Of a stretch of DNA of 64,000 bases, positions 1 to 64,000 are shown piece by piece. The stretch spans positions 42,639 to 106,638 of the forward strand of contig CADBUI010000027.1 of NCBI GenBank assembly GCA_902797855.1, read 5' to 3'. Position 1 is the first letter of the stretch; the number at the start of each line of letters is the position of its first letter. The notes under the pieces were generated by a model. The model had not been told where the DNA came from and did not search any database. It saw nothing but the letters and a program-made list of their open reading frames with translations. The translations under genes and the position numbers were made by a program. Source of the stretch: an uncultured Erysipelotrichaceae bacterium. GTDB taxonomy: Bacteria > Bacillota_I > Bacilli_A > RFN20 > CAG-826.

Positions 1-1
1 C

Positions 2-304
2 GAAGAGGCAGTTAACAAAGCTAAAAAGGAGGACAAACTCCTTTTAGAAGTTCCATTACTATTCGAATCTCATCTTGATGATTTAACTGACTTTACAATC
101 TACATTAATGTTGATAAGAAAAATCAACTTAAACACCTATCATATAGAGGCGATGATATTATTAAAATGCTCAAGATTAATAAATCTTTTGACACGAAAA
201 ACAATATGAAAAAAGCTACATACGTTATTGATAATAACTCTGATGTAGCCTATTTGAATAATGAGTTAGATAAGATTATTTCCGATAAAGTGAGACTCCA
301 CTGA
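2..304 (+). CDS. coaE: dephospho-CoA kinase, C-terminal fragment (5' end lies outside the window)
   Basis: Frame-2 translation ...LLFESHLDDLTDFTIYINVDKKNQLKHL...NNELDKIISDKVRLH* resembles a CoaE C-terminus and ends at TGA 302-304. It has no in-window start, so it is absent from the ORF track. Confidence 0.5.
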   Translation, partial: EEAVNKAKKEDKLLLEVPLLFESHLDDLTDFTIYINVDKKNQLKHLSYRGDDIIKMLKINKSFDTKNNMKKATYVIDNNSDVAYLNNELDKIISDKVRLH

Positions 305-1184
305 TATCGAATTCTTTAATACACATTTCTTTAAGTAATCTTGCAAGTTGTTTACCACGTATTTCACCAGAGGCAGCTCCGATGGAATACATTTTTTGTA
401 TTTCAGAGATTGTAAATTCACTTGTGAAGAATGTTAGTAAATTATGATGCTCTCTTTCAGAAAGAAGAGGAATCATAATCGTGTCTCTAATATATTCATT
501 CTTATATTCTTCACCGAAATCATCAAACATTAAAAGTGGAACGTTTGATAAAGCGAGGAGCCTACGAGCGAACTCTTCTTTATCTTTATAAGATAAATCA
601 ACGAGTTCTTTAATTCTACTAGGTGTGTTAATGATCGCAACTTGACCCATACCTGCACCAACAAAATCATTCGCGAAAGTAACCATCATAAATGATTTAC
701 CTACTTTGTGATTTCCCATTACATATAACCAACGGGAAGATTCACCTTTAATAATCTTTACAAATTCTTTAATAACTGGTCTTCTATTCTCGCTTTTATC
801 CATCGTTTTTGTTGATGAATATTTCCATTCTTCAGGAAAATCAGCATATAAATAATGGTTATCAAGTTTAATCTTTTCAACAATTTTATCACATGGTTCA
901 TATGAGCTTGTGAGATACGCGCCATCTTTAATTAAAACCATTTGGAGGTGAGGAATGGATTTTTCACATTTATCTATTCCAGGACAATTCTTACAATAAT
1001 GAAAATCGTTCTTATAGTCTGTTAGACGCGCGATATTATCGCGAACTTCTTTATTAGTTAGACCAAGTCTTTTGATTCTTTCATATATTTCCATATCGTT
1101 ACGAAGTTCATTAACGAGTTGACTGATATATTCTTTCATATCAACATCGTTAGTAACAAACGCCTGTGGATTTAGTCTTTCCAT
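276..1184 (-). CDS. dnaI: primosomal protein DnaI (helicase loader, AAA+)
   Basis: N-terminal Cys-rich zinc module (CKNCPGIDKC). The Walker A region LYVMGNHKVGKSFMMVTFANDF aligns with B. subtilis DnaI (LYLYGKFGVGKTF). The gene lies directly downstream of the dnaB-like gene. Confidence 0.85.
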   Translation of the reverse strand: MERLNPQAFVTNDVDMKEYISQLVNELRNDMEIYERIKRLGLTNKEVRDNIARLTDYKNDFHYCKNCPGIDKCEKSIPHLQMVLIKDGAYLTSSYEPCDKIVEKIKLDNHYLYADFPEEWKYSSTKTMDKSENRRPVIKEFVKIIKGESSRWLYVMGNHKVGKSFMMVTFANDFVGAGMGQVAIINTPSRIKELVDLSYKDKEEFARRLLALSNVPLLMFDDFGEEYKNEYIRDTIMIPLLSEREHHNLLTFFTSEFTISEIQKMYSIGAASGEIRGKQLARLLKEMCIKEFDISGVSLYRK

Positions 1185-2506
1185 TATTTTTTACCTCCTT
1201 TTTTCTTAGTTTCGATGATATTTAGCATATTCTCTAATTCATCATCACTTATCGACTCAACTGGCTCTTTTTTAGTTTCTACTGTAGTAGTCTCTTCCAC
1301 TACTTCTTCTTTTTTCTTACTTCGACTTCCTCTTTTAGATGAATTTGATGTTAGATAATTCATCGCATCTAAAGCGGTTTCTATTTCTTCACGTGCAAGT
1401 GAAGCTGAGACACTATCCGCGAAGTCTTTATTTAAGACGTTATTACATTTTTCAAGTGTGTAATCGACAACAACATTAATAACTCCAAATGGGAAATTAT
1501 ATTTCTTAGAAATAAAGTCGATTGTTCTAAGATCTCCTCCAGAAGGTTTAGAACCATTTTGAAGTAGTTCAAGATAATCCGCTGTTGGAAGTCTTTCCAT
1601 AATCTTAATCTTCTTAGATAAATCACTATTAGAAGAAAGAGATGATGTTTTAACGATATGGCGTTTTCTAGTTGATAATGTCGGCATCTTAATCTTGTTA
1701 CGACAATTCTCAGCAAGTTCAGAATAATCTAGATGTGGGTTTTCATATGGACGATAGACATCACTTACAATAAACGCCATCGCGCTTTCATCCATTCCAT
1801 ATAAGGCTGCGATTCTTTCAATTTCTTTCATATCTTTCTTTAGAAAGACACTTCTTTTGATTTGTGAATTCTCTTCAATATAACCAAAAAATTTCTCATA
1901 ATCGAAACCAAATTTAATCGGGCTTGTTTTATGTCCAAGCATCGCGCCAGTGAATTCTTTCACAAATGAAGGATCGTTATAATCAAGCGAGAAGACATCC
2001 ACAAATGAGGTTGTAATGTCTTTATATGATTCAGCGATTGATAAATCAATCGTGTATGCACTCGCTAAACGTTGGGCTTCCTTTTCACCAACAGATTGGA
2101 TAAGTAATCCTTTGAAAAGAACATCGTTAAAGAAATCTTTAGGAGTCTTAGGAGCGTATAGCACAAAGATGTATGATCTATTTTCTCCTTCGTCTTTTTC
2201 ATATGTCTTAAGTAGCCCTACTCCTTCAAGGAAATGACGGGCTGCTAAAAGTTGACCAGGAGCGACTTGCATGATGATTAAAAGTGTCTCCATAGAGTAA
2301 ACAGTTTCTTCATCTTCATTTCGTTTTTGCTTCACTAAATTTAGATAAAGAATAGTCGCTAGTGAACCAATAAGAGGTTGATAAAGCTCAATGACGACAT
2401 CCTTGTCGACATTGCTAAGTAAGCTAGCGAGTCTTATTTCGTAGAAATCTTTTGATGAAACATATTCAACCATACTTGCAAAAATACTAGCATTTCTAGA
2501 GGCCAA
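1184..2506 (-). CDS. dnaB: replication initiation / membrane attachment protein DnaB (DnaD-like, not the helicase)
   Basis: 440 aa with a Ser/Lys-rich linker. It sits immediately upstream of dnaI, matching the Bacillus dnaB-dnaI operon order. Confidence 0.7.
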   Translation of the reverse strand: MASRNASIFASMVEYVSSKDFYEIRLASLLSNVDKDVVIELYQPLIGSLATILYLNLVKQKRNEDEETVYSMETLLIIMQVAPGQLLAARHFLEGVGLLKTYEKDEGENRSYIFVLYAPKTPKDFFNDVLFKGLLIQSVGEKEAQRLASAYTIDLSIAESYKDITTSFVDVFSLDYNDPSFVKEFTGAMLGHKTSPIKFGFDYEKFFGYIEENSQIKRSVFLKKDMKEIERIAALYGMDESAMAFIVSDVYRPYENPHLDYSELAENCRNKIKMPTLSTRKRHIVKTSSLSSNSDLSKKIKIMERLPTADYLELLQNGSKPSGGDLRTIDFISKKYNFPFGVINVVVDYTLEKCNNVLNKDFADSVSASLAREEIETALDAMNYLTSNSSKRGSRSKKKEEVVEETTTVETKKEPVESISDDELENMLNIIETKKKGGKK

Positions 2507-2539
2507 AATCTATAAAAAGTTTCGATGCTATCGGCGGTT

Positions 2540-2650
2540 TTTTCCACTATTGTGACTAGTTATCCACAATCAAAGACTTAAGTTGTCTCGACAAAATCAA
2601 GATTTTTTATATTTGCTCAAAAGTTATCCACCGGAAATCCACTATAAAAA
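2540..2650. promoter_or_regulatory. cluster of DnaA-box-like 9-mers in the divergent dnaB / pfkA intergenic region
   Basis: TTATCCACA (perfect) at 2560-2568 and TTATCCACc at 2624-2632. Weaker sites are ttTTCCACt (~2541) and aATCCACt (~2637). All four are in the same orientation, upstream of the dnaB start. Confidence 0.45.
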
Positions 2651-2701
2651 TTTTTCTTATTTTTCTTAAAAAAATATATAATAACTACGAGGACTTAATA
2701 T

Positions 2702-3667
2702 ATGGTTAAAAAAGTTGCAGTCTTAACTTCTGGTGGCGACGCGCCTGGAATGAATGCTTGTGTCCGCGCAGTTGTGCGTTCTGGACTCAAGAATGGATTA
2801 GATATGTTTGTGGTCTACGAAGGATATCGTGGACTAGTTGAAGATAACATCGTTCAAGTCGATCGTAACTTTGTTAGTGACACGATTAATAGAGGTGGCA
2901 CTATTCTTCATAGTGCACGTCTTCCTGAATTTAAAGAAGAAAGCGTTAGAAAAATCGCTGTTGAGAATTTAAAGAAACGTGGAATTGATGGCTTAGTTGT
3001 TATTGGTGGAGATGGAACATATCTAGGCGCTAAAAAGCTCACTGAAATGGGAGTGAAAACTGTTGGTCTACCTGGCACAATCGATAACGACATCGCTTCG
3101 ACCGATGAAACTATCGGTTTTGATACATGTTTAAATACAATCTGTGAATGTGTCGATAAGATTAGAGACACCACTACTTCTCACCAAAGATGTACATTCA
3201 TTGAAGTTATGGGAAATAGATGCGGAGACCTCGCACTTTATAGTGGAATTGCTGAAGGTGTTGAAATGATTTTAACTCCTGATCATCCACTACCATTTGA
3301 AGAGATTACCTCAACCTTAAAAAGACTAAGAAATGGAAAGAAAAAACACTCTCTTGTTGTAGTCAGTGAAAAACTATATCCTAACATCCATGATTTCGCT
3401 AAAGAAGTCAGCAAAGCAACAGGCATTGAATGCCGTGCTGAAGTACTTGGTCACCTCCAAAGAGGTGGTTCTCCTTCTGCAAGAGATAGAATCCTCGCAA
3501 CTCAATATGGCGTTCACGCTATTGAAGCTCTTCTAGATGGAGAATCTGGAATATGCATTGGATTAGTCAATAATAGATTTGTTAGATACGATATTTATGA
3601 AGCTCTTAATCTACCAAGAGATAAGCATATTGAACTTCTTAAGATTATTAGTTTAGTTAATAGATAA
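2702..3667 (+). CDS. pfkA: ATP-dependent 6-phosphofructokinase
   Basis: MVKKVAVLTSGGDAPGMNA... and GGDGT signature; 321 aa, typical PfkA. Confidence 0.9.
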   Translation: MVKKVAVLTSGGDAPGMNACVRAVVRSGLKNGLDMFVVYEGYRGLVEDNIVQVDRNFVSDTINRGGTILHSARLPEFKEESVRKIAVENLKKRGIDGLVVIGGDGTYLGAKKLTEMGVKTVGLPGTIDNDIASTDETIGFDTCLNTICECVDKIRDTTTSHQRCTFIEVMGNRCGDLALYSGIAEGVEMILTPDHPLPFEEITSTLKRLRNGKKKHSLVVVSEKLYPNIHDFAKEVSKATGIECRAEVLGHLQRGGSPSARDRILATQYGVHAIEALLDGESGICIGLVNNRFVRYDIYEALNLPRDKHIELLKIISLVNR

Positions 3668-3669
3668 TT

Positions 3670-4521
3670 ATGAAAAAAGTTCTCTCATTTGATATTGGTG
3701 GTACAAATACTCGTTTAGCGCTTGTTAACGAGAATTTTGAGATTGAAAAAGAACTTGTTTATCCAACTGTTCGTGATTCGAAAGAAGCCTTCCTTGCTAA
3801 TATCAAAAAAATTATTTGTGATTTAGATATCAATATGGATGAAGTATCTGCGATAGGCGCGGGTGTTCCAGGAGTAGTCAATCGAGAAACTGGATATATC
3901 TATGATTTACCAAACGTTCATATCAAAGACATTCCATTCGGTGATTTCATCAAAGATGAATTTAATAAGAAAGTATATCTTAGAAATGATGCTGAAGTTG
4001 CTTGCTTAGCGGAAGCCTCAGTAGGCACACATAAAAAATATTCACGTGTCTTCTTTATCACTATTTCTACAGGTCTAGGTGGCGCACTTGTCGTAGACGG
4101 AGTTAATCAAGACTACATCACTGAGATCGGACATACCGCCTATAAATATCAAGGCAAGATGATGGAATATGAAGGCCTCGCGAGTGGAACTGGACTAGTG
4201 AAATTATGTGAACTCAATGGGCTTAAAGTTAACTCATCTCGCGAATTCTTTAACCTTGTTTCATCTGAAGATGAAAAAGCGCTTTATGTATATAAACAAT
4301 GGCTATCTATTCTTTCTGATTTTATATCGATGATTGAAGATAGTTATTCTCCAGATGTCATCTGCGTGACGGGTGGAGTAATGAAGGCTAAAGATATATT
4401 CTTTAAAGATTTATGCGATTTAAATCCACTAAGTAACATTGTGGTTTGTTATCATAGTGAACACGCTGGAATTATTGGCGCAGCTGTTTACGCATTCAAG
4501 ATGCTTGATTTTCATAAATAA
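3670..4521 (+). CDS. ROK-family sugar kinase (glucokinase-like)
   Basis: N-terminal FDIGGTNTRLALV and ROK core DAEVACLAEASVGTHKKYSRVFFITISTGLGGALVVDG. Starts 3 nt after the pfkA stop. Confidence 0.7.
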   Translation: MKKVLSFDIGGTNTRLALVNENFEIEKELVYPTVRDSKEAFLANIKKIICDLDINMDEVSAIGAGVPGVVNRETGYIYDLPNVHIKDIPFGDFIKDEFNKKVYLRNDAEVACLAEASVGTHKKYSRVFFITISTGLGGALVVDGVNQDYITEIGHTAYKYQGKMMEYEGLASGTGLVKLCELNGLKVNSSREFFNLVSSEDEKALYVYKQWLSILSDFISMIEDSYSPDVICVTGGVMKAKDIFFKDLCDLNPLSNIVVCYHSEHAGIIGAAVYAFKMLDFHK

Positions 4522-4539
4522 GAAATATATATTATTTGT

Positions 4540-4760
4540 AGCGTTGATGAAGACACGCTTAATATCTCCTCTTAGTAGAGATAAGGATGGTTGGTGAAAA
4601 TCCTGATAAGAGAATATTAAGTACCACTTCGGAGCATTTAGGGAAATAACCTAAACGTCACTCGCGTTAAGAGATAATTAAGAGCATACCAGTTTGGTAT
4701 GAATTAAGGTGGTACCGCGTTAATATAGCGTCCTTATGTGGGACGCTTTTAATTTATTTA
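4540..4760 (+). promoter_or_regulatory. T-box riboswitch leader (Thr specifier) with intrinsic terminator, upstream of thrS
   Basis: Conserved T-box AATTAAGGTGGTACCGCG at 4702-4719, an AGAGA box, and a candidate specifier ACC-A (gtACCAct). Terminator hairpin AGCGTCC-ttatgtg-GGACGCT plus TTTT at 4728-4755. A possible promoter TTGATT-17-TATATT lies at ~4505-4533. Confidence 0.75.
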
Positions 4761-4772
4761 GGAGGTAAAATT

Positions 4773-6509
4773 ATGGCACTAGATAAAGATACCCTCAATC
4801 ACTCAACTTCTCACTTAATGGCTGAAGCCATTATGAACCTTTACCCAGGAGCACATCTTGGTTTTGGTCCATCTATTGAAGAAGGATTTTACTATGATGT
4901 TGATTTCCCTACTCCAATCACAGAAGCTGATCTACCTAAGATTGAAAATGAGATGAGGAGAATTGCGAAAAGAAACGCAAAATTTGAAAGAGTTGAAGTT
5001 TCTAAAGATGAAGCTCTTAAGTTATTTAAAGATAATCCATATAAACTTGAACTTATCAAAGATTTAGATGATGGAACAATCACTATTTATAAACAAGGTG
5101 AATTCTTTGATTTATGTCGTGGACCTCATATTGAAAGAACTGGATTAATTAAAAACTTCAAACTTCTTTCAATTGCAGGAGCCTATTGGAGAGGTAATTC
5201 CAAAAACAAACAACTTCAAAGAATCTACGGAACTTCTTTTGAATCAAAAGAAGAACTTGATGAACACCTTCGTATTTTAGAAGAAAGAAAGAGAAGAGAT
5301 CATCGTATTTTAGGAAAACAACTTGGTTTATTTATGCTTTCTGATTATGGTCCAGGACTTCCATTCTGGCTTCCAAATGGAATGATTGTTAGAAACGCGA
5401 TTGAAGACATGTGGAAAGAAGTCCATGCGAGATATGGTTATCTACAAGTTGATACCCCAATTATGCTTTCTAAAGAGCTTTGGGAGACCAGCGGTCACTG
5501 GGATCACTATAAAGATAATATGTATATCACCATGGTTGATGATGATGAATTTGCGATTAAGCCAATGAACTGCCCAGGCGCAATTCTTTGCTATAAGAAT
5601 GATTTACATTCATATCGTGAACTTCCACTTCGCTACGCAGAACTTGGTCACGTCCATAGACATGAAGCCAGCGGAGCGCTCAATGGACTATTTAGAGTTA
5701 GATCATTTACTCAAGATGATGCTCATACATTTGTTAGACCAGACCAAATCGGTGAAGAAATTAAATCAATTATTAAACTTTATGATGAAATCTATTCCTT
5801 ATTTGGACTAAATTACAAAATTGAATTATCCACTCGTCCAGAAGAAGGTTATATCGGAGATATAAAAATCTGGGATGAATCCGAAAGAATCTTAGAAGAA
5901 GTCTGCCGTGCGACTGGAAAAGATTTCAAGATTAATCCAGGCGATGGAGCATTCTATGGCCCAAAACTCGACTTCAAAGTTAGAGACTCAATGAACCGTA
6001 TTTGGCAATGTGGCACCATTCAACTTGATATGAATCTTCCAGAAAGATTTGATGTCACCTACATTAATGAAAAAGGTGAAAAAGCTCGTCCAGTTATGAT
6101 TCATAGAGCATGCTTTGGTAGTATTGAAAGATTCGTTGGAGTTATCACTGAACACTTCGCAGGTGCTTTCCCACTTTGGATTGCTCCTGAACAAGTTCAC
6201 GTTCTTCCAGTCAATAACGAATTCCATTTAGAATACGCTAAAGAAGTTAATGACTTACTTAGAAATAATGGCATTCGTTCTCATTTAGTGGACGCAAGCG
6301 AAAAGCTTGGCTACCGTATGAGAAACGCTCAAGTTAAGAAAGTTCCATATACTGTCGTTATCGGTGATAACGAAAAAGGCGGACATTCTGTTACTTATCG
6401 TCACTTTGGTAGTAAAAACCAAATCACAATTCCTCTTGATGAATTTGTAAATAAATTAAAAGAAGAAATCTCATCAAGATCCCTTCCTATAATCGAGGAA
6501 GATAAATAG
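4773..6509 (+). CDS. thrS: threonyl-tRNA synthetase (N-terminal TGS domain absent; editing domain present)
   Basis: 578 aa. It begins within the N2 editing domain (HSTSHLMAEAI HxxxH motif) and carries class II catalytic and anticodon-binding regions. RBS is AGGAGG. Confidence 0.9.
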   Translation: MALDKDTLNHSTSHLMAEAIMNLYPGAHLGFGPSIEEGFYYDVDFPTPITEADLPKIENEMRRIAKRNAKFERVEVSKDEALKLFKDNPYKLELIKDLDDGTITIYKQGEFFDLCRGPHIERTGLIKNFKLLSIAGAYWRGNSKNKQLQRIYGTSFESKEELDEHLRILEERKRRDHRILGKQLGLFMLSDYGPGLPFWLPNGMIVRNAIEDMWKEVHARYGYLQVDTPIMLSKELWETSGHWDHYKDNMYITMVDDDEFAIKPMNCPGAILCYKNDLHSYRELPLRYAELGHVHRHEASGALNGLFRVRSFTQDDAHTFVRPDQIGEEIKSIIKLYDEIYSLFGLNYKIELSTRPEEGYIGDIKIWDESERILEEVCRATGKDFKINPGDGAFYGPKLDFKVRDSMNRIWQCGTIQLDMNLPERFDVTYINEKGEKARPVMIHRACFGSIERFVGVITEHFAGAFPLWIAPEQVHVLPVNNEFHLEYAKEVNDLLRNNGIRSHLVDASEKLGYRMRNAQVKKVPYTVVIGDNEKGGHSVTYRHFGSKNQITIPLDEFVNKLKEEISSRSLPIIEEDK

Positions 6510-6573
6510 ACAATATGACTATTTAGGCGCCCTTGCACCTATTTAGAAAGTGATTTACAATATTATTGGCTTT

Positions 6574-6608
6574 GGGAACTAGGTAAATCAACTAGTTCCT
6601 CTTTTTTA
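6574..6608 (+). terminator. rho-independent terminator after thrS
   Basis: GGAACTAG-gtaaatca-CTAGTTCC followed by CTTTTTTAT. Confidence 0.55.
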
Positions 6609-6609
6609 T

Positions 6610-6732
6610 CTAATCCTTACGACGAATCGTAATGATCAAGATAAACAAGATCAACAATATAGTAGCGGTCTCCACTACTAAGCCTCCCTTCATAGATGCT
6701 AAGGGCCCTAAATACGAGGGGAAACATTTCAT
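6610..6732 (-). CDS. candidate small hydrophobic peptide (40 aa)
   Basis: MKCFPSYLGPLASMKGGLVVETATILLILFILIITIRRKD, preceded by AGGAGG. The spacer is only 2 nt and the ORF was not in the track. One predicted TM helix. Confidence 0.2.
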   Translation of the reverse strand: MKCFPSYLGPLASMKGGLVVETATILLILFILIITIRRKD

Positions 6733-6802
6733 TTCCTCCTATTACTTTATTGGGGAGAAAAATTTAAAAAGTGTCCAAAATCTTAAAAATTTTTATAAAT
6801 AG

Positions 6803-6839
6803 TTGACTTATTTCATAAGGGATATATAATATCAAACGT
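6803..6839 (+). promoter_or_regulatory. sigma-A type promoter for the infC-rpmI-rplT operon
   Basis: TTGACT (6803-6808), 16-nt spacer, TATAAT. Confidence 0.5.
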
Positions 6840-6844
6840 AAAAA

Positions 6845-6960
6845 ACGTAGAAAGAAGAGCACCGTGCTTCTCACCAGACTGATGAATCGGTTGGTAAATG
6901 CTATGTAACTAATAAGTTATGAGTATTAAAACGGGTGCGCTTCGTGCCCGTTTTTAAATT
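6845..6960 (+). promoter_or_regulatory. infC operon leader with attenuator hairpin (L20-leader-like)
   Basis: ~120-nt leader ending in hairpin AAAACGGGtGCGC-ttc-GTGCCCGTTTTT (6927-6957) followed by a T-run, located ~10 nt before the infC RBS. Confidence 0.45.
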
Positions 6961-6966
6961 AAAGAG

Positions 6967-7530
6967 GTGATACTTATCAATAACTATCCGCAAAATGGAC
7001 CACGCCGTCCGCAACAAACCAATAACGACTTAGTCAATGAAAGAGTTCGTTTCCCAGAAGTTCTACTTATCGGTGCTAATGGTGAACAACTCGGAAAGAT
7101 GTCTTCTCGCGAAGCATACTATAAAGCAGTTGAACAAGATCTCGATCTTCTTTGTGTAGCCCCAAATGCAAACCCACCAGTTTGTAAGCTAGTTAACTAT
7201 TCAAAATATAAATTTGAACAGCAAAAGAAAGCTAAGGAAAACAAAAAGAAACAAAAAATTATCGAAATCAAAGAAGTTCAACTCACTCCACAAATCGGTA
7301 TCCATGACCTTGAAACCAAAGTTAAGGCAGCAAGACGCTTCCTTGAAGATGGTAACAAAGTTAAAGTCGGTGTCCGTTACCGTGGTAGACAAATGACTCA
7401 CGTTGAAGTTGGTGAGGAAGTTATGAATAAGTTCATCGATTTACTTAAAGACGTAAGCAAAATTGAAAAAGCCCCAGCAATGGATGGTAAATGGCTAAAT
7501 GCCGTCCTTGCCTCTACAGTTAAAAAATAG
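6967..7530 (+). CDS. infC: translation initiation factor IF-3 (non-AUG start: GTG 6967 or in-frame ATC 6976)
   Basis: Aligns with B. subtilis IF-3 (...[10 protein letters not shown]...[25 protein letters not shown]...). There is no in-frame ATG behind the SD GAGGTGA (6964-6970). Confidence 0.9.
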
Positions 7531-7543
7531 GAGGAACAACAAC

Positions 7544-7738
7544 ATGCCAAAAATGAAATCCAAAAAAGCATTCACCAAACGTGTAAAAGTTACTGGAAGT
7601 GGTCAATTCAAAAGAGCCCGCGCTTATACAAGCCATCTCGCTCCACACAAAACCACTAAACAAAAAAGACATTTAAGAAAGGCTTCACTCGTTAGTAAGA
7701 GTGATTACAAGAGAGATAAGACTCTTGTACAACAATAA
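7544..7738 (+). CDS. rpmI: 50S ribosomal protein L35
   Basis: [46 protein letters not shown]; RBS AGGAGG. The track's longer ORF (7499) is a spurious N-terminal extension. Confidence 0.9.
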
Positions 7739-7751
7739 GGAGGAATAATAA

Positions 7752-8102
7752 ATGAGAGTTAAAAATTCCGTCACTACCCATGCAAGACGCAAAAAAATCT
7801 TAAAAAGAGCTAAAGGCTATTTCGGTAGTAAACACCTCCTCTTCAAGACCGCTAAAGAACAAGTTCTTCGTTCACTTAGATATTCTTATATCGATAGAAA
7901 GAACCTCAAAAGCGATTATCGTAAACTCTGGATTAAGAGAATCAACGCTCAATGCAGATTAAATGATATCTCTTATTCAAGATTCATTAACGGTTTAAAT
8001 AAAGCAGGCGTCAAAGTTAATCGTAAGATGCTTGCCGAACTTGCAATCAACGATCCAAAAGCATTCGCCGAACTCGTTAAAGTTGCAAAGAAAGCTAAAT
8101 AA
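7752..8102 (+). CDS. rplT: 50S ribosomal protein L20
   Basis: [38 protein letters not shown]...; RBS AGGAGG. Confidence 0.9.
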
Positions 8103-8126
8103 TTACAAAGTAATTAAAAGAATAAA

Positions 8127-8153
8127 ATCTCAACGCGATGTTGAGATTTTTTC
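8127..8153. terminator. bidirectional terminator between rplT (+) and thiI (-)
   Basis: ATCTCAAC-gcgat-GTTGAGAT followed by TTTTTT, with an A-run on the other side. Confidence 0.6.
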
Positions 8154-9332
8154 TTATAATAATTTATCTTCGTCTTTTTTAACGTAAATTACTTCAGCGT
8201 TAGCTAGTGCTTCATTAATCATTGTTTGATAATCAAACTTATTTTCATATTCTAAGCACTTATTTAATGAAGGCTTTGTCTTTGGATTTTTTGGAGAAAA
8301 GATAGTGCAGCAATCTTCGTATGGACGGATGGAGATTTCATAGGCTCCAATTTTTCTAGAAAGCTTAATAATCTCTTCTTTGTCACTTGTGACAAGTGGA
8401 CGAAGGACCACTGCATTTGTGACATCATTTATAACACTTAGTGAGTCAAGTGTTTGAGATGCGACTTGCCCAACACTTTCTCCACTTGAGATAGCTAGGC
8501 ATCCTCTTTTCTTCATTAACGCACTCGCAAGGCGGTACATCATTCTACGCATGAGTGTTATCACGTAAGATTCATCACTTACTTCATAGATTTTTTCTTG
8601 AAGCTTAGTAAATGGAATAATTGTTAATCTAATTGAATCTTGATATTTATTTAAAACACTTAACAAATCTTTAAGTTTTTCAATTACACCAATATTGGTG
8701 TAAGGAGGAGAGGCAAAGTGGATACATTCAATCTTAATGCCTCTTTTCATAAGTAGATAAGCCGCGACTGGAGAATCAATTCCACCACTAAGCATATGCA
8801 TTACTTTTCCGCCTACTCCAAGAGGATAACCTCCACATGCCGGATATGTATGAGTGAATATATATGCTCCTTCGTCACGAATCTCAATACTCACTAAAAT
8901 ATCAGGATTATGAACATCAACTTTAAGTGATGTATTCTTTAATATTTCAGTCGCAATAATTCGATTAATCTCATCAGAAATAATTGGATAAGATTTATCT
9001 GCTCTTTTAGTTTTAACTTTGAAGGTTTTACCTTCTTCGGCTTCAACCATTTCTAAGGCAACTTTTTTAAGATTTTCGATATCTGTATCAGTTTTTATCA
9101 CAAGTGATAAAGAATGGATACCGCTGACATCTTGAAGAGTTTCAATAACTGGTTTTGGATCGGTGTTATTAAGTTTTACATAGATGTGGTCATATCTAAC
9201 ATCAAATGAAAGATCTTTATATTCATCTAAAGCATTTTTGATATTTCTTGCTAGGACACGAATAAAGTCTTTTTTATTTTTTCCTTTGGTGGAAAGTTCA
9301 CCAAATCTAACCATGATATGATCAAAAATCAT
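8154..9332 (-). CDS. thiI: tRNA 4-thiouridine synthase ThiI
   Basis: THUMP N-terminal domain plus PP-loop SGGIDSPVAAYLLMKRG. Confidence 0.9.
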   Translation of the reverse strand: MIFDHIMVRFGELSTKGKNKKDFIRVLARNIKNALDEYKDLSFDVRYDHIYVKLNNTDPKPVIETLQDVSGIHSLSLVIKTDTDIENLKKVALEMVEAEEGKTFKVKTKRADKSYPIISDEINRIIATEILKNTSLKVDVHNPDILVSIEIRDEGAYIFTHTYPACGGYPLGVGGKVMHMLSGGIDSPVAAYLLMKRGIKIECIHFASPPYTNIGVIEKLKDLLSVLNKYQDSIRLTIIPFTKLQEKIYEVSDESYVITLMRRMMYRLASALMKKRGCLAISSGESVGQVASQTLDSLSVINDVTNAVVLRPLVTSDKEEIIKLSRKIGAYEISIRPYEDCCTIFSPKNPKTKPSLNKCLEYENKFDYQTMINEALANAEVIYVKKDEDKLL

Positions 9333-10465
9333 TTTATATTCTCCAAAATATTTTTAAGTTCTTTCACAAATATATCCACTTCTTCTATTGTGTTAGATTC
9401 ACTAAAAGATACACGAAGTGTATTCTTCGCCAAGTTATCATCATTAGTGATAGCTTTAACAACATATGAAGGGGCTTCATATTTTGAGTGACAGGCTGAA
9501 ACACTAGAAACATATATCCCTAAATTAGATAAAGCTTCCACTACCACAGCGGACTTTTTAGGCAATGATACATTAAAGATATATGGCGAGCATTCTTCGC
9601 TAGAATTAATCACAATTCCATCAATCTTTTTTATTTCTTCTCTTAAGTGATTATTTAACTCATAAACATGCTTAAGAGCACTGTCTTTACGTTTATTAGC
9701 GATTTGAACTGCTTTAGTTAGACTAAGAGCGTCCGCTAAAGAGATAGTGCCACTACGATATCCGTCTTCTTGACCACCACCACTTAATAAGGGAAGGAAG
9801 GAGATATTTTTCTTATAGAAAAGCGCTCCACTATTTTTAAGTCCATTTATCTTATGAGATGAAACAACAAACATATCAATAGAAGAATAATCTAAATCTA
9901 GTTTAGTAATCGCTTGAGTAGTGTCCACTAAAAGTGAGCATTTTGGAAATAAGCGAATTAGCTCGCTAATTTCTTTAATTGGGTTAATACTTCCAATCTC
10001 GTTATTCACGGCCATAATCGCCACTAAAATGGTCTTATCAGTTAAACTAGACTTGAGTTCATCTAGTGAAATGACTCCTTTAGAGTTAACAGCTAGTCTA
10101 GTAACAGTGAAGCCAAATTCTTTTTCTAGTTGATTAATAGCTTCACTAACAGAAGGATGTTCAATGTTAGAGGTAATGATGTGTTTGCCTCTATTTTGAT
10201 ATTTTAAGGCGTAGCCTTTAATCGCTAAGTTAAGCCCTTCTGTGGATCCAGAAGTAAAAATAATTTTATGATCTTTAAGATTAAATTCTTTCAAAAGAAT
10301 ATTTCTAGCTTTCTCAAGTAGATTATGAGCTTCAATACCTAAATGATGAGTGCTACTAGGATTAGCGAAATATTCATTATTTACTTTAACGTTTAAAGCG
10401 ACAACTTCCTCATTAGGTTTAGTTGTCGCTGCGTTATCAAGATAAATATTATATTTATTATTCAT
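9329..10465 (-). CDS. cysteine desulfurase (NifS/IscS family)
   Basis: NIYLDNAATT N-terminus and PLP-lysine region SSHKINGLK. The start is taken at MNNKYN (10465), which overlaps the ezrA stop. The track ORF's first 29 aa are judged a spurious extension. Same nifZ-thiI adjacency as in Bacillus. Confidence 0.8.
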   Translation of the reverse strand: MNNKYNIYLDNAATTKPNEEVVALNVKVNNEYFANPSSTHHLGIEAHNLLEKARNILLKEFNLKDHKIIFTSGSTEGLNLAIKGYALKYQNRGKHIITSNIEHPSVSEAINQLEKEFGFTVTRLAVNSKGVISLDELKSSLTDKTILVAIMAVNNEIGSINPIKEISELIRLFPKCSLLVDTTQAITKLDLDYSSIDMFVVSSHKINGLKNSGALFYKKNISFLPLLSGGGQEDGYRSGTISLADALSLTKAVQIANKRKDSALKHVYELNNHLREEIKKIDGIVINSSEECSPYIFNVSLPKKSAVVVEALSNLGIYVSSVSACHSKYEAPSYVVKAITNDDNLAKNTLRVSFSESNTIEEVDIFVKELKNILENIK

Positions 10466-12221
10466 TTTCGGAATGAGAATGTAGTCTTTGTAAAACGTTT
10501 CCGGTTGAAACGTAGGCTTGTTCAAATTCACCATCTTCAAATAACATTTCAACTTGATTTAAGAGTTGGTTTACATCGTTGAAATCCGCTCTTGAACGGT
10601 TCGCATAAAGCGCTGCAGATTCTGCCATAATCATTAAGTGGTTATCTTGAGAAACTCCACCGTTTTCACCAAGGACTTCATCAGATAGAGTCTTTAGTTC
10701 ATTAACAAGTTCATTTACTTCATCAACTTTGATTGGGGAAGTAAATAATAATTTATGGATATCAACGAGAAGTTCGTAGATACGTTTAATTCTTTCATCG
10801 TATTTATTTTTGATGTTTTCAATCCCGATATCTCTAATTGTTTTCTCAGCTTCTTTTACTTTGTAATAGACTTCATGAATCAAAGTGAAGGCGTTTTGAG
10901 AATCGTTTTTAAGAGAAATAAGATACTTATTGAAGTTAGCCATATCTTCAACAATTGCGTCACTAGCTTCTTTAAGTTCGGTCATCTTACTAACAAGAAG
11001 ACTATATGGTTGCTTAGTTGCTGAATGGATGAATGTATCAAGCGCACGTTTAAGTCCACCTAAACGGTCGATATCTTCTTGGATAGCGTTAATTTTATCC
11101 TTGTGTTCTTGATTTATGACATAAACCTTTTCAACTTCAGGAATGTTATTGCATAGTTTAATGAATCTGCGTTCGATAATATTAACATTATGATAGATTT
11201 CATCATTGGCTTCTTCGAAGAGTTTACGAGCGTGTCTTTCATCTTCAAATCTCGCAAAGTATTCTTCAATACGAGAAACCATGTTATCGAGTTTATCCCC
11301 TACTCCACTTAGATTAAATTGTTTGATACGAGTAACTAAAACGTTGATTTCGTTTTTCATTTCCTTAATTGCGGCAGGAACTTTTAAATAATCAAGTGGA
11401 TAACGTTCTTCACACATGATTTCAAAGGAATTTTGAAGTGAAGCAATCTTATCTGGGACAACACTAATAACCATGGTGCAGAGTTTTGGAAGTTCACTTA
11501 AACCTGCAGAGCATTGCTTTAAAATTGAATCAATTTGAGGAAGAAGCGCTTTAGCATCATCATATTGAGCAGAAAGAATGAAATCATCAACTTGGGTGAA
11601 GAGTTCATCTAAATGTTCAAAGATAGCGTTAAATGATTCTTTAACAAGATCTAAATCAGCTTGTTTTGAATAATAATCATTCTTCACTCTACGAGTGTTT
11701 TCTTTTAAAGAATAGACAGCAGTCTTACATTCTTCTTCTGGTTTAATGATTTCGATAAGTTCATTGTTGAGTTGGTTAATATCTTTTTCATAGGTCGCTA
11801 AAATTTCTTTAGCTTCTAAGATAGATTCACCTAGTTGTTTATATTTCTTATCATCGAGGAGATCTTTTAAATGGTTGATAGTGTGTTGAGTTTTACTATC
11901 ACGTTTATCTCTAATTTCTTTGAATTTTTTGAGATATTTGGTGTGAATATCAACATATAAAAGATTGCTACGAGAAATGTTTTCAAGTCTTTGAATATAT
12001 TGAGCGTCTTGTCCGATTAAAAGAGAATGGAGATAGTTGAATCTATGGTCAATATCTTTGATATCTCTTTTCATCTTTGTACGAGAAAAGACGAATTTAA
12101 TTAATATAAAAATAATCACTCCGATAAGAAGGATTGCTGCAACAATAATTACAGGTACTATCCAACCATTATCGTTTGTGTTTCCGCTTGCTGGTTCTAC
12201 TTCACTTAATAACTTAATCAT
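10458..12221 (-). CDS. ezrA: septation ring formation regulator EzrA-like protein
   Basis: N-terminal TM anchor followed by ~520 aa of coiled coil. Conserved position next to rpsD and nifZ-thiI, as in B. subtilis. Confidence 0.65.
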   Translation of the reverse strand: MIKLLSEVEPASGNTNDNGWIVPVIIVAAILLIGVIIFILIKFVFSRTKMKRDIKDIDHRFNYLHSLLIGQDAQYIQRLENISRSNLLYVDIHTKYLKKFKEIRDKRDSKTQHTINHLKDLLDDKKYKQLGESILEAKEILATYEKDINQLNNELIEIIKPEEECKTAVYSLKENTRRVKNDYYSKQADLDLVKESFNAIFEHLDELFTQVDDFILSAQYDDAKALLPQIDSILKQCSAGLSELPKLCTMVISVVPDKIASLQNSFEIMCEERYPLDYLKVPAAIKEMKNEINVLVTRIKQFNLSGVGDKLDNMVSRIEEYFARFEDERHARKLFEEANDEIYHNVNIIERRFIKLCNNIPEVEKVYVINQEHKDKINAIQEDIDRLGGLKRALDTFIHSATKQPYSLLVSKMTELKEASDAIVEDMANFNKYLISLKNDSQNAFTLIHEVYYKVKEAEKTIRDIGIENIKNKYDERIKRIYELLVDIHKLLFTSPIKVDEVNELVNELKTLSDEVLGENGGVSQDNHLMIMAESAALYANRSRADFNDVNQLLNQVEMLFEDGEFEQAYVSTGNVLQRLHSHSENE

Positions 12222-12341
12222 AATCGTAAAAATAATATCATATTAGGCGGATTTGTTAATACAAAAATCATAAATAAGACACTATTTAGATATTTCAAAA
12301 CAGTCCCAAAAAATTCCTAATATAAATATTAGAGGATTTTG

Positions 12342-12370
12342 TTGACAAGGGCATAATACTTATATATTAT
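12342..12370 (+). promoter_or_regulatory. sigma-A promoter of rpsD
   Basis: TTGACA, 17-nt spacer, TATTAT. Confidence 0.55.
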
Positions 12371-12530
12371 ATTTCTTGCATTTACGCAGCATGTAAATAC
12401 AACTTGTCTAATGTCTAGAACGATTGTGAAAGAGTAGCCGCTGCTCAAAGGTGAAATTTATATCTAGAACATCCGGGGTTGGGATTTGCACCTCTTGCTT
12501 AATGCACTTAAGTGAAAGGAGACATATATC
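12371..12530 (+). promoter_or_regulatory. structured rpsD 5' leader (candidate S4 autoregulatory element)
   Basis: ~160-nt leader with hairpin cATTTACgcagcatGTAAATac and palindrome CACTTAAGTG immediately before RBS AAAGGAG. Confidence 0.35.
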
Positions 12531-13133
12531 ATGAGATATACTGGATCAGACTACAAACGTTCACGTCGTCTTGGTTTTTCCACTCTTGAAACAGGTAAAG
12601 AACTCCAAAAGAGAGCTTATGGTCCTGGTCAACACGGTGTTGATAGAAAGAAAAAACCATCAGAATACGGCAAACAATTGATCGAAAAACAAAAACTTCG
12701 TCAAATGTATGGCGTTAACGAAAGACAATTCAAACGTTTATTCAAACTCGCCAGTGCTTCTGATGAAGTTACTGGTATCGCTTTCTTCAGAATTCTTGAA
12801 TCTCGTTTAGACAACCTTGTCTTCCGTATGGGATTTGCAAGAACTAGACGCGCTGCTCGTCAACTCGTCAACCACGGACACATTACTGTCAATGGTAAGA
12901 AAGTCGATATTCCATCATACCTTTGCTCTGTCGGTGACAAAATCGCCCTCAAAGAAGGTCATGATCTCAAAGTGGTCAAAGATGCACTCAATGAAAAACC
13001 AGCTTCAGTTGGTTATGTCAAAGTTGATGCTGAAAAGCTCTCAGGTGAATTCGTCCGCGTCCCAGAACGTAACGAACTTCCAAAAGACATTAACGAAGCT
13101 CAAATCATTGAATACTACAACCGCTTACTGTAA
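12531..13133 (+). CDS. rpsD: 30S ribosomal protein S4
   Basis: MRYTGSDYKRSRRLGFS...; S4 domain. Confidence 0.9.
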   Translation: MRYTGSDYKRSRRLGFSTLETGKELQKRAYGPGQHGVDRKKKPSEYGKQLIEKQKLRQMYGVNERQFKRLFKLASASDEVTGIAFFRILESRLDNLVFRMGFARTRRAARQLVNHGHITVNGKKVDIPSYLCSVGDKIALKEGHDLKVVKDALNEKPASVGYVKVDAEKLSGEFVRVPERNELPKDINEAQIIEYYNRLL

Positions 13134-13149
13134 TTTTGAGCAAAAATTT

Positions 13150-13177
13150 GAGGAGAATTCGTTCTCCTCTTTTTTTG
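13150..13177 (+). terminator. rho-independent terminator after rpsD
   Basis: GAGGAGAA-ttcg-TTCTCCTC followed by TTTTTTT. Confidence 0.6.
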
Positions 13178-13185
13178 TCGCCAAG

Positions 13186-13214
13186 CAAAAGAAAAAGAGT
13201 TGCAAAGCAACTCT
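13186..13214 (-). terminator. terminator for the convergent minus-strand operon (…tyrS-lipoprotein)
   Basis: AGAGTTGC-aaa-GCAACTCT, followed on the minus strand by a TTTTTCTTTTG run. Confidence 0.5.
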
Positions 13215-13229
13215 ATTCTATAATTTTTA

Positions 13230-14012
13230 CTAGTTAATCTTTGGATAGACTACTTCAGGAACATCGAAATTATATGAATAATTCTCATATCTTTTTAGTG
13301 ATTCATCATCACCATAATATTCACTGGAATAGCTAATTACTTTTGCAGAGAAGATATCTATTTCATGGAGGTTATGAATAGGTTCAACTTTGCCAAAATA
13401 ATCTCCGGTTGTGTCATAGTTACCTTTATAGTGAACGGAAGTATTATCAAATGATGAGAATTGATAAGATACTGATATTTCATCACCTTCAATATACGAA
13501 ATAATTTCTTGAATCTTTTCTACTGAAGATAGTGAATCAGCAATAATTGATCCTTTTTCAATTGCGGCGTCTATTTCACCCCAGGCGACATTAAATTCTT
13601 CAAGGTTTGGATACTTTTCTTCCATTGAACTTCTTCCTGGCGCTGGGAGATATTCACCACCATTATCGCGGAAGACAGTATAAATGTTATATTCTGTGGA
13701 TGTCGTCCATCCATAAATCCAGTTTTCTCTAGCGATTACTTTACTACCATCGCTTGGATAGGCAATAACGTAGCTATAATAGAACATTTTACTCTTTGAG
13801 TAAATTGACTTGGTGACGACCTTGTTTGTGCCATCGAAAGACTCACCTTTTCTAACGAAATTTTCAACTGGATAATCGTCTACTTTAACTTCATGAAGAT
13901 AAGTGTTTAAACTTGTAGCGATTTCTTTTGCATAATCTTTAGAAATAAAAGTACCGTGACAAGCACTTAAAATTGGAAAGATTAAGATGGATGAAACAAT
14001 CTTTTTATTCAT
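13230..14012 (-). CDS. hypothetical lipoprotein
   Basis: Signal peptide plus lipobox ILSAC-HG. No recognisable catalytic motifs. Confidence 0.6.
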   Translation of the reverse strand: MNKKIVSSILIFPILSACHGTFISKDYAKEIATSLNTYLHEVKVDDYPVENFVRKGESFDGTNKVVTKSIYSKSKMFYYSYVIAYPSDGSKVIARENWIYGWTTSTEYNIYTVFRDNGGEYLPAPGRSSMEEKYPNLEEFNVAWGEIDAAIEKGSIIADSLSSVEKIQEIISYIEGDEISVSYQFSSFDNTSVHYKGNYDTTGDYFGKVEPIHNLHEIDIFSAKVISYSSEYYGDDESLKRYENYSYNFDVPEVVYPKIN

Positions 14013-14013
14013 A

Positions 14014-15264
14014 TTAGCTAAGTTTAATCAAATAATAATTCTTTTTACCTCTACGGAGGATGACAAATTCATTATATAAAGCATCATCTTTAGTGATGAC
14101 TTTGGTGAGATCACTCACTTTTTCTCCATTGATGGAGACCGCTCCATTTTTGATGAATTCACGAGCTTCCCTTTTACTTGATGCGCTCTTAAGATCAATT
14201 AAGACATCTTCGAGAAGTTTATCGGATGGAAGTTCCACTAAAGAGGAACCAAGTAGTTCAAGAATTGCTTCTTTTGATAATGATTTAAAATCACCACTAA
14301 AGAAGGTGTTTGCCATTCTTACAGCTTCATCAGCTTTTTCTTTTCCATGGATAATACTAACCACTTCATAAGCTAAAGCTTTTTGAGCAACTCTTTGTCC
14401 TAAATTAGCGAAGTGTTCAGCGTTAATCTTGTTGATTTCATCGATACTTTTAAAGGAAAATACCTTAAGGTATCTAGCAGCGTCTTCATCACCAACATTA
14501 ATGAAATATTGATAGAGTCTATATGGTGAACACATCTTTGGATCTAAATAAAGTGCGCCTTCTTCACTCTTACCAAATTTCTTACCATTTTGGTCAAGTA
14601 ATAGAGGAACGGTAAACACTCCAACATTAGCTTCTCCACCTTCAACTTTGCGGATGAGTTCAAGTCCACTGGTGAGGTTACCCCATTGGTCACCACCACC
14701 AATTTGCATTTTACATCCTTCATTTTGATAAAGTGTTAAGAAGTCAATTGATTGAAGAATTGTGTATGAAAATTCTGTAAATGAGATACCGTTTTGAAGT
14801 CTAGAAGCAACGATATCTTTATTAAGCATATAGTTAACTTGGAAATATTTTCCATAATCACGAAGGAAATCTAAAACATTGAGTTTAGAAATCCAATCGT
14901 AGTTATTAAGGATTTTACCTTTCTTTTCATCGCTTAAATCGATGAATCTTTCAAGTTGGCGTCTAATACAGTTGGTGTTTTCTTTTAAAGAATCTGCGTT
15001 AAGAAGATTTCTTTCTTTTGATTTTCCACTTGGATCACCAATCATACCTGTCGCTCCACCGACGATAGCGATAATCTTGTGACCTGCTTTTTGTAGTCTC
15101 ATAAGCATGCTAATCATAACGAAATTACCAACATGCATTGAGGACGCAGATGGGTCAAAACCACAATAAATTGTGGTTGGAGAGCTAAGAAGTTTACGAA
15201 CTTCTTCTTCGTTTGAGACGTCTTTAATTAGACCTCTAAACTTTAATTCATCAAATAAATCCAT
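14014..15264 (-). CDS. tyrS: tyrosyl-tRNA synthetase
   Basis: HIGH (SMHVGN) and KMSKS (KFGKSE) motifs plus C-terminal S4-like domain. Its RBS AAGGAG lies inside the 3' end of the upstream lacI-family gene (translational coupling, no T-box). Confidence 0.9.
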   Translation of the reverse strand: MDLFDELKFRGLIKDVSNEEEVRKLLSSPTTIYCGFDPSASSMHVGNFVMISMLMRLQKAGHKIIAIVGGATGMIGDPSGKSKERNLLNADSLKENTNCIRRQLERFIDLSDEKKGKILNNYDWISKLNVLDFLRDYGKYFQVNYMLNKDIVASRLQNGISFTEFSYTILQSIDFLTLYQNEGCKMQIGGGDQWGNLTSGLELIRKVEGGEANVGVFTVPLLLDQNGKKFGKSEEGALYLDPKMCSPYRLYQYFINVGDEDAARYLKVFSFKSIDEINKINAEHFANLGQRVAQKALAYEVVSIIHGKEKADEAVRMANTFFSGDFKSLSKEAILELLGSSLVELPSDKLLEDVLIDLKSASSKREAREFIKNGAVSINGEKVSDLTKVITKDDALYNEFVILRRGKKNYYLIKLS

Positions 15265-15269
15265 TCTTC

Positions 15270-16271
15270 TTACTCCTTTGTTGAATCTCTTTTAACGTAG
15301 GTTGATTCAAATTTATAAATCTTGGTGGAGAGTCTACCTTTTGCTAAATCAATAAGCATGTACATAGCTCTTTTACCAACTTCTTGCATATCAATATGTA
15401 ATCCAGTTAAGGTTGGACGAGTAATGTTAGCGTACTTAGTTGTGATAAGAGAGACTGTTTCAACATCTTCTGGAACACGAAGTCCGCTATCGGTAGCAGC
15501 GTTAACAACTGCTGCTGCGATAGAATCACGATAGCAGATGAAATAGCCTTTCTTATGTTCTTTAAAATATTCAATAAAGTCAGCGTATGTGCGATTATAC
15601 GAATCATCAACATTAAAAATACGATATTCTCTTTGACATTCATTACACACTCTAATGAAAGCTTTTTCAGTTCTTTCAAGGAGTCGTCCACAGTTATGAA
15701 CATGGAGGAAAACTGGTCTTTTATCTGGTTCATCTTGAATATGTTTTTCCACTAAATCGCGGAGGAGATGTTCATATCCAAAGATAATACAACCAGCTTT
15801 TTCGCTTTCAAGTTTGTTATTGATAACAATTGATGGAACTGAATAAGAATTAAGTTTCTTAATATCTTCTTCATCAAGTTCATCATCGAAGATGATTGCT
15901 CCATCAACGTGGCTAGTGATGACTTTTTCAAGCATTGCATTAGCGTCTTCTTTTGAATGGGAGGTAACAAATAAAGATAGATTATATCCTTTTTCTTTAG
16001 CTACTTCGGTAATACCGTTTAGCATATTGGAGATATATACATAGTTAGCGCTTGGAATGATAACTCCAATCGTTGTTGATCTATTAGTAGCAAGAGCTTG
16101 AGCAAGACCACTTGGCTTATATCCTAAGCGCTTAATTGTGTCTTCAACTCTTTTTCTAGTTGCTTCAGTAACGTTACCTTGATGGTTGATAACTCTACTT
16201 ACAGTCGCAAGAGAAACTCCACTTGCTTTAGCGACTTCATAAATCGTTACTCTATCTTTTAAATTGTCCAT
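15270..16271 (-). CDS. LacI-family transcriptional regulator
   Basis: HTH IYEVAKASGVSLATVSRVIN... plus periplasmic-binding-protein-like sensor domain. Start taken at MDNLKD (GGAGG 9 nt upstream). The track ORF's first 19 aa are rejected. Confidence 0.8.
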   Translation of the reverse strand: MDNLKDRVTIYEVAKASGVSLATVSRVINHQGNVTEATRKRVEDTIKRLGYKPSGLAQALATNRSTTIGVIIPSANYVYISNMLNGITEVAKEKGYNLSLFVTSHSKEDANAMLEKVITSHVDGAIIFDDELDEEDIKKLNSYSVPSIVINNKLESEKAGCIIFGYEHLLRDLVEKHIQDEPDKRPVFLHVHNCGRLLERTEKAFIRVCNECQREYRIFNVDDSYNRTYADFIEYFKEHKKGYFICYRDSIAAAVVNAATDSGLRVPEDVETVSLITTKYANITRPTLTGLHIDMQEVGKRAMYMLIDLAKGRLSTKIYKFESTYVKRDSTKE

Positions 16272-16340
16272 TTGAAAATACCTCCATTTGAAAGCGCATT
16301 CATTATAAATGAAAATATTTTCATACACAAGTTAAACTAT

Positions 16341-17444
16341 TTAGTAGATAGGATAACTTACTTTTACTAGTCTATTACTCTTAATATCTTTTCGACCTTC
16401 TTTAGCTTGGTCTACACCATCTAAAATAACAAGGTCACCAGTAAATCCAACCGTTTGGTTATTCACTAAAGAGGTACCCACTCCATAAGTATCAACTGGG
16501 ACATTTAGCTTCACCCATTCTTCAATCTTTTGATAGGTAAATCCACTACTAACGATAATCTTGACGTAGTCAAAACCATTTTTATCGAGTTCTTCTCTAA
16601 GAGCAAAGATAAGTTCTTTACAAACTCCATGAGGGTCAAATCCACTTGTATCTTTATCATCAAAATAATGGTCGATAAGAGATTTAGAAGTATCAACTCT
16701 AACTGCTCTAAGAGTTCTTCCTAAATGTTTAGCGAGAAGAAGCGAATCTCTCACAACATTATTGTTATAGTCAATTAAGGCTGTAACTTGTTCATTTGGG
16801 AAAGTTTTATGATACATATCAGCGGCTTTACAAATATCTCCACCACTAACTTGGATAAGAGCGTGAGGCATAGTGCCAACACCATGTCCACCCCACCAAT
16901 ATCCTTGTGCGTCTGTGGAGACTTTTCTAATACCTGCTACATATGTAGCATATCCATCACCAATTTGAGTGTTATATTCATCTTGGCGGTCTGCCATTGA
17001 GAAAACATCTTTACCTTTAAGTGCTTTCATAACGCGGTAAACGTTTGTAGCGACACTACTTCTTCTAGCTAAGATTCCATCAATCATTGATTCAAGGAAT
17101 CCGAAGTTTTCATATTTACCAGTTACTTTTAAAACTGGTTCGCCATTATTAACGATATCTCCATCGTTTAAGGCATATATTTCAAGTTCTTCTGGATGGA
17201 TAGCAAATTCATGAATTAAAGCGATAGCTTCGTCAAGTCCACAAAGCATTGCATCATCAGTTCTTTGGAAAAACTGCATAGTTACAATGTGGTTTGGACA
17301 ATTTTCTTTAACAATCTTGTTTGATTTTAAAAAGTAATTAGCAGCGAAAAATCCATCTTTAAGACGAGGATCAAATTTGAATGTCTTATTGGTTAGTCTT
17401 GAGATTTTGCCTGCTTCTTTAAGTTTGATTTCGAGTTCTTCCAT
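16341..17444 (-). CDS. nicotinate phosphoribosyltransferase family protein (type II PRTase)
   Basis: 367 aa. The N-terminal region (...NYFLKSN...TMQFFQRTDDAMLCGLDEAIALI) resembles the NAPRTase N-terminal domain. Assignment is by general resemblance only. Confidence 0.5.
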   Translation of the reverse strand: MEELEIKLKEAGKISRLTNKTFKFDPRLKDGFFAANYFLKSNKIVKENCPNHIVTMQFFQRTDDAMLCGLDEAIALIHEFAIHPEELEIYALNDGDIVNNGEPVLKVTGKYENFGFLESMIDGILARRSSVATNVYRVMKALKGKDVFSMADRQDEYNTQIGDGYATYVAGIRKVSTDAQGYWWGGHGVGTMPHALIQVSGGDICKAADMYHKTFPNEQVTALIDYNNNVVRDSLLLAKHLGRTLRAVRVDTSKSLIDHYFDDKDTSGFDPHGVCKELIFALREELDKNGFDYVKIIVSSGFTYQKIEEWVKLNVPVDTYGVGTSLVNNQTVGFTGDLVILDGVDQAKEGRKDIKSNRLVKVSYPIY

Positions 17445-17453
17445 TTTTTTACC

Positions 17454-18068
17454 TCATTTTCTAAGCACTATTCTATGAATAGGCTGATTTAGTTTTCTAA
17501 ATTTTGCTTCGTATTCACTCATCGCGTCACTTTCTTCAAAGTTATATGTAAATTCTGCTAGTTCGAGTTTGAATTTAGATTTTTCAATTTCTTCTAAAGA
17601 AAACTCAAAGAGTGAATCGTTATCGGATTTAAACACTAAAAGGGAATCTTTTTTAAGTAAACGATAATATTCATTTAAAAATGAAATATAAGTTAATCTT
17701 CTTTTAGCGTGTTTCTTTTTTGGCCAAGGATCAACAAAGTTAAGATAGAATTTATCAACTGATTCATCTTTTAAAGTTGAAAACAAAATAGCCGCGTCAT
17801 TTGGGAAACATTTAACGTTAGGAATTTTTTCATCAACAATCTTTTTAGAAAGCATCCCTGCGACTGTTTTAACTTTTTCGATAGCGATAAAAGCTACGCT
17901 AGGATTCTTTTTAGCCATTTCGATGATAAAATCACCTTTTCCACTTCCAACTTCGATATGTAGCTTCTTATCTTTAAAAAATTCATCATCAAAGTTAACT
18001 TTATCTATGATAACTTCTGGATGTTCATCAAGATAATCCACTGCCCATCTTTTGAATTTTGTTCTCAT
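17454..18068 (-). CDS. trmB: tRNA (guanine46-N7)-methyltransferase
   Basis: SAM motif EVGSGKGDFIIEMAKKNP; 204 aa. Confidence 0.85.
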   Translation of the reverse strand: MRTKFKRWAVDYLDEHPEVIIDKVNFDDEFFKDKKLHIEVGSGKGDFIIEMAKKNPSVAFIAIEKVKTVAGMLSKKIVDEKIPNVKCFPNDAAILFSTLKDESVDKFYLNFVDPWPKKKHAKRRLTYISFLNEYYRLLKKDSLLVFKSDNDSLFEFSLEEIEKSKFKLELAEFTYNFEESDAMSEYEAKFRKLNQPIHRIVLRK

Positions 18069-19405
18069 TATTTAAGTTTTCCTAAGTCATTTATTGCGTG
18101 AGCGTAGATTACACTTGCAAGTTCAAATTCCTTTAAAGGCATGAATTCATTTGGTTCATGCATTGTAGATATATCGTGAGGGAAAAGCGCTCCAAAGGCA
18201 ATAGTGTTCTTCGCGTGTTTAGCGTATGTACCACCACCTGTAGTTAATGGTGGAGTGTTATCCATCGTTTCTTTTCGATATGCATTTAGTAAAGTTTTAA
18301 CAAGTTTACTTTTTGGATCATATAGTAAAACTGGTGAAGGGTCTTTCGATGTCGACTTTGTAGAAAATACTTTATCGAAATTTTTAATAAAATCTTCAGG
18401 ATTAACTCCTTCTGGATGACGGAAATTAACTGTGAATTTTAGTTCACCATTTTCGTAGTCAATCATTCCGACACAATATGAAGTTTTACCAAGTAATTTG
18501 GTCTCAATTTTTCCATTAAAAGCTTCTCCATCAGTGCTCATAAGTTTTTCACCTATTAGAGAGAATTTTTCTATTTTATAGAAATCACCGATTGTTTTAA
18601 GAGCAATTAAAGCTGCGTTAACCCCAATTTCTGGAGTGGATCCATGCGCACTTTTACCATTAAAAATTACTCCCTCATCAGTGAGAGTATAACTAACTTT
18701 TTGCTCGTCTAAATAGGTAATAAATTTTTCATCTTTATCCATCTTAACTGTCACTTTATCGCAGACAGCATTTGAGGCTACTCCACCTTTAATAGATTTA
18801 ATCATTGGAGCGTCCACTTTAATAACTGGATAAAAATCGATGATACCTTTCTCACCATAAATAAGTGGAAAATCACTATCAGGAGTGAATCCATAATCTG
18901 GATATGGTTTATGAAGTTTATGGAAATAATAATCTAGACAAGATGAGCCTCTTTCTTCATCTCCTCCAACAACGATTTTAACTGTATAGTCTTTAAGTAA
19001 ACCATTATCTTTAAGAGCTTTTACTGCGTAAAATGCAGCGATGAGAGGTCCTTTATCATCACTTGTGCCTCTACCATAGATTTTCCCGTCTTTGATAATT
19101 GGGGAAAATGGAGGATTATCCCAGTTTCCACTTGCTGGCACGACATCTGCGTGAGCGTATATACCAATTAAGCGAGGACCACTACCGATAGTTAATTCAG
19201 TCGCATAACCATCACAATAGTCGACTTCAAAGCCAAAACGAAGGCCTAAATCAGCGACGAATTTTAAGGCATTATCAACGCCTTTACCAAAAGGCATTTC
19301 TTTAGTTTTAGTTGTTTCATCATAAACTGAATCGATACTAACTAGTCTAAGTAAGGCAAGGCGCATATCGTTAAAATATGGCTTCATAAGTGAATAATAA
19401 TTCAT
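18068..19405 (-). CDS. M20-family dipeptidase (PepV/Sapep-like)
   Basis: HADVVPA...GRGTSDDKGP metal-binding motifs of M20 peptidases. Confidence 0.8.
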   Translation of the reverse strand: MNYYSLMKPYFNDMRLALLRLVSIDSVYDETTKTKEMPFGKGVDNALKFVADLGLRFGFEVDYCDGYATELTIGSGPRLIGIYAHADVVPASGNWDNPPFSPIIKDGKIYGRGTSDDKGPLIAAFYAVKALKDNGLLKDYTVKIVVGGDEERGSSCLDYYFHKLHKPYPDYGFTPDSDFPLIYGEKGIIDFYPVIKVDAPMIKSIKGGVASNAVCDKVTVKMDKDEKFITYLDEQKVSYTLTDEGVIFNGKSAHGSTPEIGVNAALIALKTIGDFYKIEKFSLIGEKLMSTDGEAFNGKIETKLLGKTSYCVGMIDYENGELKFTVNFRHPEGVNPEDFIKNFDKVFSTKSTSKDPSPVLLYDPKSKLVKTLLNAYRKETMDNTPPLTTGGGTYAKHAKNTIAFGALFPHDISTMHEPNEFMPLKEFELASVIYAHAINDLGKLK

Positions 19406-19407
19406 AA

Positions 19408-20187
19408 CTATTTCCCTTCGTAAAATTTCTTATATAGTAAGTTAACACCTTTAAGCACTAAATCAGCATCAAAGACAAAGTCTTTAAGTGAAGGATAGAT
19501 AACATTAGAGAATCCTCCTGTAAGGATATAAGTAAGCGAACTATCAAACATTGATTTAACAAATTCACTTACACCTTTAATTCCTCCAACCGTGCCATAA
19601 TATATGCCACTTTCCATGGCCTCCAAGGTATTTTTACCTAAATATCTTTTAGGCTTATTAAATTCTTTTAAGTTAGGAAGTAAGGCTGTTTTATCACTAA
19701 GTGAATCTAAACAAGCTTCAATTCCTGGATAGAAGGTTGTACCAATAAAGACACCTTTTTCATCTAAAACAATATATTTAGTGACTGTTCCTAAATCCAC
19801 TACTAAAGCTGGACAAGAATAATACTCTTTAGCGGCCACTATATCCGCTAAGATATCCCCTCCAACTTCACTAGGATTATCAATATCCATTTCAATAAAA
19901 GAATTAATTTTGTTATCTAAAATAGGAATCTCAAGCGAGATTACACTATTAATAGCGATTTGAATAAGTCTAGATAAATGAGGAACAACTGAAGAGATTA
20001 GTCCCCCTTTAAAAGAGTCATAACTAATTTTAGATTCAGTTAAGACTTTCTTAACGTAGTTAATAAATCCTTCAATTTCGACGTTATGAGAAGAGTAATC
20101 TCCTCTAGTGAGGAGTTTATCATCATTAAAAATTCCAAATGAAATTTGGGTGTTTCCGATATCAATGATAAAAACGTTATTATTCAT
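19408..20187 (-). CDS. coaX: type III pantothenate kinase
   Basis: IDIGNTQISFG N-terminus and LTGGFS motif; 259 aa. Confidence 0.85.
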   Translation of the reverse strand: MNNNVFIIDIGNTQISFGIFNDDKLLTRGDYSSHNVEIEGFINYVKKVLTESKISYDSFKGGLISSVVPHLSRLIQIAINSVISLEIPILDNKINSFIEMDIDNPSEVGGDILADIVAAKEYYSCPALVVDLGTVTKYIVLDEKGVFIGTTFYPGIEACLDSLSDKTALLPNLKEFNKPKRYLGKNTLEAMESGIYYGTVGGIKGVSEFVKSMFDSSLTYILTGGFSNVIYPSLKDFVFDADLVLKGVNLLYKKFYEGK

Positions 20188-22590
20188 TTATCCTACAACA
20201 ATATTTACAATCTTATTTTTAACGATGATGACTTTACGAATTTGTTTACCTTCAATATGTTTTTGAATATTTTCAAGTTTAAGCGCCTCTTCTTTAAGTT
20301 CATCATCACTAGCATCAACCTTCATGGTCATTGTCGCACGAAGTTTTCCGTTTACGCTTACAGCGATATTAACTTCGTTTTTAACAAGTTTTGACTCATC
20401 GTAGGTTGGCCAAGTTTCATAATCAATAGGAGCTTTATGAGTGAAAAGTTCATAAAGTTCTTCGCCCACAAATGGACAGATACAAGAGAACATCTTGATG
20501 AAATTCTCTAAATATGGACGATATAAGGAGTTAGCTTTATAAATAGCGTTAACAAATATCATCATCTGCGCAATTGCAGTGTTAATTTGAAGTGCTTCAA
20601 AATCATGAGTGACTTTCTTAACAGTTTGATGATAAATTAAATCAAGTTCACCACTATTTGTGTCACTAACTTTCTTAAGCATCTCTTCTTCAGTGTATAT
20701 TCTATACACTCTTTCAATAAATTTTCTGGATGCGATAAGTCCATTCGTAGACCATGGGAAGCTTTCTTCTAAAGGTCCGGCAAACATCTCAAATAGTCTA
20801 AGAGCGTCTGCACCATATTCATTAACTACATCATCTGGGTTAACAACATTGCCTCTAGATTTAGACATCTTCTCACCATTTTCACCTAAGACCATTCCTT
20901 GATGGAAAAGTCTCTTAAATGGTTCATCAACTGGAGAAAGCTTCTTATCAAAAAGGAATTTTGTCCAGAAGCGAGAATATAATAAGTGACCAACAGCGTG
21001 TTCAGGGCCACCTAAATATAAATCCACTGGCATCCAGTGTTTAAGTAAATTATAATCAGCGAAAACTTTGTCATTTTTTGGATCAATATATCTAAAGAAA
21101 TACCAGCTACTACCAGCGCTTCCTGGCATGGTGTTAGTTTCTCTTTTTCCAACGATACCATTATGGTTATAGTTCACCCAATCAGTCGCTTTATTTAGTG
21201 GAGCACTTCCATCTTTACATCTTCCATAATCATCAAGTTTAGGAAGAATTAAAGGAAGTTCTTCATCACTAAGAGGAACAATTTCGTCTCCAACAAAGAC
21301 AACAGGGATAGGTTCGCCCCAATATCTTTGACGAGCAAAAACCCATTCTCTCATCTTATAATTGACTTTTCTTTGACCAATTCCTTTCTTAGAAAGGAAA
21401 TCAATCATTGTGTTTATAGCGTCTTCTTTATTTAATCCATTTAAGAAACCTGAATTAATATGCACTCCATCACCAGTGAAGGCTTCTTTAGAGATGTCTC
21501 CGCCTTCTAAGACTGGAATGATTTCAATTCCAAATTTCTTTGCGAATTCATAGTCACGGCTGTCGTGAGCAGGTACAGCCATAATTGCACCTGTTCCATA
21601 AGTCGCTAAAACATAATCGCTTATATAAATTGGGATGCGCTTATTATTAACTGGGTTAATAGCGTATGCTCCAATAAAACAACCAGTTTTCTCTTTATTT
21701 GTATCAGTTCTTTCTAGATCTGATTTCTTACTAGCGTATTCTTGATATGCTTTAACTTCGTTAAGTTTATCTTTTGAAGCAATTTTATTCACTAATTTAT
21801 GTTCTGGAGACATAACGCAGTATGTTGCTCCAAAAAGAGTATCTGCACGAGTTGTAAATACTTCAAATGATTCACTAGTGCCATCAACTTTAAAAATGAT
21901 TGAGGCACCGATAGATTTACCAATCCAGTTTCTTTGAATCTCTTTAGTGGATTCTGGCCAATCAAGTTTATCTAAATCCGAAAGCAAACGTTCAGCGTAT
22001 TTAGGAATATCAAGCACCCATTGCTTCATATTCTTTCTAATAACTGGATAGCCACCTCTTTCAGATTTTCCATCAATAACTTCATCGTTTGCTAAAACAG
22101 TGCCGAGTTCTTCACACCAGTTAACTGGCATGTCCACTATTTTAGCAAGACCTTCTAAAAGAAGTTGTTTAAAAATCCATTGGGTCCATTTATAAAATGA
22201 TGGGTCGCAAGTTGAAACCTCTTTTGACCAGTCAAAAGAAAATCCAAGCATATTGAGTTGACGCTTGAAATTTTCAATATTTTTTAAAGTGAAACCTTCA
22301 GGATGATTTCCTGTTTTAATAGCGTATTGTTCGGCTGGTAGACCAAAGGAGTCAAATCCCATTGGATGAAGGACATTATATCCTTGCATTCTTTTCATTC
22401 TAGAGACAATATCACTAGCGGTATATCCTTCAGGGTGACCAACGTGTAAACCTTGTCCACTAGGATAAGGGAACATATCTAAAGCGTAGAATTTAGGTTT
22501 ACTAAAATCTGATGTATCACAATAAAAGACATTATGAGAAGCATAATAATTTCTCCACTTCTCTTCAATTAATTTGTGGTTATAACTCAT
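20188..22590 (-). CDS. leuS: leucyl-tRNA synthetase
   Basis: 800 aa with HIGH ([16 protein letters not shown]) and KMSKS (KMSKSRGN) motifs. No T-box leader; its start overlaps the glgA stop. Confidence 0.95.
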
Positions 22591-24023
22591 CTATTCGCCA
22601 CCTCTTTATATATCTTTAAATAACTCTTTTCAGATTTCTTCCAAGATAAATCTAAACTAAGAGCGTTTTTCACAAGTTTATGATAGGTAGATTTATCCTT
22701 AAACACCCTAAGGGTGTGATCAATAGTGCCACCAAGAGCGAAGCCATTATAATCATAAAAACTAAATCCGTTAGCGATATCAAGATTATTATCATTATAT
22801 CCTATAACGGTATCAGCTAGTCCACCGGTTACTCTGACAATTGGGAGCGCTCCATATCTTTGAGCGATTAATTGACCAATTCCGCATGGTTCAAAAAGTG
22901 AAGGCATGAGGAAAAAGTCACTACCCGCGTATACTTTGTGGGCGATAGCGTCATTATAGCCAATATAGATTCCAACTCTATCAGGGAAATGGTCTCTAAA
23001 TGATTGGAAGGAATGTTCTAGTTCTTTTTCTCCACTTCCAAGGATTGCTAAAGCTCCACCATTACCGATGATGTGTTCAACATTTTGAAGAACTAAATCA
23101 ATACCTTTTTGCCAGGTAAGTCTACTAACTAGACCATAAACTGGGCCTTTAAAGTTATTTGGAAGTCCTAAAGTTTCTAATAAAACTTTCTTATTTTCTG
23201 CTTTTGCTTTTATAAAAGCAGATTTTGAATATTGTTTAGCGATTTTTGTGTCAGTCTCTGGATTAAATTCAATAACATCAATTCCATTAACAACACCGCT
23301 AAAATCATCTTTACGAAGTTCTAAATCGTAATTAAATCTAAATTCACTACTAGGATCTAATAATTCATTTCTATGAGTTGGGGAAACAGTTGTGATTTTA
23401 TCTGCGTAGCTAATTCCAGCTTTTAAGGTTGAGACTTGTTCATCAAATTTCACTCGACCTATATCATAGATATAATCACTTAGACCAAAATAGTTTCCAA
23501 GGAAATATTTGTCCATATAGCCTTTGAAGGCTGGGTTATGAATTGTTAAGACTGTTTTAACTCCACTAAAGAAGTTATCGCAGTTATATTTTTCTTTAAG
23601 TAAACAAGGAATGATTGCAGCTTGCCAATCGTGAACGTGAATGATGTCTGCTTTAAAGTTTACATAACGAAGAACTTCAAGACTTGCTAAAGCAAAATAG
23701 GCAAATCTTTCATTATCGTCATTATATCCATAAAGTTCATCGCGGTTAAAATACATCTCGTTATCCACTAAATAATATTTAATTCCATCGATACGTAGTT
23801 CAAAAACACCGACATATTGATGTCTCCAAGACATATCGATAAAGAAATATCCCAAATATTTTGGATTTAAGCCTTTATCTTTAATTCTTTTATAGAAAGG
23901 AAGAACAATAATAGCTTCCTCTTTATCTTTATTTAGTTCACGAGATAACGAATAAGTAACATCAGCGAGACCACCACTTTTCACAAGTGGATTAGCTTCG
24001 CTAGCAATCATAGCAATTTTCAT
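22587..24023 (-). CDS. glgA: glycogen synthase
   Basis: [22 protein letters not shown] signature. Confidence 0.9.
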
Positions 24024-25141
24024 TTAATAATTTTTCCTTGAGAAATATATAGTAAATCTTCTTTATGACCGAGAAGTTCGGCACCATCACGGACTTTGAC
24101 AAGTTTATCTAAGACCGCATTTTCAACGTGAGCGTTTTCTCCGATAACAGTGTTTGCTAAAACAATTGAGTTTTTCACTACTGCACCTTTACCGATTTTA
24201 GCGCTTCTTGAAATGATGGAATTTTCAACATGACCATCAACAAAGGCTCCATTAGCGATATAGCAATTTTTAACGCTTGAATGGATTCCATAAGTTGTTG
24301 GTGGGGTGTTATGAGAAACAGTGTAGGCTGTCCAATCATTATCGAATAAGACAGTCGCATTTTTATAGTTAAGTAATTCGAATGAATATTCACAGAAATG
24401 CTTAAATGAATCAATGCATCGAGCATAACCTTTATATTCATAGGCAAATACTTTAGTTGTTTTACTTCTAGCAAGTTTAACGACTGTGCGTTTTAATGAT
24501 AATTCTCTACTTTCTCCACGAGCGTGTATAAGCTTAGTGAGTAACGCTCTAGAGATGACATATGTTTCTAGTGAAACATTGACTTTCTTATTTTCTCCAG
24601 TGTTCTTGCTCACTTTAGTGACTCGACCGGATTTATCAACTTCTAATGTATTAGAGTAATTGAATGCTTTATCAGCATCGCTAATCTTTTTATAAACAAC
24701 AGTAACGTCAGCTCCACTAGATAGATGGAAATCAATGACTGGACGTAGATCCATTGTGGTAATAATATGAGCAGGTTGAACAACAATTAAATCTGGATTA
24801 GATTCATAAAGTAACCACTCATTTTCTAAGATATTATTTAAGTCGGTATTGTATTCTTTTTTAGCAATACCTTTTTCGTTTAACAAAATATTTTGACGAG
24901 CAATCTTAGTGTTATTAACCCATGTTTTAAGTGAACCAACATGTTTAGATACACTTCTAAAGTTATCTTTAACCAAGATAGAGAATTCATCAATTCCACT
25001 ATTAGTGAAATTACTTAACGCAAAGTCCATAATTGCAAATCTTCCAAGGAAGGAAGTTGAACCGAGAGTTCTATGTTCAGTAAGAGGACCTAAATTAGGT
25101 GAGGAATATAAATTAAGTAAACCAAGTATTCTTTTAGCCAT
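24020..25141 (-). CDS. glgD: glucose-1-phosphate adenylyltransferase regulatory subunit GlgD
   Basis: NTP-transferase fold homologous to GlgC but lacking the catalytic Gly-rich loop, with a C-terminal left-handed beta-helix. Confidence 0.8.
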   Translation of the reverse strand: MAKRILGLLNLYSSPNLGPLTEHRTLGSTSFLGRFAIMDFALSNFTNSGIDEFSILVKDNFRSVSKHVGSLKTWVNNTKIARQNILLNEKGIAKKEYNTDLNNILENEWLLYESNPDLIVVQPAHIITTMDLRPVIDFHLSSGADVTVVYKKISDADKAFNYSNTLEVDKSGRVTKVSKNTGENKKVNVSLETYVISRALLTKLIHARGESRELSLKRTVVKLARSKTTKVFAYEYKGYARCIDSFKHFCEYSFELLNYKNATVLFDNDWTAYTVSHNTPPTTYGIHSSVKNCYIANGAFVDGHVENSIISRSAKIGKGAVVKNSIVLANTVIGENAHVENAVLDKLVKVRDGAELLGHKEDLLYISQGKIIK

Positions 25142-25142
25142 C

Positions 25143-26273
25143 TTAATTCACCTTCTTTCCGGAGATTAATTCAATCTTATCTCCCTTTGGATCAATCTTT
25201 ACGTTTTCTCCAACGTATGCTTCTGGAGCAAGTAAACAATTATTGATTTTCGCTCCTTTACATACGTGAGCGCCTGTCATAAGGACAGAGTTTTTAACGA
25301 CTGCTCCTTCTTCAACGACAACTTCGTTAGAAATAACGGAGTGATCAACTTTACCAAGGATAACAGCGCCTTGGTTAATAAGCGAATCCTTTACTTCGGC
25401 TTTCTTACCGATATATTGAGGATGAGAATATGTATCTTCTGAATAAAGTCTATTTCCATTCATAATCTTTTCAAGATTAGTGTCATTTCCGGATTGGAGT
25501 AAATCCATATTTGCTTCATGAAGAGAGGCAACTGTACCAACATCTTTCCAATATCCTTCAAAGACATAAGACATAAGTTTCTTACCTTCTTTAAGCATGG
25601 TTGGGATGATATCTTTACCAAAGTCATGAGATGAATCAGCTTTAGCAGCATCTTCAATAAGAGCTTTTCTAAGAGTCTTATATGTGAAGATATAAATACC
25701 CATCGAAGCAAGATTAGAAATTGGATGAGCAGGTTTTTCTTGGAATTCAGTGATTTGACCTTTTTCATCAGTGACAAGAATTCCAAATCTTGATGCTTCC
25801 TTCATTGGAACTTGATAGACGCTTATTGTACAATCAGCTTTATTCTTCTTATGTTGCTTAAGCATTTCATCATATGTAGTGCAATAAATGTGATCACCAG
25901 AAAGAATCAAAACATATTCAGGATCAACACTATCAAGGAAATCGATGTTAGCGTAGATAGCATCAGCAGTGCCTTTATACCAAGATAGACCTTGTTCAGT
26001 TTGACGTGGCGCGAGTGTACTTGTGATAGAACGTACACCATTAAGCCCCCACTTTTCACCGTTTCCAACGTATTGGTCTAAGACAACAGATTCGTATTGC
26101 ATTAAGACACCAACAGTGTGGATACCTGAGTTAGCGCAGTTAGAAAGTGGAAAATCGATGATACGATATTTTGCACCAAAACTGACGGCAGGTTTTGCAA
26201 TTTTTTTGGTTAATGCTTCTAGTCTAGTGCCTTTTCCACCAGCGAGAATCATTGCAACCATCTTTTCAGACAT
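25143..26273 (-). CDS. glgC: glucose-1-phosphate adenylyltransferase
   Basis: MILAGGKGTRLEALTKKIAKPAV... Confidence 0.9.
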   Translation of the reverse strand: MSEKMVAMILAGGKGTRLEALTKKIAKPAVSFGAKYRIIDFPLSNCANSGIHTVGVLMQYESVVLDQYVGNGEKWGLNGVRSITSTLAPRQTEQGLSWYKGTADAIYANIDFLDSVDPEYVLILSGDHIYCTTYDEMLKQHKKNKADCTISVYQVPMKEASRFGILVTDEKGQITEFQEKPAHPISNLASMGIYIFTYKTLRKALIEDAAKADSSHDFGKDIIPTMLKEGKKLMSYVFEGYWKDVGTVASLHEANMDLLQSGNDTNLEKIMNGNRLYSEDTYSHPQYIGKKAEVKDSLINQGAVILGKVDHSVISNEVVVEEGAVVKNSVLMTGAHVCKGAKINNCLLAPEAYVGENVKIDPKGDKIELISGKKVN

Positions 26274-26365
26274 ATCTCTTCCTCCTATTAATCGATGTTA
26301 AAAACACGATTATTCGTCAACTTATTGTAGCACATCCATTTTTTATATTAAATTTTAATTTAAAA

Positions 26366-26390
26366 AGAGCAGAAACTTAATTCTGCTCAA
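26366..26390 (-). terminator. terminator after the Rhs-cassette lipoprotein gene
   Basis: Minus strand GAGCAGAA-ttaagtt-TCTGCTC followed by TTTTT. Confidence 0.5.
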
Positions 26391-26399
26391 TAAGTGTAA

Positions 26400-27227
26400 T
26401 TACACAACTATTTCGTATGTTGGATCAGGAGGACCATAGTAAAAATAGTCGAAATCAACTAATGGCTCGAAATTTGATATTTTGGTTCCATCTTCCCATT
26501 GCAAATTAACTTTAATTAAGTTGTTTTCTTTAATGTTGCGAGTCTGTTCTTTCATAGAATCAATATATTCATCAACATCAAAAGTGTTGTAATCATAGTC
26601 AGTCAAATTATCTAACATATCCCAAAAACTTATCTGTAAATAGGGTAATTCAGGACAATCACGGAAATAACTAATTGAATCATTCCCACGAATCATAAAA
26701 TCGTGAGAAAATATGATATTAATTGAGAAATCATCTATGATATTGCTTATCAAGCCATTTTTTTCGCCATATCTCAGGCAAAAATTTGTGTACTTTAAAT
26801 GAGGTTCCTTATTCTCTCTGCGATCGTCTCTACTATTAGTACTATTTTTATAATCTGTTCTTCTTTGAAACTCACGACCAGTATATGACATGTATGGAGC
26901 CGAATTGGTAAAATATGGTGCGTTAAAATAAAAATTATTTGTTGCCGAGTTATATGGTATATGAATTACCAAACTATTATCTTTGCCAAATTCAAATGTA
27001 TCAGGCAATTGATAGGAATCTAAAATGTTTGTTTCAACACTACCTTCATAAAAACCAGTAATACTTTCGTAGACTTCATATTTAACGTATTGATACCTAA
27101 TGTTTGTGTTTTGATCAAAAAAAATTATTTCCTTAATATTTTCCATACCGGAACTATGACACGAATTCAATAAAATAACTGGAAGAATTGAACTAAATAC
27201 CGCGATTTTCTTAATATTATTTTTCAT
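26400..27227 (-). CDS. exported lipoprotein; candidate cognate immunity protein of the Rhs toxin
   Basis: Signal peptide plus lipobox LLNSC. Its start overlaps the Rhs stop (ATGA). No homology recognised. Confidence 0.55.
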   Translation of the reverse strand: MKNNIKKIAVFSSILPVILLNSCHSSGMENIKEIIFFDQNTNIRYQYVKYEVYESITGFYEGSVETNILDSYQLPDTFEFGKDNSLVIHIPYNSATNNFYFNAPYFTNSAPYMSYTGREFQRRTDYKNSTNSRDDRRENKEPHLKYTNFCLRYGEKNGLISNIIDDFSINIIFSHDFMIRGNDSISYFRDCPELPYLQISFWDMLDNLTDYDYNTFDVDEYIDSMKEQTRNIKENNLIKVNLQWEDGTKISNFEPLVDFDYFYYGPPDPTYEIVV

Positions 27228-30200
27228 ATACTCTTCCTCTTAATTATAAAGCCACAAATAAATTTTCGACCAACTTCATTTACTAAATCCACATTCCATC
27301 TATTCGAAAGGCTCGAAAAATATTTAGTCGTCTCGTTCGGAAACATGTACCCATTAAGTTCATAAAACATCGAATTAGAAATATCGCTAATCGGTATTAT
27401 CATAGTAGTATGACTTGTCAAACTAGGAATATTTGTTGAATTAGGAATAAATCCATTTATATATGTCGAAATTATAGCGCAATCCATTGAAAATTCGCCA
27501 TAGTCAGATATCAAATCCTCTACACTAGTTCTTATTGGACCAACTTCTATCTCGTCATATTTTGTGAGCATCTCGTGAATGTGGGTTGGGAAAGCGCCAA
27601 GCTGACCAAATAATAGAGATTTCTTTTCGCATTCAGCGATTAAATTAGGGAATAACAAATCATCTTCTTCGGCGGTGAAATGTCTAAGAGCTGGAAGATT
27701 ACAGAATAAAAGGGCATTATATGAAGTGATTATTGTGCAACCAGCTTTGTTGATATTTTTTGAACCAAACTTTAATGATTCTGCCTCGGTTTTCGCCTGA
27801 TTATTGAAATATGCTGTAGATGTAGTGTCTCCAGAGATTGTTGTCAATAAAGTATCTTTTAATCGTGGGTTTTGTGTCCAAACCTCTACATTATGTTCAT
27901 AGTTTGATTTAGAAATTGATAAAATAACATACTCTAGTGGGCTTATATAGCAAGTCCACCAACCAACATTATCTATATTAAACAAATTAGCATTAAGCAA
28001 CTCATTTGCGATAATATCGTGAACAACCATTAATTCATATAAATGATTGCCGGCAAAATGTGTAATAAATGAACCTATAGAATTCATGGTGTTTGTAGTT
28101 ATTTTTTTAATGTAGTCTATAATGTTCGAATTATTATTAGATACAAGTGTTGATAACAAAGGGGCACCTTGTGTTAATAAGGCAATACTGACTATTGGAT
28201 TGGTAATTATTGCAACTACAACAGTAACTGCAGTGACTACAGCGGTTAAACCAATCAAAAGCACATCCAAAATAGAGAATTTTCCACTTGGATCGCTTCT
28301 CATGATAGGATTGTTATTACAATATGAGAATAGGTTAAACTGAGCAGAATCTAATTTATCTTTGATAGTGTCATAGATATTATCTGGAGATATAAATCTT
28401 CTTAACAATGGCGAGTAATACCTATTGATTAAATAATATAATCCTGATTCAGAGTCATAATAATAACCCTTGTAGTAGAAATGGTTATAACCAGCAATGC
28501 TAGTTTCTTCATTTATAGAAACGAGCTTACCAAAGTCATCATAAGAATAAGAAGCAACAATTTGGCCAGATGAATCTATAATCTTTCTAATTATTCCTAA
28601 TATGTCTCGATAATAATAGTAATAATTTGACGAATTACTCTTATCTAATCTAAATCCAATTAGTTTATCGTTTTCGTCATAAAGATAAATGATTGTAGCG
28701 TCATTAGACTTTTCAACTAACAGGCGATTATCTTCATAGAAATAATTGATAACGTTGTTACCGTGTTGTTTTTTAATTCTACGATTTTGATAATCATATA
28801 AATAAGTATATGTTTCGTTATTCACTGATACTGCTGCTAGTTTATCGGCAAGCCAGGAAAGCTCTAAATCTCCAATCGAAGATGGATAAAGCGATTCGTC
28901 ATATGCATAAGTTAATTGGACATAATCTACATTATTCTTCTTAATTCCTATCAATTTATGACCGAAATGGGAATCGTAAATATAATCATAGATATTGCCA
29001 CTCGAATCGCTCACTTTTAAAATATTACCAAGAACATCATATTCATAAAGTGTTGGGTCTTGATTATTTAATTTAGATGAAACGAGTCTATCAAGATAAT
29101 CATATTCGTAATGAATTTCATCATTATTACAAGTAACGCAAGATACATTATTGTTCAAATCATAACCATATGATCTAGTTTCAATAGAACTTGTTTCGGA
29201 AAGAACCTTTGTCGAAGTTCTACCTTGGATAGGATTATTCTCGTTATCAAGTGGGGTAATATAGTTAAGTGATTTTGTAACACTACCGATGTTAGTAGAT
29301 ACGACTCTACCCATCGAGTCAATTTCTTTATAATTTGAGAATACTCGAATCGAAGAATTGGAAATTGCTTGATGATCAAGACAATAGATAAAATCCTTCA
29401 AGTATCCGTTTAAATAATCGGTGAAAACTGTATAACTAGAATTATTTGCAGTTGCACCCATAGATACATGATCTAAAGAATCGTTGAATGATAAGGAATC
29501 TATCAACGCATCATTAATATATATTTCTAGAGTTGAAGATAAACATTTCAACCTAAGAGAATACCAAGTGTTAATAGATGCATTAAAAGTAGTAGAAGTT
29601 ACGTTACCGTTGATATTAATTCTTAAATTACCATTATATAAATGAATGTTGAGTACACTACTAAAACTGGAGTCTGATAATGAAACAATAGTTTGATTAG
29701 ACCCGAATAACTTAGGAATAAAGAAATCAATTTTTAGATCAAAATCAGTAAACGGGTTAAATTGGTACACTAATCGACTCGTTTTCCCTAATAGCGAATA
29801 TTCATTTGAAAAAGATTTGTAAACGTGTCGCTTAAGTGAATTATCCCATAGGAAATCGTTTGGTTTATCAAACTTATCGTTTGTGATAGTTTCACCACAA
29901 ACAAGAGGAGAAATGTTTTTGCTAGAAATGTAGTTATCATCCAAAGACACATAATCGTAATCGTTATTTGACAAAGAAGATGATTTGACTCCCGAATAAG
30001 TGTGAATTAAATAAGGCTTAATTAAGTAATCGTATCCTTCATTATAGATTGATTTTATTTCAGTAGGAGAATAGGCATAACATCCAAAACTTAGATGAAG
30101 GATTTTTGTATAGGAAATAATCGGTGATCCAAAAGGAGTATTGAGTGGGCGAATAAAAGTTTCTGGACCAATCAGCAAATAATCAGCGTATTCAAAATAT

Positions 30201-33200
30201 AGCGGATTATTAGAACCATCAGTCAATGTTAACAATAATTCTCCGTTTAAGTAAAACTCTCCAATCGTATCATTTCCAACTTGTTTCATTATAAGTGCAC
30301 ACATCATCCAATCGGAAATAGTCGCGCCTAACGGTTGACTTGTTTGTGTATAATTTCCTAATTTTAAAGTGATCGTTCCGCCTGTATCAAAGTAGGCATA
30401 ACATGTTTTTGCAGAACCGGGCATGTAATAGAAACAAAGAATTGGAACACCTGAAAATAGTCCATCAAATTTCACCCACGCAACAGCGGATCTTGTAGAT
30501 GCAAATTTATTGTCCCATTCGCTCTTGTTAAAAGTTTCGCCTGCGATAGTTTTGCTTCTAGTAGAATTAGCTTCTAATAAATTATATGCAATGATTTTGC
30601 CGCTAGCTCTAATGCTCGCTACTTTTTTATGAAGTGTTTCATCAAAAATATATTTTAAAGAAGTGGACTCACATAAATTGTCATATGGTTGGGCGCCGTA
30701 TCTACTTTTTAAAGATAGACCACCATCAACTTGATCATCATTAAAAACATAATCAACTTTATTGATAAATTCTCGAGGTGATAAATTATTAATCTCATAA
30801 TTTCTGACAAAGTCAGTTGATTCATTTAGATTAATAGCGGATACATTTTTATGTTGGATTTTATTTAAATTATCGTAATAGTTTGAGTAAGAGAAACCTA
30901 ATGATGAAGAGACACTATTTATTAACTTGTCTCTTGAATAAGAAATTGTGATAGTTTCTAAATTCTGTGTATTTACGATTTTATTTAATCGATTAAAAAT
31001 GTCATACGAAAATTCTGCAATAAGTTCATCCTCAGTATAAACATTTGCCAATCGATAAGATTCATCGTAAGTATATTTGGTGTGATAATAGCTATCACTT
31101 AATATTGTTTTTGTATCAAGTAATGGGCAACCATCAATAATTACTCCATCGATATAACTCTGTGAAACGATATGAGTACAATTGTATGAAGCGTTGCTTA
31201 GTCGACCATACTCGTCATAGCTAAATTCATACTTATCATCATTGGTTAGATTAATTGCAACTAAGTTATTTTGGTTATAACTAAAAGATATTGTTCCACT
31301 GCTATCGACATATCTACCTCGTTCAAGTTCAACGATTTTACCGCTTGTGTCATAAACTTTTCTAATTAATGATGCGTTAGGCAAACAAGTCATAATGCAT
31401 TGTCCAAACTCGTTATAACAATAAGATGTCACTTTTCCTAGGTCATCTATTTTGTTATGACTACCATCTATATTATTTTCAGATGTAACAATGCTTAATC
31501 CTTCAGAATTTGTGAATGTGATACTGGTTTCGTCATCATCACAATCTATTGAAACTTGATTACCAAAATTATCGCTAATTTCAATAGGTTTACCATCTTC
31601 GTTATATGAATAAGTTAGATTAGAACCAAGATTTGTTTCACTGCTGCATAAATTACTATTTAAATAGCTGTTTGTTTGAGATAACCCATTTGAATCAATC
31701 GCAACAAGTTTCCCTCCGTCATCATAAGAATACATTTGACACTTCTCATCAATAAATAATTGAGCGCAAGTAACAAGTGCTTCTTTATATCCCTGTCGCT
31801 TAATAGTTATAAAAACTTGTATAAAATCAATATCTGCAACAATTGAAGTGGTTAATAGCTGCCAAGAATCTTGTTCCTTAACAGCGTGAACAATGTAATC
31901 TTTATCATCGAATCCATGAATGGTTAGTTGCACACTAAAATCGTTATTTTGATCTAAATCAGCGTTAACCAAACACGAGAAGGTTATTGTCTGCCCTCTT
32001 TTTCCAACAATATTAACATTTTGAGTAAGCGAGGACACGATTGGTTCTGCGCTTGGAATAAATCTTAATGAAGGGGCATTTATTGAAAAGACATTATCCG
32101 ATGGGGAAGTTGGCAAAACTTCAACATGATTATTATCGCTTGCGGTCCAATTCCTAATAGGATTATTAATGTCGCCCTCTTCATTAAAGAAGCTATTTTG
32201 AACATAGTTAATTTGGTTAGATGAAGAAGATTCATCAAGTGATAAAGAATTAAATTTAATGAAAGAATTATTTGCGATTTCGCATTCCAATATAAGCGAC
32301 GATTCGTCTGGAATTATAATGTTTTCTTCGTTTAAATTGTGCCACTGATTGTCACCAATAAGATTGAACGAGACTGTAGAAGTATGCGTTGTTTTTGTGG
32401 AACGATAGAAAGGGTGTGGACTATTTAGTGGGTGAGATGGTATTTGTTCTGTTGTTACGTAGGTCATCTCAATATTAAGAGTTTGATTCTTGTCTGTTTT
32501 ATAATAGCCCTTCAAACGATAAGTTCCATAATGAGGTCCACCCAAATCCTGGGAAATAGTCTCATTTGATGTACTACTATTTGTGAAAACTATTGAGGTT
32601 TTACCATCTATTTCTTCGATATCGTTATCTAAGACAACATCAACGCTAGATAATTCCCAAATTTCATAATCATTGGAATTAATGTTGTTATTAATCAAAT
32701 TACGATAATACGCAAGAAGCCTATGGGTATTTGTTGGTAAATGAACACAATTCTCTGAATCTCGCGGATCTTCTATTAATGAGTATGAATTGGAGGAGGA
32801 AATATAAGAAGAATCAACCACATTAGATGGTGTTCCATCATTATTAAAATAATATGTTTTTTCTCCACTAGTATCATTAATGGTTGCAGACATATCATCG
32901 TAAGAAATTAGCATAGGATTTAATGGGGAAGAATTATTATTAAAAATCACTCTTGGTAATATCTTAATTAAACGATTATCTAAATATTCTAATAAGCATG
33001 ATTTGCCGGATAATTTGTCGATAATTTCAGAGATTTTAGATTCATTATTATAGAATATAGAAATATCCTTAATAAGAACTTTGTTTTCATTTGGCTCATT
33101 AGTTGGATCAAATTCAAGCCTATACATCGAAATATTTTTAATTAATCCATTAGAATAGGCGATATCAGAAATATAACCTTTAGTGGACGTTATGCTACAA

Positions 33201-34297
33201 ATTTTTGGTAACTCATTAGGAACATTATCACTATAGTTAAGAGTAATAACATCATCTTCGTTAGTGATACTTATCAGTTGTTTAACGTTATTATTATTAA
33301 CTGAAACGTCTCGATATTGGAAAGTGCTTTCCCTTCCATTTGGTGATTTAGATTTAATAAAGATGATTTGATTAGCATATAAATTAAATTCAAGCGTTGA
33401 TTTATTCTTATAGTGAAGGTGGTAATTAGTGTTATCAAAAGTAATATATGAACCATCTTCAAAACAATAATATGCAAAATCATCCACAATTCCTAAAGTG
33501 TCTAAATCTGATCTTTCGGTGAATTTTGTATATTTTAATTTTGTGCCCAAAGAATCTATTATTGTGAATGTATCATTATTAAATTCGCAATAGCGATAAG
33601 TAGATAAATTCCATCCGCCAAATTCCTTTCCACCAAACAAAGATGAAGAATAATCTAATGACAAATTAAAAGAATCATTTACAAGATTAGGAATAGTTAG
33701 GTTTACACTTAAAAGAAGATGTCCATAATTAAGTGAAACCAAACCGGAAATATTTTTTCCTAAAAAATCATCTAATTTGTAATAAGGTAGATAAGAATGA
33801 TATCCACCCTTTTCCTGGCATTCAAAATCAATATAATCGACATTTCCAAACGTTGGATGAGGAAACATCATAAGGGATTTGTTAGGTGTCACAAGTTTCA
33901 TGTATAAAGACTTATTCTTCACATCACCAGAAACACTTTTAACAAATTTGGTAATATCAAAAACAACATAACTTTCAACATCGGGGATGATTGATGAAGT
34001 AGCTTGGCCAAGTCCAGCACTAACTAAATCAATTAGATTCCAATTCGTATCATATAAAGCAAAGACTAAGCCATATGACAATGTTGCAAAGAAACAGGTA
34101 ATTAAACATTTTTGGATATGGTAAGCACTCAAATCGAGATTTTGGCCTTTAAACGTTAATTTAACTGTCGAATTAGAATTAATTGTTTTATATAAAGCGG
34201 GATAGGAAATGGTATTGAATTGATCATTATCCGAATCGCGAAATGAAGTTGATAAATGAATCTGGTAATTAGTATTAGTAAATATTTTCATAATCAA
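27224..34297 (-). CDS. Rhs/YD-repeat polymorphic toxin (2357 aa) with variable C-terminal toxin domain
   Basis: Dozens of YD repeats (YSYDDFGKLV, YTYDESYRL, ...). Rhs core RYYSPLLRRFISPDN plus the demarcation motif YCNNNPIMRSDPSGK, followed by a unique 351-aa C-terminal region. Confidence 0.9.
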   Translation of the reverse strand: MIMKIFTNTNYQIHLSTSFRDSDNDQFNTISYPALYKTINSNSTVKLTFKGQNLDLSAYHIQKCLITCFFATLSYGLVFALYDTNWNLIDLVSAGLGQATSSIIPDVESYVVFDITKFVKSVSGDVKNKSLYMKLVTPNKSLMMFPHPTFGNVDYIDFECQEKGGYHSYLPYYKLDDFLGKNISGLVSLNYGHLLLSVNLTIPNLVNDSFNLSLDYSSSLFGGKEFGGWNLSTYRYCEFNNDTFTIIDSLGTKLKYTKFTERSDLDTLGIVDDFAYYCFEDGSYITFDNTNYHLHYKNKSTLEFNLYANQIIFIKSKSPNGRESTFQYRDVSVNNNNVKQLISITNEDDVITLNYSDNVPNELPKICSITSTKGYISDIAYSNGLIKNISMYRLEFDPTNEPNENKVLIKDISIFYNNESKISEIIDKLSGKSCLLEYLDNRLIKILPRVIFNNNSSPLNPMLISYDDMSATINDTSGEKTYYFNNDGTPSNVVDSSYISSSNSYSLIEDPRDSENCVHLPTNTHRLLAYYRNLINNNINSNDYEIWELSSVDVVLDNDIEEIDGKTSIVFTNSSTSNETISQDLGGPHYGTYRLKGYYKTDKNQTLNIEMTYVTTEQIPSHPLNSPHPFYRSTKTTHTSTVSFNLIGDNQWHNLNEENIIIPDESSLILECEIANNSFIKFNSLSLDESSSSNQINYVQNSFFNEEGDINNPIRNWTASDNNHVEVLPTSPSDNVFSINAPSLRFIPSAEPIVSSLTQNVNIVGKRGQTITFSCLVNADLDQNNDFSVQLTIHGFDDKDYIVHAVKEQDSWQLLTTSIVADIDFIQVFITIKRQGYKEALVTCAQLFIDEKCQMYSYDDGGKLVAIDSNGLSQTNSYLNSNLCSSETNLGSNLTYSYNEDGKPIEISDNFGNQVSIDCDDDETSITFTNSEGLSIVTSENNIDGSHNKIDDLGKVTSYCYNEFGQCIMTCLPNASLIRKVYDTSGKIVELERGRYVDSSGTISFSYNQNNLVAINLTNDDKYEFSYDEYGRLSNASYNCTHIVSQSYIDGVIIDGCPLLDTKTILSDSYYHTKYTYDESYRLANVYTEDELIAEFSYDIFNRLNKIVNTQNLETITISYSRDKLINSVSSSLGFSYSNYYDNLNKIQHKNVSAINLNESTDFVRNYEINNLSPREFINKVDYVFNDDQVDGGLSLKSRYGAQPYDNLCESTSLKYIFDETLHKKVASIRASGKIIAYNLLEANSTRSKTIAGETFNKSEWDNKFASTRSAVAWVKFDGLFSGVPILCFYYMPGSAKTCYAYFDTGGTITLKLGNYTQTSQPLGATISDWMMCALIMKQVGNDTIGEFYLNGELLLTLTDGSNNPLYFEYADYLLIGPETFIRPLNTPFGSPIISYTKILHLSFGCYAYSPTEIKSIYNEGYDYLIKPYLIHTYSGVKSSSLSNNDYDYVSLDDNYISSKNISPLVCGETITNDKFDKPNDFLWDNSLKRHVYKSFSNEYSLLGKTSRLVYQFNPFTDFDLKIDFFIPKLFGSNQTIVSLSDSSFSSVLNIHLYNGNLRININGNVTSTTFNASINTWYSLRLKCLSSTLEIYINDALIDSLSFNDSLDHVSMGATANNSSYTVFTDYLNGYLKDFIYCLDHQAISNSSIRVFSNYKEIDSMGRVVSTNIGSVTKSLNYITPLDNENNPIQGRTSTKVLSETSSIETRSYGYDLNNNVSCVTCNNDEIHYEYDYLDRLVSSKLNNQDPTLYEYDVLGNILKVSDSSGNIYDYIYDSHFGHKLIGIKKNNVDYVQLTYAYDESLYPSSIGDLELSWLADKLAAVSVNNETYTYLYDYQNRRIKKQHGNNVINYFYEDNRLLVEKSNDATIIYLYDENDKLIGFRLDKSNSSNYYYYYRDILGIIRKIIDSSGQIVASYSYDDFGKLVSINEETSIAGYNHFYYKGYYYDSESGLYYLINRYYSPLLRRFISPDNIYDTIKDKLDSAQFNLFSYCNNNPIMRSDPSGKFSILDVLLIGLTAVVTAVTVVVAIITNPIVSIALLTQGAPLLSTLVSNNNSNIIDYIKKITTNTMNSIGSFITHFAGNHLYELMVVHDIIANELLNANLFNIDNVGWWTCYISPLEYVILSISKSNYEHNVEVWTQNPRLKDTLLTTISGDTTSTAYFNNQAKTEAESLKFGSKNINKAGCTIITSYNALLFCNLPALRHFTAEEDDLLFPNLIAECEKKSLLFGQLGAFPTHIHEMLTKYDEIEVGPIRTSVEDLISDYGEFSMDCAIISTYINGFIPNSTNIPSLTSHTTMIIPISDISNSMFYELNGYMFPNETTKYFSSLSNRWNVDLVNEVGRKFICGFIIKRKSI

Positions 34298-35169
34298 AAC
34301 ACCTTCAAGTTGTTATTAAATAATTCAACAGCAAAACTATTTTCGTTAAACATTAGATCGTTCACCACTACATCAAACGGCCGATTGAGTCGATTAGATA
34401 GATAGGTTTTTATTTCGTGTGATATGTTATTAATAAATTTTCCATTCCTAGAGAGTTCACAATATATATCAACATCACTGAATGATGTTTGCTCATTTTT
34501 AGCGTATGAACCTAGAAGATACAAATGTAAGATATAATAATTCTTCTTTAGAAAAGCTTCGCAAGAGATAATCTCATTTACTAAAGATTCCGTAGAAATC
34601 AAAGGATACTGTTTATTCAAACTATTAGTGCGTTCATACACCTCAATAAGCGTTTCTTTAATCAATGATTTGTCAAAAATCATTTTCTTAATATCGCCTT
34701 TCCTAAAAGCAAAAGGAAAGCTCTTATGAACAAACAATGGAATATTTACTATTGTTAATGATATCTCTTGGCATAGTTCGTATTGTTCAAACACACTGAG
34801 GCAACGAACCAGCAAACCTTCAAAGGATGAAAACGTTAACAGTTCATTTGCTTTTATCAATAAGTGAGATAGCTCTTGCTTCTGACTACTATCTAGGTTT
34901 AGCTCACTAACTGAATTAAAATAACTAACAACATAGTCGAATGATGCTTGAGCGTCATCAATAACCATTTGTTGATGCACCATTTTATTAAAAATAGAAA
35001 ACATCTCTTCTGTTTTGTTTTCAGGAGTTATTGAAATATCACCTTTATAAAGCTTCTTTAGCCGAGAATATGATTGTTTATAATCAAAATCGTGGTAAAG
35101 ATATTCCACAAATTTAAAAGGAATCTTAGGATTATACTCCGATGATAACATTATTTTTTCAGTCATCAC
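34294..35169 (-). CDS. protein with C-terminal minimal nucleotidyltransferase (Pol-beta superfamily) domain; first gene of the Rhs cassette
   Basis: LYLLGSYAKNEQTSFSDVDIYCEL...RPFDVVV matches the hG[GS]-x9-13-Dh[DE]h MNT signature. The ~200-aa helical N-terminal region is unassigned. Its stop overlaps the Rhs start (ATGA). Confidence 0.55.
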   Translation of the reverse strand: MMTEKIMLSSEYNPKIPFKFVEYLYHDFDYKQSYSRLKKLYKGDISITPENKTEEMFSIFNKMVHQQMVIDDAQASFDYVVSYFNSVSELNLDSSQKQELSHLLIKANELLTFSSFEGLLVRCLSVFEQYELCQEISLTIVNIPLFVHKSFPFAFRKGDIKKMIFDKSLIKETLIEVYERTNSLNKQYPLISTESLVNEIISCEAFLKKNYYILHLYLLGSYAKNEQTSFSDVDIYCELSRNGKFINNISHEIKTYLSNRLNRPFDVVVNDLMFNENSFAVELFNNNLKVF

Positions 35170-35171
35170 TA

Positions 35172-35180
35172 ATTATACCA
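35172..35180 (-). promoter_or_regulatory. extended -10 promoter (TGGTATAAT) for the Rhs cassette, likely giving a leaderless transcript
   Basis: Minus strand TGgTATAAT-tagtg-ATG. No SD is present and the start codon lies ~7 nt after the -10. Confidence 0.4.
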
Positions 35181-35253
35181 AAACTGTAATCAAAATTCAT
35201 AATATATTAAATATAGATATACAAAATTGCGTAATTATTTGTATAATTAACCT

Positions 35254-35733
35254 ATGTCCAAAAAGGTCGAAAATAAGAAACTTAAAATCAATCCAAAGCG
35301 AATAATTCTCATATTTGTTGCTTTATTTTTTGTTTTTGAAGCTATCTTTTATTTCACTCTTCAACCTTGGTATTTAGGTGATTGGTATCCGTTTGATAAA
35401 TTACCATTTTATCTATACACGACTGGTGTAGGTGCTTTATCAGTAATATTCTGCATTGTGTCTATAACACAGACTTACTATATTGTTGATAAATCTTGCA
35501 TCATTCATAACAAGATGGGACATGAGTATCGTTATCGTTTTTCTGAGATGCTATATATCGATGAAGAATGGTCAAAAAAACATAAGATGCTTCTATTTTA
35601 TTTAGCGGATGGGAAATCTAAATTTTTAGCGTTCGACCGCGATGGAATAATCTTTGATTATGCGCTTACTTACGCGGTCCATAGAATGAGCAAAGAAGAG
35701 TTTCAATCTCGTTATCCAAATGTTAGACTTTAA
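35254..35733 (+). CDS. small membrane protein with two TM helices and a bacterial PH-like (YdbS/YdbT-like) domain
   Basis: Two N-terminal hydrophobic helices followed by a ~100-aa soluble domain. TGTATAAT lies 6 nt before the ATG, suggesting a leaderless mRNA. Confidence 0.45.
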   Translation: MSKKVENKKLKINPKRIILIFVALFFVFEAIFYFTLQPWYLGDWYPFDKLPFYLYTTGVGALSVIFCIVSITQTYYIVDKSCIIHNKMGHEYRYRFSEMLYIDEEWSKKHKMLLFYLADGKSKFLAFDRDGIIFDYALTYAVHRMSKEEFQSRYPNVRL

Positions 35734-35751
35734 CATATTGTTTACAAAACA

Positions 35752-35792
35752 TATTTTATTGTGATAAAATCATTAAGCGTTTTTAGAAAGTA
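35752..35792 (+). promoter_or_regulatory. promoter of rpmB
   Basis: TTTACA, ~17-18 nt spacer, TGaTAAAAT (extended -10). Confidence 0.4.
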
Positions 35793-35802
35793 GGTAGAAA
35801 TT

Positions 35803-35991
35803 ATGTCAAGAGTTTGCCAAGTATCAGGTGTCGGTCCAAAAAGTGGTAACAATCGTAGCCACTCCATGATTGCGACCCGTCGCGTTTGGAATGCAAATTT
35901 ACAAAAATATAAAGTTGTAATCGATGGAAAAGAAGTGACAGTCAAAATGACTGCACGTGCTCATCGCGCACTTCTTAAAAACGCTAAATAA
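35803..35991 (+). CDS. rpmB: 50S ribosomal protein L28
   Basis: MSRVCQVSGVGPKSGNNRSHSMIATRRVWNANLQK... Confidence 0.9.
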   Translation: MSRVCQVSGVGPKSGNNRSHSMIATRRVWNANLQKYKVVIDGKEVTVKMTARAHRALLKNAK

Positions 35992-36007
35992 TCCTGATTA
36001 AGAAGAA

Positions 36008-36035
36008 ACGACGTCCTTTAGGACGTCTTTTTTTA
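36008..36035. terminator. bidirectional terminator between rpmB (+) and gpsA (-)
   Basis: GACGTCC-ttta-GGACGTC followed by TTTTTTT. Confidence 0.6.
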
Positions 36036-37016
36036 TTCTGAGATGAGTTTCCTATTGAATAGAGAAACCACTGCTTCTTTAGGATCAACTCCTTCATAGA
36101 TAACTGAATATACAGCATCTACGATTGGCATTTTAATATTTAATTTAGTAGAGAGTTGCTTAGCGGCCACTAAAGCGTTAACGCCTTCAACAACCATCCC
36201 CACTTCTTTGAGTGTTTCTTCAAGTGACTTACCTTTTCCAAGAAGCTCACCTGCGTTATGGTTACGAGAATGTCTACTTGTTGCAGTGACAACAATATCT
36301 CCAATACCAGTTAAACCAAAGAATGTATGTTCATCGCATCCAAGCTTATAGCCAAGTCGAGATATCTCTGCAAGTCCACGGGTGATAATAGCAGCTTTCG
36401 CGTTATCTCCAAAACCCATACCATCACTCATACCGGCTGCTAAAGCGATGATGTTTTTAAGCGCTCCACAAAGTTCAACACCATATATATCTGTATTTGT
36501 GTAGACTCTAAGAACATTATTTGAAAAGACTTTTTGAACTTCTTTCGCAACTTCTTCATCTTTAGATGAAGCGACGATGAGAGTTGGTAGACCAATCGCC
36601 ACTTCTTCGGCGTGAGTTGGTCCACTAAGGGCAACAATTTTATATCCTTTACCAAGTTCATCTTCAATGATTTCACTCATCGTGAAAAGAGTATCTGGTT
36701 CAATTCCTTTAGCGACGCTAACAAGGATTTGATCTTTATTAACAATATCTTTAACTCTATTAGCGACACTTCTAATCGCTACGGAAGGAGTAGCGAAAAT
36801 AACAATATGGGAATTAGTAATGACATCTTCGATCGTATTAGTGAACTTGATCGAATCATTAATGACACAATCTAAGTGTTTGTGTCTATGAGTAGTTGAT
36901 AAAGATTCAACTTCCTCCTTGCTAGGAGAATATACAAATAAAGAATATCCACTATTAGCAAGCATATTAGCTAAAGCAGTACCCCATGTTCCAGCGCCTA
37001 TAATTCCTATTTTCAT
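36033..37016 (-). CDS. gpsA: NAD(P)H-dependent glycerol-3-phosphate dehydrogenase
   Basis: MKIGIIGAGTWGTALA Rossmann N-terminus; 327 aa. Confidence 0.9.
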   Translation of the reverse strand: MKIGIIGAGTWGTALANMLANSGYSLFVYSPSKEEVESLSTTHRHKHLDCVINDSIKFTNTIEDVITNSHIVIFATPSVAIRSVANRVKDIVNKDQILVSVAKGIEPDTLFTMSEIIEDELGKGYKIVALSGPTHAEEVAIGLPTLIVASSKDEEVAKEVQKVFSNNVLRVYTNTDIYGVELCGALKNIIALAAGMSDGMGFGDNAKAAIITRGLAEISRLGYKLGCDEHTFFGLTGIGDIVVTATSRHSRNHNAGELLGKGKSLEETLKEVGMVVEGVNALVAAKQLSTKLNIKMPIVDAVYSVIYEGVDPKEAVVSLFNRKLISE

Positions 37017-37030
37017 AACTTCGTATTCTC

Positions 37031-37720
37031 CTATATATTAATTAAAGAAATAATATAGATAAGACCACTAATAAAGGAAAGGATAATCATTATCCATTCT
37101 GTGTATGCAAGTGGAAAATATTTTGGTCTAGCGTATGTTAACTCTGTATCTTCACCAACTTTTTCAAGTTTTGCCCAGCTTTTTAGTTTTGGGTTAAACA
37201 TAAATAACAGAGTTATTAATGTGAACACTCCTGAAATAATTCCAAGTGAAAGATGGAAACTTGATCCAGTTGATTGAGTGGAATATAGATAAGACATATA
37301 GAAACAATAAAATGTCGTTAAAGCAGAAATTAAAAATGTTAACGCCATAAAGATGGTTGAAATAATAGCGTGCTGTTTAACGTAGAATATTGAAATATTA
37401 ATTAGACTGATGCTAGATAGATGAGTTAAAGCGATAAGCGCAGCAATTACTACGCTTAGAGTAAACATCCCTCCGAATGCTTCTTTATTGATGATAATAA
37501 TCACTAAAATAAATAGTGACACTGCGGAAAATATATAATTTGATATCTTAAAAAGATATCCTTTATCATATCTAGTTACAATTTCACTAGGAAAAGAATT
37601 GGTAGGCGAAAACTTTTTTATTTCTTTACTAGTGGATAAATATGCACATAGTAGTTCAATAACAAAAGCAAGTACGTAGACAATAATTCCAATTATCCAA
37701 AGGATATCTATTTTTATCAT
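37031..37720 (-). CDS. hypothetical polytopic membrane protein (~6 TM)
   Basis: Hydropathy only. It occupies the slot where Bacillus has thiN. Confidence 0.5.
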   Translation of the reverse strand: MIKIDILWIIGIIVYVLAFVIELLCAYLSTSKEIKKFSPTNSFPSEIVTRYDKGYLFKISNYIFSAVSLFILVIIIINKEAFGGMFTLSVVIAALIALTHLSSISLINISIFYVKQHAIISTIFMALTFLISALTTFYCFYMSYLYSTQSTGSSFHLSLGIISGVFTLITLLFMFNPKLKSWAKLEKVGEDTELTYARPKYFPLAYTEWIMIILSFISGLIYIISLINI

Positions 37721-38370
37721 TTAAGAGAATCAATCCTCTCTTTTTTATCATGTCCAAAGATGTATGAACCTGCGACAAGGATATCTACTCCTGCTTCTTT
37801 ACAAAGTTTTCCAGTTTCTTCATTGATTCCACCATCAACTTCTATAAGACAGTTATATCCTTTAGAGTCGATCTCTTTTCTTAAGGCTTTAATTTTATCA
37901 ACTGCCATAGGCATGAATTTTTGACCACCAAAACCTGGTTCAACACTCATAACAAGCACTAAATCAAGTTTAGGAAGTAAATCAAATATTGATTCGGCGC
38001 TGGTCATTGGTTTAATTGATAGCCCAGCTTTCGCGCCCATCTTATGAATTTCATCAATGAGTTTAGAAGCTTCCTCGTGAGATTTAACTGCTTCAATATG
38101 GAAGGTGAGTAAATCTGCACCTGCTTTAATAAACAATTGAGCTTCAATTTCTGGATCACTAACCATAATATGGACATCATTCACCATATGGTGAACTTTA
38201 GCGTATTTTTTTACATCTTCTACCTTATAAGAAACGTTTGGGACAAATATTCCATCCATTACATCCCAGTGTAGATAGGTAGCACCAAAGCGTTCAACTT
38301 CTAATATTTCATCAAGAAGTTTTGATTTATCTGCACTAAGTAGACTTGGAGCGACATGAATAGTTTTCAT
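37717..38370 (-). CDS. rpe: ribulose-phosphate 3-epimerase
   Basis: HVAPSLLSAD...LHWDVMDGIFVPN. Confidence 0.9.
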   Translation of the reverse strand: MKTIHVAPSLLSADKSKLLDEILEVERFGATYLHWDVMDGIFVPNVSYKVEDVKKYAKVHHMVNDVHIMVSDPEIEAQLFIKAGADLLTFHIEAVKSHEEASKLIDEIHKMGAKAGLSIKPMTSAESIFDLLPKLDLVLVMSVEPGFGGQKFMPMAVDKIKALRKEIDSKGYNCLIEVDGGINEETGKLCKEAGVDILVAGSYIFGHDKKERIDSLK

Positions 38371-39233
38371 TTTGAATACCTCTCTTTCCTATAAGGAAGT
38401 TCATTAAGTAACTTTAAATATATTTGATAGGCTGATTTAGATAATTTACCAGTTTCAATTTCTTTTTTGACTGCGCACTCTTTCTCGTTTTGATGTAGAC
38501 AATCTGAGAAATAACAATTTAGATATAAATCATTATATCCTGGGAAATAGTGAGCAATATCTTCTTTAAAGATATCAAGTTCTAAAGAAGAAAACCCAGG
38601 AGTGTCCCCAATAAATCCATTTAAATACGGGAGAAGAATAACTTCTTTAGTTTTATGTTTTCCCCTTCCTAAGGCAGTTGAATATTCCCCAATATGGCGG
38701 GAATAACTAGGATCGATTTCATTAATTAATGAGGATTTACCCACTCCAGTTTGACCCATAATAATATTGACTTTATTATCTAAAACTTTCTTAATTTCAC
38801 TTATTGAATTTTCATCCTTATTTGAAGTTAAGAAAACTTTGATACCAAGTTTTTCTAAATCAGATTTAAGTTCATTAACTTTAGTTAAGCCAGTTAACAT
38901 ATCAATTTTAGTAAGCACGATAACAGAAGGAACAGCGTTCATATTCGCATATGTTAAAAATTTATAGATAAGTTCTTCTGATAAATTAGGTTCCACTACA
39001 CTCATAACGATAATTAATTGGTCAACATTTGAGCATCTAGGTCTAATGAGTTCATTTTTCTTATCTTTCACATCGATAATCACTAAAGTTTCATCATCAA
39101 AAATAACGTCATCACCGACGTTAAGATGCTTATTTTTAAACTTAAGACTTCCCTTAGGAAAGACATTATAATTCACTCCGGAAGAATAAATGGTATATAT
39201 TCCAGCGTTATTTGCGACAATTTTACCTTCCAT
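38367..39233 (-). CDS. rsgA: ribosome small-subunit-dependent GTPase A
   Basis: Circularly permuted GTPase (GQTGVGKSSLINEI) with C-terminal zinc-finger cysteines. Confidence 0.85.
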   Translation of the reverse strand: MEGKIVANNAGIYTIYSSGVNYNVFPKGSLKFKNKHLNVGDDVIFDDETLVIIDVKDKKNELIRPRCSNVDQLIIVMSVVEPNLSEELIYKFLTYANMNAVPSVIVLTKIDMLTGLTKVNELKSDLEKLGIKVFLTSNKDENSISEIKKVLDNKVNIIMGQTGVGKSSLINEIDPSYSRHIGEYSTALGRGKHKTKEVILLPYLNGFIGDTPGFSSLELDIFKEDIAHYFPGYNDLYLNCYFSDCLHQNEKECAVKKEIETGKLSKSAYQIYLKLLNELPYRKERYSK

Positions 39234-40114
39234 TATTTAAACCCAAACAAACGTTTGAACCAGTTTTGTTTTTCACCTTTAAAGTTGGTTTTGTTTGCAA
39301 TAGCAGCTTCAATCGCTACTTTCATTTCTAAAGCGCTAGCGTATCTTTCTTTTGGATTTCTCTTACATGCTTTAAGAATAATCTTATCGATTTCTTTAGG
39401 AACACTTGGAGAATATTTTGTAGCGCTTGGGAATGGTTTTTTAATATGACTCATCGCAATGTCAATTGCGCGACCTTCTTCAAAAGGAAGTCGACCTGTT
39501 ACTAGTTCAAAGAAAGTAACTCCAACTGAATAGATATCAGATTGAACGGTTACTTGTTTTCCACTACAAACTTCTGGAGCTAGATAAAAGACTGAACCAA
39601 GGATTCCTTTTTCGGTTTTGGTTTCATCAATATTAGCGTCTACCGCAATACCAAAGTCCGCAAGTTTAATAGTTCCATCTGCGAGATAAAAAATATTTTG
39701 TGGCTTAATATCGCGGTGAATAATTCCATGGTTGTGAATGTAATTCACGGCGTCTAATAATTGAACCATGATTTGGCATGATTCATATACAGTTAATCTA
39801 GTTAAGAAAGTTAATTTTTCTGCTAAGGTTTGACCTTTAATATATTCATAGGCCATATATGGTCGATCATCATAAGTTCCTTGGTTATAAACTTTGATGA
39901 TGTTTGGATGATTCATGGCCGCACAGCTCATAACTTCATGTTTGAAACGATTGACGTTTTCTTCATCTCCAATAAGTTCTTCGCGCATTATTTTAATCGC
40001 CACAACACGCTTAGCGACAAAATCAGTCGCTTCAAAAACTTCCGCCATACCTCCGGTACCGATGCGGCTAGTGATGCGATATCTATCATCAATCCTATCG
40101 CCAATTTTAACCAT
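39233..40114 (-). CDS. Hanks-type Ser/Thr protein kinase, kinase domain only (no TM or PASTA)
   Basis: GTGGMAEVF...AIK, HRDIKPQN and DFGIA motifs. Start taken at MVKIGDRI, overlapping the PP2C stop. Confidence 0.85.
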   Translation of the reverse strand: MVKIGDRIDDRYRITSRIGTGGMAEVFEATDFVAKRVVAIKIMREELIGDEENVNRFKHEVMSCAAMNHPNIIKVYNQGTYDDRPYMAYEYIKGQTLAEKLTFLTRLTVYESCQIMVQLLDAVNYIHNHGIIHRDIKPQNIFYLADGTIKLADFGIAVDANIDETKTEKGILGSVFYLAPEVCSGKQVTVQSDIYSVGVTFFELVTGRLPFEEGRAIDIAMSHIKKPFPSATKYSPSVPKEIDKIILKACKRNPKERYASALEMKVAIEAAIANKTNFKGEKQNWFKRLFGFK

Positions 40115-40868
40115 TATCGATACTCTCCCAGTATGCGATAGCGATATTATCGCTACCACCATTACTATTTGCGATTCCAATTAGTGTATCAATCTTTTGT
40201 TCAATTCTTTCGTTTGTGGAAAGCGCCGCATGGATTTCACTTTCAGTCGCGTTATTGTATAGTCCATCACTACATAATAGTAATGGAGCCTTAATATTTG
40301 GAATTGTGGTAATTTTAAATGAAACGGATGGGAATGTTCCAATCGCATTCATAATAATATGTCTATCTTTAGATACTCTAGCTTCTTCTGGAGTCATCTT
40401 TCCAGTTCTAACTAGATATTCAACATAAGTTTGGTCTTCAGTAAGTTGCTTTAAATTTGCATATCTAACTGAATAAGCTCTTGAGTCACCAACATTTACA
40501 ATGTAAATGACATCTTTATATAAGAGGGCTAAAACAAGGGTTGTGCCCATGTTTTTATATTCTGGATTGGAATTAGCTTCGTTATAGACCACACTATTAG
40601 CGTATCTAACGGTCTTAGATAACCATGCTCTAACGGAAAAATTAGAGAAGAAACCAGGTTTTTTTCTAAATTCTTCACTTATAACATCGATGCAAAGTTT
40701 AGAAGCGTAGTCACCTTTAGAATGACCACCCATACCATCACAAACGCACATTAAAACATCGCCTGAGGCGTTTGAAAGAATGATGGCTTGGTCTTCGTTA
40801 GTGATTCTAACTCTACCAATATCCGTCTTATATGCGTATTGACCTCTGATATTAATTACCTTTTTCAT
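40107..40868 (-). CDS. PP2C-family Ser/Thr phosphatase
   Basis: MCVCDGMGGH...; pairs with the kinase as in stp-prkC. Confidence 0.85.
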   Translation of the reverse strand: MKKVINIRGQYAYKTDIGRVRITNEDQAIILSNASGDVLMCVCDGMGGHSKGDYASKLCIDVISEEFRKKPGFFSNFSVRAWLSKTVRYANSVVYNEANSNPEYKNMGTTLVLALLYKDVIYIVNVGDSRAYSVRYANLKQLTEDQTYVEYLVRTGKMTPEEARVSKDRHIIMNAIGTFPSVSFKITTIPNIKAPLLLCSDGLYNNATESEIHAALSTNERIEQKIDTLIGIANSNGGSDNIAIAYWESIDNG

Positions 40869-41895
40869 GTTGATCTTTTGCTCTTAGTTGTCCACATGCT
40901 GCGTCAATATCATTTCCGAATTCTTTTCGAATTGTCGTGTTCACTCCATGTTGGAGGAGATATGAGAAGAAAGCGTGGACTGTTTTATCATCACTCCTTA
41001 AAAAGGAGTTCTCATCGACTGGATTATATGGGATGAGATTGACGTAGGCTAATGTGCCCTTAATTAGTTTAACTAATTCTTTTGCACATTCAAGGGAATC
41101 ATTAACGCCTTTGAGCATTATATACTCAAAAGTTACTCTACGATTTGCCTCTTTTTCATAATACTTCACTGCTTCCATTAACTTAGGAAGAGGATAGCCT
41201 TTTGAAATAGGCATTATCTTATTTCTAATTTCATCATTTGGAGCGTGAAGAGATATTGCTAAATTGATTTGAAGTCCTTCGTGAGCGTACCTCATTATTC
41301 CTGGAATTAATCCACATGTTGATACGGTGATATGTCTAGCTCCAATTGCCATTCCTTTTGGGTGATTCATTATTCTAATGAAATCAAGGACATTATCATA
41401 GTTATCAAATGGTTCTCCAGTACCCATTACCACAATATGAGTGACCTTTTCATTTTTCTCTTCAAGAATAGAATTCATGACGAGGACTTGCCCAACTATT
41501 TCGCTCACTTCAAGATTTCTTTTCTTTTTAAGTAGTCCACTAGCGCAAAAAGCACAAGCCATATTGCATCCTACTTGGCTAGAAACACAGATGGCATTCC
41601 CATATCTATATGGCATTAAAGCAGTTTCGACTTTTGAGCCATCATTAAGTTCTAGAAGAATCTTAATTGTGCCATCTTTGCTATCTTGTCTTCTATATAG
41701 TTTTGGAAGTTCTAGACAAAAATCTTTATTAAGAACTTCACGGAATGATTTAGAGACATCACTCATCTCATCAAAACTCCTAGCTTTCTTTTCATATAGC
41801 CAAGTGAAAAGTTGAGTTGCGCGATATCGCTTTTGTCCATAAGATATCATCAACTCTTCTAGTTTAGTGAGTTCAAGTCCGTATAAATTAATCAT
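40852..41895 (-). CDS. rlmN: 23S rRNA/tRNA A2503/A37 C2-methyltransferase (radical SAM)
   Basis: CVSSQVGCNMACAFCASG radical-SAM cluster motif. Confidence 0.9.
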   Translation of the reverse strand: MINLYGLELTKLEELMISYGQKRYRATQLFTWLYEKKARSFDEMSDVSKSFREVLNKDFCLELPKLYRRQDSKDGTIKILLELNDGSKVETALMPYRYGNAICVSSQVGCNMACAFCASGLLKKKRNLEVSEIVGQVLVMNSILEEKNEKVTHIVVMGTGEPFDNYDNVLDFIRIMNHPKGMAIGARHITVSTCGLIPGIMRYAHEGLQINLAISLHAPNDEIRNKIMPISKGYPLPKLMEAVKYYEKEANRRVTFEYIMLKGVNDSLECAKELVKLIKGTLAYVNLIPYNPVDENSFLRSDDKTVHAFFSYLLQHGVNTTIRKEFGNDIDAACGQLRAKDQHEKGN

Positions 41896-43138
41896 TATCT
41901 TTCTTCTTTAAGATTGCGTAATACATTAATGTATCTTTATCTTCAAATGAGAAATATTGTTTTGATTCAATAAGTTCAAATTCTTTGTGTCTATTAACAA
42001 AATCATTAATAATTGCAACGCTTTCTTTCTTATCAAGAGTGTCAACGATGTAAACAAGTTTACATCCTGGTCTCACGAATTTAGAAAATCCTTCAAGGGA
42101 TGCTTTTTGATTATCAATAAGTGAATCAAGACTATCTTGCTTAAAGTGAAGTAGATAATCTGGATATTTTCTAATTTTGTCAAATGAGGATGATTTTGGA
42201 TAGACCACCACTAAGTCTTGAGGAGAGGTAATCGCTAAATCCATAAGCGAATAATCATTTGGAACAAAATAGGTAACGTTTTTACATTTCTCAAGTCTAA
42301 TTAAACGTAATAAATCTGGATGTTCATCAAGATTATTCACCGCCACTCTTAGGCCAGCTTTCTTATTTGTTCTAACGTATAGGTCTCTTGTAGCGGCTTT
42401 ATCATCACCTAGATATAAAGTCATCTCTTCAATATCGTCTGTGTAGACTTTGTCTAAGATTTCTTTTAAGGCTAGTCTAATGTTAAAGATTTCATAGTTT
42501 TGATAGGCTTTGAGTTTATGGATGTTTTCTTTTGTCGATAAATAGACAACATCTTTTACATTACTGCTAACAAAGCTAGGATGTTCTTTTAAGAAATCTT
42601 CTTCACTAATCTTCATCGTATTGATGCGGAAATATTGATTGGATGGTTTAATGTTTTTCTTAAGAACTTTGTAGGTAAGTGATCTACCATAATGCTTAAA
42701 CCACATCTTAAGTAGATAAGAAGGAACATTAAATCTAAGGGAGACAAATTCCATTGAAGAATGGTCAACACTTTCCCCTAGTGAGTCTAGTGCTGCACCA
42801 TCAAAAGTTAATAATTCATTAATTTTATCATTATAGGATTCATTAAGAGTTTCTTTAATAAAAGAAGTGACTTTTTCTTTATCAATTCTTCTTAAGAAGA
42901 AATTATTCGCTAAAGCGAGCAAAAGAAGATATTTATTATCTCCTAAGTCAAATTCTTTAACGAGTTTAGAAAGAAATAAATGATGACGAAGTTCACATCC
43001 ACTTAAAGCAGACACAATAGGAGTAAGTTCAGCATCTTTTTCATTAGCTAAAAATACTTCTTTAATAGCTTCTTTAAAGGTTTTATCTTCTTCGATGACA
43101 CGTTTAATAACTTCTTTTGAGAGTAGTAGTTCTTTCAT
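41888..43138 (-). CDS. RsmB/Sun-family protein with degenerate SAM-binding and catalytic motifs (probable pseudo-methyltransferase)
   Basis: NusB-like N-terminal domain and RsmB-like layout, in the syntenic position upstream of rlmN. The CAAPGGKT, DAPCSG and TC motifs are replaced by LGDDKAAT / ITSPQD / VD. Confidence 0.55.
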   Translation of the reverse strand: MKELLLSKEVIKRVIEEDKTFKEAIKEVFLANEKDAELTPIVSALSGCELRHHLFLSKLVKEFDLGDNKYLLLLALANNFFLRRIDKEKVTSFIKETLNESYNDKINELLTFDGAALDSLGESVDHSSMEFVSLRFNVPSYLLKMWFKHYGRSLTYKVLKKNIKPSNQYFRINTMKISEEDFLKEHPSFVSSNVKDVVYLSTKENIHKLKAYQNYEIFNIRLALKEILDKVYTDDIEEMTLYLGDDKAATRDLYVRTNKKAGLRVAVNNLDEHPDLLRLIRLEKCKNVTYFVPNDYSLMDLAITSPQDLVVVYPKSSSFDKIRKYPDYLLHFKQDSLDSLIDNQKASLEGFSKFVRPGCKLVYIVDTLDKKESVAIINDFVNRHKEFELIESKQYFSFEDKDTLMYYAILKKKDND

Positions 43139-43143
43139 AGAGT

Positions 43144-43617
43144 TTATTTATCCTTATCAATATCGGTTGTGTAAAGTTCATCAAGTTTATCTTGATAACC
43201 TTCAAAGATATTTCCTTCATAAAGTTCTTCGCCTTCAGGAAGTTCTTCTTCTTCAACGTTAGCGATATTGTCTTCAGTTAAAAAACGTGGATAGTCTGGA
43301 TTTATATGTTCAAATCGATCGTGGTCGTGATAGAAATAAAATTCGACGGCAAGATTGATTGAAAAATCTTTTAAAGTAGAAATTAAATATTTTGCGACAG
43401 TTTTTTTAACAGCTTCAAATTTAGTTGGAGCGTTAACTCTCACAATTGAATTCCATGAAGGTTGATCAACACCTTTATAGAAAGTAAGTGAATCAGTTGC
43501 AACAAAGAGAATATTCTCTTCACTAGTTTCAAATAGGTCCGCTAAATTTTTAGTGTGATCTTTTGAATAATGGGCAACTGTGTATTGGTCTAAGCCAATA
43601 AGGGTGATAGTAATCAT
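43144..43617 (-). CDS. hypothetical protein with acidic C-terminal tail (157 aa)
   Basis: Start taken at MITITLIG (AGGAG 7 nt upstream). The track's M1 has no RBS and overlaps priA. Confidence 0.5.
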   Translation of the reverse strand: MITITLIGLDQYTVAHYSKDHTKNLADLFETSEENILFVATDSLTFYKGVDQPSWNSIVRVNAPTKFEAVKKTVAKYLISTLKDFSINLAVEFYFYHDHDRFEHINPDYPRFLTEDNIANVEEEELPEGEELYEGNIFEGYQDKLDELYTTDIDKDK

Positions 43618-43627
43618 ATAAGTTCTC

Positions 43628-45823
43628 CTATAATGAATATGGGTCAACGTTAACCTTAACGTTAATTTGAGATTTATTTTTAAACGAATCTAAAATCGTT
43701 CTCAAATATGGTTTTATTTTATCATCATTTTTATATTTTATTAATATAAGTCGACGATAAGTATTATTTTCTTTAGCGATAAATGGAGAAACTGGTCCTA
43801 AAATAGTCACTCCATCAAACTTTTGTTCCATTAGTTTAGAGGCGATTCGGTGCACCATTTCAATGACATTTTCTTCATTTTGTCCACTTATTTCTAGACT
43901 CGCTAAATAGGTGTATGGAGGGTATTGAGAAATCTTTCTAACTTGCATTTCTTTCTTATAGAAAGATTCATAGTCTTGCTTAGCGGCTAGACTAATCGCA
44001 TAGTGGGTTGGATTATATGTTTGAATGATAGCGATTCCTTCTTTGTTACTTCTTCCGCTTCTTCCAACCGCTTGGGTGATAAGTTCAAAAGCGCGTTCCG
44101 TACTTCTAAATGAAGGTAAAGAAAGTCCAATGTCTGCTAAAACAACACCAACTAATGTGACATTTGGGAAGTCGTGTCCTTTCGCGATCATCTGAGTTCC
44201 TACTAAAATATCAGCTTCATTATTAGAAAATTTCGCAATCGTTTTTGCGATATTGTTTCTTACTTCTCCAACATCGCTATCAAGTCTAAGAACTCTAGCT
44301 TCTGGGAATAATTTGTTTATTTCTTTAACGATGCGTTCAGTGCCAAATCCACTATGAGATAAATATTTACTACCACAGTTTGGACATACTTCTGGAGATA
44401 ATTCAACGTGTCCACAGTGATGGCATTTAAGAAGATTATCTTCCTTATGATAAGTTAATGCGATATCGCAGTTTGGGCACATAAACATATGTCCACAACT
44501 TCGACAAGTAATATATCCTGAGAATCCTCTTCTATTTATTAACAAAATAGCCTGCTCTTTTCTAGAAAGGACTCCACTTAGTTCATCGATAAGTCTCTTT
44601 GAAAAAATAAATGAATCACGGGTGAGATTATAGGCTCTGCCTAAATCGATAATACTTGTCCTTGGAAGTTCTTGATTATTGATACGCTTTGATAATCTCA
44701 CATAGTGATATACGCCTTTTTGAGCACGCGCCATACTTTCAAGGGATGGAGTGGCACTTCCAAGCACAACTTTAGCCCTAAAATGTTCCGCCCTAAAAAT
44801 AGCAACATCTTTAGCGTGATAATATGGCGAAGAATCTTGTTTATATGATTCAACATGTTCTTCATCAAGAATAATTAGTCCAATGTTATCTAGTGGCGCA
44901 AATATCGCACTTCTAGCGCCGACCACCACTCTAGTTTCGCCTTTAGATATTCTTCTATATTCATCATATTTTTCTGCTGGGGTGAGATCGCTATGAAGAA
45001 TTGCGACTTTATTATTAAACCTACGTTGGAAATATTCCACCATCACTGGGGTTAAAGATATTTCTGGAACGAGCATTAAAACATTCTTACCCTCTTTGAG
45101 GGTGAGTTCAGATAGTTTAAGATATACTTCAGTTTTTCCGCTTCCAGTTACACCATGAAGAAGAGTGACTGTTTTATCGGTATCTATAATTGATTTAACA
45201 GCTTCAAGTTGGTCACTTGTGAGCACCTTAGATTTCTCTTTTTTATATTCAGGAATCTCAAGTCTAGACTTCTCGACCTTAACAATTTCAATCTTATTAA
45301 GTGAGAGAAGTTTATTAATGATAGAAGGAGACTTATAGTCTTTTTTAAGAATTGGACCATTATTTTTTAGTCTTCTAATTAATTCAATTTGTTTAGGAGT
45401 TAAACCCTCTTCATTATCATCAAGTAGTCTTAGATAAGAATCATATGCAATTTTAGGTCCTTTTAAGGCACTTAGTGAAGGTTTAAGTGAAGTTGGAAGC
45501 ATACTTTGAAGAACGCTGATTAGAGGGGATAAATAATATTCACTCATCCTTTTAGCGAGCTTCATAAGTTCATCATTTAGTAATGGCTTTTCATCCACTA
45601 CATCAATGACTTCACTAAGTTTAAAACCAGTTTCTTTTTCAATTTCTTCGTGGCTTTTATTTGTGTCTATTACGTTTATAACGTAACCCATTACCTTTGA
45701 ATGGGCGAAAGGAATGATGACTCTAAAGCCTTCACCAACTTCTTTAGAGCCTAAATAGATATAAGAAAAAGGACGATTAAGAGACTCGGCTTTACGTTCA
45801 ATTAAAACTTCAACGAGTTTCAT
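43628..45823 (-). CDS. priA: primosomal protein N' (PriA helicase)
   Basis: Walker A GVTGSGKTEVY, DEEH box, and two Cys4 zinc fingers (CRSCGH...CPNCD, CHHCGH...CPNCGS). Confidence 0.9.
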   Translation of the reverse strand: MKLVEVLIERKAESLNRPFSYIYLGSKEVGEGFRVIIPFAHSKVMGYVINVIDTNKSHEEIEKETGFKLSEVIDVVDEKPLLNDELMKLAKRMSEYYLSPLISVLQSMLPTSLKPSLSALKGPKIAYDSYLRLLDDNEEGLTPKQIELIRRLKNNGPILKKDYKSPSIINKLLSLNKIEIVKVEKSRLEIPEYKKEKSKVLTSDQLEAVKSIIDTDKTVTLLHGVTGSGKTEVYLKLSELTLKEGKNVLMLVPEISLTPVMVEYFQRRFNNKVAILHSDLTPAEKYDEYRRISKGETRVVVGARSAIFAPLDNIGLIILDEEHVESYKQDSSPYYHAKDVAIFRAEHFRAKVVLGSATPSLESMARAQKGVYHYVRLSKRINNQELPRTSIIDLGRAYNLTRDSFIFSKRLIDELSGVLSRKEQAILLINRRGFSGYITCRSCGHMFMCPNCDIALTYHKEDNLLKCHHCGHVELSPEVCPNCGSKYLSHSGFGTERIVKEINKLFPEARVLRLDSDVGEVRNNIAKTIAKFSNNEADILVGTQMIAKGHDFPNVTLVGVVLADIGLSLPSFRSTERAFELITQAVGRSGRSNKEGIAIIQTYNPTHYAISLAAKQDYESFYKKEMQVRKISQYPPYTYLASLEISGQNEENVIEMVHRIASKLMEQKFDGVTILGPVSPFIAKENNTYRRLILIKYKNDDKIKPYLRTILDSFKNKSQINVKVNVDPYSL

Positions 45824-45837
45824 ATCGTCCTCGATTC

Positions 45838-46434
45838 TTATTTGATAATTTTAGCGTTCATTCTAGAACGGATAATATCCCTCACTTCTTCAGCAGCTCT
45901 AGAAATTTCATCATTTAAAACAATAAATTCATAATGATATTTAAGTTCCATTTCAGCTTCTGCTTTTTTAAGTCTTGTCTTAACGACTTCATCGGATTCA
46001 GTACCACGATGACGGATGCGGTTTTCAAGTTCTTCAAAAGAAGGTGGAATAATAAAGATAGAGATTACATCTCTGCCTTGGCAGTTTTTGAGGACTTGGG
46101 TTGTGCCATTAACTTCAATTTCAAGCATGACGTTTTTACCTTCATCTCTCATCTTTTCGACTTTGTCTTTTGGTGTTCCATAACGGTTACCGACAAATTC
46201 TGCCCATTCTAAAAGATTGTTATTATCAATGTTTCTTTGGAATTCTTCTTTAGAAACGAAATAATAGTCTTCTCCATCAACTTCACCAGGGCGACGCGCT
46301 CTAGTGGTCATAGAGACACTATAATATAGATTTAAGGATTTATCTTTCATTACTTCGCGGCGAATGGTTCCTTTTCCAACTCCGCTTGGGCCACTCATAA
46401 TGATAAGTAGGCCACGTTTTTTATCTTTTTTCAT
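45838..46434 (-). CDS. gmk: guanylate kinase
   Basis: LLIIMSGPSGVGKGTI P-loop. Start taken at MKKDKKRG. TATAAT lies 6 nt upstream of the ATG, suggesting a leaderless mRNA. Confidence 0.85.
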   Translation of the reverse strand: MKKDKKRGLLIIMSGPSGVGKGTIRREVMKDKSLNLYYSVSMTTRARRPGEVDGEDYYFVSKEEFQRNIDNNNLLEWAEFVGNRYGTPKDKVEKMRDEGKNVMLEIEVNGTTQVLKNCQGRDVISIFIIPPSFEELENRIRHRGTESDEVVKTRLKKAEAEMELKYHYEFIVLNDEISRAAEEVRDIIRSRMNAKIIK

Positions 46435-46518
46435 GGTTTTATTATATAAAATAGATACTCTTAATTCAATCAAATAAACTTTGTTTAACACTAAATCTAT
46501 TTCCTATATAATTTAACT

Positions 46519-47883
46519 ATGAGAATTAGCCATAAATCCTATCAAAATTACATTGATAAATTAAATGAAAAATATCGTGATGAAGTTCTTTTTTCTCCAC
46601 TTCTTTTAAACGAAGAAACACTTGTGTTTCCATTTAGAGATTTAAAGAATGAATCGCTTGTGATTTCTTTAAATGGAAAGTCTCCATTAATGTATGTGAT
46701 TAATGAAGATCATTTCTTTTCTAGTTTGGAAAATAATGCTTTACATAAATTTAGAAAGATTCTTGGTGTTTCTAAAATCAGAAATATCTCATTAAGTAAG
46801 AATGATTATGTAGTGAATGTATCGCTTGAACTTATTGAAGAAGAATTTGATAATTTCGCTAGTTTAGTGCTTGAACTAATTCCTTTAAACGCGAATGCAT
46901 ATATCACTAAAAACGATGTTGTTATTGAATCATTTTATAAATCAAAAATTAGAGGGCTTAATAAAGGCGATAAATACGCCTTCCCTAGCCAAGAAAAACT
47001 AAGTGATTTAGGCGAAGAGTTCACAAGTGAACTTATAAGCAAACATTATAAGAACGAATTAGAAATTCGTCATAAAGAAAAATATCGTGATTTCAGTAAA
47101 TATTTAAATAGTAAAATTAAGCTTGTTAATAAGAAAAAAGATGCGATTTTAGAAGACGTTAAAAAAGCAGAGACAAATCTAAAATATAAAGAAATCGCTG
47201 ATGCAATTTTTACCCTTAACTTAAATCTCAAATCTCACCAAAAAGAACTAGACGTTTATGGTGAAAAAGTATCATTAGATGATAAGAAAACAATTATTGA
47301 AAATATTGAACATTTCTATAAGAAATCTAAGAAAGCCAAAGAGACAATTTCGCGAAGCGAAGATAATCTAAAACTTGCTGATAAAGAACTTGAAGCGTAT
47401 AAATCTCTTCAAGATAGATTTTTAAATGCAAATAGTGAAAAAGAATGCGACAAAATCATTTCTGAAAGTGGAATGATTAAAAAGAAAAAAGAGGTCAAAG
47501 AAACCATCTTTAATAGACCATATAAAGTTAATCTTAATGGAACAATTATTTATTTTGGAAGAAACGCTTCTCAAAACGATTATCTCTCCTTTGTGATGAA
47601 ACTTAACCGTGAATTCACTTGGCTACATATCAAAGATAAAAGTGGCGCGCATCTAGTGATTTGTAATACAAAACCAACTGAAAACGAACTAGTCACCGCT
47701 TGTGAAATAGCCCTACTTTGCTCTAGAGCAACCTCTGGAGAAATAGTTTATACATTAAAGAAAAATGTCCGTCGAGGACATACGTTAGGTGAAGCTATTC
47801 TTAAGAATCACTCCACCATTAAGTTAAATAGTGTTAGAGAAGAAACTAAAGCGCTCTTCACTAAAGCTGAAAGAGTTAATTAG
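46519..47883 (+). CDS. RqcH/FbpA-family protein (NFACT domains), short form
   Basis: C-terminal NFACT-R (DUF814) region ...YFGRNASQNDYLSFVMKLNREFTWLHIKDKSGAHLV.... Divergent from gmk, as yloA is in Bacillus. Confidence 0.6.
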   Translation: MRISHKSYQNYIDKLNEKYRDEVLFSPLLLNEETLVFPFRDLKNESLVISLNGKSPLMYVINEDHFFSSLENNALHKFRKILGVSKIRNISLSKNDYVVNVSLELIEEEFDNFASLVLELIPLNANAYITKNDVVIESFYKSKIRGLNKGDKYAFPSQEKLSDLGEEFTSELISKHYKNELEIRHKEKYRDFSKYLNSKIKLVNKKKDAILEDVKKAETNLKYKEIADAIFTLNLNLKSHQKELDVYGEKVSLDDKKTIIENIEHFYKKSKKAKETISRSEDNLKLADKELEAYKSLQDRFLNANSEKECDKIISESGMIKKKKEVKETIFNRPYKVNLNGTIIYFGRNASQNDYLSFVMKLNREFTWLHIKDKSGAHLVICNTKPTENELVTACEIALLCSRATSGEIVYTLKKNVRRGHTLGEAILKNHSTIKLNSVREETKALFTKAERVN

Positions 47884-48380
47884 ATTGTATATTTTTTAAG
47901 TAAATCTTTAGTGGCTAAACCATGATATTTTTTCTGTCTAAGAACTTCATAAACCACTATTGCAACCGAATTAGATAGATTTAAACTTCTCGCAGTGGAA
48001 AGCATAGGAATACGAAGCGTATTTTCTTTATGTTTTGAAAGGATATCTTTATCAATTCCAGTTGATTCGTTTCCAAACATAATATAGACATCTTCAAGTG
48101 GATCACTAAAATCTATTTCACTATGAACACGAGTTCCATATTTAGTGATGTAATAAATCTTTTTATCAGCGAATTCTTTTTCAAATGATTCATAGGAATC
48201 ATAATAATCATATTTAGCGTCCACTAAATAGTCCATTCCTGCTCTTTTAAGCGCTTTATCGTTAAGCATAAAAGGAAGTGGTCCAATAATATGAACAACA
48301 CTATTAGTAGCCATCGCTGTGCGAAGGATATTACCAGTATTTTGAGGAATCTCAGGATGAAATAAAATTATATGAATCAT
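47880..48380 (-). CDS. trmL: tRNA (cytidine/uridine-2'-O)-methyltransferase, SpoU/TrmL family
   Basis: 166-aa SPOUT fold; HIIGPLPF...IMFGNESTGI. Confidence 0.8.
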   Translation of the reverse strand: MIHIILFHPEIPQNTGNILRTAMATNSVVHIIGPLPFMLNDKALKRAGMDYLVDAKYDYYDSYESFEKEFADKKIYYITKYGTRVHSEIDFSDPLEDVYIMFGNESTGIDKDILSKHKENTLRIPMLSTARSLNLSNSVAIVVYEVLRQKKYHGLATKDLLKKYTI

Positions 48381-49009
48381 TCAAATAACTCCATTAAATG
48401 AGAAATCTTTTTAAAATCTTTATCGCTTGAATTATCTCTATCTAAAAGAATTGCGTCCACTTCTGCATTCTTCGCACAATAATAATCGTTAAATGAATCA
48501 CCAATATAGACAACTTTATCTTTTTTATAGAGGTATCCGCTTTCTTTTAAGGCCACTAATATTGGGGTTGGATCAGGTTTAATCTTAACTGATTCTTCAT
48601 TACCAATAATGGTGACAAAATCATTACTATCAATTCCAAAATGAGATAAGACATCTTTAACGTGTCCACTATTATTAGAGGTCACTACTCCCATTTTTAA
48701 ATTATTTCTTTTGATATAATCAAAAAGTTCAAATGTTTCTTTGAATGGCTTAGTGAGTCTAATGCATTCTTCACTATCTAAAGATTCGTTAATTTTATCG
48801 ATAAATTTAGCAATTATTTCTTTATCGTTAGGAGCACCAAGAGTCTCATATGATTCTGATAAAGGTACTCTACTTAACCAAGGAATCATCTCATCAGTGA
48901 CAGTGACCCCTACTTCTTTAAACGAAACTTTGAAAACATAATTAAGGGCTGGAAAAGTATCAAATAATGTTCCGTCAAAATCAAATAGGTAAAGTTCGTA
49001 TTTTTTCAT
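48377..49009 (-). CDS. HAD-superfamily phosphatase
   Basis: Motif I LFDFDGTLFDT. Confidence 0.75.
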   Translation of the reverse strand: MKKYELYLFDFDGTLFDTFPALNYVFKVSFKEVGVTVTDEMIPWLSRVPLSESYETLGAPNDKEIIAKFIDKINESLDSEECIRLTKPFKETFELFDYIKRNNLKMGVVTSNNSGHVKDVLSHFGIDSNDFVTIIGNEESVKIKPDPTPILVALKESGYLYKKDKVVYIGDSFNDYYCAKNAEVDAILLDRDNSSDKDFKKISHLMELFE

Positions 49010-49034
49010 TGTCTATTAAATTGTAAATGTTAGA

Positions 49035-49070
49035 AATTTTTTCACAAGAAAAAGGTGCCGAAAATCGACA
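49035..49070 (-). terminator. terminator after the mscS-family gene
   Basis: Minus strand GGTGtCGA-ttt-TCGgCACC (one mismatch) followed by TTTTTCTT. Confidence 0.4.
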
Positions 49071-49092
49071 CCTTAGATAGAGGAATGAATCT

Positions 49093-50148
49093 TTATTTAA
49101 TTTCGTTAACTTGTTCGACGCCTTTGCTCTCTTCTTTTTGTTTTTCGATTTCTTTTTGAGCTTTGGCTTCTTCTTTTTCTTTATCCACCCATTCTGGATG
49201 ATCAGCTGGGTTAGGACCTTGAGTAATTGTAAGTTGTGGATATGGAACAGTAATTGCGTTCTCATTAAGGAAGATATAGATGTCACGTTTCATATCGCGT
49301 GTACATTGGAATCTGTCTTCTTCTTTAACTTTAGCGATTACTTTCAAGATAACTGCGGAATCACCCATATCTTCAACACCTTTATAATATGGACCTTCAA
49401 CAATCGTTGGGATACGTTTTTGCATATCGCTTAGTCTTTTTATTAATAGTGTTTCAGTGCGGCTTAAATTTTCTTCATAAGGAATAGAGATTTCCACAAT
49501 TGCAAGAGATAAAGAATTGGTTAAATTAACCATCGTGTTAATTGAACTATTGGAAACAAGTTTAACGTTTCCACCAGCGTCTTCAATTTTTGTGGTCTTT
49601 AGACCAATTTCAATAACTGTACCTCTAAAGCCATCGATGACTACGATATCACCAACTTCGAAGGCGTTATCAGCAACTAAGAATATTCCAGCGATAATAT
49701 CACTGATGAGGGTTTGACAACCAAGACCAATAATAAGAGCAATAATTCCAATAGAAGCAAGAATCTTATTAGTGTCAACTCCCCATTTAGAGAGAATTAA
49801 GAAGACTGCTACTAAAATGGCTGCCCATTTAAGTAACGATCTGATAAGGGAAGAAACAGTTGCGGCTTTCTTATTTCTAATATGGACATATCTACCAAAT
49901 AGATTAAGTAAAGCACAGATAAGAATGACAATAGCAATTACCACAACGGTGTAAATTGGAATGTCATAATTTTCCTTAAACCAATCTCCGATGGCGTTAA
50001 ATCCCCCATTTCCGCCATAGAGTTCTTTGCCTTTGAAGATGTAGTCCCATAATAAGATAACTGCGACTGCTGCACCTCCAACGACCCAAAGAATAATGCT
50101 TAACGCAAGAGGCATTTTCTTTGGTGCGTGTTTTTCTTTCTTTTTCAT
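49093..50148 (-). CDS. small-conductance mechanosensitive channel (MscS family)
   Basis: Three TM helices followed by the MscS beta domain (EVGDIVVIDGFRGTVIEIGLKTTKI) and a Lys/Glu-rich tail. Confidence 0.8.
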   Translation of the reverse strand: MKKKEKHAPKKMPLALSIILWVVGGAAVAVILLWDYIFKGKELYGGNGGFNAIGDWFKENYDIPIYTVVVIAIVILICALLNLFGRYVHIRNKKAATVSSLIRSLLKWAAILVAVFLILSKWGVDTNKILASIGIIALIIGLGCQTLISDIIAGIFLVADNAFEVGDIVVIDGFRGTVIEIGLKTTKIEDAGGNVKLVSNSSINTMVNLTNSLSLAIVEISIPYEENLSRTETLLIKRLSDMQKRIPTIVEGPYYKGVEDMGDSAVILKVIAKVKEEDRFQCTRDMKRDIYIFLNENAITVPYPQLTITQGPNPADHPEWVDKEKEEAKAQKEIEKQKEESKGVEQVNEIK

Positions 50149-50175
50149 AATTCAGTTCCTCCTAAATAACTGTAA

Positions 50176-52242
50176 TTAATGTATCATCGAGAAATCGATG
50201 TATTCACCTAAAATAATTTGTTCTTCTGCACCATCATATGGGCAGGCGTAAGTTGAAACATACCAGGTCTTACTTGTATCAAATTCCACATCAACAGGTG
50301 TTGGTACTTCGTAAGCTTGGCTTCCACTTTCAAGAACATCAACTGAGAATTCTGTTCCATCTTCTGCTAGATAGAAGTTAACTCTCCAGTTAACATAATC
50401 ACTCTTAGTTCCTTTATTAACAGTGAATTCTAGACCACTAACACTAGAACCAACTGAGAAGCTAGTCGCTCCTGGATAAAGTATTCCGTTATTTGGTGGT
50501 ATTTCAAATTCAGGATTGGAATATAGTTCTTTTTCTATTCCTTTAACTTGCCCAACAAGTTTCACATAATAAATTCCATCCGTATAGATGTAGTCAGCGA
50601 TAACTTCACAATCAAAGCCTTGAATAACATCATATGAATCAAAGGATTGTCCTCTATCATTTGAGATTAGGACTTTCATATTTTGAATTTCGTTATCTGG
50701 ATCAAATTTATCGATAATAATAACGGCATCATTATGTTCGTAATTAGAAATATATTTATCAAAAGAGATATTGTTTACAGTTGGAATGTTGTGTTTTGGA
50801 AGTTCTCCAAAGACAACCTTTGTGCGAAGTAATTCAATCTCCTCACCAGTTGGACTAGTTGAATTCATATGTCCAATTAACATGACGGTGTATTCTGAAT
50901 AAATACTATAATTACCAAAACTAATTGGATAAGTACTTCTAGTATCAAGATCGATTCGATTTGAAGCGATTAAATCATCCATTGGTGTTTCATCTATATA
51001 GTGAACATCCAGCGTGTAATAATCATATGTATTATCGTCACCTTTATATTTCGCATAAGCGAAATAGGTTGTATCAGTTCCGTTATATTCATATTCAAAA
51101 GCAATATCATTTTCTTTGGAGTATGGAGCTGGAGTAATTCTATAGAAATTAACTTCACTAGAAAGAAGCACAACTCTTGTGTATTCTCCAGTTGGAGAAT
51201 CTGATTGCCCTTCTGCTAAGAAATCAACACGATAAGTTTCATCATAATTCTCTAGTTCATTAATTGATGCTTTTGCTCTTTCAAATGGATGTTCTTTATT
51301 AACTTCATATGTAGCAAGATATTCAGGTTGATCTGCTGTGCCATCTGGTTGATTATTTAAAGAGCAAACACCAATAATTAAGAAATCATATTTAGAAACA
51401 TCACCATCATAATGGATAGTTGAATAAAATTCTTTATTACCAAAGGCGTCATATGTAGCGTCGAAATCAATCCTATTTTGAACAATAGGTGAACTAGTTG
51501 TGATTTGCTTAGCTTCATCAAGTAGATAAGTTTTATTAATATCTAAAAGTGTATTTTGATAGACATTTACCGTGTAGGTTGTGTCATATTTTAAGTTAGC
51601 GAATTCTCCAGAAGTTTGGCCGTAGTTTTCAACTTTAAATTCATTCACAAATTCTGGGATAGATGGACAAAGAAGTTCGATAATAACATCGCACTTCTCT
51701 CCGCTTCCATCTATTAAGATAGATTGTTCTTCATTATTTCCTAAATTAAGGGTGAATTTAATGGTATTTTCAACTGCGACAATTTCACTAAAATTACAAA
51801 TTGATGGTTTTTCAACACTTTGGCCATAGATCGCTAGCGAGCCACCTACGACAATAACCACTGCTGTTGTGGCAACGGTTGCAACAGTTGCAACAGTTGA
51901 AGAAACTCCACCAGTCGTAGCGGCACTAGTGGTTGCTGTTTCAGTAGCAGCCTCGGCTGTTGAAGAAGTTGTTGAAGATGAAGAATTAGTCATCTTTTCA
52001 ACATCATCTTTAGATAGACCTTTCTTCTTTATTTTTATTTTGCGTTTCTTGCCTTCATCATTATCTTCTTCACCAGACTCTTCTTCATTTTTCTTTTCAG
52101 AACCACTTTGAGATTTATTGTCTTCAAATTTAAAAACAAAATCTTCATTTAAGAGTTGGTTCTCATTATTAGATTCGGCAAAATTAAAAAGTTCAGAAGC
52201 GCTACTATTTTCTTCAATAGAGATGTTGTCTTTTTTTGGCAT
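50176..52242 (-). CDS. large surface-anchored protein (type II membrane topology)
   Basis: Acidic/basic cytoplasmic N-terminus, Ser/Thr/Ala-rich tract with TVATVATVAT, one TM helix (TAVVIVVGGSLAIY), then a ~540-aa extracellular region with no recognised domains. Confidence 0.5.
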   Translation of the reverse strand: MPKKDNISIEENSSASELFNFAESNNENQLLNEDFVFKFEDNKSQSGSEKKNEEESGEEDNDEGKKRKIKIKKKGLSKDDVEKMTNSSSSTTSSTAEAATETATTSAATTGGVSSTVATVATVATTAVVIVVGGSLAIYGQSVEKPSICNFSEIVAVENTIKFTLNLGNNEEQSILIDGSGEKCDVIIELLCPSIPEFVNEFKVENYGQTSGEFANLKYDTTYTVNVYQNTLLDINKTYLLDEAKQITTSSPIVQNRIDFDATYDAFGNKEFYSTIHYDGDVSKYDFLIIGVCSLNNQPDGTADQPEYLATYEVNKEHPFERAKASINELENYDETYRVDFLAEGQSDSPTGEYTRVVLLSSEVNFYRITPAPYSKENDIAFEYEYNGTDTTYFAYAKYKGDDNTYDYYTLDVHYIDETPMDDLIASNRIDLDTRSTYPISFGNYSIYSEYTVMLIGHMNSTSPTGEEIELLRTKVVFGELPKHNIPTVNNISFDKYISNYEHNDAVIIIDKFDPDNEIQNMKVLISNDRGQSFDSYDVIQGFDCEVIADYIYTDGIYYVKLVGQVKGIEKELYSNPEFEIPPNNGILYPGATSFSVGSSVSGLEFTVNKGTKSDYVNWRVNFYLAEDGTEFSVDVLESGSQAYEVPTPVDVEFDTSKTWYVSTYACPYDGAEEQIILGEYIDFSMIH
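51866..51900. repeat. imperfect 9-bp tandem repeat (ACNGTTGCA x~3.5) encoding the VAT repeats of the surface protein
   Basis: gttgtggca acggttgca acagttgca acagttga. Confidence 0.5.
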
Positions 52243-52290
52243 CTTTAATTAAATTAAATCACACTATTATAATAGTTTTAATATATTTAT

Positions 52291-52318
52291 GAAAAAAGGA
52301 GTCAATTCTTATGACTCC
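52291..52318 (-). terminator. terminator after ppa
   Basis: GGAGTCA-attctta-TGACTCC, with TTTTTT on the minus strand. Confidence 0.55.
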
Positions 52319-52328
52319 TTCATTCTAT

Positions 52329-52889
52329 TTAGTCTTGTTTGACCTTATAGTCGTAATTCTTATTTGGGAATTTCTTCTCATAAGCATCAATACAATCTTG
52401 GATAGTTTTCATTGCAAGAGCTTTTCCTCTGATATTATTGACGACTGTTTCTTTTCCTTCAAGTTGTTTATAGACGACAAAGAAGTGTTTAATTTCTTGA
52501 AGGATATGATCTGGAACTTGCTTAATATCTGAGAACGAGTTGAAGACAGGATCATTTTTCGCAATAGCGATAATCTTTGTATCAACTTCTCCGTTATCAG
52601 TCATTTCAAGCATTCCGATTGGATAACATTCCACAAGTGCGAGTGGAACGATTGATTCTGAGCAAATTACTAAAACATCAAGTGGGTCACCATCTCCAGC
52701 GTAGGTTCTAGGAATAAAACCATAGTTTTGTGGATAGTGAGTGGATGTATATAAAACACGATCCAAGATTAACGCACCTGAATATTTATCAAGTTCATAT
52801 TTGTTTTTTGAGCCTTTTGAAATTTCTATACACGCTAGAAAACTCTCAGGCGTAATGCGACTAGGGTCAGCACGATGCCATATATTCAT
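52329..52889 (-). CDS. ppa: family I inorganic pyrophosphatase
   Basis: DGDPLDVLV signature. Confidence 0.9.
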   Translation of the reverse strand: MNIWHRADPSRITPESFLACIEISKGSKNKYELDKYSGALILDRVLYTSTHYPQNYGFIPRTYAGDGDPLDVLVICSESIVPLALVECYPIGMLEMTDNGEVDTKIIAIAKNDPVFNSFSDIKQVPDHILQEIKHFFVVYKQLEGKETVVNNIRGKALAMKTIQDCIDAYEKKFPNKNYDYKVKQD

Positions 52890-52932
52890 ATGTATCCTCC
52901 TGGTAAGTATTATAACATTAAAAAAATTACTA

Positions 52933-52941
52933 TGTTATAAT
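52933..52941 (+). promoter_or_regulatory. extended -10 promoter (TGtTATAAT) 6 nt upstream of the lipoprotein ATG (leaderless candidate)
   Basis: tgtTATAAT-tttgca-ATG; no SD. Confidence 0.4.
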
Positions 52942-52947
52942 TTGCAT

Positions 52948-53754
52948 ATGCAAAAGAAATTATCCTTTGGATTAACCTTATCTATCCCATTACTATTATC
53001 TAGTTGCACTGGATATATAGGAAACGTTGTCGCTTATAAAAATGGCGACATCGCTTTTGGTGATATTTCTAGCGAGAACGCCTATCGTATGGCGGACTTT
53101 AACACCATCGATAAACTAATGGCTTCTCAAAGCGAATTCATCTTTTATCTTTCAAGCACGACTTGTCATGCTTGTAGTGAATTTGAACCAGTGATGGTTG
53201 AATATATTCAAAACACAAAACAACTCGTCTATAAAATGAATGCCGATGTTCAAAAGGATGATTTTGAAAAACTATATAACAAATATTCTGATTATTTTAA
53301 TGGACTTAAAGGCACTCCAGCGGTCTATATCATGGGTGATGGAGCGGGAGGATATCAAATCTCTAATTCGCGTAATTCAAATGTGAATATGTTCACCACC
53401 GCTATGAAAGAAAAGCTATATGAATCAAACGTTTACTCTATGAGTAAATATTCTAGTTTAGATTCATATTTATCCTCCACAGAAAGAAGATATGTTTTGT
53501 TCTATGATTGCTCCAACAATGAATACGCAGGATACTATAATTTAGCGCTTAAAGAAACTATAAATAAAATAGATAAAGAACTCATCATAATGGAAACTTC
53601 ACTTTTAAGTGACGAAGAGATTAATAGTGTTAAAACATTATTAAATGTGGATAAGTTAGAACCACTTATGTACGCTAGATTTGATAATAAAGTAATCTTT
53701 AATCATATCGCTACAAATATAGATGAAATTAGACATACATTAGGACTTAAATAA
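52948..53754 (+). CDS. thioredoxin-fold lipoprotein with CxxC motif
   Basis: Lipobox LLSSC, then FIFYLSSTTCHACSEF (CxxC in a thioredoxin-like context). The track ORF's 5' extension into ppa is rejected. Confidence 0.5.
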   Translation: MQKKLSFGLTLSIPLLLSSCTGYIGNVVAYKNGDIAFGDISSENAYRMADFNTIDKLMASQSEFIFYLSSTTCHACSEFEPVMVEYIQNTKQLVYKMNADVQKDDFEKLYNKYSDYFNGLKGTPAVYIMGDGAGGYQISNSRNSNVNMFTTAMKEKLYESNVYSMSKYSSLDSYLSSTERRYVLFYDCSNNEYAGYYNLALKETINKIDKELIIMETSLLSDEEINSVKTLLNVDKLEPLMYARFDNKVIFNHIATNIDEIRHTLGLK

Positions 53755-54288
53755 ATGGATAAAAAAGAAAAGACAATTCATAGCGAGCTTATCTATAAAG
53801 GTAGGATTCTTGATTTATATAAAGATGATGTAGTTTGCCCAAACGGAGTTAAATCTGTTCGTGAAGTCGTTCGTAAGGGAAAAGCTGCCTGCGTTATTGC
53901 TTTACTTAATGACAAAATCATCTTAGAAAAGCAATATCGTTATCCTTATGATGAAATCATGATTGAAGTTCCAGCGGGAAAAAGCGATGGAGATGAAGAA
54001 ACAAAAACCACTGCCATCCGTGAACTTGAAGAAGAGACAGGATATAAAGCAAATACAATCAAATTTTTAGGAACTTTATACCCTACTGTAGCCTACACAG
54101 ATGAACTTATTGATGTCTATTTTGCGACTGATTTAGAAAAAACTCACACTCATCTAGATTTTGACGAGGAATTGGAAATGTTCCTAGCTTCTCCTAACGA
54201 AGTTGAAGAAATGATTAAAGAAGGAAAAATTAAAGATTCTAAAACTATAATCGCCTTCTATTTATATAAAATTAAAATTGGATATTAG
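53755..54288 (+). CDS. NUDIX hydrolase (ADP-ribose pyrophosphatase-like)
   Basis: Nudix box GKSDGDEETKTTAIRELEEETGY. Confidence 0.8.
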   Translation: MDKKEKTIHSELIYKGRILDLYKDDVVCPNGVKSVREVVRKGKAACVIALLNDKIILEKQYRYPYDEIMIEVPAGKSDGDEETKTTAIRELEEETGYKANTIKFLGTLYPTVAYTDELIDVYFATDLEKTHTHLDFDEELEMFLASPNEVEEMIKEGKIKDSKTIIAFYLYKIKIGY

Positions 54289-54294
54289 AAATAT

Positions 54295-54340
54295 TGCCAA
54301 TTTGGCATATTTTATCAATACTAGATTTGCCATTTTGGCA
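54295..54340. repeat. two copies of a 13-bp palindrome TGCCAA-T-TTGGCA / TGCCAtTTTGGCA, each followed by TATT, between convergent nudix and atpC
   Basis: Perfect palindrome at 54295-54307. A 12/13 copy at 54328-54340. Confidence 0.5.
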
Positions 54341-54351
54341 TATTCTAAAAC

Positions 54352-54380
54352 AAAAAGAGCCTAAAAGGCTCTTTCATTTT
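54352..54380. terminator. bidirectional terminator (nudix + / atp operon -)
   Basis: AAGAGCC-taaaa-GGCTCTT flanked by an A-run and a T-run. Confidence 0.55.
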
Positions 54381-54389
54381 ATGTGATTA

Positions 54390-54787
54390 TTAATCAATCT
54401 CGTATGTTTTGATTCTTGATATCGCTCGATAAAGGGCTGCTTGAGCACGTTTAATGTCGATATTTGGATCTTTACTTGATAGACGCTCTTCAGCTCTTTC
54501 TTTAGCCTCTTTAGCGCGCTTAATATCAATCTCATCTTTTGACTCAATGGAATTAACAATAAGCGTTACTTTTTCTTTAGAAACGTTGATTGCTCCACCA
54601 TTAAGAGAATAATAAGTGGCCTTATTATCTTTAATAATATGCATAGGCGCATACGCTAAAGAACCGATAAGAGGAGCGTGACCACTAAGAATAGTGCGGT
54701 ATCCACTAGTTAATTTCAAAGTTAAAGATTCTACTTCGTTATCAAAGTAGATTCCTCTAGGTGAAATAATAACTAAATGAAATGACA

Positions 54788-54788
<1 letters not shown>
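54390..54788 (-). CDS. atpC: F1 ATP synthase epsilon subunit
   Basis: 132 aa; beta-sandwich plus helical hairpin. Confidence 0.85.
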
Positions 54789-57053
<2,265 letters not shown>

Positions 57054-57058
57054 AAATT

Positions 57059-58564
57059 TTATTTATTTAGTTCAAAGAAATCTTTGATGGCTTTATGAAG
57101 TTTTTCTTCTAAAGTTTCAGAGATTTTCTTTTCTTTATTTATTTCATCAATCAAAGATTGATGTGAAGATTTAAGATATTGATATAACTTATTTAAGCAA
57201 GGCTTAATTTCTTCAACATCTAATTCTTCTAAATAGCGATGTTTAGCAGCGAATAATTCCACGACTTGTCTATCGAGAGGATAGGTATCATATTGATCTT
57301 GTTTAAGGACTTCCATAAGTACCTTACCATGAGTGAGAACACGTTTAGTGTCTTCATCAAGGTCACTACCAAATTGGGAGAATGCTTGAAGTTCGCGGTA
57401 ATTAGCAAGTTCAATCTTTAAACTATTCGCGACTTGTTTCATCGCTTTAGTTTGAGCAGCACCTCCAACACGGCTAACCGATAGACCACTATCAACAGCA
57501 GGTCTTTGACCAGCGTTAAATAAGTCAGTAATTAAGAATATCTGACCATCTGTAATAGAAATTACATTTGTAGGAATATAGGCTGAAATATCTCCAGCTT
57601 GTGTTTCGATGATTGGTAAAGCAGTAATTGAACCACCACCATGAGCGTCATCGAGTTTACAGGCTCTTTCAAGAAGTCTAGAGTGAAGATAGAAAACATC
57701 ACCTGGGTAGGCTTCACGTCCACTTGGACGTTTTAGTAAGAGTGAAAGTGTACGATAGGCAACTGCGTGCTTAGAAAGATCATCAAAGATGATAAGAACA
57801 TCTTTTCCTTCTTCGAGCCACTCTTCAGACATTGCCATTCCACTATATGGGGCTAAATATAAAAGTGGAGCAAGTTCACTAGCGGTTGCACTTACGACGA
57901 CTGTATATTTCATAGCATCGTTCTTTTTGAGTTTATCAACGATAGATGCAACGGTTGAATTCTTTTGACCGATGGCGACATAAACACAAATAACGTTTTG
58001 ATCTTTTTGGTTAATGATTGTATCGATTGCAATAGCGGTTTTACCAGTTTGACGGTCGCCGATAATAAGTTCTCTTTGGCCTCTTCCAATTGGAATCATT
58101 CCATCGATAGCTTTAATACCGGTTTGTAAAGGTGTATCAACGCTTTTTCTAAACATGACACCTGGAGCGATTCTTTCAACTGGACGAGTCTTTTTAGACT
58201 TAATATCACCAAGTCCATCAATAGGTTGTCCAAGAGCGTTTACGACTCTACCAAGAAGAGCGTTCCCTACGGGAACTTCCACGACTTGATGGGTGCGTTT
58301 TACTAAATCGCCTTCTTTGATTTGTATGTCGCTACCTAGTAAAACACAGCCAACGTTTTCTTCTTCGAGGTTCATGACCATACCATAAACATCATTAGGG
58401 AAAAGCACTAGTTCACCTAGCATTGCTTTATCAAGACCATACACCAAAGCAACACCATCACCGATTGTGACTACTGTTCCAACGTCATCAGATTCAACTT
58501 TATGCTCAAAATCTTCAATTTGTTTTTTAATTAAAGCTGAGATTTCACTTGAATTGATTTTCAT
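57059..58564 (-). CDS. atpA: F1 ATP synthase alpha subunit
   Basis: [10 protein letters not shown]-loop; 501 aa. Confidence 0.95.
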
Positions 58565-59106
58565 TTCGTATTCCTCCTTTCATTAAGATTATTTTTTAAG
58601 TTTTCAAGCTTACCTTTAATTGAGCCATCAAAGACATGGTCATGGACCACGACTTTAATTCCTCCGATAAGCCTTTCATCAATAAGGTTTTTAAGTTCTA
58701 CAGTTTGATTCATTTTCTTTGAAACTGATTCACTGACCTTTTTGATTTCTAATTCACTTAATGGATTAACTGAATAGATAAATCCTTCTAAAATTCCTAA
58801 AGATTCATTGGCCTCTAAAATGAATTCTTTCGCAATTTTATCAAAGATAAAGAAGCGATGTTTATGGACAAGAAGCTTTAAGAATGGACCTAAATGTTTA
58901 AGTTTATATTTCTTAGTAAGTTCTTCGATAAAGGAATATTTATCTTCTTCACTAACAAAATATGATTCTAGATATTTTTCGATTTTTTCTTCACTTTTAA
59001 AAATCGTCAACAAATCCTTGATGGCGTCTTTATAATCGTTAACTTTGTTTTCCACTATCGCTAACGAAAGAAGTGCAGATGAATATCTAGAATATAGTGA
59101 ATCCAT
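58561..59106 (-). CDS. atpH: F1 ATP synthase delta subunit
   Basis: OSCP-like; inferred from position and size. Confidence 0.75.
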
Positions 59107-59693
59107 TATTTCTCTTTCTTATTAAGATTATCGACAAAGTCATCAAGTAGACGTTTGTTATCCTCTTTAGAGACTTCACGATTAAGTAATTCTTCAGATG
59201 CTTTAAGGGCTACATCCACGATTTCTTTATGGATGGCATCTTTATTAGCTTCAATTTCTTGAGCGATTTCTTCTTGGGCTTTCTTCTTTTCGTTTTGAGC
59301 CTCAAGCTTTGCTTCATTTATAATTTCATCTTTAATTTTTGCAGCGTTTTCACGAGCTTCATCAACGATAAGTGCAGCGTTTCTTTTAGATTCTAAAAGA
59401 CTCTTCTCGCCTTCACTTATTAAATTTTGAGATTTCTTTTCTCTTTCCTCAGCAGTTCTTATCTTTCCTTCAACATAATCCGCTCTTTTTTTAGCAAATT
59501 CCTTGATTGGTTTATAAGCGAAAAAGAAAGCGATAAGCACAAGAACTATAAATGCTGTTAGGACGATTAAAAAATCCCACAGATTAAAGAAGATTCTGCT
59601 TGTGAATTCCTCACTAGTGAATGGAGAACCACTACAACTAGATAAGGCAAGGATAGATAAGATTGGGAAGATTATTTTCCCGATTCTTTTCAT
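59106..59693 (-). CDS. atpF: Fo ATP synthase subunit b with lipoprotein-type signal peptide
   Basis: MKRIGKIIFPILSILALSSC (lipobox LSSC), then a TM helix, then a long charged coiled coil. Confidence 0.8.
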   Translation of the reverse strand: MKRIGKIIFPILSILALSSCSGSPFTSEEFTSRIFFNLWDFLIVLTAFIVLVLIAFFFAYKPIKEFAKKRADYVEGKIRTAEEREKKSQNLISEGEKSLLESKRNAALIVDEARENAAKIKDEIINEAKLEAQNEKKKAQEEIAQEIEANKDAIHKEIVDVALKASEELLNREVSKEDNKRLLDDFVDNLNKKEK

Positions 59694-59728
59694 TTTTTAC
59701 CTCCTTAAAAATTAATTAAAGAATGAAA

Positions 59729-59986
59729 TTAGGCTGCTGGTGCAACTGGAATGCTTCCTGGAAGGACAAAGATAAGAAGGATAGCAACAAGTAAGGCGTA
59801 AATACCACATGTTTCAACAAGGGCTGCACCGATAATCATCGAAGATGATAGTTTGCTACTAGCTTCTGGATTTCTTGCCATACCATCAATTGCTTTTGTA
59901 ATAAGCATAGCTTCACCTAAGGATGAACATCCACTAGAGAAGATGGCGATAGCAGCTGCAAGAGCGATCATACCGATATCTGTCAT
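59729..59986 (-). CDS. atpE: Fo ATP synthase subunit c
   Basis: 85-aa two-helix proteolipid with the conserved carboxylate (…LVETCGIYALL…). Confidence 0.85.
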   Translation of the reverse strand: MTDIGMIALAAAIAIFSSGCSSLGEAMLITKAIDGMARNPEASSKLSSSMIIGAALVETCGIYALLVAILLIFVLPGSIPVAPAA

Positions 59987-59988
59987 TT

Positions 59989-60792
59989 CTATATCTCCTT
60001 TCTAGATCCTAGCGAAGTTGGCACTTCTTCAAGATCTGGTTTTTCTTGCGCGATAAGCAAGGTTGTTAGTGAGATAAACACTAACGTTTGAATGAGGGTA
60101 CTAAACACATCAAAATACGCATGTAAAAGTGGAGTGCCAACTCCAACAGTTAAGAAATCAAGCGCATGAGAGAATGTGTTTCCGCTTTGGACGAATTGTC
60201 CAGATTGGATTCCAATAAAGAAAGTTTCTCCTGGAACAGCACTAAAGCTTGTTAATGCCCAGTTAACTAAAGTTAAAAGAACCCATCCTACTAACGCATT
60301 ACCAAATAAACGAAGGGTAAGTGATAGTAAAGGCGCCCACATTGAAAGTAAATTAACCGGTAAAAATACCGCGAATGGTTCAACGTAACGTTTAAAATAT
60401 TTCCATTTCGTATAACGAATGGATGTCACGTGAATCATCACAAATGTTGATAGTCCAAGAGTTAATGGAATTGGTAGATAAGTCATTGGAGTTGGTAGAC
60501 CCACTAAACCAATGAGGAAATTAGATGATAAGAACAAAATAACACCCAATAAATATCCACCGAAGTTTTCAAACCCCGAACCCATATTTGTATATACAAA
60601 GTTATCGAGTTTTTCGATTGCGAGATCAAAAAGAAGAATGATACCTTTTGGTCTTTTGGTTGGATCAGCGTGTTTAAAGATAATTCCAACAATAATTAGA
60701 AAAATAGATAGCACAATACAAAGTGCTACAGCGACAATAGTTTCTGCGTTTGGAGCAAATTTTAAATTATCTGGTCCAATGAATTTGTCCAC
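59989..60792 (-). CDS. atpB: Fo ATP synthase subunit a
   Basis: Polytopic; the conserved Arg is in ...LRLFGNALVG. Confidence 0.85.
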   Translation of the reverse strand: MDKFIGPDNLKFAPNAETIVAVALCIVLSIFLIIVGIIFKHADPTKRPKGIILLFDLAIEKLDNFVYTNMGSGFENFGGYLLGVILFLSSNFLIGLVGLPTPMTYLPIPLTLGLSTFVMIHVTSIRYTKWKYFKRYVEPFAVFLPVNLLSMWAPLLSLTLRLFGNALVGWVLLTLVNWALTSFSAVPGETFFIGIQSGQFVQSGNTFSHALDFLTVGVGTPLLHAYFDVFSTLIQTLVFISLTTLLIAQEKPDLEEVPTSLGSRKEI

Positions 60793-60794
60793 TT

Positions 60795-61262
60795 CTATTC
60801 TCCTTTATTCTCTTCATTAGTTTCCGCAATTGTTAATGGACTCTTCTTTCTAAGAAGCATCGAGATAATTACAACAATTTGGGCTGGTGTATAGGCAATT
60901 AATACTCCCCAAATTGAATAATTAAATGCTGGGATAGGTTCAATTTGCATTCCACCATATAAAAATCCAAAGCCAAGGAAGGCAGTTAACACAAATCCAG
61001 CTAGATAAAGTGTCATGCGTAAAAAATACATAATTAGAAACCAACCAGCTTTAAGTGATTTCATAGCGTATTCTGAACCTTTATAAAGAAGGAAGACGTT
61101 AATGATTTCAATAACAGAGCCAATGGCTGCACCAATTAACCATCCAGGTTGATTAGCGGCAAACATTGGAGCAAGCATAATTAAAATGACCACCAACGCA
61201 ATCGCTATTGATAAAATTAACATTCTTTTTAGTTCAGATAGACTTTCTAAGTATTTTTTCAT
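60795..61262 (-). CDS. atpI: AtpI-like small membrane protein (ATP synthase protein I)
   Basis: 155 aa, 4 TM; first gene of the operon. Confidence 0.45.
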   Translation of the reverse strand: MKKYLESLSELKRMLILSIAIALVVILIMLAPMFAANQPGWLIGAAIGSVIEIINVFLLYKGSEYAMKSLKAGWFLIMYFLRMTLYLAGFVLTAFLGFGFLYGGMQIEPIPAFNYSIWGVLIAYTPAQIVVIISMLLRKKSPLTIAETNEENKGE

Positions 61263-61283
61263 ACGCGTTTTACCTATGTGAAA

Positions 61284-61328
61284 ATTATTATTTTTTTTAC
61301 AAAAAAAGTCAACACAAAGTGCTGACTT
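61284..61328 (-). promoter_or_regulatory. pfp terminator overlapping the atp-operon promoter
   Basis: Minus strand AAGUCAGCAC-uuu-GUGUUGACUU (one G-U pair) followed by a U-run. TTGACT lies inside the stem, then a 16-17-nt spacer and TAATAAT. Confidence 0.4.
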
Positions 61329-61346
61329 TCAATGCTAGTTTTTTAT

Positions 61347-62555
61347 TTATTGAACTTTAACTTTCTTTAAAACTGCGGATTTAATGACACCATTTTCGTA
61401 TTCAACAGGAATTTCTCCTTGAATAAGTGGGAAGCAATATTCTTTAAATGAATCGGCCATTTTAGTATCATCAACCATCATTGAAGTTGGTACTCTTCTT
61501 TCAACGTTAGCAATCTTAGTGATATCCACTGGTTCAAATCTAACTTGATATGGTTTTGAGGAAACACGTTTAATTGCAATCATGTGTCCAGACATACCTT
61601 CAAGAGCTTTTTGGACCGCGAGTCGACCACACATAATTGTTTCATCTTGGTCAACTTTACTGGTGAGGAATGAATACGCTCTTTGTGGAAGAGAAAGTTC
61701 AATTGATCTAGTTGGTAAATCAAGTCTAGATTCAACAATCTTTGCTAAATCTGCCGCAGCACCACCGAGTTGCTTATGTCCGAAGCTATCAACTCTGACA
61801 TTTGATTCATCTCTTTCAAAGATAATTCCTTCGGAAATCGCTGCGATAGCGTTGCCTTTCTTTTCATAAAGTGATTTGACGTTACTTAAGAATTTTTCAA
61901 GGTCAAATTTATTTTCTGGTAGATAAATTAAATCTGGGCGAAGTCCTTCTGGAAGGAGGTCGACAGCAGCGGTTAACCAACCAGCGTTACGACCCATGAT
62001 TTCAATGATGAAGACTTTACCTTTCTTATAGCATTTCGCATCAATAATGATTTCTTTAACTGTGTTAATGATATATTTTGCTGCACTACCAAATCCATTT
62101 GAGTGATCGGTTTCAGCAAGGTCATTATCAACAGTTTTTGGAACACCCATAACTTTGATATCTAAACCAAGTTCTTTACATAATGCACTTAATTTTGCGC
62201 ATGTATCCATGGAATCGTTTCCGCCATTAACAAAGACGTAACCAATGTTATGTTTCTTTAAGGTATCGATGATTAAAGAGTATTCTTTATCATGATAATC
62301 TTTTGGAAGTTTATGACGAGATGTTCCAAGGATTGAACCTGGAGTCTGTTTAAGTAATTCGATTGTGTTTTTATCTTCTTTACCAAGGTCAATTAAATCA
62401 TCACAGAGTAATCCTTCAATTCCATGAAGAGAACCATAGATTCCAGATATTTCTTCTGAATGAAGTTCAGCTTCTTTAATCGCTCCATATAAAGAGGAGT
62501 TAATAACGGAAGTAGGACCACCACTTTGAATATAGACCATTGCTTTTTTTGCCAT
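61347..62555 (-). CDS. second phosphofructokinase, probably PPi-dependent (Pfp-type)
   Basis: PFK fold with GGNDS in place of the ATP-PFK GGDGS. Start taken at MAKKAMVYIQSGGPTS (AAGGAG 7 nt upstream). Confidence 0.7.
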   Translation of the reverse strand: MAKKAMVYIQSGGPTSVINSSLYGAIKEAELHSEEISGIYGSLHGIEGLLCDDLIDLGKEDKNTIELLKQTPGSILGTSRHKLPKDYHDKEYSLIIDTLKKHNIGYVFVNGGNDSMDTCAKLSALCKELGLDIKVMGVPKTVDNDLAETDHSNGFGSAAKYIINTVKEIIIDAKCYKKGKVFIIEIMGRNAGWLTAAVDLLPEGLRPDLIYLPENKFDLEKFLSNVKSLYEKKGNAIAAISEGIIFERDESNVRVDSFGHKQLGGAAADLAKIVESRLDLPTRSIELSLPQRAYSFLTSKVDQDETIMCGRLAVQKALEGMSGHMIAIKRVSSKPYQVRFEPVDITKIANVERRVPTSMMVDDTKMADSFKEYCFPLIQGEIPVEYENGVIKSAVLKKVKVQ

Positions 62556-62698
62556 ATTTTTTCTCCTTATTTGTTTCTCAATCAAAATTGAGAATCATTA
62601 ACAAAACGTAAACATTCTATATTTTATAGAAACAAAAGTAAAGACAAAGCGAAGCAAGTTTAAAGTTTTTCAATAATTTTACTTTGTAACAAAGATTT

Positions 62699-62770
62699 TT
62701 AGCACTCACTATTGACGAGTGCCAATTTCGTTGTATAATGTAGTTAGCACTCCTTAAATGAGAGTGCCAA
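62699..62770 (+). promoter_or_regulatory. clpB promoter with two tandem CIRCE (HrcA operator) inverted repeats
   Basis: TTAGCACTC-N9-GAGTGCcAA at 62699-62725 and again at 62744-62770. TTGACG (62712-17), 16 nt, TATAAT (62734-39) sits between and overlapping them. Confidence 0.7.
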
Positions 62771-62797
62771 ATCAAAACGAAAAAAGGAGGTAGAATT

Positions 62798-64000
62798 ATG
62801 AACATGAATGAAATGAATGACTACGAACACGATGACAAGATTCTTGAAAAGTTTGGGCGAGATATCACTAAAGCTTGTAGAGACGGAAAAGTTGATCCTG
62901 TCATTGGGCGAGATGATGAGATTAGAAAAATCATCGAAGTTTTAGCTCGCAAGAACAAAAATAACGTCATCCTTCTTGGTGAACCAGGTGTTGGTAAAAC
63001 CGCAATTATTGAAGGACTTGCTATGCGTATTGTGAATAACGATGTTCCTCTATCACTTAAAGATAAAACTATTTATGAACTAGATATGGGTGCGCTTGTA
63101 GCAGGTGCTAAATATCGAGGTGAATTCGAAGAAAGACTTAAAGCAGTCCTTAATAAAATTAAGGAAAGCAATGGAAAAATCATCCTATTTATCGATGAAA
63201 TTCACCTTATTGTTGGAGCAGGTCGCACCGATGGAGCGATGGACGCTGCTAACTTACTTAAACCAATGCTAGCTCGAGGCGATATAGATTGTATTGGTGC
63301 TACTACACTAAATGAATATCGTAATTATATTGAAAAAGATAAAGCTCTTGAAAGACGTTTCCAACCAGTGATGGTTAACGAACCTACATTAGAAGACACT
63401 ATTTCAATATTAAGAGGACTAAAAGAGAAATTCGAAACTCATCATGGTGTTAAGATTACCGATAACGCTTTAGTCGCAGCGGTTAATCTTTCAAATAGAT
63501 ACATCACTTCTAGATTCCTTCCAGATAAGGCTATCGACTTAGTAGATGAAGCCTGTGCGATGATACGTGTAGAAATTGAATCCACACCTACTGAACTAGA
63601 TGAACTTAGACGTAAGATTAAACAACTTGAAATTGAAAAAGTTGCTCTTAAAAAAGAGAAAGATGAATCCGCGCTTAAGCGTTTAGCGAAGATTGATGCA
63701 TCTTTAGATGAAGCTAAGAAAAATGAAGAAGAACTCTCCAAGAAATGGGAGAAAGAAAAAGAAGAAATTAACGAAGCTAAAAATCTAAAGATTTCTCTAG
63801 ATAAGGCGAAGTTTGATCTTAATAACGCTTTCACAAGTGGAGACTATGAAAGAGCTAGTAAACTTCAATATCAAGAAATTCCTGAAATTGAGAAACGATT
63901 AGCGAAAATTGAAAGTGACCAAAAAGGAGGAAGAATTCTTTCTGAAGTTGTCACCGAAAACGAAATCGCTAAGATTGTCGCTAAGATGGTTCATATTCCA
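62798..64000 (+). CDS. clpB: ClpB disaggregase lacking the N-terminal domain (3' end outside the window)
   Basis: Starts at NBD1 (...[40 protein letters not shown]...) and continues into the coiled-coil M-domain. RBS AAGGAGG. Confidence 0.9.

Follow-up and report, generated by a model that had tools for sequence, protein, structure and literature searches.

A toxin gene of the Rhs type that lies between a gene for a nucleotidyltransferase-domain (NTase) protein and a gene for a lipoprotein raises the question of whether the three form one unit and what the two companions do for the toxin. In the 64-kb stretch of DNA analysed here (the window), which comes from an uncultured Bacilli bacterium of gut type, an ORF check finds three consecutive minus-strand frames (34294-35169, 27224-34297 and 26400-27227) encoding, in this order, a 290-aa NTase-domain protein, a 2355-aa Rhs protein and a 275-aa lipoprotein. 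The three-gene cassette described in a first-pass annotation consists of real and intact genes, as all three are under purifying selection (dN/dS 0.11-0.23), and it does sit between housekeeping blocks, with glgC, glgD, glgA and leuS downstream and rpmB, gpsA, rpe, rsgA and pknB upstream; a divergently transcribed gene for a 159-aa membrane protein (35254-35733) lies between the cassette and rpmB. The explanation that we hold with moderate confidence, taken together with the mechanism proposed below, is that a distinct Rhs subfamily, known so far from uncultured Bacilli only, is represented here by a polymorphic toxin-immunity cassette.

Gene boundaries, transcription and composition

An ATGA overlap had been described at both junctions, of which one stands. 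The Rhs and lipoprotein genes overlap by ATGA at 27227-27224, with a Shine-Dalgarno sequence, GAGGAAG, just 5' of the lipoprotein start, whereas positions 34297-34294 read TTGA. The NTase/Rhs junction is TGAttATG (or a TTGA overlap), with the NTase stop codon TGA at 34296-34294, and the Rhs gene likely starts at the ATG two bases past this stop. The ATG form of 2355 aa is present in the public collection and the TTG form of 2357 aa, the length first proposed, is absent from it. Even with the corrected junction the NTase and Rhs genes are tightly packed. The NTase gene itself most likely starts at ATG 35166, giving the product of 290 aa.

The extended -10 element TGGTATAAT is present as reported, and its function as the cassette's own promoter is predicted from position and conservation. 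Across the window TGNTATAAT is not over-represented (4 found against 5.9 expected); the support for a promoter comes from its site in the 84-bp intergenic region and from the conservation of TGnTATAAT in four strains; no -35 element with a match of 4/6 or better was found upstream of it. The -10 box ends 5 nt before ATG 35166, and reading it as a promoter therefore implies a leaderless mRNA. At the other end of the cassette, the hairpin and T-run thought to close it are both found, the stem measuring 8 bp (26388-26367), with a folding energy of -12.4 kcal/mol (z = -4.5) that none of 200 shuffled sequences equalled. The packing of the genes suggests a single transcript, as do deletion variants in which precisely the promoter and 5' end are retained along with the toxin-lipoprotein part at the 3' end.

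Table 1. Positions of the cassette's genes and features in the window
Feature	Position	Strand	Remarks
Extended -10 promoter-like element	35172..35180	-	TGGTATAAT; sequence seen, promoter function predicted
Gene 1, 290-aa NTase protein	34294..35166	-	'A' paralogue of a small family
Shine-Dalgarno-like GAAGGTG	34300..34306	-	8 nt upstream of the Rhs ATG (34291)
Gene 2, 2355-aa Rhs/YD-repeat protein	27224..34291	-	dN/dS 0.23
PIMRSDPSG (PxxxxDPxG, end of Rhs core)	28283..28309	-	expected autoproteolytic release site
Hydrophobic or transmembrane segment	28148..28279	-	hydropathy scan; directly after the cleavage motif; common to the whole Rhs subfamily
C-terminal toxin domain	27227..27976	-	last 250 aa; predicted papain-like cysteine-peptidase fold
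Candidate catalytic residues of the toxin domain	Gln 27797-27799, Cys 27737-27739, His 27410-27412, Asn 27353-27355	-	
Swapped allelic block	26430..27450	-	last ~75 toxin codons and whole lipoprotein gene; 42-79% nucleotide identity to L001
Gene 3, 275-aa lipoprotein, candidate immunity protein	26400..27227	-	lipobox LNSC, Cys23 at 27159-27161
Intrinsic terminator	26362..26388	-	GAGCAGAA-loop-TTCTGCTC, then TTTTT

The residue bias noted earlier is borne out, Asn, Tyr, Ser and Ile together making up 32-37% of the three proteins against 24% of 12 housekeeping proteins of the window. However, the GC3 of the three genes (0.24-0.29) equals that of the housekeeping genes (0.24); the lower G+C of the cassette is thus due to amino-acid content and not to foreign codon usage, and the bias gives no indication of recent horizontal transfer, nor does it allow the horizontal acquisition that had been read from it. 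Each of the species' four strains has at least the toxin tip and the lipoprotein, and has them at the same place in the chromosome.

The Rhs scaffold, its toxin tip and the lipoprotein

By its YD repeats, its core with PxxxxDPxG and its variable C-terminal domain followed by a downstream gene, the product of gene 2 is classed as an Rhs polymorphic toxin. It runs from an N-terminal region and a subfamily-specific region through a YD block, a LamG-like insert of ~570 aa and a second YD block to the Rhs core and the C-terminal toxin region. RHS_repeat (PF05593, 5.4e-15, 55.8 bits against a cut-off of 22) and TIGR01643 match the protein, the core model TIGR03696 (68.5 bits against a cut-off of 32.5) matches up to PIMRSDPSG, at which the protein would cleave itself if it behaves as its family does, and PDB Rhs chains match with E-values down to 4e-22. 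The Rhs relatives are 23-25% identical and collinear over residues ~240-2045; all have the hydrophobic segment after DPxG, and they differ in their downstream genes and C-terminal domains, which across the subfamily loci are of Gly-rich hydrophobic, His-motif and papain-like types.

The cassette had been called non-textbook, and the domain searches agree with this description. With Pfam and NCBIfam, no PAAR or prePAAR, VgrG, LXG or WapA-type wall-binding domain was detected in the Rhs protein, and a hydropathy scan finds no signal peptide, the first weakly hydrophobic stretch lying near residue 61. Assignment to the WapA type was accordingly rejected for want of an N-terminal signal peptide and wall-binding repeats, to the T6SS Rhs effectors for want of a PAAR, prePAAR or VgrG domain and in view of the housekeeping neighbours, and to the T7SS LXG toxins for want of an LXG match.

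The toxin domain matches no Pfam or NCBIfam model. Its AF2 model (pTM 0.71; mean pLDDT 64.5, from an alignment of 6 sequences) points, with moderate model confidence, to a papain-like cysteine peptidase, placing the Cys at the N-terminus of a helix and the His in a strand; the Gln, Cys and His are invariant among homologues. Among the papain-fold matches are enzymes of deubiquitinase-like and Cif-like type. In 1.84e9 proteins the family has 7 representatives and is thus very small. Three of the four homologues from outside the species form the C-terminal end of Rhs fragments that belong to the same subfamily (two of them with Pfam RHS_repeat), and the fourth, P0143, is a stand-alone protein of 277 aa.

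The product of gene 3 is predicted to be a bacterial lipoprotein from its signal peptide (MKNNIKKIAVFSSILPVILLNSC) and its lipobox with Cys. The Asn at position -2 of the lipobox is unusual; the L001/L002 allele has a canonical SSSC, and relatives have LNAC, VISC and LTSC. No family for it was found in Pfam, NCBIfam, PADLOC or the PDB, and its gene has a dN/dS of 0.11. Wherever a homologue of this toxin domain occurs, the gene directly downstream codes for a lipoprotein (the window, L001/L002, L020, L023 and L021), with five tandem paralogues in L021. The lipoproteins of different lineages have no significant sequence similarity to one another, and a common role for them is proposed from position, lipobox and size.

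Comparison of strains bears out the co-variation expected of a toxin and its immunity gene. Between strains, the C-terminal toxin tip diverges together with the lipoprotein gene, as a single block with sharp edges that is flanked in L001 by sequence of 93-100% identity, and the dS of the lipoprotein gene is 1.22 against 0.13-0.18 in neighbouring genes; only two tip/lipoprotein haplotypes were seen within the species. Differences between the window and strain L006 cluster in the hydrophobic segment after DPxG and in the linker that follows it. Three independent in-frame deletions (in L001, L002 and L020) have removed the NTase and the Rhs scaffold and have spared the toxin tip and the lipoprotein at one end and, at the other, the promoter and the first 13-40 codons of the NTase gene. 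Most likely, then, the lipoprotein is the protector of the producer.

The nucleotidyltransferase and the proposed mechanism

Residues 1-190 of the NTase protein form an all-helical N-terminal domain with no family match, and residues ~203-270 (34357-34560) a minimal nucleotidyltransferase domain (PF18765, 4.5e-8; PF01909, 1.6e-7; both above the Pfam cut-off). The GS...DxD motif and the third Asp are intact (GS 219-220, D231, D233 and D265 are invariant in an alignment of the A and B paralogues), which places the product, as judged by motifs, in the Pol-beta superfamily. The AF2 model is confident in the NTase domain only, pLDDT being below 50 in the N-terminal domain. The gene has a dN/dS of 0.15 against strain L006. 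The first-pass annotation had found the NTase-Rhs pairing unusual, and it is not a chance one: the NTase family, as A and/or B, lies directly upstream of the same Rhs subfamily in all seven lineages with enough flanking DNA (L003/4/14; L007-9; L010/11; L012/13; L025; L027; window/L006), several of these loci showing stop/start overlaps, and in lineages with flanking sequence the family is found only beside this Rhs subfamily. The window cassette has one NTase gene, against two in most relatives. No description of the pairing was found in the literature. In a sister clade with the same Rhs subfamily a MurE-like ligase takes the place of the NTases, so an NTase is not indispensable to an Rhs protein of this type.

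In the mechanism that we propose, the conserved extended -10 promoter would drive all three genes, whose mRNA would probably be leaderless and whose translation would be coupled. The Rhs shell would enclose the hydrophobic segment and the peptidase tip and cleave itself at DPSG, and the protein, having no signal peptide, would be exported by a non-Sec route. In a competitor cell the released C-terminal piece would anchor in the membrane, and at its outer face the peptidase domain would act on a substrate of the cell wall or surface; this site of action is proposed solely because the presumed immunity protein is predicted to localise there. In sister cells the surface-tethered lipoprotein would block the toxin. 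The least certain step is that of the NTase protein. It stays the same kind of protein where the toxin tips differ, and strains that have lost the scaffold have lost it too, so that it may serve the scaffold and not a particular toxin, perhaps as an adaptor or chaperone, or perhaps by nucleotidylylating Rhs or a partner so that folding, export or activation can proceed. The delivery organisation may be a distinct one. A bolder extension, which we put forward tentatively and with considerable doubt, is that the NTases, and likewise the truncated MurE-like ATP-dependent ligase of the sister clade with its 205-aa partner, are dedicated enzymes covalently modifying the Rhs protein or an envelope component, which would let the Rhs toxins of monoderm Bacilli be exported, anchored or activated without a signal peptide. 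If true, Rhs proteins would have a delivery pathway not recognised before, with a catalytic protein instead of a chaperone in the upstream accessory slot.

The NTase domain itself could be taken to point elsewhere. It is nearest to MntA antitoxins (PDB 5yep, E 4e-6) and also matches the candidate defence models PDC-S09, and MNT-type and defence genes are common in variable regions; gene 1 might then be an unrelated antitoxin or defence gene, and the functional unit only Rhs and lipoprotein. Identity with MntA (type VII TA) was rejected, as the NCBIfam model NF047752 reaches 25.7 bits against a cut-off of 60, over residues 207-269 only, and no HEPN gene is adjacent, the HEPN domain being absent from the cassette and from every related locus. 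L007 does have one HepT-like gene, as part of a small MNT pair of its own 7 kb away. That an unrelated gene should recur at the same place in seven of seven lineages despite 15-24% protein identity and differing wider contexts, carry a 190-aa N-terminal domain specific to its family, overlap the Rhs gene in several loci and be lost along with the scaffold, makes this reading decidedly unlikely. The MntA-like domain, its intact catalytic residues and the first place in the operon would also suit a second, enzymatic immunity factor, nucleotidylylating the toxin in the producer until export, as MntA does HepT, with the lipoprotein guarding against incoming toxin. However, the NTases are conserved while the toxin domains are wholly different between loci, so the NTase is not matched to the toxin; the toxin tip persists in deletion strains that lack the NTase, and a toxin acting outside the membrane requires no cytoplasmic neutralisation. 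We regard such a double immunity as unlikely.

The lipoprotein, for its part, matches no known immunity family, and no device for export or anchoring is obvious in the Rhs protein, both of which would fit a surface accessory of Rhs (an anchor, release factor or receptor-binding helper). Yet the lipoprotein outlasts deletion of the scaffold and co-varies with the toxin tip instead, its five tandem paralogues in one relative have the usual look of immunity arrays, and other toxin types in the subfamily are followed by different, non-lipoprotein genes, so that a purely accessory role is very unlikely. Barely plausible, finally, is a cassette directed at eukaryotic host cells, like Tc or other large secreted toxins. 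The origin of relatives from gut metagenomes, the deubiquitinase-like and Cif-like matches and the holin and sigma factor in one relative, reminiscent of clostridial toxin loci, speak for it, whereas a tightly linked, co-varying exported protein, immunity-like arrays and a gene kept after toxin loss argue for self-protection against an activity at the bacterial surface, and there is no TcA-like partner. Rhs toxin, lipoprotein immunity and a scaffold-serving NTase remain the preferred reading.

Comparison with known systems

The release of large toxins depends on a holin in clostridial TcdR/TcdE loci and, for Tc toxins, in type 10 secretion. In some relatives genes for a holin and for a dedicated sigma factor adjoin the cassette. 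L003/L004 have a Hol44-type holin and a small sigma factor immediately upstream of NTase and Rhs, and the Rhs proteins are without signal peptides, a further point of likeness. The window cassette has no holin or sigma factor, nor was an endolysin or spanin seen, and the likeness is only a lead. With HepT-MntA systems the cassette shares the ~70-residue catalytic core of the gene 1 product, most similar to MntA adenylyltransferases, but differs in the sub-threshold MntA score, the family-specific N-terminal domain, the missing HEPN partner and the constant place beside an Rhs gene.

A predicted papain-like fold with Cys and His, placed at the very end of an Rhs protein, recalls the papain-fold domains Tox-PL1/2/3 and Tox-PLC39 of polymorphic toxins (PMC3482391); unlike these, the toxin tip has no Pfam or NCBIfam sequence match and belongs to a very small family. 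The presumed immunity protein is extracytoplasmic, as it is for cell-wall amidase effectors with exported immunity. Bacterial teneurin-like proteins (PMC13018210) likewise combine a YD-shell toxin, a variable C-terminal domain and an immunity gene directly downstream with no obvious delivery machine, but the match to PDB 9pt5 is limited to the shell's C-terminal part (residues 1811-2032), and that report does not mention a nucleotidyltransferase or a holin.

T6SS Rhs effectors such as RhsA/EagR and Tse5 also have an Rhs shell with a DPxG release motif enclosing the toxin, and a small accessory gene immediately upstream that is tied to the scaffold and not to the toxin; Tse5 likewise encloses a hydrophobic C-terminal fragment (PMC10684867). 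In contrast, no PAAR, VgrG or prePAAR was detected in the cassette and no T6SS genes in the window, and the accessory protein is an apparently active (predicted) nucleotidyltransferase instead of a DUF1795-type chaperone. WapA/WapI of Bacillus subtilis shares with the cassette the monoderm host, the large YD-repeat protein, the variable C-terminal toxin, the specific protective gene directly after it and allelic diversity within a species. WapA, however, has a Sec signal peptide, wall-binding repeats, cytoplasmic toxin action and cytoplasmic immunity, whereas the Rhs protein of the cassette has no signal peptide and shows a post-core hydrophobic segment, its presumed immunity protein is a lipoprotein, and an NTase gene dedicated to it lies upstream. 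The cassette is a new variant within the polymorphic Rhs toxin-immunity systems.

Organisation and control of the cassette

The locus is an Rhs polymorphic toxin, carried by a compact, tightly packed cassette of three consecutive minus-strand genes that the first-pass annotation had recognised, encoding a 290-aa nucleotidyltransferase (NTase)-domain protein (gene 1), an Rhs protein (gene 2) and a 275-aa lipoprotein (gene 3). The ATGA overlap that had been read at both junctions holds between genes 2 and 3, where GAGGAAG lies upstream, whereas the gene 1/gene 2 junction is TTGA; the better start for gene 2 is an ATG 2 bases past the gene 1 TGA stop, with GAAGGTG 8 bases upstream. The length of 2357 aa assigned earlier to the Rhs protein belongs to the TTG-start form, absent from public collections, while the favoured ATG gives the 2355-aa form found there. 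The closing hairpin and T-run, as described, fold at -12.4 kcal/mol (z = -4.5).

The promoter-like TGGTATAAT lies inside an 84-bp intergenic region, and its TGnTATAAT is conserved in the four strains of the species (the window, L001, L002 and L006); the motif is not enriched in the window, with 4 found against 5.9 expected. The first five codons of gene 1 (MTEKI) are identical in every strain, and a Met codon seven codons into the gene is lost in L001 and L002. The gap of 5 nt between the end of the -10 box and the gene 1 ATG has no space for a Shine-Dalgarno sequence, so that the gene 1 mRNA would be leaderless if the TGGTATAAT element is the promoter. On the other side of the intergenic region, the divergent gene for a 159-aa membrane protein has a TATAAT 6 nt before its ATG and no Shine-Dalgarno sequence, and both genes look leaderless; nearby glgC, unlike either, has a strong AGGAGG.

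The cassette had been placed between two housekeeping blocks, and core genes do lie on both sides, glgC/glgD/glgA/leuS on one and rpmB, gpsA, rpe, rsgA and pknB on the other, but the 159-aa membrane-protein gene stands between the cassette and rpmB. Additional core genes, including ezrA, tyrS, thiI and ATP synthase, follow further out. Two conserved ORFs of the rpe-rsgA-pknB-rlmN block, 229 and 416 aa, have no Pfam family on record in the window or in L006, and upstream of a 578-aa ORF lies a T-box leader scoring 108 bits (gathering score 93).

Horizontal acquisition had been proposed from a bias towards Asn, Tyr, Ser and Ile. The bias itself is confirmed, these residues making up 32-37% of the three cassette proteins versus 24% of housekeeping proteins, but GC3 is equal to that of housekeeping genes (0.24-0.29 versus 0.24), on which ground the inference of recent transfer from composition is rejected; the bias reflects the type of protein and not foreign codon usage. 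A phage origin was also rejected, no relative of the NTase family or of the toxin domain being present in viral contigs.

Coordinates of features in the window and in loci carrying relatives (L handles)
Feature	Locus	Position	Strand	Remark
Gene 1	window	34294-35169	minus	start ATG 35166
Gene 2	window	27224-34297	minus	better start ATG 34291
Gene 3	window	26400-27227	minus	
Gene 1/gene 2 junction	window	34297-34294	minus	TTGA
Gene 2/gene 3 junction	window	27227-27224	minus	ATGA
Promoter-like element	window	35180-35172	minus	
Hairpin	window	26388-26367	minus	followed by T-run
Toxin-tip/lipoprotein block	window	27450-26430	minus	
Second variable patch	window	~27990-28290	minus	Rhs residues 2001-2100
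159-aa membrane-protein gene	window	35254-35733	plus	TATAAT 35242-35247
T-box leader	window	4535-4738	plus	578-aa ORF 4773-6509
229-aa ORF	window	37031-37720	minus	
416-aa ORF	window	41888-43138	minus	
In-frame NTase-Rhs fusion	L001	64-918		independent
In-frame NTase-Rhs fusion	L002	1582-2190		independent
In-frame NTase-Rhs fusion	L020	2550-4658		independent
Sigma-70 region-4 protein and holin	L003	4895-6038		also L004, L014
203-aa and 124-aa ORFs	L025	2-1010		
Split Rhs gene	L012	10285-17045		ORFs of 1543 and 709 aa
Third NTase-family paralogue	L027	1271-2128		285 aa
Tandem lipoprotein genes	L021	10288-12719		five paralogues
~205-238-aa protein and MurE-like ligase	L005	427-2428		ligase gene overlaps Rhs start
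~205-238-aa protein and MurE-like ligase	L015	6374-8358		ends within a few bases of Rhs start
~205-238-aa protein and MurE-like ligase	L017	6099-8178		ligase gene overlaps Rhs start
~205-238-aa protein and MurE-like ligase	L018	148-2147		ends within a few bases of Rhs start

The toxin domain and its lipoprotein partner

Three features mark the gene 2 product as an Rhs protein: its RHS repeats, its matches to Rhs proteins in the PDB and an Rhs-associated core (TIGR03696). The core terminates in PIMRSDPSG and is directly followed by a strongly hydrophobic segment of ~45 residues, a linker and a C-terminal domain of ~250 residues; the protein lacks a signal peptide as well as any PAAR, LXG or wall-binding domain. 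Measured against the intact L006 cassette, which is 95% identical, dN/dS (NTase, 0.15; Rhs protein, 0.23; lipoprotein, 0.11) indicates that selection maintains all three genes. Of the 112 amino-acid differences between the two Rhs proteins, 24 fall within the 100 residues after DPSG (hydrophobic segment and linker), where dN is 0.13 versus ~0.02 elsewhere; this second variable patch is separate from the toxin-tip/lipoprotein block.

When 1.84 billion representative proteins were searched exhaustively with HMMER, only seven matched the toxin domain. P0002 and P0003 are from the same species as the window, P0145, P0147 and, by sequence, P0144 are Rhs fragments of the same subfamily bearing the domain at their C-termini, and P0143 is a stand-alone protein of 277 aa; P0146 (1611 aa; Big_13, tail-chaperone and tailspike-type Pfam matches) has no stretch aligned with the domain. 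Gln60, Cys80 and His189 are invariant in the alignment, with Asn/Asp near position 208, and the AF2 model (pTM 0.71, mean pLDDT 64.5) has the Cys opening a helix and the His lying within a strand. The domain is concluded to have a papain-like fold. It matched no named sequence family, and this predicted papain-fold toxin domain is new, very rare and paired with surface lipoproteins that are candidates for immunity.

The gene 3 product carries a lipoprotein signal peptide, with LNSC as its end, and no family match was found in any library searched. Wherever a toxin-domain homologue could be assigned to a contig, a lipoprotein gene lies directly downstream, the products being 266 and 276 aa in L001/L002, 262 aa in L020 (lipobox LNAC) and 273 aa in L023 (VISC). 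In L021, an Rhs fragment with the papain-fold domain is followed by five tandem paralogues of 131-150 aa (LTSC; 47-68% mutual identity) in what looks like an immunity array. Lipoproteins of different lineages have only two short collinear motifs in common, and homology among them falls short of significance (hhalign 0.2%; hmmsearch E 0.004, 4 sequences). Elsewhere in the Rhs subfamily the C-terminal domains are different ones, and the downstream genes differ to match: multi-pass membrane proteins follow Gly-rich hydrophobic domains, and a cytosolic 175-aa protein follows a small His-motif domain.

Within the species, a sharply bounded block comprising the last ~75 toxin codons and the entire lipoprotein gene is 42-79% identical between L001 and the window, versus 93-100% on both sides, and dS is 1.22 for the lipoprotein versus 0.13-0.18 for adjacent genes. 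By this profile the block is an allelic replacement of a toxin-tip/immunity unit, and the co-variation of C-terminal domain and lipoprotein that the first-pass annotation had proposed as a check is present here, between the only two haplotypes seen. As the protector is exported and tethered to the membrane, the toxin would act at the membrane's outer face or at the wall. The lipoprotein genes downstream of toxin-domain homologues, the match between other C-terminal domains and their downstream genes, and the replaced block agree in marking the lipoprotein as the probable immunity protein, and comparison supports the predicted toxin-immunity relationship well.

The nucleotidyltransferase partner of the Rhs scaffold

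The gene 1 product has a minimal NTase domain at its C-terminus, with PF18765 and PF01909 above cut-off. The nearest named family is MntA, below cut-off (25.7 versus 60 bits), and MntA-type proteins are also the nearest relatives in the PDB; a type VII toxin-antitoxin pair is nonetheless ruled out because a HEPN partner is absent. Residues 1-190 are predicted to be helical and gave no match in profile searches of PDB sequences and Pfam, and the AF2 model built with 10 family members is confident for the NTase domain only (pLDDT <50 for residues 1-183). A degenerate Fic or HEPN domain, guessed from the alignment for this N-terminal part, was dropped for want of support. Full-length relatives are confined to a small family, split into two types of paralogue, A (274-315 aa, N-terminal YNPKIDF signature) and B (286-301 aa), across which the catalytic GS, DxD and third Asp are invariant; the window protein is of type A (phmmer 2.7e-12 and 1.2e-10 over full length). 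L027 encodes a more distant paralogue, with N-terminal YNKKIDFK, 8 kb upstream of A-B-Rhs on the same contig.

In all seven lineages with enough flanking DNA, the gene immediately downstream of the NTase-family genes encodes an Rhs protein of ~2200 aa, and the relatives' Rhs proteins are collinear with window Rhs residues ~240-2045 at 23-25% identity. The order is A, Rhs in the window and L006, A, B, Rhs in L010/L011, L025 and L027, and lipoprotein, B, Rhs in L012/L013; A, B, Rhs is preceded by a sigma factor and a Hol44-type holin (41 bits versus a cut-off of 29) in L003/L004/L014, and in L007-L009 by an ECF sigma factor and two unknowns, with a DUF6560-like membrane protein following. In L003, L004 and L014 the sigma factor, a small sigma-70 region-4 protein, and the holin are directly upstream of the NTase genes; two ORFs of L025, of 203 and 124 aa, occupy the corresponding positions. 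The L012 lipoprotein (299 aa) occupies the usual slot of type A, with an 833-aa CBM96/ricin-B protein just upstream.

Deletion variants bear on both the operon and the role of the NTase. L001 and L002 are both missing ~7.1 kb from the same chromosomal site, with different junctions and 5-6 bp of microhomology, and the first 31 or 40 gene 1 codons run on in frame into the final ~250 or ~160 codons of Rhs; the L002 copy is further shortened by a stop. A third, more distant case, P0145 of L020, opens with the NTase-family N-terminal signature MLSYNPKIDFKF and runs on as the last ~690 Rhs residues. Across the three cases the first 13-40 NTase codons are fused to a 3' part of Rhs; that the fusions are in frame is partly an ascertainment effect, as the search could find in-frame cases only. 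In every deletion the NTase and scaffold are gone and the promoter, start codon, toxin tip and lipoprotein gene remain, which indirectly supports a single operon, the simplest reading being that lipoprotein expression needs the cassette promoter and translation running into its start. Since the NTases are conserved while toxin domains vary, and the deletion strains have lost them along with the scaffold, their partner would be the conserved scaffold or its export and not a particular toxin.

Within the same Rhs subfamily, a sister clade (L005, L015-L018; Bacilli MAGs of 23-28% G+C) is without NTase genes, and its upstream slot holds a ~205-238-aa protein and a MurE-like ligase without the N-terminal domain (136-141 bits versus the MurE cut-off of 257). 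Homology of the 205-aa proteins with the NTase N-terminal domain was rejected (hhalign probability 0.07%). It is tempting to speculate that two different predicted ATP-using enzymes in one slot reflect a catalytic accessory function.

Distribution and comparison with known Rhs systems

The relatives found all come from uncultured 'Bacilli bacterium' MAGs or from metagenomes of gut or environmental origin, and the genome scan, which used one peptide pattern, found them in such MAGs only. How Rhs toxins exit and enter cells in bacteria without a T6SS is poorly understood. The locus offers a compact, testable system in gut-associated Bacilli, in which the Rhs scaffold always comes with a predicted, apparently active NTase or, in the sister clade, a Mur-type ligase, which makes a possible enzymatic contribution to the maturation or export of Rhs toxins open to study. 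It also shows, as a clear case from nature, a toxin-tip/immunity cassette being swapped and a toxin being lost while immunity is retained.

The authors of the recent description of bacterial teneurin-like toxins report no obvious delivery system (PMC13018210), and the 2012 polymorphic-toxin survey lists papain-like toxin domains and no NTase accessory. Full-text literature, of incomplete coverage and hence weak evidence of novelty, describes no NTase accessory gene for Rhs toxins; the arrangement is probably novel. Nothing relevant to a holin-Rhs link in Gram-positives was found in the same incompletely covered literature; the layout of sigma factor and holin recalls, by analogy, holin-dependent toxin release. 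The first-pass annotation was largely correct, apart from one misread junction and the unsupported inference of horizontal transfer, and its view that this is not a textbook Rhs cassette is borne out by four departures from the known variants: the conserved upstream NTase partner, the hydrophobic pre-toxin segment, the predicted papain-fold toxin domain and the lipoprotein immunity candidates.

Follow-up and report, generated by a model that had tools for sequence, protein, structure and literature searches.

Known C39-type toxins and the locus studied

The characterisation of papain- or C39-type peptidase toxins is recent, and those characterised so far are all cytoplasmic effectors that cleave topoisomerases and belong to Gram-negative T6SS or CDI systems. 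Among interbacterial toxins, the characterised C39/PLCP examples are Cpe1 of E. coli and StbD-CT of Citrobacter rodentium. Both cut GyrB/ParE at a Gly-Gly site, in the cytosol, and their immunity proteins, Cpi1 and StbI, bind the toxin; the C39 toxin domain of StbD-CT is moreover able to auto-process (PMC12136450; bioRxiv 10.64898/2026.05.07.723447). A C39-like papain-fold class carried by Rhs proteins of Firmicutes, Tox-PLC39, was predicted computationally in 2012 (Zhang et al., PMC3482391). An earlier note on the DNA studied here, made from the sequence alone, had recognised no named toxin family in the region of interest, which, given Tox-PLC39 and the two toxins characterised since, was too strong a statement. 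The family described below is nevertheless set apart from the characterised toxins by its lack of a Pfam model or name, its low-GC Bacillota hosts and its surface-exposed partners.

For a Gram-positive precedent, PMC6193138 describes the TelC-TipC pair of Streptococcus intermedius, in which a lipid II phosphatase of the T7SS has an immunity protein anchored in the membrane. TelC resembles the toxin proposed here in being a Gram-positive interbacterial toxin whose site of action, the inner wall zone, lies outside the membrane, and which is blocked by a surface-located immunity protein. It differs in being a phosphatase on an LXG/T7SS carrier, whereas the toxin studied here is a predicted cysteine peptidase on an Rhs carrier, and the folds are unrelated.

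The Rhs protein and its C-terminal module

The window (the whole stretch of 64,000 nucleotides that was analysed) contains the following features in and next to the Rhs gene:

34294..35169 (-), upstream partner gene, 291 aa, with a C-terminal Pol-beta-type nucleotidyltransferase domain (PF18765 and PF01909 matches)
27224..34297 (-), giant Rhs ORF, 2357 aa
28280..28324 (-), end of the Rhs core with the demarcation and autoproteolysis motif YCNNNPIMRSDPSGK, residues 1992-2006 (translation, TIGR03696)
27227..28279 (-), Rhs C-terminal module F2007-I2357, 351 residues, all sequence after the core
28139..28279 (-), hydrophobic pre-toxin segment FSILDVLLIGLTAVVTAVTVVVAIITNPIVSIALLTQGAPLLSTLVS, residues 2007-2053, ~47 residues (Kyte-Doolittle)
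27941..28138 (-), linker or pre-domain, residues 2054-2119 (missing from the AF2 model or of low confidence in it)
27227..27940 (-), predicted papain-fold (C39-like) cysteine peptidase domain, residues 2120-2357
27227..27391 (-), hypervariable toxin C-terminal tail, residues 2303-2357 (divergence from the L001 allele)

The Rhs-associated core model TIGR03696 (NCBIfam) matches residues 1919-2005 of the protein (E 5.5e-19), and the core therefore ends with ...YCNNNPIMRSDPSGK at K2006. The C-terminal module follows directly after the core and its PxxxxDPxG cleavage motif, the string ...NNNPIMRSDPSGK ending at residue 2006. The stretch from residue 2007 to 2357 is best explained as the toxin module of a polymorphic Rhs protein whose host is a low-GC Gram-positive (Bacillota), the gene content of the surrounding DNA being that of a low-GC Bacillota chromosome. 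The earlier reading of these 351 residues as an Rhs C-terminal toxin module agrees with the core ending immediately before them, and the strings singled out at that time (FSILDVLLIGLTAVVTAVTVVVAIITNPIVSIALL, NKAGCTIITSYNALLF, HIHEML and YDEIE) are all found in the translation. The Rhs protein shows neither a recognisable signal peptide nor an LXG or PAAR domain, and no secretion genes were found nearby. The stop codon of the 291-aa nucleotidyltransferase gene overlaps the Rhs start, and the same kind of nucleotidyltransferase ORF lies directly upstream of a related Rhs gene (P0005, locus L029).

Relatives, carriers and distribution

A first genome scan with window-specific peptides found no loci, and a word-indexed homologue search returned two near-identical remnants only, a profile of 11 sequences doing no better. 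A profile search of 1.84 billion proteins recovered nine distant relatives (E 5e-11 to 4e-4), and a genome scan 26 further loci. Because these relatives and loci were recovered, with the cysteine invariant, the domain is more than a chance resemblance. Two candidates for stand-alone orphan toxins, P0001 and P0002, were rejected because deletions have fused them to the beginning of the nucleotidyltransferase gene upstream, and P0007 was rejected as a toxin relative, its match being only via the N-terminus shared with the upstream nucleotidyltransferase-type gene.

Other Rhs proteins also end in the peptidase domain, as do DUF4280 (PAAR-like) proteins and proteins whose helical N-terminus is LXG-looking, and signal-anchored carriers occur as well. 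Its presence in other Rhs or LXG toxins, proposed in the earlier note as a check, was thus found for Rhs and for LXG-looking carriers. The N-termini of L003 and L009 are LXG-like by eye and gave no Pfam match, and are therefore termed LXG-looking only. One toxin domain thus moves among carriers of the Rhs, the DUF4280/PAAR-like and the LXG-looking type.

The family, which is small and unannotated, occurs in low-GC Bacillota only, its hosts being mostly gut Lachnospiraceae and other Clostridia. It is without a Pfam model, and no retrieved member has a name given by its source. Stand-alone members of ~240 aa in Lachnospiraceae lie in housekeeping neighbourhoods, with neither a signal peptide nor an adjoining lipoprotein, and the family is therefore not exclusively one of exported toxins. 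By eye, residues 2054-2119 of the window protein are like a helix that relatives have conserved ahead of the domain (FIPxxVSN... / ...ADxIHNxLTN); the L001 and L002 variants have lost this linker by deletion.

Predicted catalytic residues and fold

Four residues of the domain, whose codons were verified on the DNA, are each invariant in 31/31 relatives, at a mean column identity of ~20%:

27797..27799 (-), Gln2167 (YFNNQ), predicted oxyanion-hole residue
27737..27739 (-), Cys2187 (NKAGC), predicted nucleophile
27410..27412 (-), His2296 (LTSHTTMII), predicted general base
27353..27355 (-), Asn2315 (FYELN), predicted third triad residue

Q2167-C2187-H2296-N2315 follow the residue order of papain-like (clan CA) enzymes, Gln...Cys...His...Asn/Asp, with 109 residues between Cys2187 and His2296. 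AF2 run on a 3-sequence alignment gave a pLDDT of only 30; the model of the domain considered here is of medium confidence. In this model Cys2187 starts helix 87-99, His2296 lies within strand 194-205 and Asn2315 closes the strand that follows (208-214), so that the modelled placement of Cys, His and Asn is the canonical papain layout. The model thus has the cysteine at a helix N-terminus and a beta-sheet bearing the histidine, as in the clan CA fold, and the globular part is predicted to be a papain-fold thiol enzyme.

The earlier note had proposed the NKAGC cysteine as the nucleophile, a choice now supported by its invariance, and had given it the histidines of HIHEML, ~52 residues away, and YDEIE as partners in an NlpC/P60- or CHAP/papain-like hydrolase. 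These partners are not conserved: H2239 is His in 7/31 relatives and Ala in 14/31, H2241 is His in 2/31, and YDEIE is not conserved either, the invariant histidine being H2296. No Pfam match to NlpC/P60, CHAP or amidase families was obtained for the window protein or the 31 relatives. On both counts, an NlpC/P60- or CHAP-type peptidoglycan amidase or endopeptidase built on a Cys-His dyad ~52 residues apart is highly unlikely. Only membership in these families and the HIHEML dyad are thereby ruled out, and peptidoglycan stays a candidate substrate. Of the earlier proposal, the papain fold stands and the NlpC/P60 and CHAP assignments fall. Neither of the findings that it had named as decisive against it was made, since a papain-like fold is predicted and no homology to nucleases or deaminases came to light.

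Relationship to C39 peptidases

From the relatives and the medium-confidence model, the fold appears nearest to C39-like peptidases, and not to NlpC/P60 or CHAP. The window protein itself gave no match to Pfam, and with E allowed up to 1 still none to PF13529 (Peptidase_C39_2), which includes, e.g., the C39-like peptidase 3erv of B. anthracis. The PF13529 model weakly matches the domains of 9/31 relatives at E below 0.1 (best E 7.4e-6); the full-length L019 protein scores 25.7 bits against the gathering threshold of 24, below which most family members score. PF13529 proteins are not known to act as toxins. Membership in PF03412, the bacteriocin-processing Peptidase C39, was not found; PF03412 is the N-terminal domain of an ABC transporter and cleaves double-glycine leader peptides. 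Searches of the window C-terminal module and the adjacent lipoprotein against Pfam, NCBIfam and PDB sequences yielded nothing meaningful, a DUF3943 match being disregarded as weak (18 bits vs a cut-off of 27), and profile searches of PDB sequences with alignments A3 and A4 gave chance matches only.

Among the described toxins, Tox-PLC39 is alike in having a C39/ComA-related papain fold at the C-terminus of polymorphic toxins of Firmicutes, including RHS-repeat proteins. It is described with a C-H-D triad, whereas the window family has an invariant Asn in third place and an invariant Gln, the two being compared by description only.

The downstream lipoprotein

The gene that follows the Rhs gene is:

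26400..27227 (-), predicted immunity gene, 275-aa lipoprotein, signal MKNNIKKIAVFSSILPVILLNS followed by C (lipobox pattern, ATGA overlap)

The ORF starts MKNNIKKIAVFSSILPVILLNSC, and its N-terminus matches the pattern of a lipoprotein, MKNNIKK-IAVFSSILPVILL-NS-C23, with a basic region, a hydrophobic region and a lipobox cysteine. The Asn at -2 of the lipobox is atypical, the L001 homologue having LSSSC. No match to the lipoprotein was found in Pfam or NCBIfam, and an exact look-up of its sequence returned no record. Its ATG overlaps the TGA of the Rhs gene (ATGA), and AGAGGAAGAG is located at 27231-27240, 4 nt upstream of the ATG; the lipoprotein gene is translationally coupled to the toxin gene.

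A lipoprotein homologue of 54% identity adjoins the toxin remnant in L001 and L002, and the lipoprotein gene is retained in strains in which the Rhs gene is deleted. When the window is compared with the L001 allele, identity is 88% over residues 2109-2302 of the toxin and only 28% over the tail (residues 2303-2357), against 54% for the adjacent lipoprotein and 92-97% at the DNA level for the flanking genes. The toxin tail and the lipoprotein thus diverge together between strains, and the tail is a candidate determinant of immunity-protein specificity. The ATGA overlap, the co-divergence with the tail and the retention after Rhs loss are together in line with the lipoprotein as the predicted cognate immunity protein.

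The Rhs body was independently deleted in the two related strains, and the P0002 remnant is frameshifted and truncated, as might be expected if the cassette were inactive or decaying and no longer a toxin in the window lineage. In the window, however, the 2357-aa ORF is intact, with all invariant residues present and the coupling to the lipoprotein gene preserved, which makes decay there extremely unlikely.

Site of action

In all toxin-type loci with a readable downstream ORF (20/20), the start of that ORF encodes a lipobox, a signal peptide or else a TM anchor. As the partner is extracytoplasmic throughout, the toxin probably attacks the outside of rival Gram-positive cells. An extracytoplasmic target, as the earlier note had suggested from the single lipoprotein partner, is thus supported family-wide. 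For Tox-PLC39, no immunity family is listed except Imm-SuFu (Bacteroidetes), whereas the partners in the window family are lipoproteins.

Cpe1 and StbD-CT, which alone among C39-type interbacterial toxins have been characterised, are cytoplasm-acting, and the window toxin could be a C39 protease of the same sort, with Gly-Gly cleavage of an essential cytosolic protein such as GyrB/ParE, the hydrophobic segment as an entry device and a lipoprotein that intercepts the toxin before entry. Several observations make this unlikely. Cytoplasm-acting toxins normally need cytosolic immunity, and the partner at every readable locus is extracytoplasmic; the lipoprotein therefore argues against an action like that of Cpe1 or StbD-CT. 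Sequence homology to Cpe1 or StbD-CT was not found, and the family profile, run against PDB chains at E up to 10, recovered neither StbD-CT nor any other solved chain. The domain is larger by ~100 residues, and more decorated, than the compact Cpe1/ComA type, and stand-alone cytosolic family members occur without immunity genes. Known PLCP toxins are catalogued only from Gram-negative T6SS and CDI systems, whereas the window toxin has a Gram-positive host. Finally, Cpe1 and StbD-CT are paired with toxin-binding immunity proteins and use a soluble entry domain, whereas the window toxin has a lipoprotein partner and a TM-like segment before the domain.

The hydrophobic segment and a proposed mode of action

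Residues 2005-2053 are the most hydrophobic part of the whole Rhs protein, with a 19-residue Kyte-Doolittle peak mean of 2.79, in agreement with the TM-like stretch that had been pointed out after the Rhs demarcation motif. From hydropathy we infer that the length of residues 2007-2053 would suffice for a TM hairpin of two helices, broken at TNP. A hydrophobic segment likewise follows directly after DPxG in the Rhs toxins P0004, P0005, P0006 and P0011, and one also precedes the peptidase domain in the non-Rhs, Sec-type relatives P0008, L010 and L026. The segment is absent from most other carriers (LXG-looking and DUF4280 proteins, and the Rhs proteins L011, L015, L016 and L024), and membrane tethering is therefore not essential to the family.

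Pore formation by a hydrophobic C-terminal domain is known among Rhs proteins, for example from Tse5. The strength of the segment and its recurrence in the closest Rhs relatives could thus mean that it is itself toxic by membrane insertion or depolarisation, the peptidase serving self-processing or release only, as auto-processing by a C39 toxin domain is known from StbD-CT. This is very unlikely, however, as most carriers keep the lipoprotein partner without any TM segment, the Q-C-H-N set is invariant across all carriers, and L001 has lost the TM segment yet kept the peptidase domain and the immunity gene.

The best explanation overall, in which our confidence is somewhat better than even, is an Rhs-released, membrane-held C39-like peptidase toxin that acts on the envelope and is countered by lipoprotein immunity. 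Rhs cores autoproteolyse at the demarcation motif and release the C-terminal module. Here, cleavage of the core at DPSGK would release the module, whose hydrophobic segment may insert in the cytoplasmic membrane of the target cell and hold the enzyme on the outer face. The enzyme would then cut an envelope substrate close to the membrane, at a peptide or amide bond; candidates are the stem peptide or cross-bridge of peptidoglycan or lipid II, or an essential membrane protein, cut in its ectodomain. In the producer, the co-translated lipoprotein would be held at the outer leaflet of the membrane and neutralise toxin that arrives there, probably because it binds either the substrate cleft or the hypervariable tail of the toxin.

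More tentatively, and with our own doubts on the whole prevailing, the locus may be the founding example of a family of envelope-acting C39-like peptidase toxins of Gram-positives, in which a TM hairpin plants the Rhs-borne enzyme on the outer face of the victim membrane and surface lipoproteins are the only effective antidote, unlike the topoisomerase-cleaving C39 toxins of Gram-negatives. If envelope action is true, it would be a new enzymatic mechanism in Gram-positive interbacterial antagonism, offering a defined catalytic set and a candidate specificity region.

Diversity of the downstream partners

The downstream partners belong to several families that are mutually unrelated by BLAST or hhalign. 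A similar N..NIR[FY] motif occurs in the lipoprotein family of the window and in the L030, L033 and L034 lipoproteins. As hhalign gave a probability of 14% only between them, a shared immunity family is not claimed. At the L031 locus, the lipoprotein genes form a five-gene array.

Genetic organisation of the Rhs locus

The Rhs protein, a 2357-aa product of the ORF at window 27224..34297 (-), contains RHS/YD repeats (Pfam PF05593), and its Rhs-associated core (NCBIfam TIGR03696) was matched at residues 1919-2005 (E 5.5e-19), which places the end of the core at ...YCNNNPIMRSDPSGK (K2006). The segment at window 27227..28279 corresponds to exactly the 351 residues after the core (F2007-I2357), hereafter the toxin module, and all strings quoted in an earlier note on this region were found in the translation. 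No signal peptide and no LXG, PAAR or other trafficking domain could be recognised in the Rhs protein, its first N-terminal hydrophobic segment (residues 63-82) is weak, and no secretion-system genes were found within the 64-kb window. It is flanked by two genes in the same orientation:

34294..35169, (-), immediately upstream of Rhs: 291-aa ORF, nucleotidyltransferase domain of Pol-beta type at the C-terminus
26400..27227, (-), next ORF after Rhs: 275-aa lipoprotein, whose start, MKNNIKKIAVFSSILPVILLNSC, is a lipoprotein-type signal

The stop codon of the nucleotidyltransferase ORF overlaps the TTG start of the Rhs gene, and the lipoprotein ATG overlaps the Rhs TGA (ATGA), with AGAGGAAGAG located 4 nt upstream of this ATG. 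A nucleotidyltransferase-type ORF (L029 3..710) also precedes the related Rhs gene P0005 on an unrelated metagenome contig. Such ORFs may encode a conserved partner of this subfamily of signal-less Rhs proteins; a chaperone, an adaptor or a regulator would be examples.

The surroundings are those of an ordinary low-GC (about 33%) Bacillota chromosome, with gpsA, glgC/glgD/glgA, leuS, coaX, DnaB/DnaI-type helicase loaders, EzrA, CcpA and ATP synthase genes around the island. They include a 315-aa Ser/Thr kinase (window 39233..40180 (-)) matching the Stk1/PknB PASTA family over its kinase domain only (model positions 2-273 of 563), and thus apparently without extracellular PASTA repeats.

Relatives and carriers of the domain

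Neither the toxin module nor the lipoprotein matched any Pfam, NCBIfam or PDB sequence. A word-indexed protein search retrieved only P0001 and P0002 (72-73% identity), and nine matches (E 5e-11 to 4e-4) were added when 1.84 billion representatives were searched exhaustively with a HMMER profile. Of these, P0004, P0005, P0006 and P0011 are further Rhs proteins that end in the domain, P0003 and P0010 are short proteins, P0008 is signal-anchored and P0009 contains the domain twice; the ninth, P0007, was rejected as a toxin relative, its match being confined to the nucleotidyltransferase-derived N-terminus of P0001 and P0002. A genome scan for the conserved peptide GC[GTE]I[IM][AT][TSL]YN yielded 26 loci. 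Lachnospiraceae and other Clostridia account for most of them (gut MAGs, Mobilisporobacter senegalensis), and two MAGs labelled Myxococcota/Myxococcales are also represented. An onward search from one of these members returned 31 more proteins, all of which lack both a precomputed Pfam domain and a name assigned by the source.

At these loci the domain forms the C-terminus of Rhs proteins (L011, L015, L016, L024), of DUF4280 (PAAR-like) proteins (L004, L005, L019; Pfam E down to 6e-24), of proteins with an LXG-looking helical N-terminus that has no Pfam match (L003, L009), and of signal- or TM-anchored proteins (L010, L026). The presence of one domain at the C-terminus of several carriers is the signature of polymorphic toxins.

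Stand-alone versions of about 240 aa occur in Lachnospiraceae (L006, L007, L012, L018, L020, L023, L025, L028). They start near a conserved FIPxxVSN motif, have no delivery domain, signal peptide or adjacent lipoprotein, and lie among housekeeping genes, which indicates that the family also has non-toxin or differently deployed members. The toxin domain may have arisen from such a housekeeping form; alternatively, these proteins may be orphan cassettes. Two further loci (L021 3872..6085 and L027 5290..7650; also P0009) encode the peptidase domain twice in tandem, followed by a conserved protein of about 760 aa, in MAGs labelled Myxococcota/Myxococcales. The family is otherwise restricted to Clostridia, which makes this taxonomic placement odd, and the MAGs may be mis-binned.

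Catalytic residues and fold

In an alignment of 31 domains (mean column identity 20%), Gln2167, Gly2186, Cys2187, Asn2194, Gly2231, Gly2234, His2296 and Asn2315 (full-protein numbering) are invariant, and Glu2224 and Pro2237 nearly so. The candidate catalytic cysteine of the earlier note, C2187, was thus correctly chosen. The histidines of HIHEML, proposed as its partners, are not conserved (among the 31 domains, His is found 7 times and Ala 14 times at H2239, and His twice at H2241), and YDEIE falls in a variable, gapped region of the alignment. The conserved cysteine and histidine are separated by 109 residues, and the histidine and Asn2315 by 19; the resulting order, Gln...Cys...His...Asn, is that of canonical papain (PMC10318531).

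AF2 on a 3-sequence alignment gave no usable model (pLDDT 30); on an 11-sequence alignment it gave a pLDDT of 74.2 and a pTM of 0.77. In the latter model, Cys2187 is at the N-terminus of a helix, and the beta-strand containing His2296 is followed by a strand with Asn2315 at its end. Together with the conservation, this topology suggests a catalytic geometry for the Cys-His-Asn set.

Fold matches of the AF2 model (score)
Staphopain C: 10.2
PCAT1 C39 peptidase domain: 9.8
UfSP2: 9.7
Bacterial Josephin 'clippase' (PaJOS): 9.7
LahT-type double-glycine protease: 9.7
ComA peptidase domain: 9.6
B. anthracis C39-like peptidase 3erv: 9.5
Pseudomurein endoisopeptidase PeiR: 9.3
StbD CdiA-CT C39 toxin: 8.1

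Foldseek was in agreement (staphopain, E 5e-4). In a Pfam scan, Peptidase_C39_2 (PF13529) was matched by 9 of 31 relatives' domains (best E 7.4e-6), one full-length relative exceeding the gathering threshold (25.7 vs 24 bits). The fold and PF13529 matches together place the domain in the papain/C39-like cluster, as a decorated branch that has no Pfam model.

Compared at the level of class description, the nearest named class is Tox-PLC39, a C39/ComA-related papain-fold toxin domain of Bacteroidetes, Chloroflexi and Firmicutes that is linked to RHS repeats and has a C-H-D triad (Zhang et al. 2012; PMC3482391), whereas the third residue of our domain is Asn. Two characterised C39/PLCP toxins, Cpe1 (PMC12136450) and StbD-CT (bioRxiv 10.64898/2026.05.07.723447), come from Gram-negative T6SS and CDI systems and cleave a GyrB/ParE Gly-Gly site in the cytosol. 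The window domain has its fold in common with them, but it is larger, Gram-positive and partnered by surface lipoproteins. A family profile search of PDB sequences detected no sequence similarity to any solved chain.

Hydrophobic segment and predicted surface partners

Hydrophobicity along the Rhs protein is highest at residues 2005-2053 (peak 19-residue Kyte-Doolittle mean 2.79). The closest Rhs relatives (P0004, P0005, P0006, P0011) have strongly hydrophobic segments immediately after DPxG, and P0008, L010 and L026 have one 50-80 residues ahead of the catalytic Cys; it is absent from the LXG-looking and DUF4280 carriers and from the Rhs proteins of L011, L015, L016 and L024. With this patchy occurrence, the segment is an accessory that recurs with the domain but is optional. 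Judging by its hydropathy, it might act as a tether or insertion device that would keep the enzyme at the membrane surface.

The immediately downstream ORF could be read at 20 toxin-type loci (the window, L001, L002, L003, L004, L005, L008, L009, L010, L014, L016, L017, L019, L024, L026, L030, L031, L033, L034 and L035), and at every one of them its product carries an N-terminal lipobox signal, TM anchor or signal peptide. These partners fall into several groups that are mutually unrelated by BLAST or hhalign; L009 has two copies. The strongest evidence that the toxin may act outside the cytoplasmic membrane is this recurrent partner localisation, found independently across unrelated partner families and at least three kinds of carrier. 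TelC-TipC (PMC6193138) is a characterised Gram-positive precedent for such surface-partner logic. At L031 (7288..9719), the Rhs toxin P0011 is followed by a tandem of five lipoprotein genes, paralogues of 131-150 aa with 42-68% pairwise identity, which looks like a poly-immunity array.

Deletions and divergence in related strains

P0001 and P0002 were rejected as independent toxins, as blastn of their loci (L001 1..738 and L002 1..2107, against window 27392..36747) identified them as deletion products:

L001: bases 1-156 = window 35232-35077; resumes at window 27986; implied deletion about 7.1 kb
L002: bases 1-1701 = window 36747-35047; resumes at window 27859; implied deletion about 7.2 kb

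In both strains the first block ends within the start of the nucleotidyltransferase gene. The deletions are independent, with junctions at 6-8 nt of imperfect microhomology, and each removed most of the nucleotidyltransferase gene, the entire Rhs body and the TM segment, fusing the first 30-45 nucleotidyltransferase codons to the peptidase domain, which is retained in frame in L001 and is frameshifted and truncated in L002. Both loci retain the lipoprotein gene, as expected if it protects against neighbours still carrying the toxin.

A 159-aa ORF without Pfam match lies between rpmB and the island (window 35254..35733 (+)). The block it lies in shares 97% DNA identity with L002, a strain without the Rhs gene, where the homologue (1015..1494), likewise of 159 aa, has a hydrophobic, TM-like stretch. 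This ORF is probably outside the toxin system.

Between the window and L001, identity is 92-97% at the DNA level for the flanking genes and 88% for toxin residues 2109-2302, but only 28% for the final 55 toxin residues (window 27227..27391) and 54% for the lipoprotein (window 26400..27227 (-)). This joint divergence of the C-terminal tail and the lipoprotein suggests that the tail could be the specificity interface, co-evolving between toxin and immunity protein.

Follow-up and report, generated by a model that had tools for sequence, protein, structure and literature searches.

The 64-kb window, by which we mean the whole stretch of DNA that was analysed, contains a three-gene operon on the minus strand, in the order helper gene, 2355-aa Rhs gene, lipoprotein gene and terminator. 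The first of these, which we refer to as the helper, was described in an earlier note as a minimal-nucleotidyltransferase (MNT) protein coupled to a downstream Rhs gene, and it proves to be a real gene: the open reading frame at 34294..35169 is present (291 codons counted from GTG), and its C-terminal MNT domain lies above the Pfam cut-offs. The ATG at 35166, which is the codon after the GTG, gives a 290-aa product, and the N-termini of homologues agree with this start. The features of the locus are as follows.

26367..26388, minus strand: terminator-like hairpin and T-run, closing the three-gene operon ahead of glgC
26400..27227, minus strand: 275-aa lipoprotein (lipobox ...LLNSC), its start overlapping the Rhs stop (ATGA)
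27224..34291, minus strand: giant Rhs/YD-repeat protein, 2355 aa, with RHS_repeat, RHS and Rhs_assc_core matches
27227..28282, minus strand: variable C-terminal toxin region of the Rhs protein, aa 2004-2355, hydrophobic helices followed by a Cys-containing domain
28283..28543, minus strand: Rhs-associated core (TIGR03696), aa 1917-2003, ending ...MRSDPSGK, the boundary between shell and toxin tip
34294..35166, minus strand: pseudo-Fic/MNT gene (helper), 290 aa, TGA stop at 34296-34294
34297..34569, minus strand: MNT domain of Pol-beta type, aa 200-290, from Pfam, fold and catalytic residues
34300..34306, minus strand: Shine-Dalgarno GAAGGTG of the Rhs gene, within the 3' end of the helper gene, 8 nt before ATG 34291
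34597..35166, minus strand: N-terminal domain, aa 1-190, predicted all-helical Fic fold with degenerate motif, from AlphaFold, Foldseek and a PDB profile
35172..35180, minus strand: candidate extended -10 promoter element TGGTATAAT, 5 nt upstream of the helper ATG, read from the sequence

The overlap between helper and Rhs gene that had been reported earlier arises only from a mechanical TTG start (34297) and disappears with the likely Rhs start, ATG 34291, which lies 2 nt past the helper stop. The two genes are tightly adjacent and, to judge from this layout, probably translationally coupled. A consensus scan of the minus strand in the 84-bp intergenic region upstream of the helper returned no canonical -35/-10 pair, and since no Shine-Dalgarno lies between the candidate -10 element and the helper ATG, the helper mRNA may be leaderless.

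The giant Rhs gene that had been proposed downstream is borne out by matches to RHS_repeat (E 5.4e-15) and Rhs_assc_core (68.5 bits, cut-off 32.5), and over 2103 aa the protein shares 26% identity with the Rhs protein beside a helper homologue in locus L003. It carries no signal peptide, PAAR, LXG or other known export domain, and its N-terminal 850 aa have no Pfam match. Part of the toxin region, aa 2107-2355, persists as a separate open reading frame in deletion variants. The lipoprotein, presumed to be the immunity protein, has no Pfam, NCBIfam or PADLOC match and is 55% identical to the gene after the orphan toxin in L001. With its repeats, DPxG core, variable tip and presumed cognate immunity gene, the partner of the helper is a Rhs polymorphic toxin. 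The locus varies between strains.

Two domains of the helper protein

Both strings that the earlier note had quoted from the C-terminal region were found, LYLLGSYAKNEQTSFSDVDIYCEL at aa 214-237 and RPFDVVV at aa 262-268, and the identity of this region as an MNT domain is supported by Pfam, catalytic signature and predicted fold. Polbeta (PF18765; 33.6 bits, E 4.5e-8, cut-off 26.9) and NTP_transf_2 (PF01909; 32.1 bits, E 1.6e-7, cut-off 21) both match aa 203-270, and all 38 family members have MNT matches that exceed the threshold. The helper carries the signature hG[GS]x9-13Dh[DE]h, with a third carboxylate on a later strand, its catalytic residues being G219, S220, D231, D233 and D265. G219, S220, S230, D231 and D233 are invariant across all 38 aligned family sequences and the third Asp (D265) in the closest six; the G-S, the S-D-x-D and the third Asp are also kept in tandem second copies and in hydrolase-linked paralogues. 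In Foldseek searches, the AlphaFold model (pLDDT 94.7) matched MntA, HI0073 and 1wot with a probability of 1.00 (TMt 0.52-0.74, rmsd 2.6-5.1 A), the MntA structures 7bxo, 7ae9 and 8xeh superposing on the C-terminal domain. The AMPylase domain of SidM/DrrA is matched by eight family members at E 5e-8, and DrrA is also among the matches in a profile search of the PDB; further PDB matches are to two-part or two-domain nucleotidyltransferases (1no5, 1kny, 6p01). We thus consider the MNT domain, from its sequence, to be apparently competent for catalysis, although the conserved residues can alternatively reflect nucleotide binding without transfer.

The closest relatives of this domain are the PADLOC candidate PDC-S09 and the MntA antitoxins, and the family also bears a weak similarity to CBASS cyclases and HalB nucleotidyltransferases. 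In the type VII HepT/MntA (HEPN/MNT) systems the MntA antitoxin AMPylates its partner protein (PMC7641770), and fused MNT-HEPN variants exist (PMC13000451). The helper shares with MntA, its best structural and sequence match, the minimal Pol-beta fold and the GS...DxD...D signature, and AMPylation of a partner is the chemistry proposed here. It differs in having neither a HEPN partner nor a HEPN domain, in placing the MNT domain C-terminal to a dead Fic fold, and in having as its obligatory neighbour a giant Rhs toxin with an exchangeable tip. Against the MntA equivalog NF047752 (NCBIfam), for which the cut-off is 60 bits, the window protein scores 25.7 bits and the L097 homologue 28.5 bits.

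The N-terminal region, described before as about 200 helical residues, is indeed helical over about 190 aa in the AlphaFold model (pLDDT 90-95). Foldseek aligns it with FICD (4u0u, 4u04, 6i7h), a Bordetella Fic protein (8uqu), a C. difficile Fic protein (4x2d) and C. elegans Fic-1, at TMq 0.54-0.61 and with a probability of up to 0.97, but with weak E-values of 0.3-2. When the family profile was compared with PDB sequences, FICD came first (E 0.027), in an alignment that spans the Fic motif region and in which the helix after the active-site loop, '..LifNailikngkiPiif' in the helper family, aligns with FICD. The fold assignment is made because these two individually weak signals, one from fold and one from sequence profile, are independent and agree, and because the TM-scores lie above 0.5. 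The family hallmarks in the window protein are Y11-N12-P13-K14, F126, N141 and P151, of which the structural N141 is kept in 35 of 38 sequences and P151 in all 38. The catalytic motif HxFx(D/E)GNGRxxR is lost, the window protein reading SVFEQYELCQEIS in its place. Among the 38 aligned sequences, a single one has His at the position of the catalytic His; the motif Phe is retained in 32, the G-N-G has become Y, N or variable, the first Arg is Glu in 26, and the second Arg is K or I. No member matches Pfam Fic (PF02661) at E <= 0.01. From model and sequence together, we regard the domain as a catalytically dead Fic fold: it resembles the Fic/Fido AMPylases (FICD/HYPE, C. elegans Fic-1, bacterial Fic) in its helical fold and departs from them in lacking the His and the GNG, in the Arg-to-Glu change and in the missing Pfam match. 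With the motif gone, the helper cannot be a canonical Fic AMPylase or a Doc-type kinase.

A degenerate HEPN-MNT fusion, one of the earlier suggestions, therefore gives way to a dead Fic fold joined to an MNT domain; the other two, an adaptor or chaperone and a nucleotidylylating regulator of the toxin, stay in play as candidate roles. A standard HEPN domain in the N-terminal region would have pointed to an unrelated toxin-antitoxin module, and on this point the outcome favours the earlier note. HEPN/DUF86 was found in the helper by none of the Pfam, NCBIfam, PDB sequence or fold searches, the last of which, run with full-length and N-terminal-only models, returned Fic proteins. Nor does the N-terminal domain have an Arg or His that is invariant across the family, as the HEPN motif Rx4-6H would entail, and no HEPN gene occurs among the neighbours in the window or in the neighbourhoods of related loci. 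HI0073/HI0074, kanamycin nucleotidyltransferase and DrrA/SidM similarly have a minimal nucleotidyltransferase palm completed by a separate helical domain; in the helper this domain precedes the nucleotidyltransferase and appears Fic-derived rather than HEPN-like.

Genomic neighbourhood of the family

The helper belongs to a rare protein family, with about 45 full-length homologues among 1.84 billion representatives, in which an inactive Fic-like domain is fused to an apparently active MNT. We found no prior description of it in the literature, no other architecture or fusion to further domains among its members, and none of its members in IMG/VR. Its hosts are low-GC gut Bacillota (Erysipelotrichales and 'Mollicutes'-type MAGs). 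Conservation of the gene pair, proposed earlier as a check, was examined in ten distinct loci, the window and nine others, which make up the whole context census and whose helpers are 20-58% identical. The result again favours the earlier note: in all ten, a Rhs/YD gene of the same orientation follows the helper after 2-21 nt. These genes encode 1771-2411 aa, the L096 gene, cut by the contig end, encoding at least 1162 aa. There are one or two helper copies per locus; in L086/87, paralogues adjoin alpha/beta-hydrolase (lipase-like) genes and not Rhs genes, and the partner may accordingly be something broader than the Rhs shell. The L097 locus adjoins TIR and STAND genes.

The invariant Rhs gene downstream argues, at the level of gene order, that the helper is dedicated to the toxin system and is not a stray toxin-antitoxin gene. 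One could still suppose that an unrelated toxin-antitoxin or anti-phage module, of type VII HEPN/MNT-like or Fic/Doc-derived kind, merely sits beside rhs in a variable island, as the proximity of the MNT domain to MntA and PDC-S09, the TIR and STAND neighbours of L097 and the variability between strains might suggest. We consider this very improbable, and it is largely refuted by the Rhs synteny: at 20-30% identity, adjacency in ten of ten loci cannot be explained by hitch-hiking. There is moreover no HEPN partner or fold, the MntA equivalog score is far below its cut-off, IMG/VR holds no family members, and a Fic domain without any of its catalytic residues leaves no toxin to neutralise.

That the helper is the first gene of the operon, as noted before, holds in the window; in most relatives it is preceded by genes for a sigma factor, a small membrane protein and a holin. 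In six of the nine other distinct loci, the helper start either overlaps the end of a Phage_holin_5_2 gene or is no more than 3 nt away from it, and there the holin gene is itself preceded by a 79-99-aa membrane/coiled-coil protein. The holin is directly upstream of the helper in L003, L083-85, L088-93 and L097/98; in L087 it is also upstream, at a distance of about 450 nt. Genes for a small sigma-70 region-4 factor occur upstream of the holin cassette in L097/98 and of a similar cassette in L003; in L084/L088 the factor follows the Rhs gene. The window has no homologue of the holin, the membrane protein or the sigma factor anywhere in its 64 kb, and in L096 no Pfam-recognisable holin lies upstream, the helper being preceded by a 123-aa open reading frame with a weak membrane-protein match; Rhs is therefore the only invariant neighbour. 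We noticed no endolysin or spanin at the loci, and no T6SS or T7SS markers were found at the loci of these organisms.

This arrangement recalls the C. difficile PaLoc, with its sigma factor TcdR, holin TcdE and endolysin remnant TcdL (PMC6200909, PMC10516005); TcdL is reported to bind the toxin and is thought to link toxin and holin (PMC6200909). It also recalls the T10SS, which releases Rhs-cocoon Tc toxins (PMC10847048, PMC10847046). The relatives have a comparable gene set, in which a small sigma factor and a holin accompany the helper, an immunity gene and a giant toxin that lacks a signal peptide; they differ in the lack of a visible endolysin or spanin and in having a nucleotidyltransferase, not a lysin remnant, as the intermediate gene, and the window differs further in having no holin. 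The comparison is one of gene content, and holin-dependent release of the helper-linked Rhs proteins is putative. The arrangement could be taken to mean that the helper regulates toxin release, or protects the cell more generally, by acting on something other than Rhs: its target would be the holin, the small membrane protein, the sigma factor or an envelope precursor, or it would make a nucleotide signal, with the effect of timing lysis or export or of shielding the producer. The holin abutting the helper, the nearby sigma factors, the resemblance to PaLoc and T10SS release of Tc toxins (PMC10847048, PMC6200909), the lipase-linked paralogues and the weak CBASS and HalB similarity all fit such a role, but the window has helper and Rhs with no homologue of the holin, membrane protein or sigma factor, L096 has no Pfam-recognisable holin upstream either, and the helper co-diverges with the Rhs shell. 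On this evidence we judge a role apart from Rhs to be quite unlikely.

A proposed accessory enzyme for Rhs delivery

The co-divergence is seen in the identities of helper and Rhs shell, which track each other (47%/48%, 58/72, 42/35 and 24/28), and in two relatives both have been lost jointly by deletion, independently. Between L083 and L084, and likewise between L088 and L089, helper and shell are 100% identical whereas toxin tip and immunity protein are unrelated. This indicates that the helper serves the conserved delivery part, and as the toxic tip is exchangeable, its relation to Rhs cannot be a specific toxin-antitoxin pairing.

Accessory proteins of this general kind are known for other polymorphic toxins, namely EagR/DUF1795, DUF4123 and DUF2169 for T6SS Rhs proteins and Lap1/Lap2 for T7SS LXG proteins. 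Like them, the helper is a small, presumably cytoplasmic protein encoded just before the toxin, conserved with the delivery part and indifferent to the tip. Its fold is unrelated and includes an apparently active enzyme domain, and its loci have a phage-type holin in place of T6SS or T7SS markers. None of the profiles for DUF1795/EagR, DUF4123, DUF2169 or Lap1/Lap2 matches the helper, whose Pfam matches are to nucleotidyltransferase families only.

The helper could act purely as a structural adaptor or chaperone that binds the Rhs N-terminal region or shell, stabilising the protein or passing it to the holin or release machinery, with the nucleotidyltransferase site binding nucleotide only or unused. 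It would then have its counterparts in EagR, DUF4123 and Lap1/Lap2, or in TcdL of the C. difficile PaLoc (PMC6200909). The tightly coupled position directly before the toxin gene is typical of toxin chaperones, the Fic domain is already a dead enzyme reused as a scaffold, the one or two copies per locus suggest homo- or hetero-oligomers, and the independence from the toxin tip would also be expected. However, the catalytic residues of the nucleotidyltransferase are invariant in about 40 sequences at 20-30% identity, duplicated copies and paralogues included, which argues for catalysis over a scaffold role. Since the Fic motif has been free to decay in the very same proteins, the contrast points to nucleotidyltransferase chemistry under selection. 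We therefore regard a purely structural role as unlikely, if less so than a role apart from Rhs.

The explanation that we favour, tentatively and at somewhat less than an even chance, is that the helper is a cytoplasmic accessory enzyme dedicated to giant Rhs toxins, which modifies their conserved delivery part. By analogy with MntA and DrrA, the MNT domain would most probably AMPylate a protein, while the dead Fic domain would most probably dock the enzyme, or bind its substrate, on Rhs or the release machinery, much as HEPN or other helical domains complement minimal nucleotidyltransferases. The target would lie in the shell or the N-terminal part of Rhs, or else in the release apparatus, and not in the exchangeable tip. 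In the cytoplasm of the producer, the enzyme would modify or hold new Rhs protein so that it is stable, inert and competent for release, which would then proceed by holin-driven export or lysis, the holin being encoded in most relatives and absent from the window. The analysis itself shows what the two domains are, that the Fic motif is lost, that the nucleotidyltransferase residues are invariant, that synteny with Rhs is strict, and that the helper is independent of tip and immunity gene; that the helper is an active enzyme, what it acts on and how it contributes to stabilisation or release are inferred. One could also speculate, with distinctly less confidence, that a whole class of holin-released giant Rhs proteins in gut Bacillota depends on AMPylation by a dedicated pseudo-Fic/MNT enzyme as a step of maturation or safety that cannot be skipped, in which a covalent tag on the shell, the N-terminal region or the release machinery keeps the loaded cocoon inert and export-competent. 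On this reading, chemistry of the type VII-TA kind would for the first time be seen to govern the delivery of a polymorphic toxin, and a Fic domain would for the first time have been turned into the targeting subunit of another AMPylase.

The helper family offers a way into the question of how gut bacteria, Gram-positive and wall-less ones alike, produce giant Rhs proteins, hold them in check and let them out in the absence of T6SS, T7SS or Sec signals. The protein is small, has an active site that can be tested and is strictly tied to the conserved part of Rhs toxins that serves delivery; in most relatives it sits in a cassette of sigma factor, holin and toxin reminiscent of the C. difficile PaLoc and of the way in which the T10SS releases Tc toxins. 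The domain architecture of the family is new, a Fic fold without its own AMPylation motif being joined to a different, apparently intact domain of AMPylase type, and bears on how the enzymes of conflict systems evolve. Should Rhs be the substrate of the helper, polymorphic toxin biology would gain a layer of post-translational control.

The helper gene and its operon

The helper, as we call the 290-aa protein with an N-terminal pseudo-Fic and a C-terminal minimal nucleotidyltransferase (MNT) domain, is encoded in the window next to a giant Rhs gene and a lipoprotein gene, with the following features:

34294..35169, minus strand: helper open reading frame as delimited mechanically, with a GTG start
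27224..34291, minus strand: Rhs gene, 2355 aa (RHS_repeat, E 5.4e-15; Rhs-associated core, 68.5 bits, aa 1917-2003)
26400..27227, minus strand: lipoprotein gene, 275 aa, its start overlapping the Rhs stop codon (ATGA)
26388..26367, minus strand: terminator-like hairpin 3' of the lipoprotein gene

These three genes constitute an operon inserted among housekeeping genes, as follows from the coupling of the lipoprotein gene, the hairpin behind it and the flanking genes, which are glgC and glgD beyond the hairpin and, upstream of the helper, an 84-bp spacer followed by a divergent 159-aa membrane-protein gene, rpmB and gpsA. The location of the helper given in the earlier note stands, with the strand corrected to minus, and the start is placed at ATG 35166, the codon after the GTG, which yields 290 aa and an N-terminus in agreement with the homologues. 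The two profile matches likewise bear out the Rhs identity of the downstream gene. The overlap previously described between the two genes, however, amounts to 4 nt and exists only with the TTG start chosen by the ORF finder; the plausible start, ATG 34291, lies 2 nt past the helper TGA and is preceded at 8 nt by a GAAGGTG Shine-Dalgarno sequence within the helper gene.

The window has a GC content of ~34% and uses genetic code table 11. An alternative, Mollicutes-style code with TGA as Trp was rejected, given that the family ends in ...K[VI]F exactly at TGA and that the Rhs frame runs for 2355 codons without an in-frame TGA. A candidate extended -10 element, TGGTATAAT (35172-35180, minus strand), lies 5 nt upstream of the helper ATG with no Shine-Dalgarno sequence between them, which suggests a leaderless or near-leaderless mRNA; this region is kept in two related strains, L001 and L002, that carry deletions in the operon. 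A T-box leader (4535-4738, plus strand, 108 bits), unrelated to the helper, is the sole Rfam family detected in the window.

We refer to the conserved part of the Rhs protein, up to the Rhs-associated core, as the shell, and to the variable C-terminal toxin region as the tip. The tip in the window (27227-28282, aa 2004-2355) opens with long hydrophobic helices, ILDVLLIGLTAVVTAVTVVVAIITNPIVSIALL..., followed by a Cys-containing domain without a Pfam match. Pfam also returned no match for the N-terminal 850 aa of this Rhs protein or for the lipoprotein (26400-27227), and neither tip nor lipoprotein belongs to a recognisable family. The lipoprotein nature of its presumed immunity partner suggests that the toxin acts on the envelope or outside the membrane.

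A rare family with two domains

A word-indexed search of 5.8 billion clusters retrieved only the helper's own cluster and two chimeras, and an exhaustive phmmer search of 1.84 billion representatives gave 68 matches, including ~45 full-length relatives of 270-300 aa that share 20-30% identity and whose alignment covers residue ~10 through the C-terminus. The 38-sequence family alignment (A1) contains a near-invariant N-terminal YNPKI motif and a conserved central block, '..F..(Y)N.EMA.L..N..L......P.IFY', with N141 in 35 and P151 in all 38 sequences; G219, S220, S230, D231 and D233 are invariant, as is D265 among the closest relatives. With a profile restricted to the N-terminal domain, only proteins of the same architecture are retrieved. 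The helper family is thus real, rare and two-domain. Its members come from 'uncultured Mollicutes' MAGs, Erysipelotrichales MAGs and human-gut metagenomes, and one database entry names a member just 'nucleotidyltransferase domain-containing protein [Erysipelotrichales bacterium]'. Nothing usable came from a scan of JGI metagenomes for YNPKIx[FY][KL][FM] or from a related-locus search with the 38-sequence alignment, nor from exact look-ups of the protein, also in its GTG-start form, in a contig index.

By profile, motif and fold, the C-terminal domain belongs to the Pol-beta minimal nucleotidyltransferase superfamily. The signature strings quoted in the earlier note are present in the helper, and both Pfam families score above their cut-offs (Polbeta 33.6 bits against 26.9, NTP_transf_2 32.1 against 21, aa 203-270). 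It is the only domain that Pfam recognises in all 38 members, eight of which also match the SidM/DrrA AMPylase domain. In an AlphaFold model built from the 38-sequence alignment (pLDDT 94.7, pTM 0.88), Foldseek against the PDB places this domain near the MntA antitoxins of HEPN/MNT systems (7bxo, 7ae9, 8xeh, 6m6u), HI0073 and 1wot. At an overall identity of 20-30%, all orthologues and paralogues keep the nucleotidyltransferase catalytic residues without exception.

The N-terminal region presents a different picture from the degenerate HEPN-MNT fusion that the earlier note had considered. HEPN was rejected as its identity: profile searches and structure prediction yielded no standard HEPN, none of the searches supports it, and the domain contains neither an invariant Arg nor an invariant His. 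Both fold and profile matches are to Fic. In the full-length model the N-terminal ~210 columns match Fic proteins in the PDB, and a separate model of aa 1-192 (pLDDT 90.1) finds credible matches (TMq 0.54-0.61, probabilities reaching 0.97, E-values of only 0.3-2) almost exclusively among them, namely to FICD, Bordetella Fic, C. difficile Fic and C. elegans Fic-1. An HMM of the domain run against all PDB sequences likewise places FICD on top (E 0.027), in an alignment that spans the Fic active site (family side 'ekiFkkyNlEmaklifNailikngkiPiif'). The domain lacks the motif that defines Fic proteins and has no match to the Pfam Fic profile: the catalytic-His position holds a His in one of the 38 sequences, the first Arg of the motif has become Glu in 26, and the GNG anion hole is lost. 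On sequence and model, and on fold statistics that are weak but concordant, we make the new assignment of a Fic fold, one incapable of Fic chemistry because the catalytic His, the GNG and the first Arg have decayed.

Linkage of the helper to the Rhs shell

The conservation of the gene pair was examined in a census of 10 distinct loci (the window and nine others), and the helper is followed by an Rhs gene in all of them. Among 185,579 GTDB species representatives a single one, an 'uncultured Mollicutes' MAG (L003), holds a family member; 12 nt behind it lies a 2411-aa Rhs gene whose product is 26% identical to the window Rhs over 2103 residues, N-terminus included. In eight further members the helper is followed after 11-21 nt by an Rhs/YD gene of 1771-2263 aa and then by a small unrelated gene; the Rhs gene of one (L096) is interrupted by the contig end. 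The observations support the helper as a dedicated partner in Rhs operons and not a stray HEPN-MNT module. A hitch-hiking toxin-antitoxin or defence module, which we consider very improbable, is ruled against by this synteny, and the PADLOC PDC-S09 matches span the MNT domain only. Identity as an MntA antitoxin was likewise rejected, as the helper, unlike MntA, scores below the equivalog cut-off and has no HEPN partner. It matches no known polymorphic-toxin chaperone family.

In two of the 10 loci the helper has a tandem duplicate (289+286 aa and 276+305 aa). Each second copy has the same pseudo-Fic domain in a more divergent form (hhalign E 5e-6 and 2e-4) and has lost none of the nucleotidyltransferase residues. 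Two extra paralogues of 282 and 268 aa with intact catalytic residues (L087 2668-4632 and 6661-8673; likewise L086) each lie directly 3' of an alpha/beta-hydrolase (lipase-like) gene, with the Rhs cassette following a few kb downstream. As these hydrolases (DUF915/PGAP1, weakly similar to the Tle3 phospholipase effector) adjoin helper paralogues, the family may also partner lipase-type toxins.

The dependence of the helper on shell or tip can be read from two pairs of loci, L083/L084 and L088/L089. Within each pair the helper, Rhs N-terminus and shell are 100% identical, and the tips and immunity genes are unrelated. Swapped tips and immunity genes behind a constant shell are the classic polymorphic-toxin pattern. 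That one and the same helper occurs with unrelated tips and immunity genes shows that its role is not bound to any one toxin domain, and a tip-specific immunity or neutraliser role was rejected on the same observation. Across loci, helper identity follows shell identity (47/48, 58/72, 42/35 and 24/28% for helper/shell). In two strains related to the window organism, independent ~7.1-kb deletions took nearly the whole helper together with the shell, fusing helper codon ~31 (L001) or ~40 (L002) to the tip region and retaining the promoter, toxin tip and lipoprotein gene, followed by glgC. The fusions (window 35047-35088 and 27859-27986; L001 1-918, L002 1582-2190) occurred at short imperfect microhomologies; the orphan tip corresponds to Rhs aa ~2107-2355 at 73% identity, and the fusion is in frame in L001 and initially out of frame in L002.

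In six of the nine other loci the helper begins within 3 nt of the end of a Phage_holin_5_2 holin gene or overlaps it, and this holin gene is preceded by one for a 79-99-aa membrane/coiled-coil protein (a phrog_1863 match in the cases checked); L087 is a seventh such locus, with its holin ~450 nt upstream. L096 has no Pfam-recognisable holin upstream, its helper being preceded by an uncharacterised 123-aa ORF. L097 and L098 encode a small sigma-70 region-4 factor upstream of the holin cassette, L003 encodes one upstream of a similar cassette, and L084 and L088 have it downstream of Rhs. The fullest cassette (L097 8862-17770; L098; L083-85; L088-90; L092) comprises a sigma factor of 136-142 aa, a 95-99-aa TM/coiled-coil protein, holin, one or two helpers, Rhs and immunity gene. 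The 64-kb window contains no homologue of the sigma factor, small membrane protein or holin, and its divergent 159-aa membrane protein showed no homology to a 159-aa ORF of L096. Likeness to phage proteins is confined to the holin and the 99-aa protein; for the helper itself a phage origin was rejected, as searches gave no PHROG match, no match over the full length in BFVD and no member of the family in IMG/VR.

Downstream of Rhs, orphan YD-shell fragments with small downstream genes of their own (L083 18254-20737, L089 19064-20495, L094 8501-10403) look like the spare-toxin-tip arrays of other Rhs loci, and in L083 a TNT-domain toxin gene comes after a serine recombinase. The Erysipelotrichales cassette L097 sits in a defence or conflict island, as judged from adjoining TIR_2 and nSTAND3/AAA_16 genes (1-5293).

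Possible role of the helper

We tentatively favour the helper as a dedicated accessory enzyme. It is taken to be cytoplasmic, because inspection of its sequence and model revealed no secretion signal or TM segment. DrrA, one of its closest structural relatives, is a protein AMPylase. The other, MntA, also AMPylates a protein (PMC7641770). By likeness to the two, the helper, which we infer to be an active nucleotidyltransferase, would most likely AMPylate a protein, with the pseudo-Fic domain as a putative docking or substrate-binding module and with candidate targets in the Rhs shell or N-terminus or among the parts of the release route.

A purely structural adaptor or chaperone would suit the gene position and has a precedent in TcdL of the PaLoc (PMC6200909), but we regard this as unlikely in view of the decayed Fic residues set against frozen nucleotidyltransferase residues within the same proteins. 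One could also speculate that it regulates holin-mediated release or acts as a general self-protection factor, which seems improbable given that its sole invariant neighbour is Rhs and not the holin. The cassette of the relatives is laid out like the holin-dependent release of large clostridial toxins (PaLoc) and the T10SS release of Rhs-cocoon Tc toxins (PMC10847048, PMC10847046), although it differs from both in having no recognisable endolysin and in the nucleotidyltransferase helper placed in between.

A full-text literature search found no description of the family, the pseudo-Fic/MNT architecture or the helper-Rhs gene pair. The accessory family and its domain architecture thus appear undescribed, and the function proposed for the helper derives from sequence and model. 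The helper gene belongs among the accessory genes of polymorphic Rhs toxin systems, a known kind, and is mostly holin-associated in relatives; what is new here is the accessory family, its architecture and the dead Fic fold assigned to its N-terminal domain.
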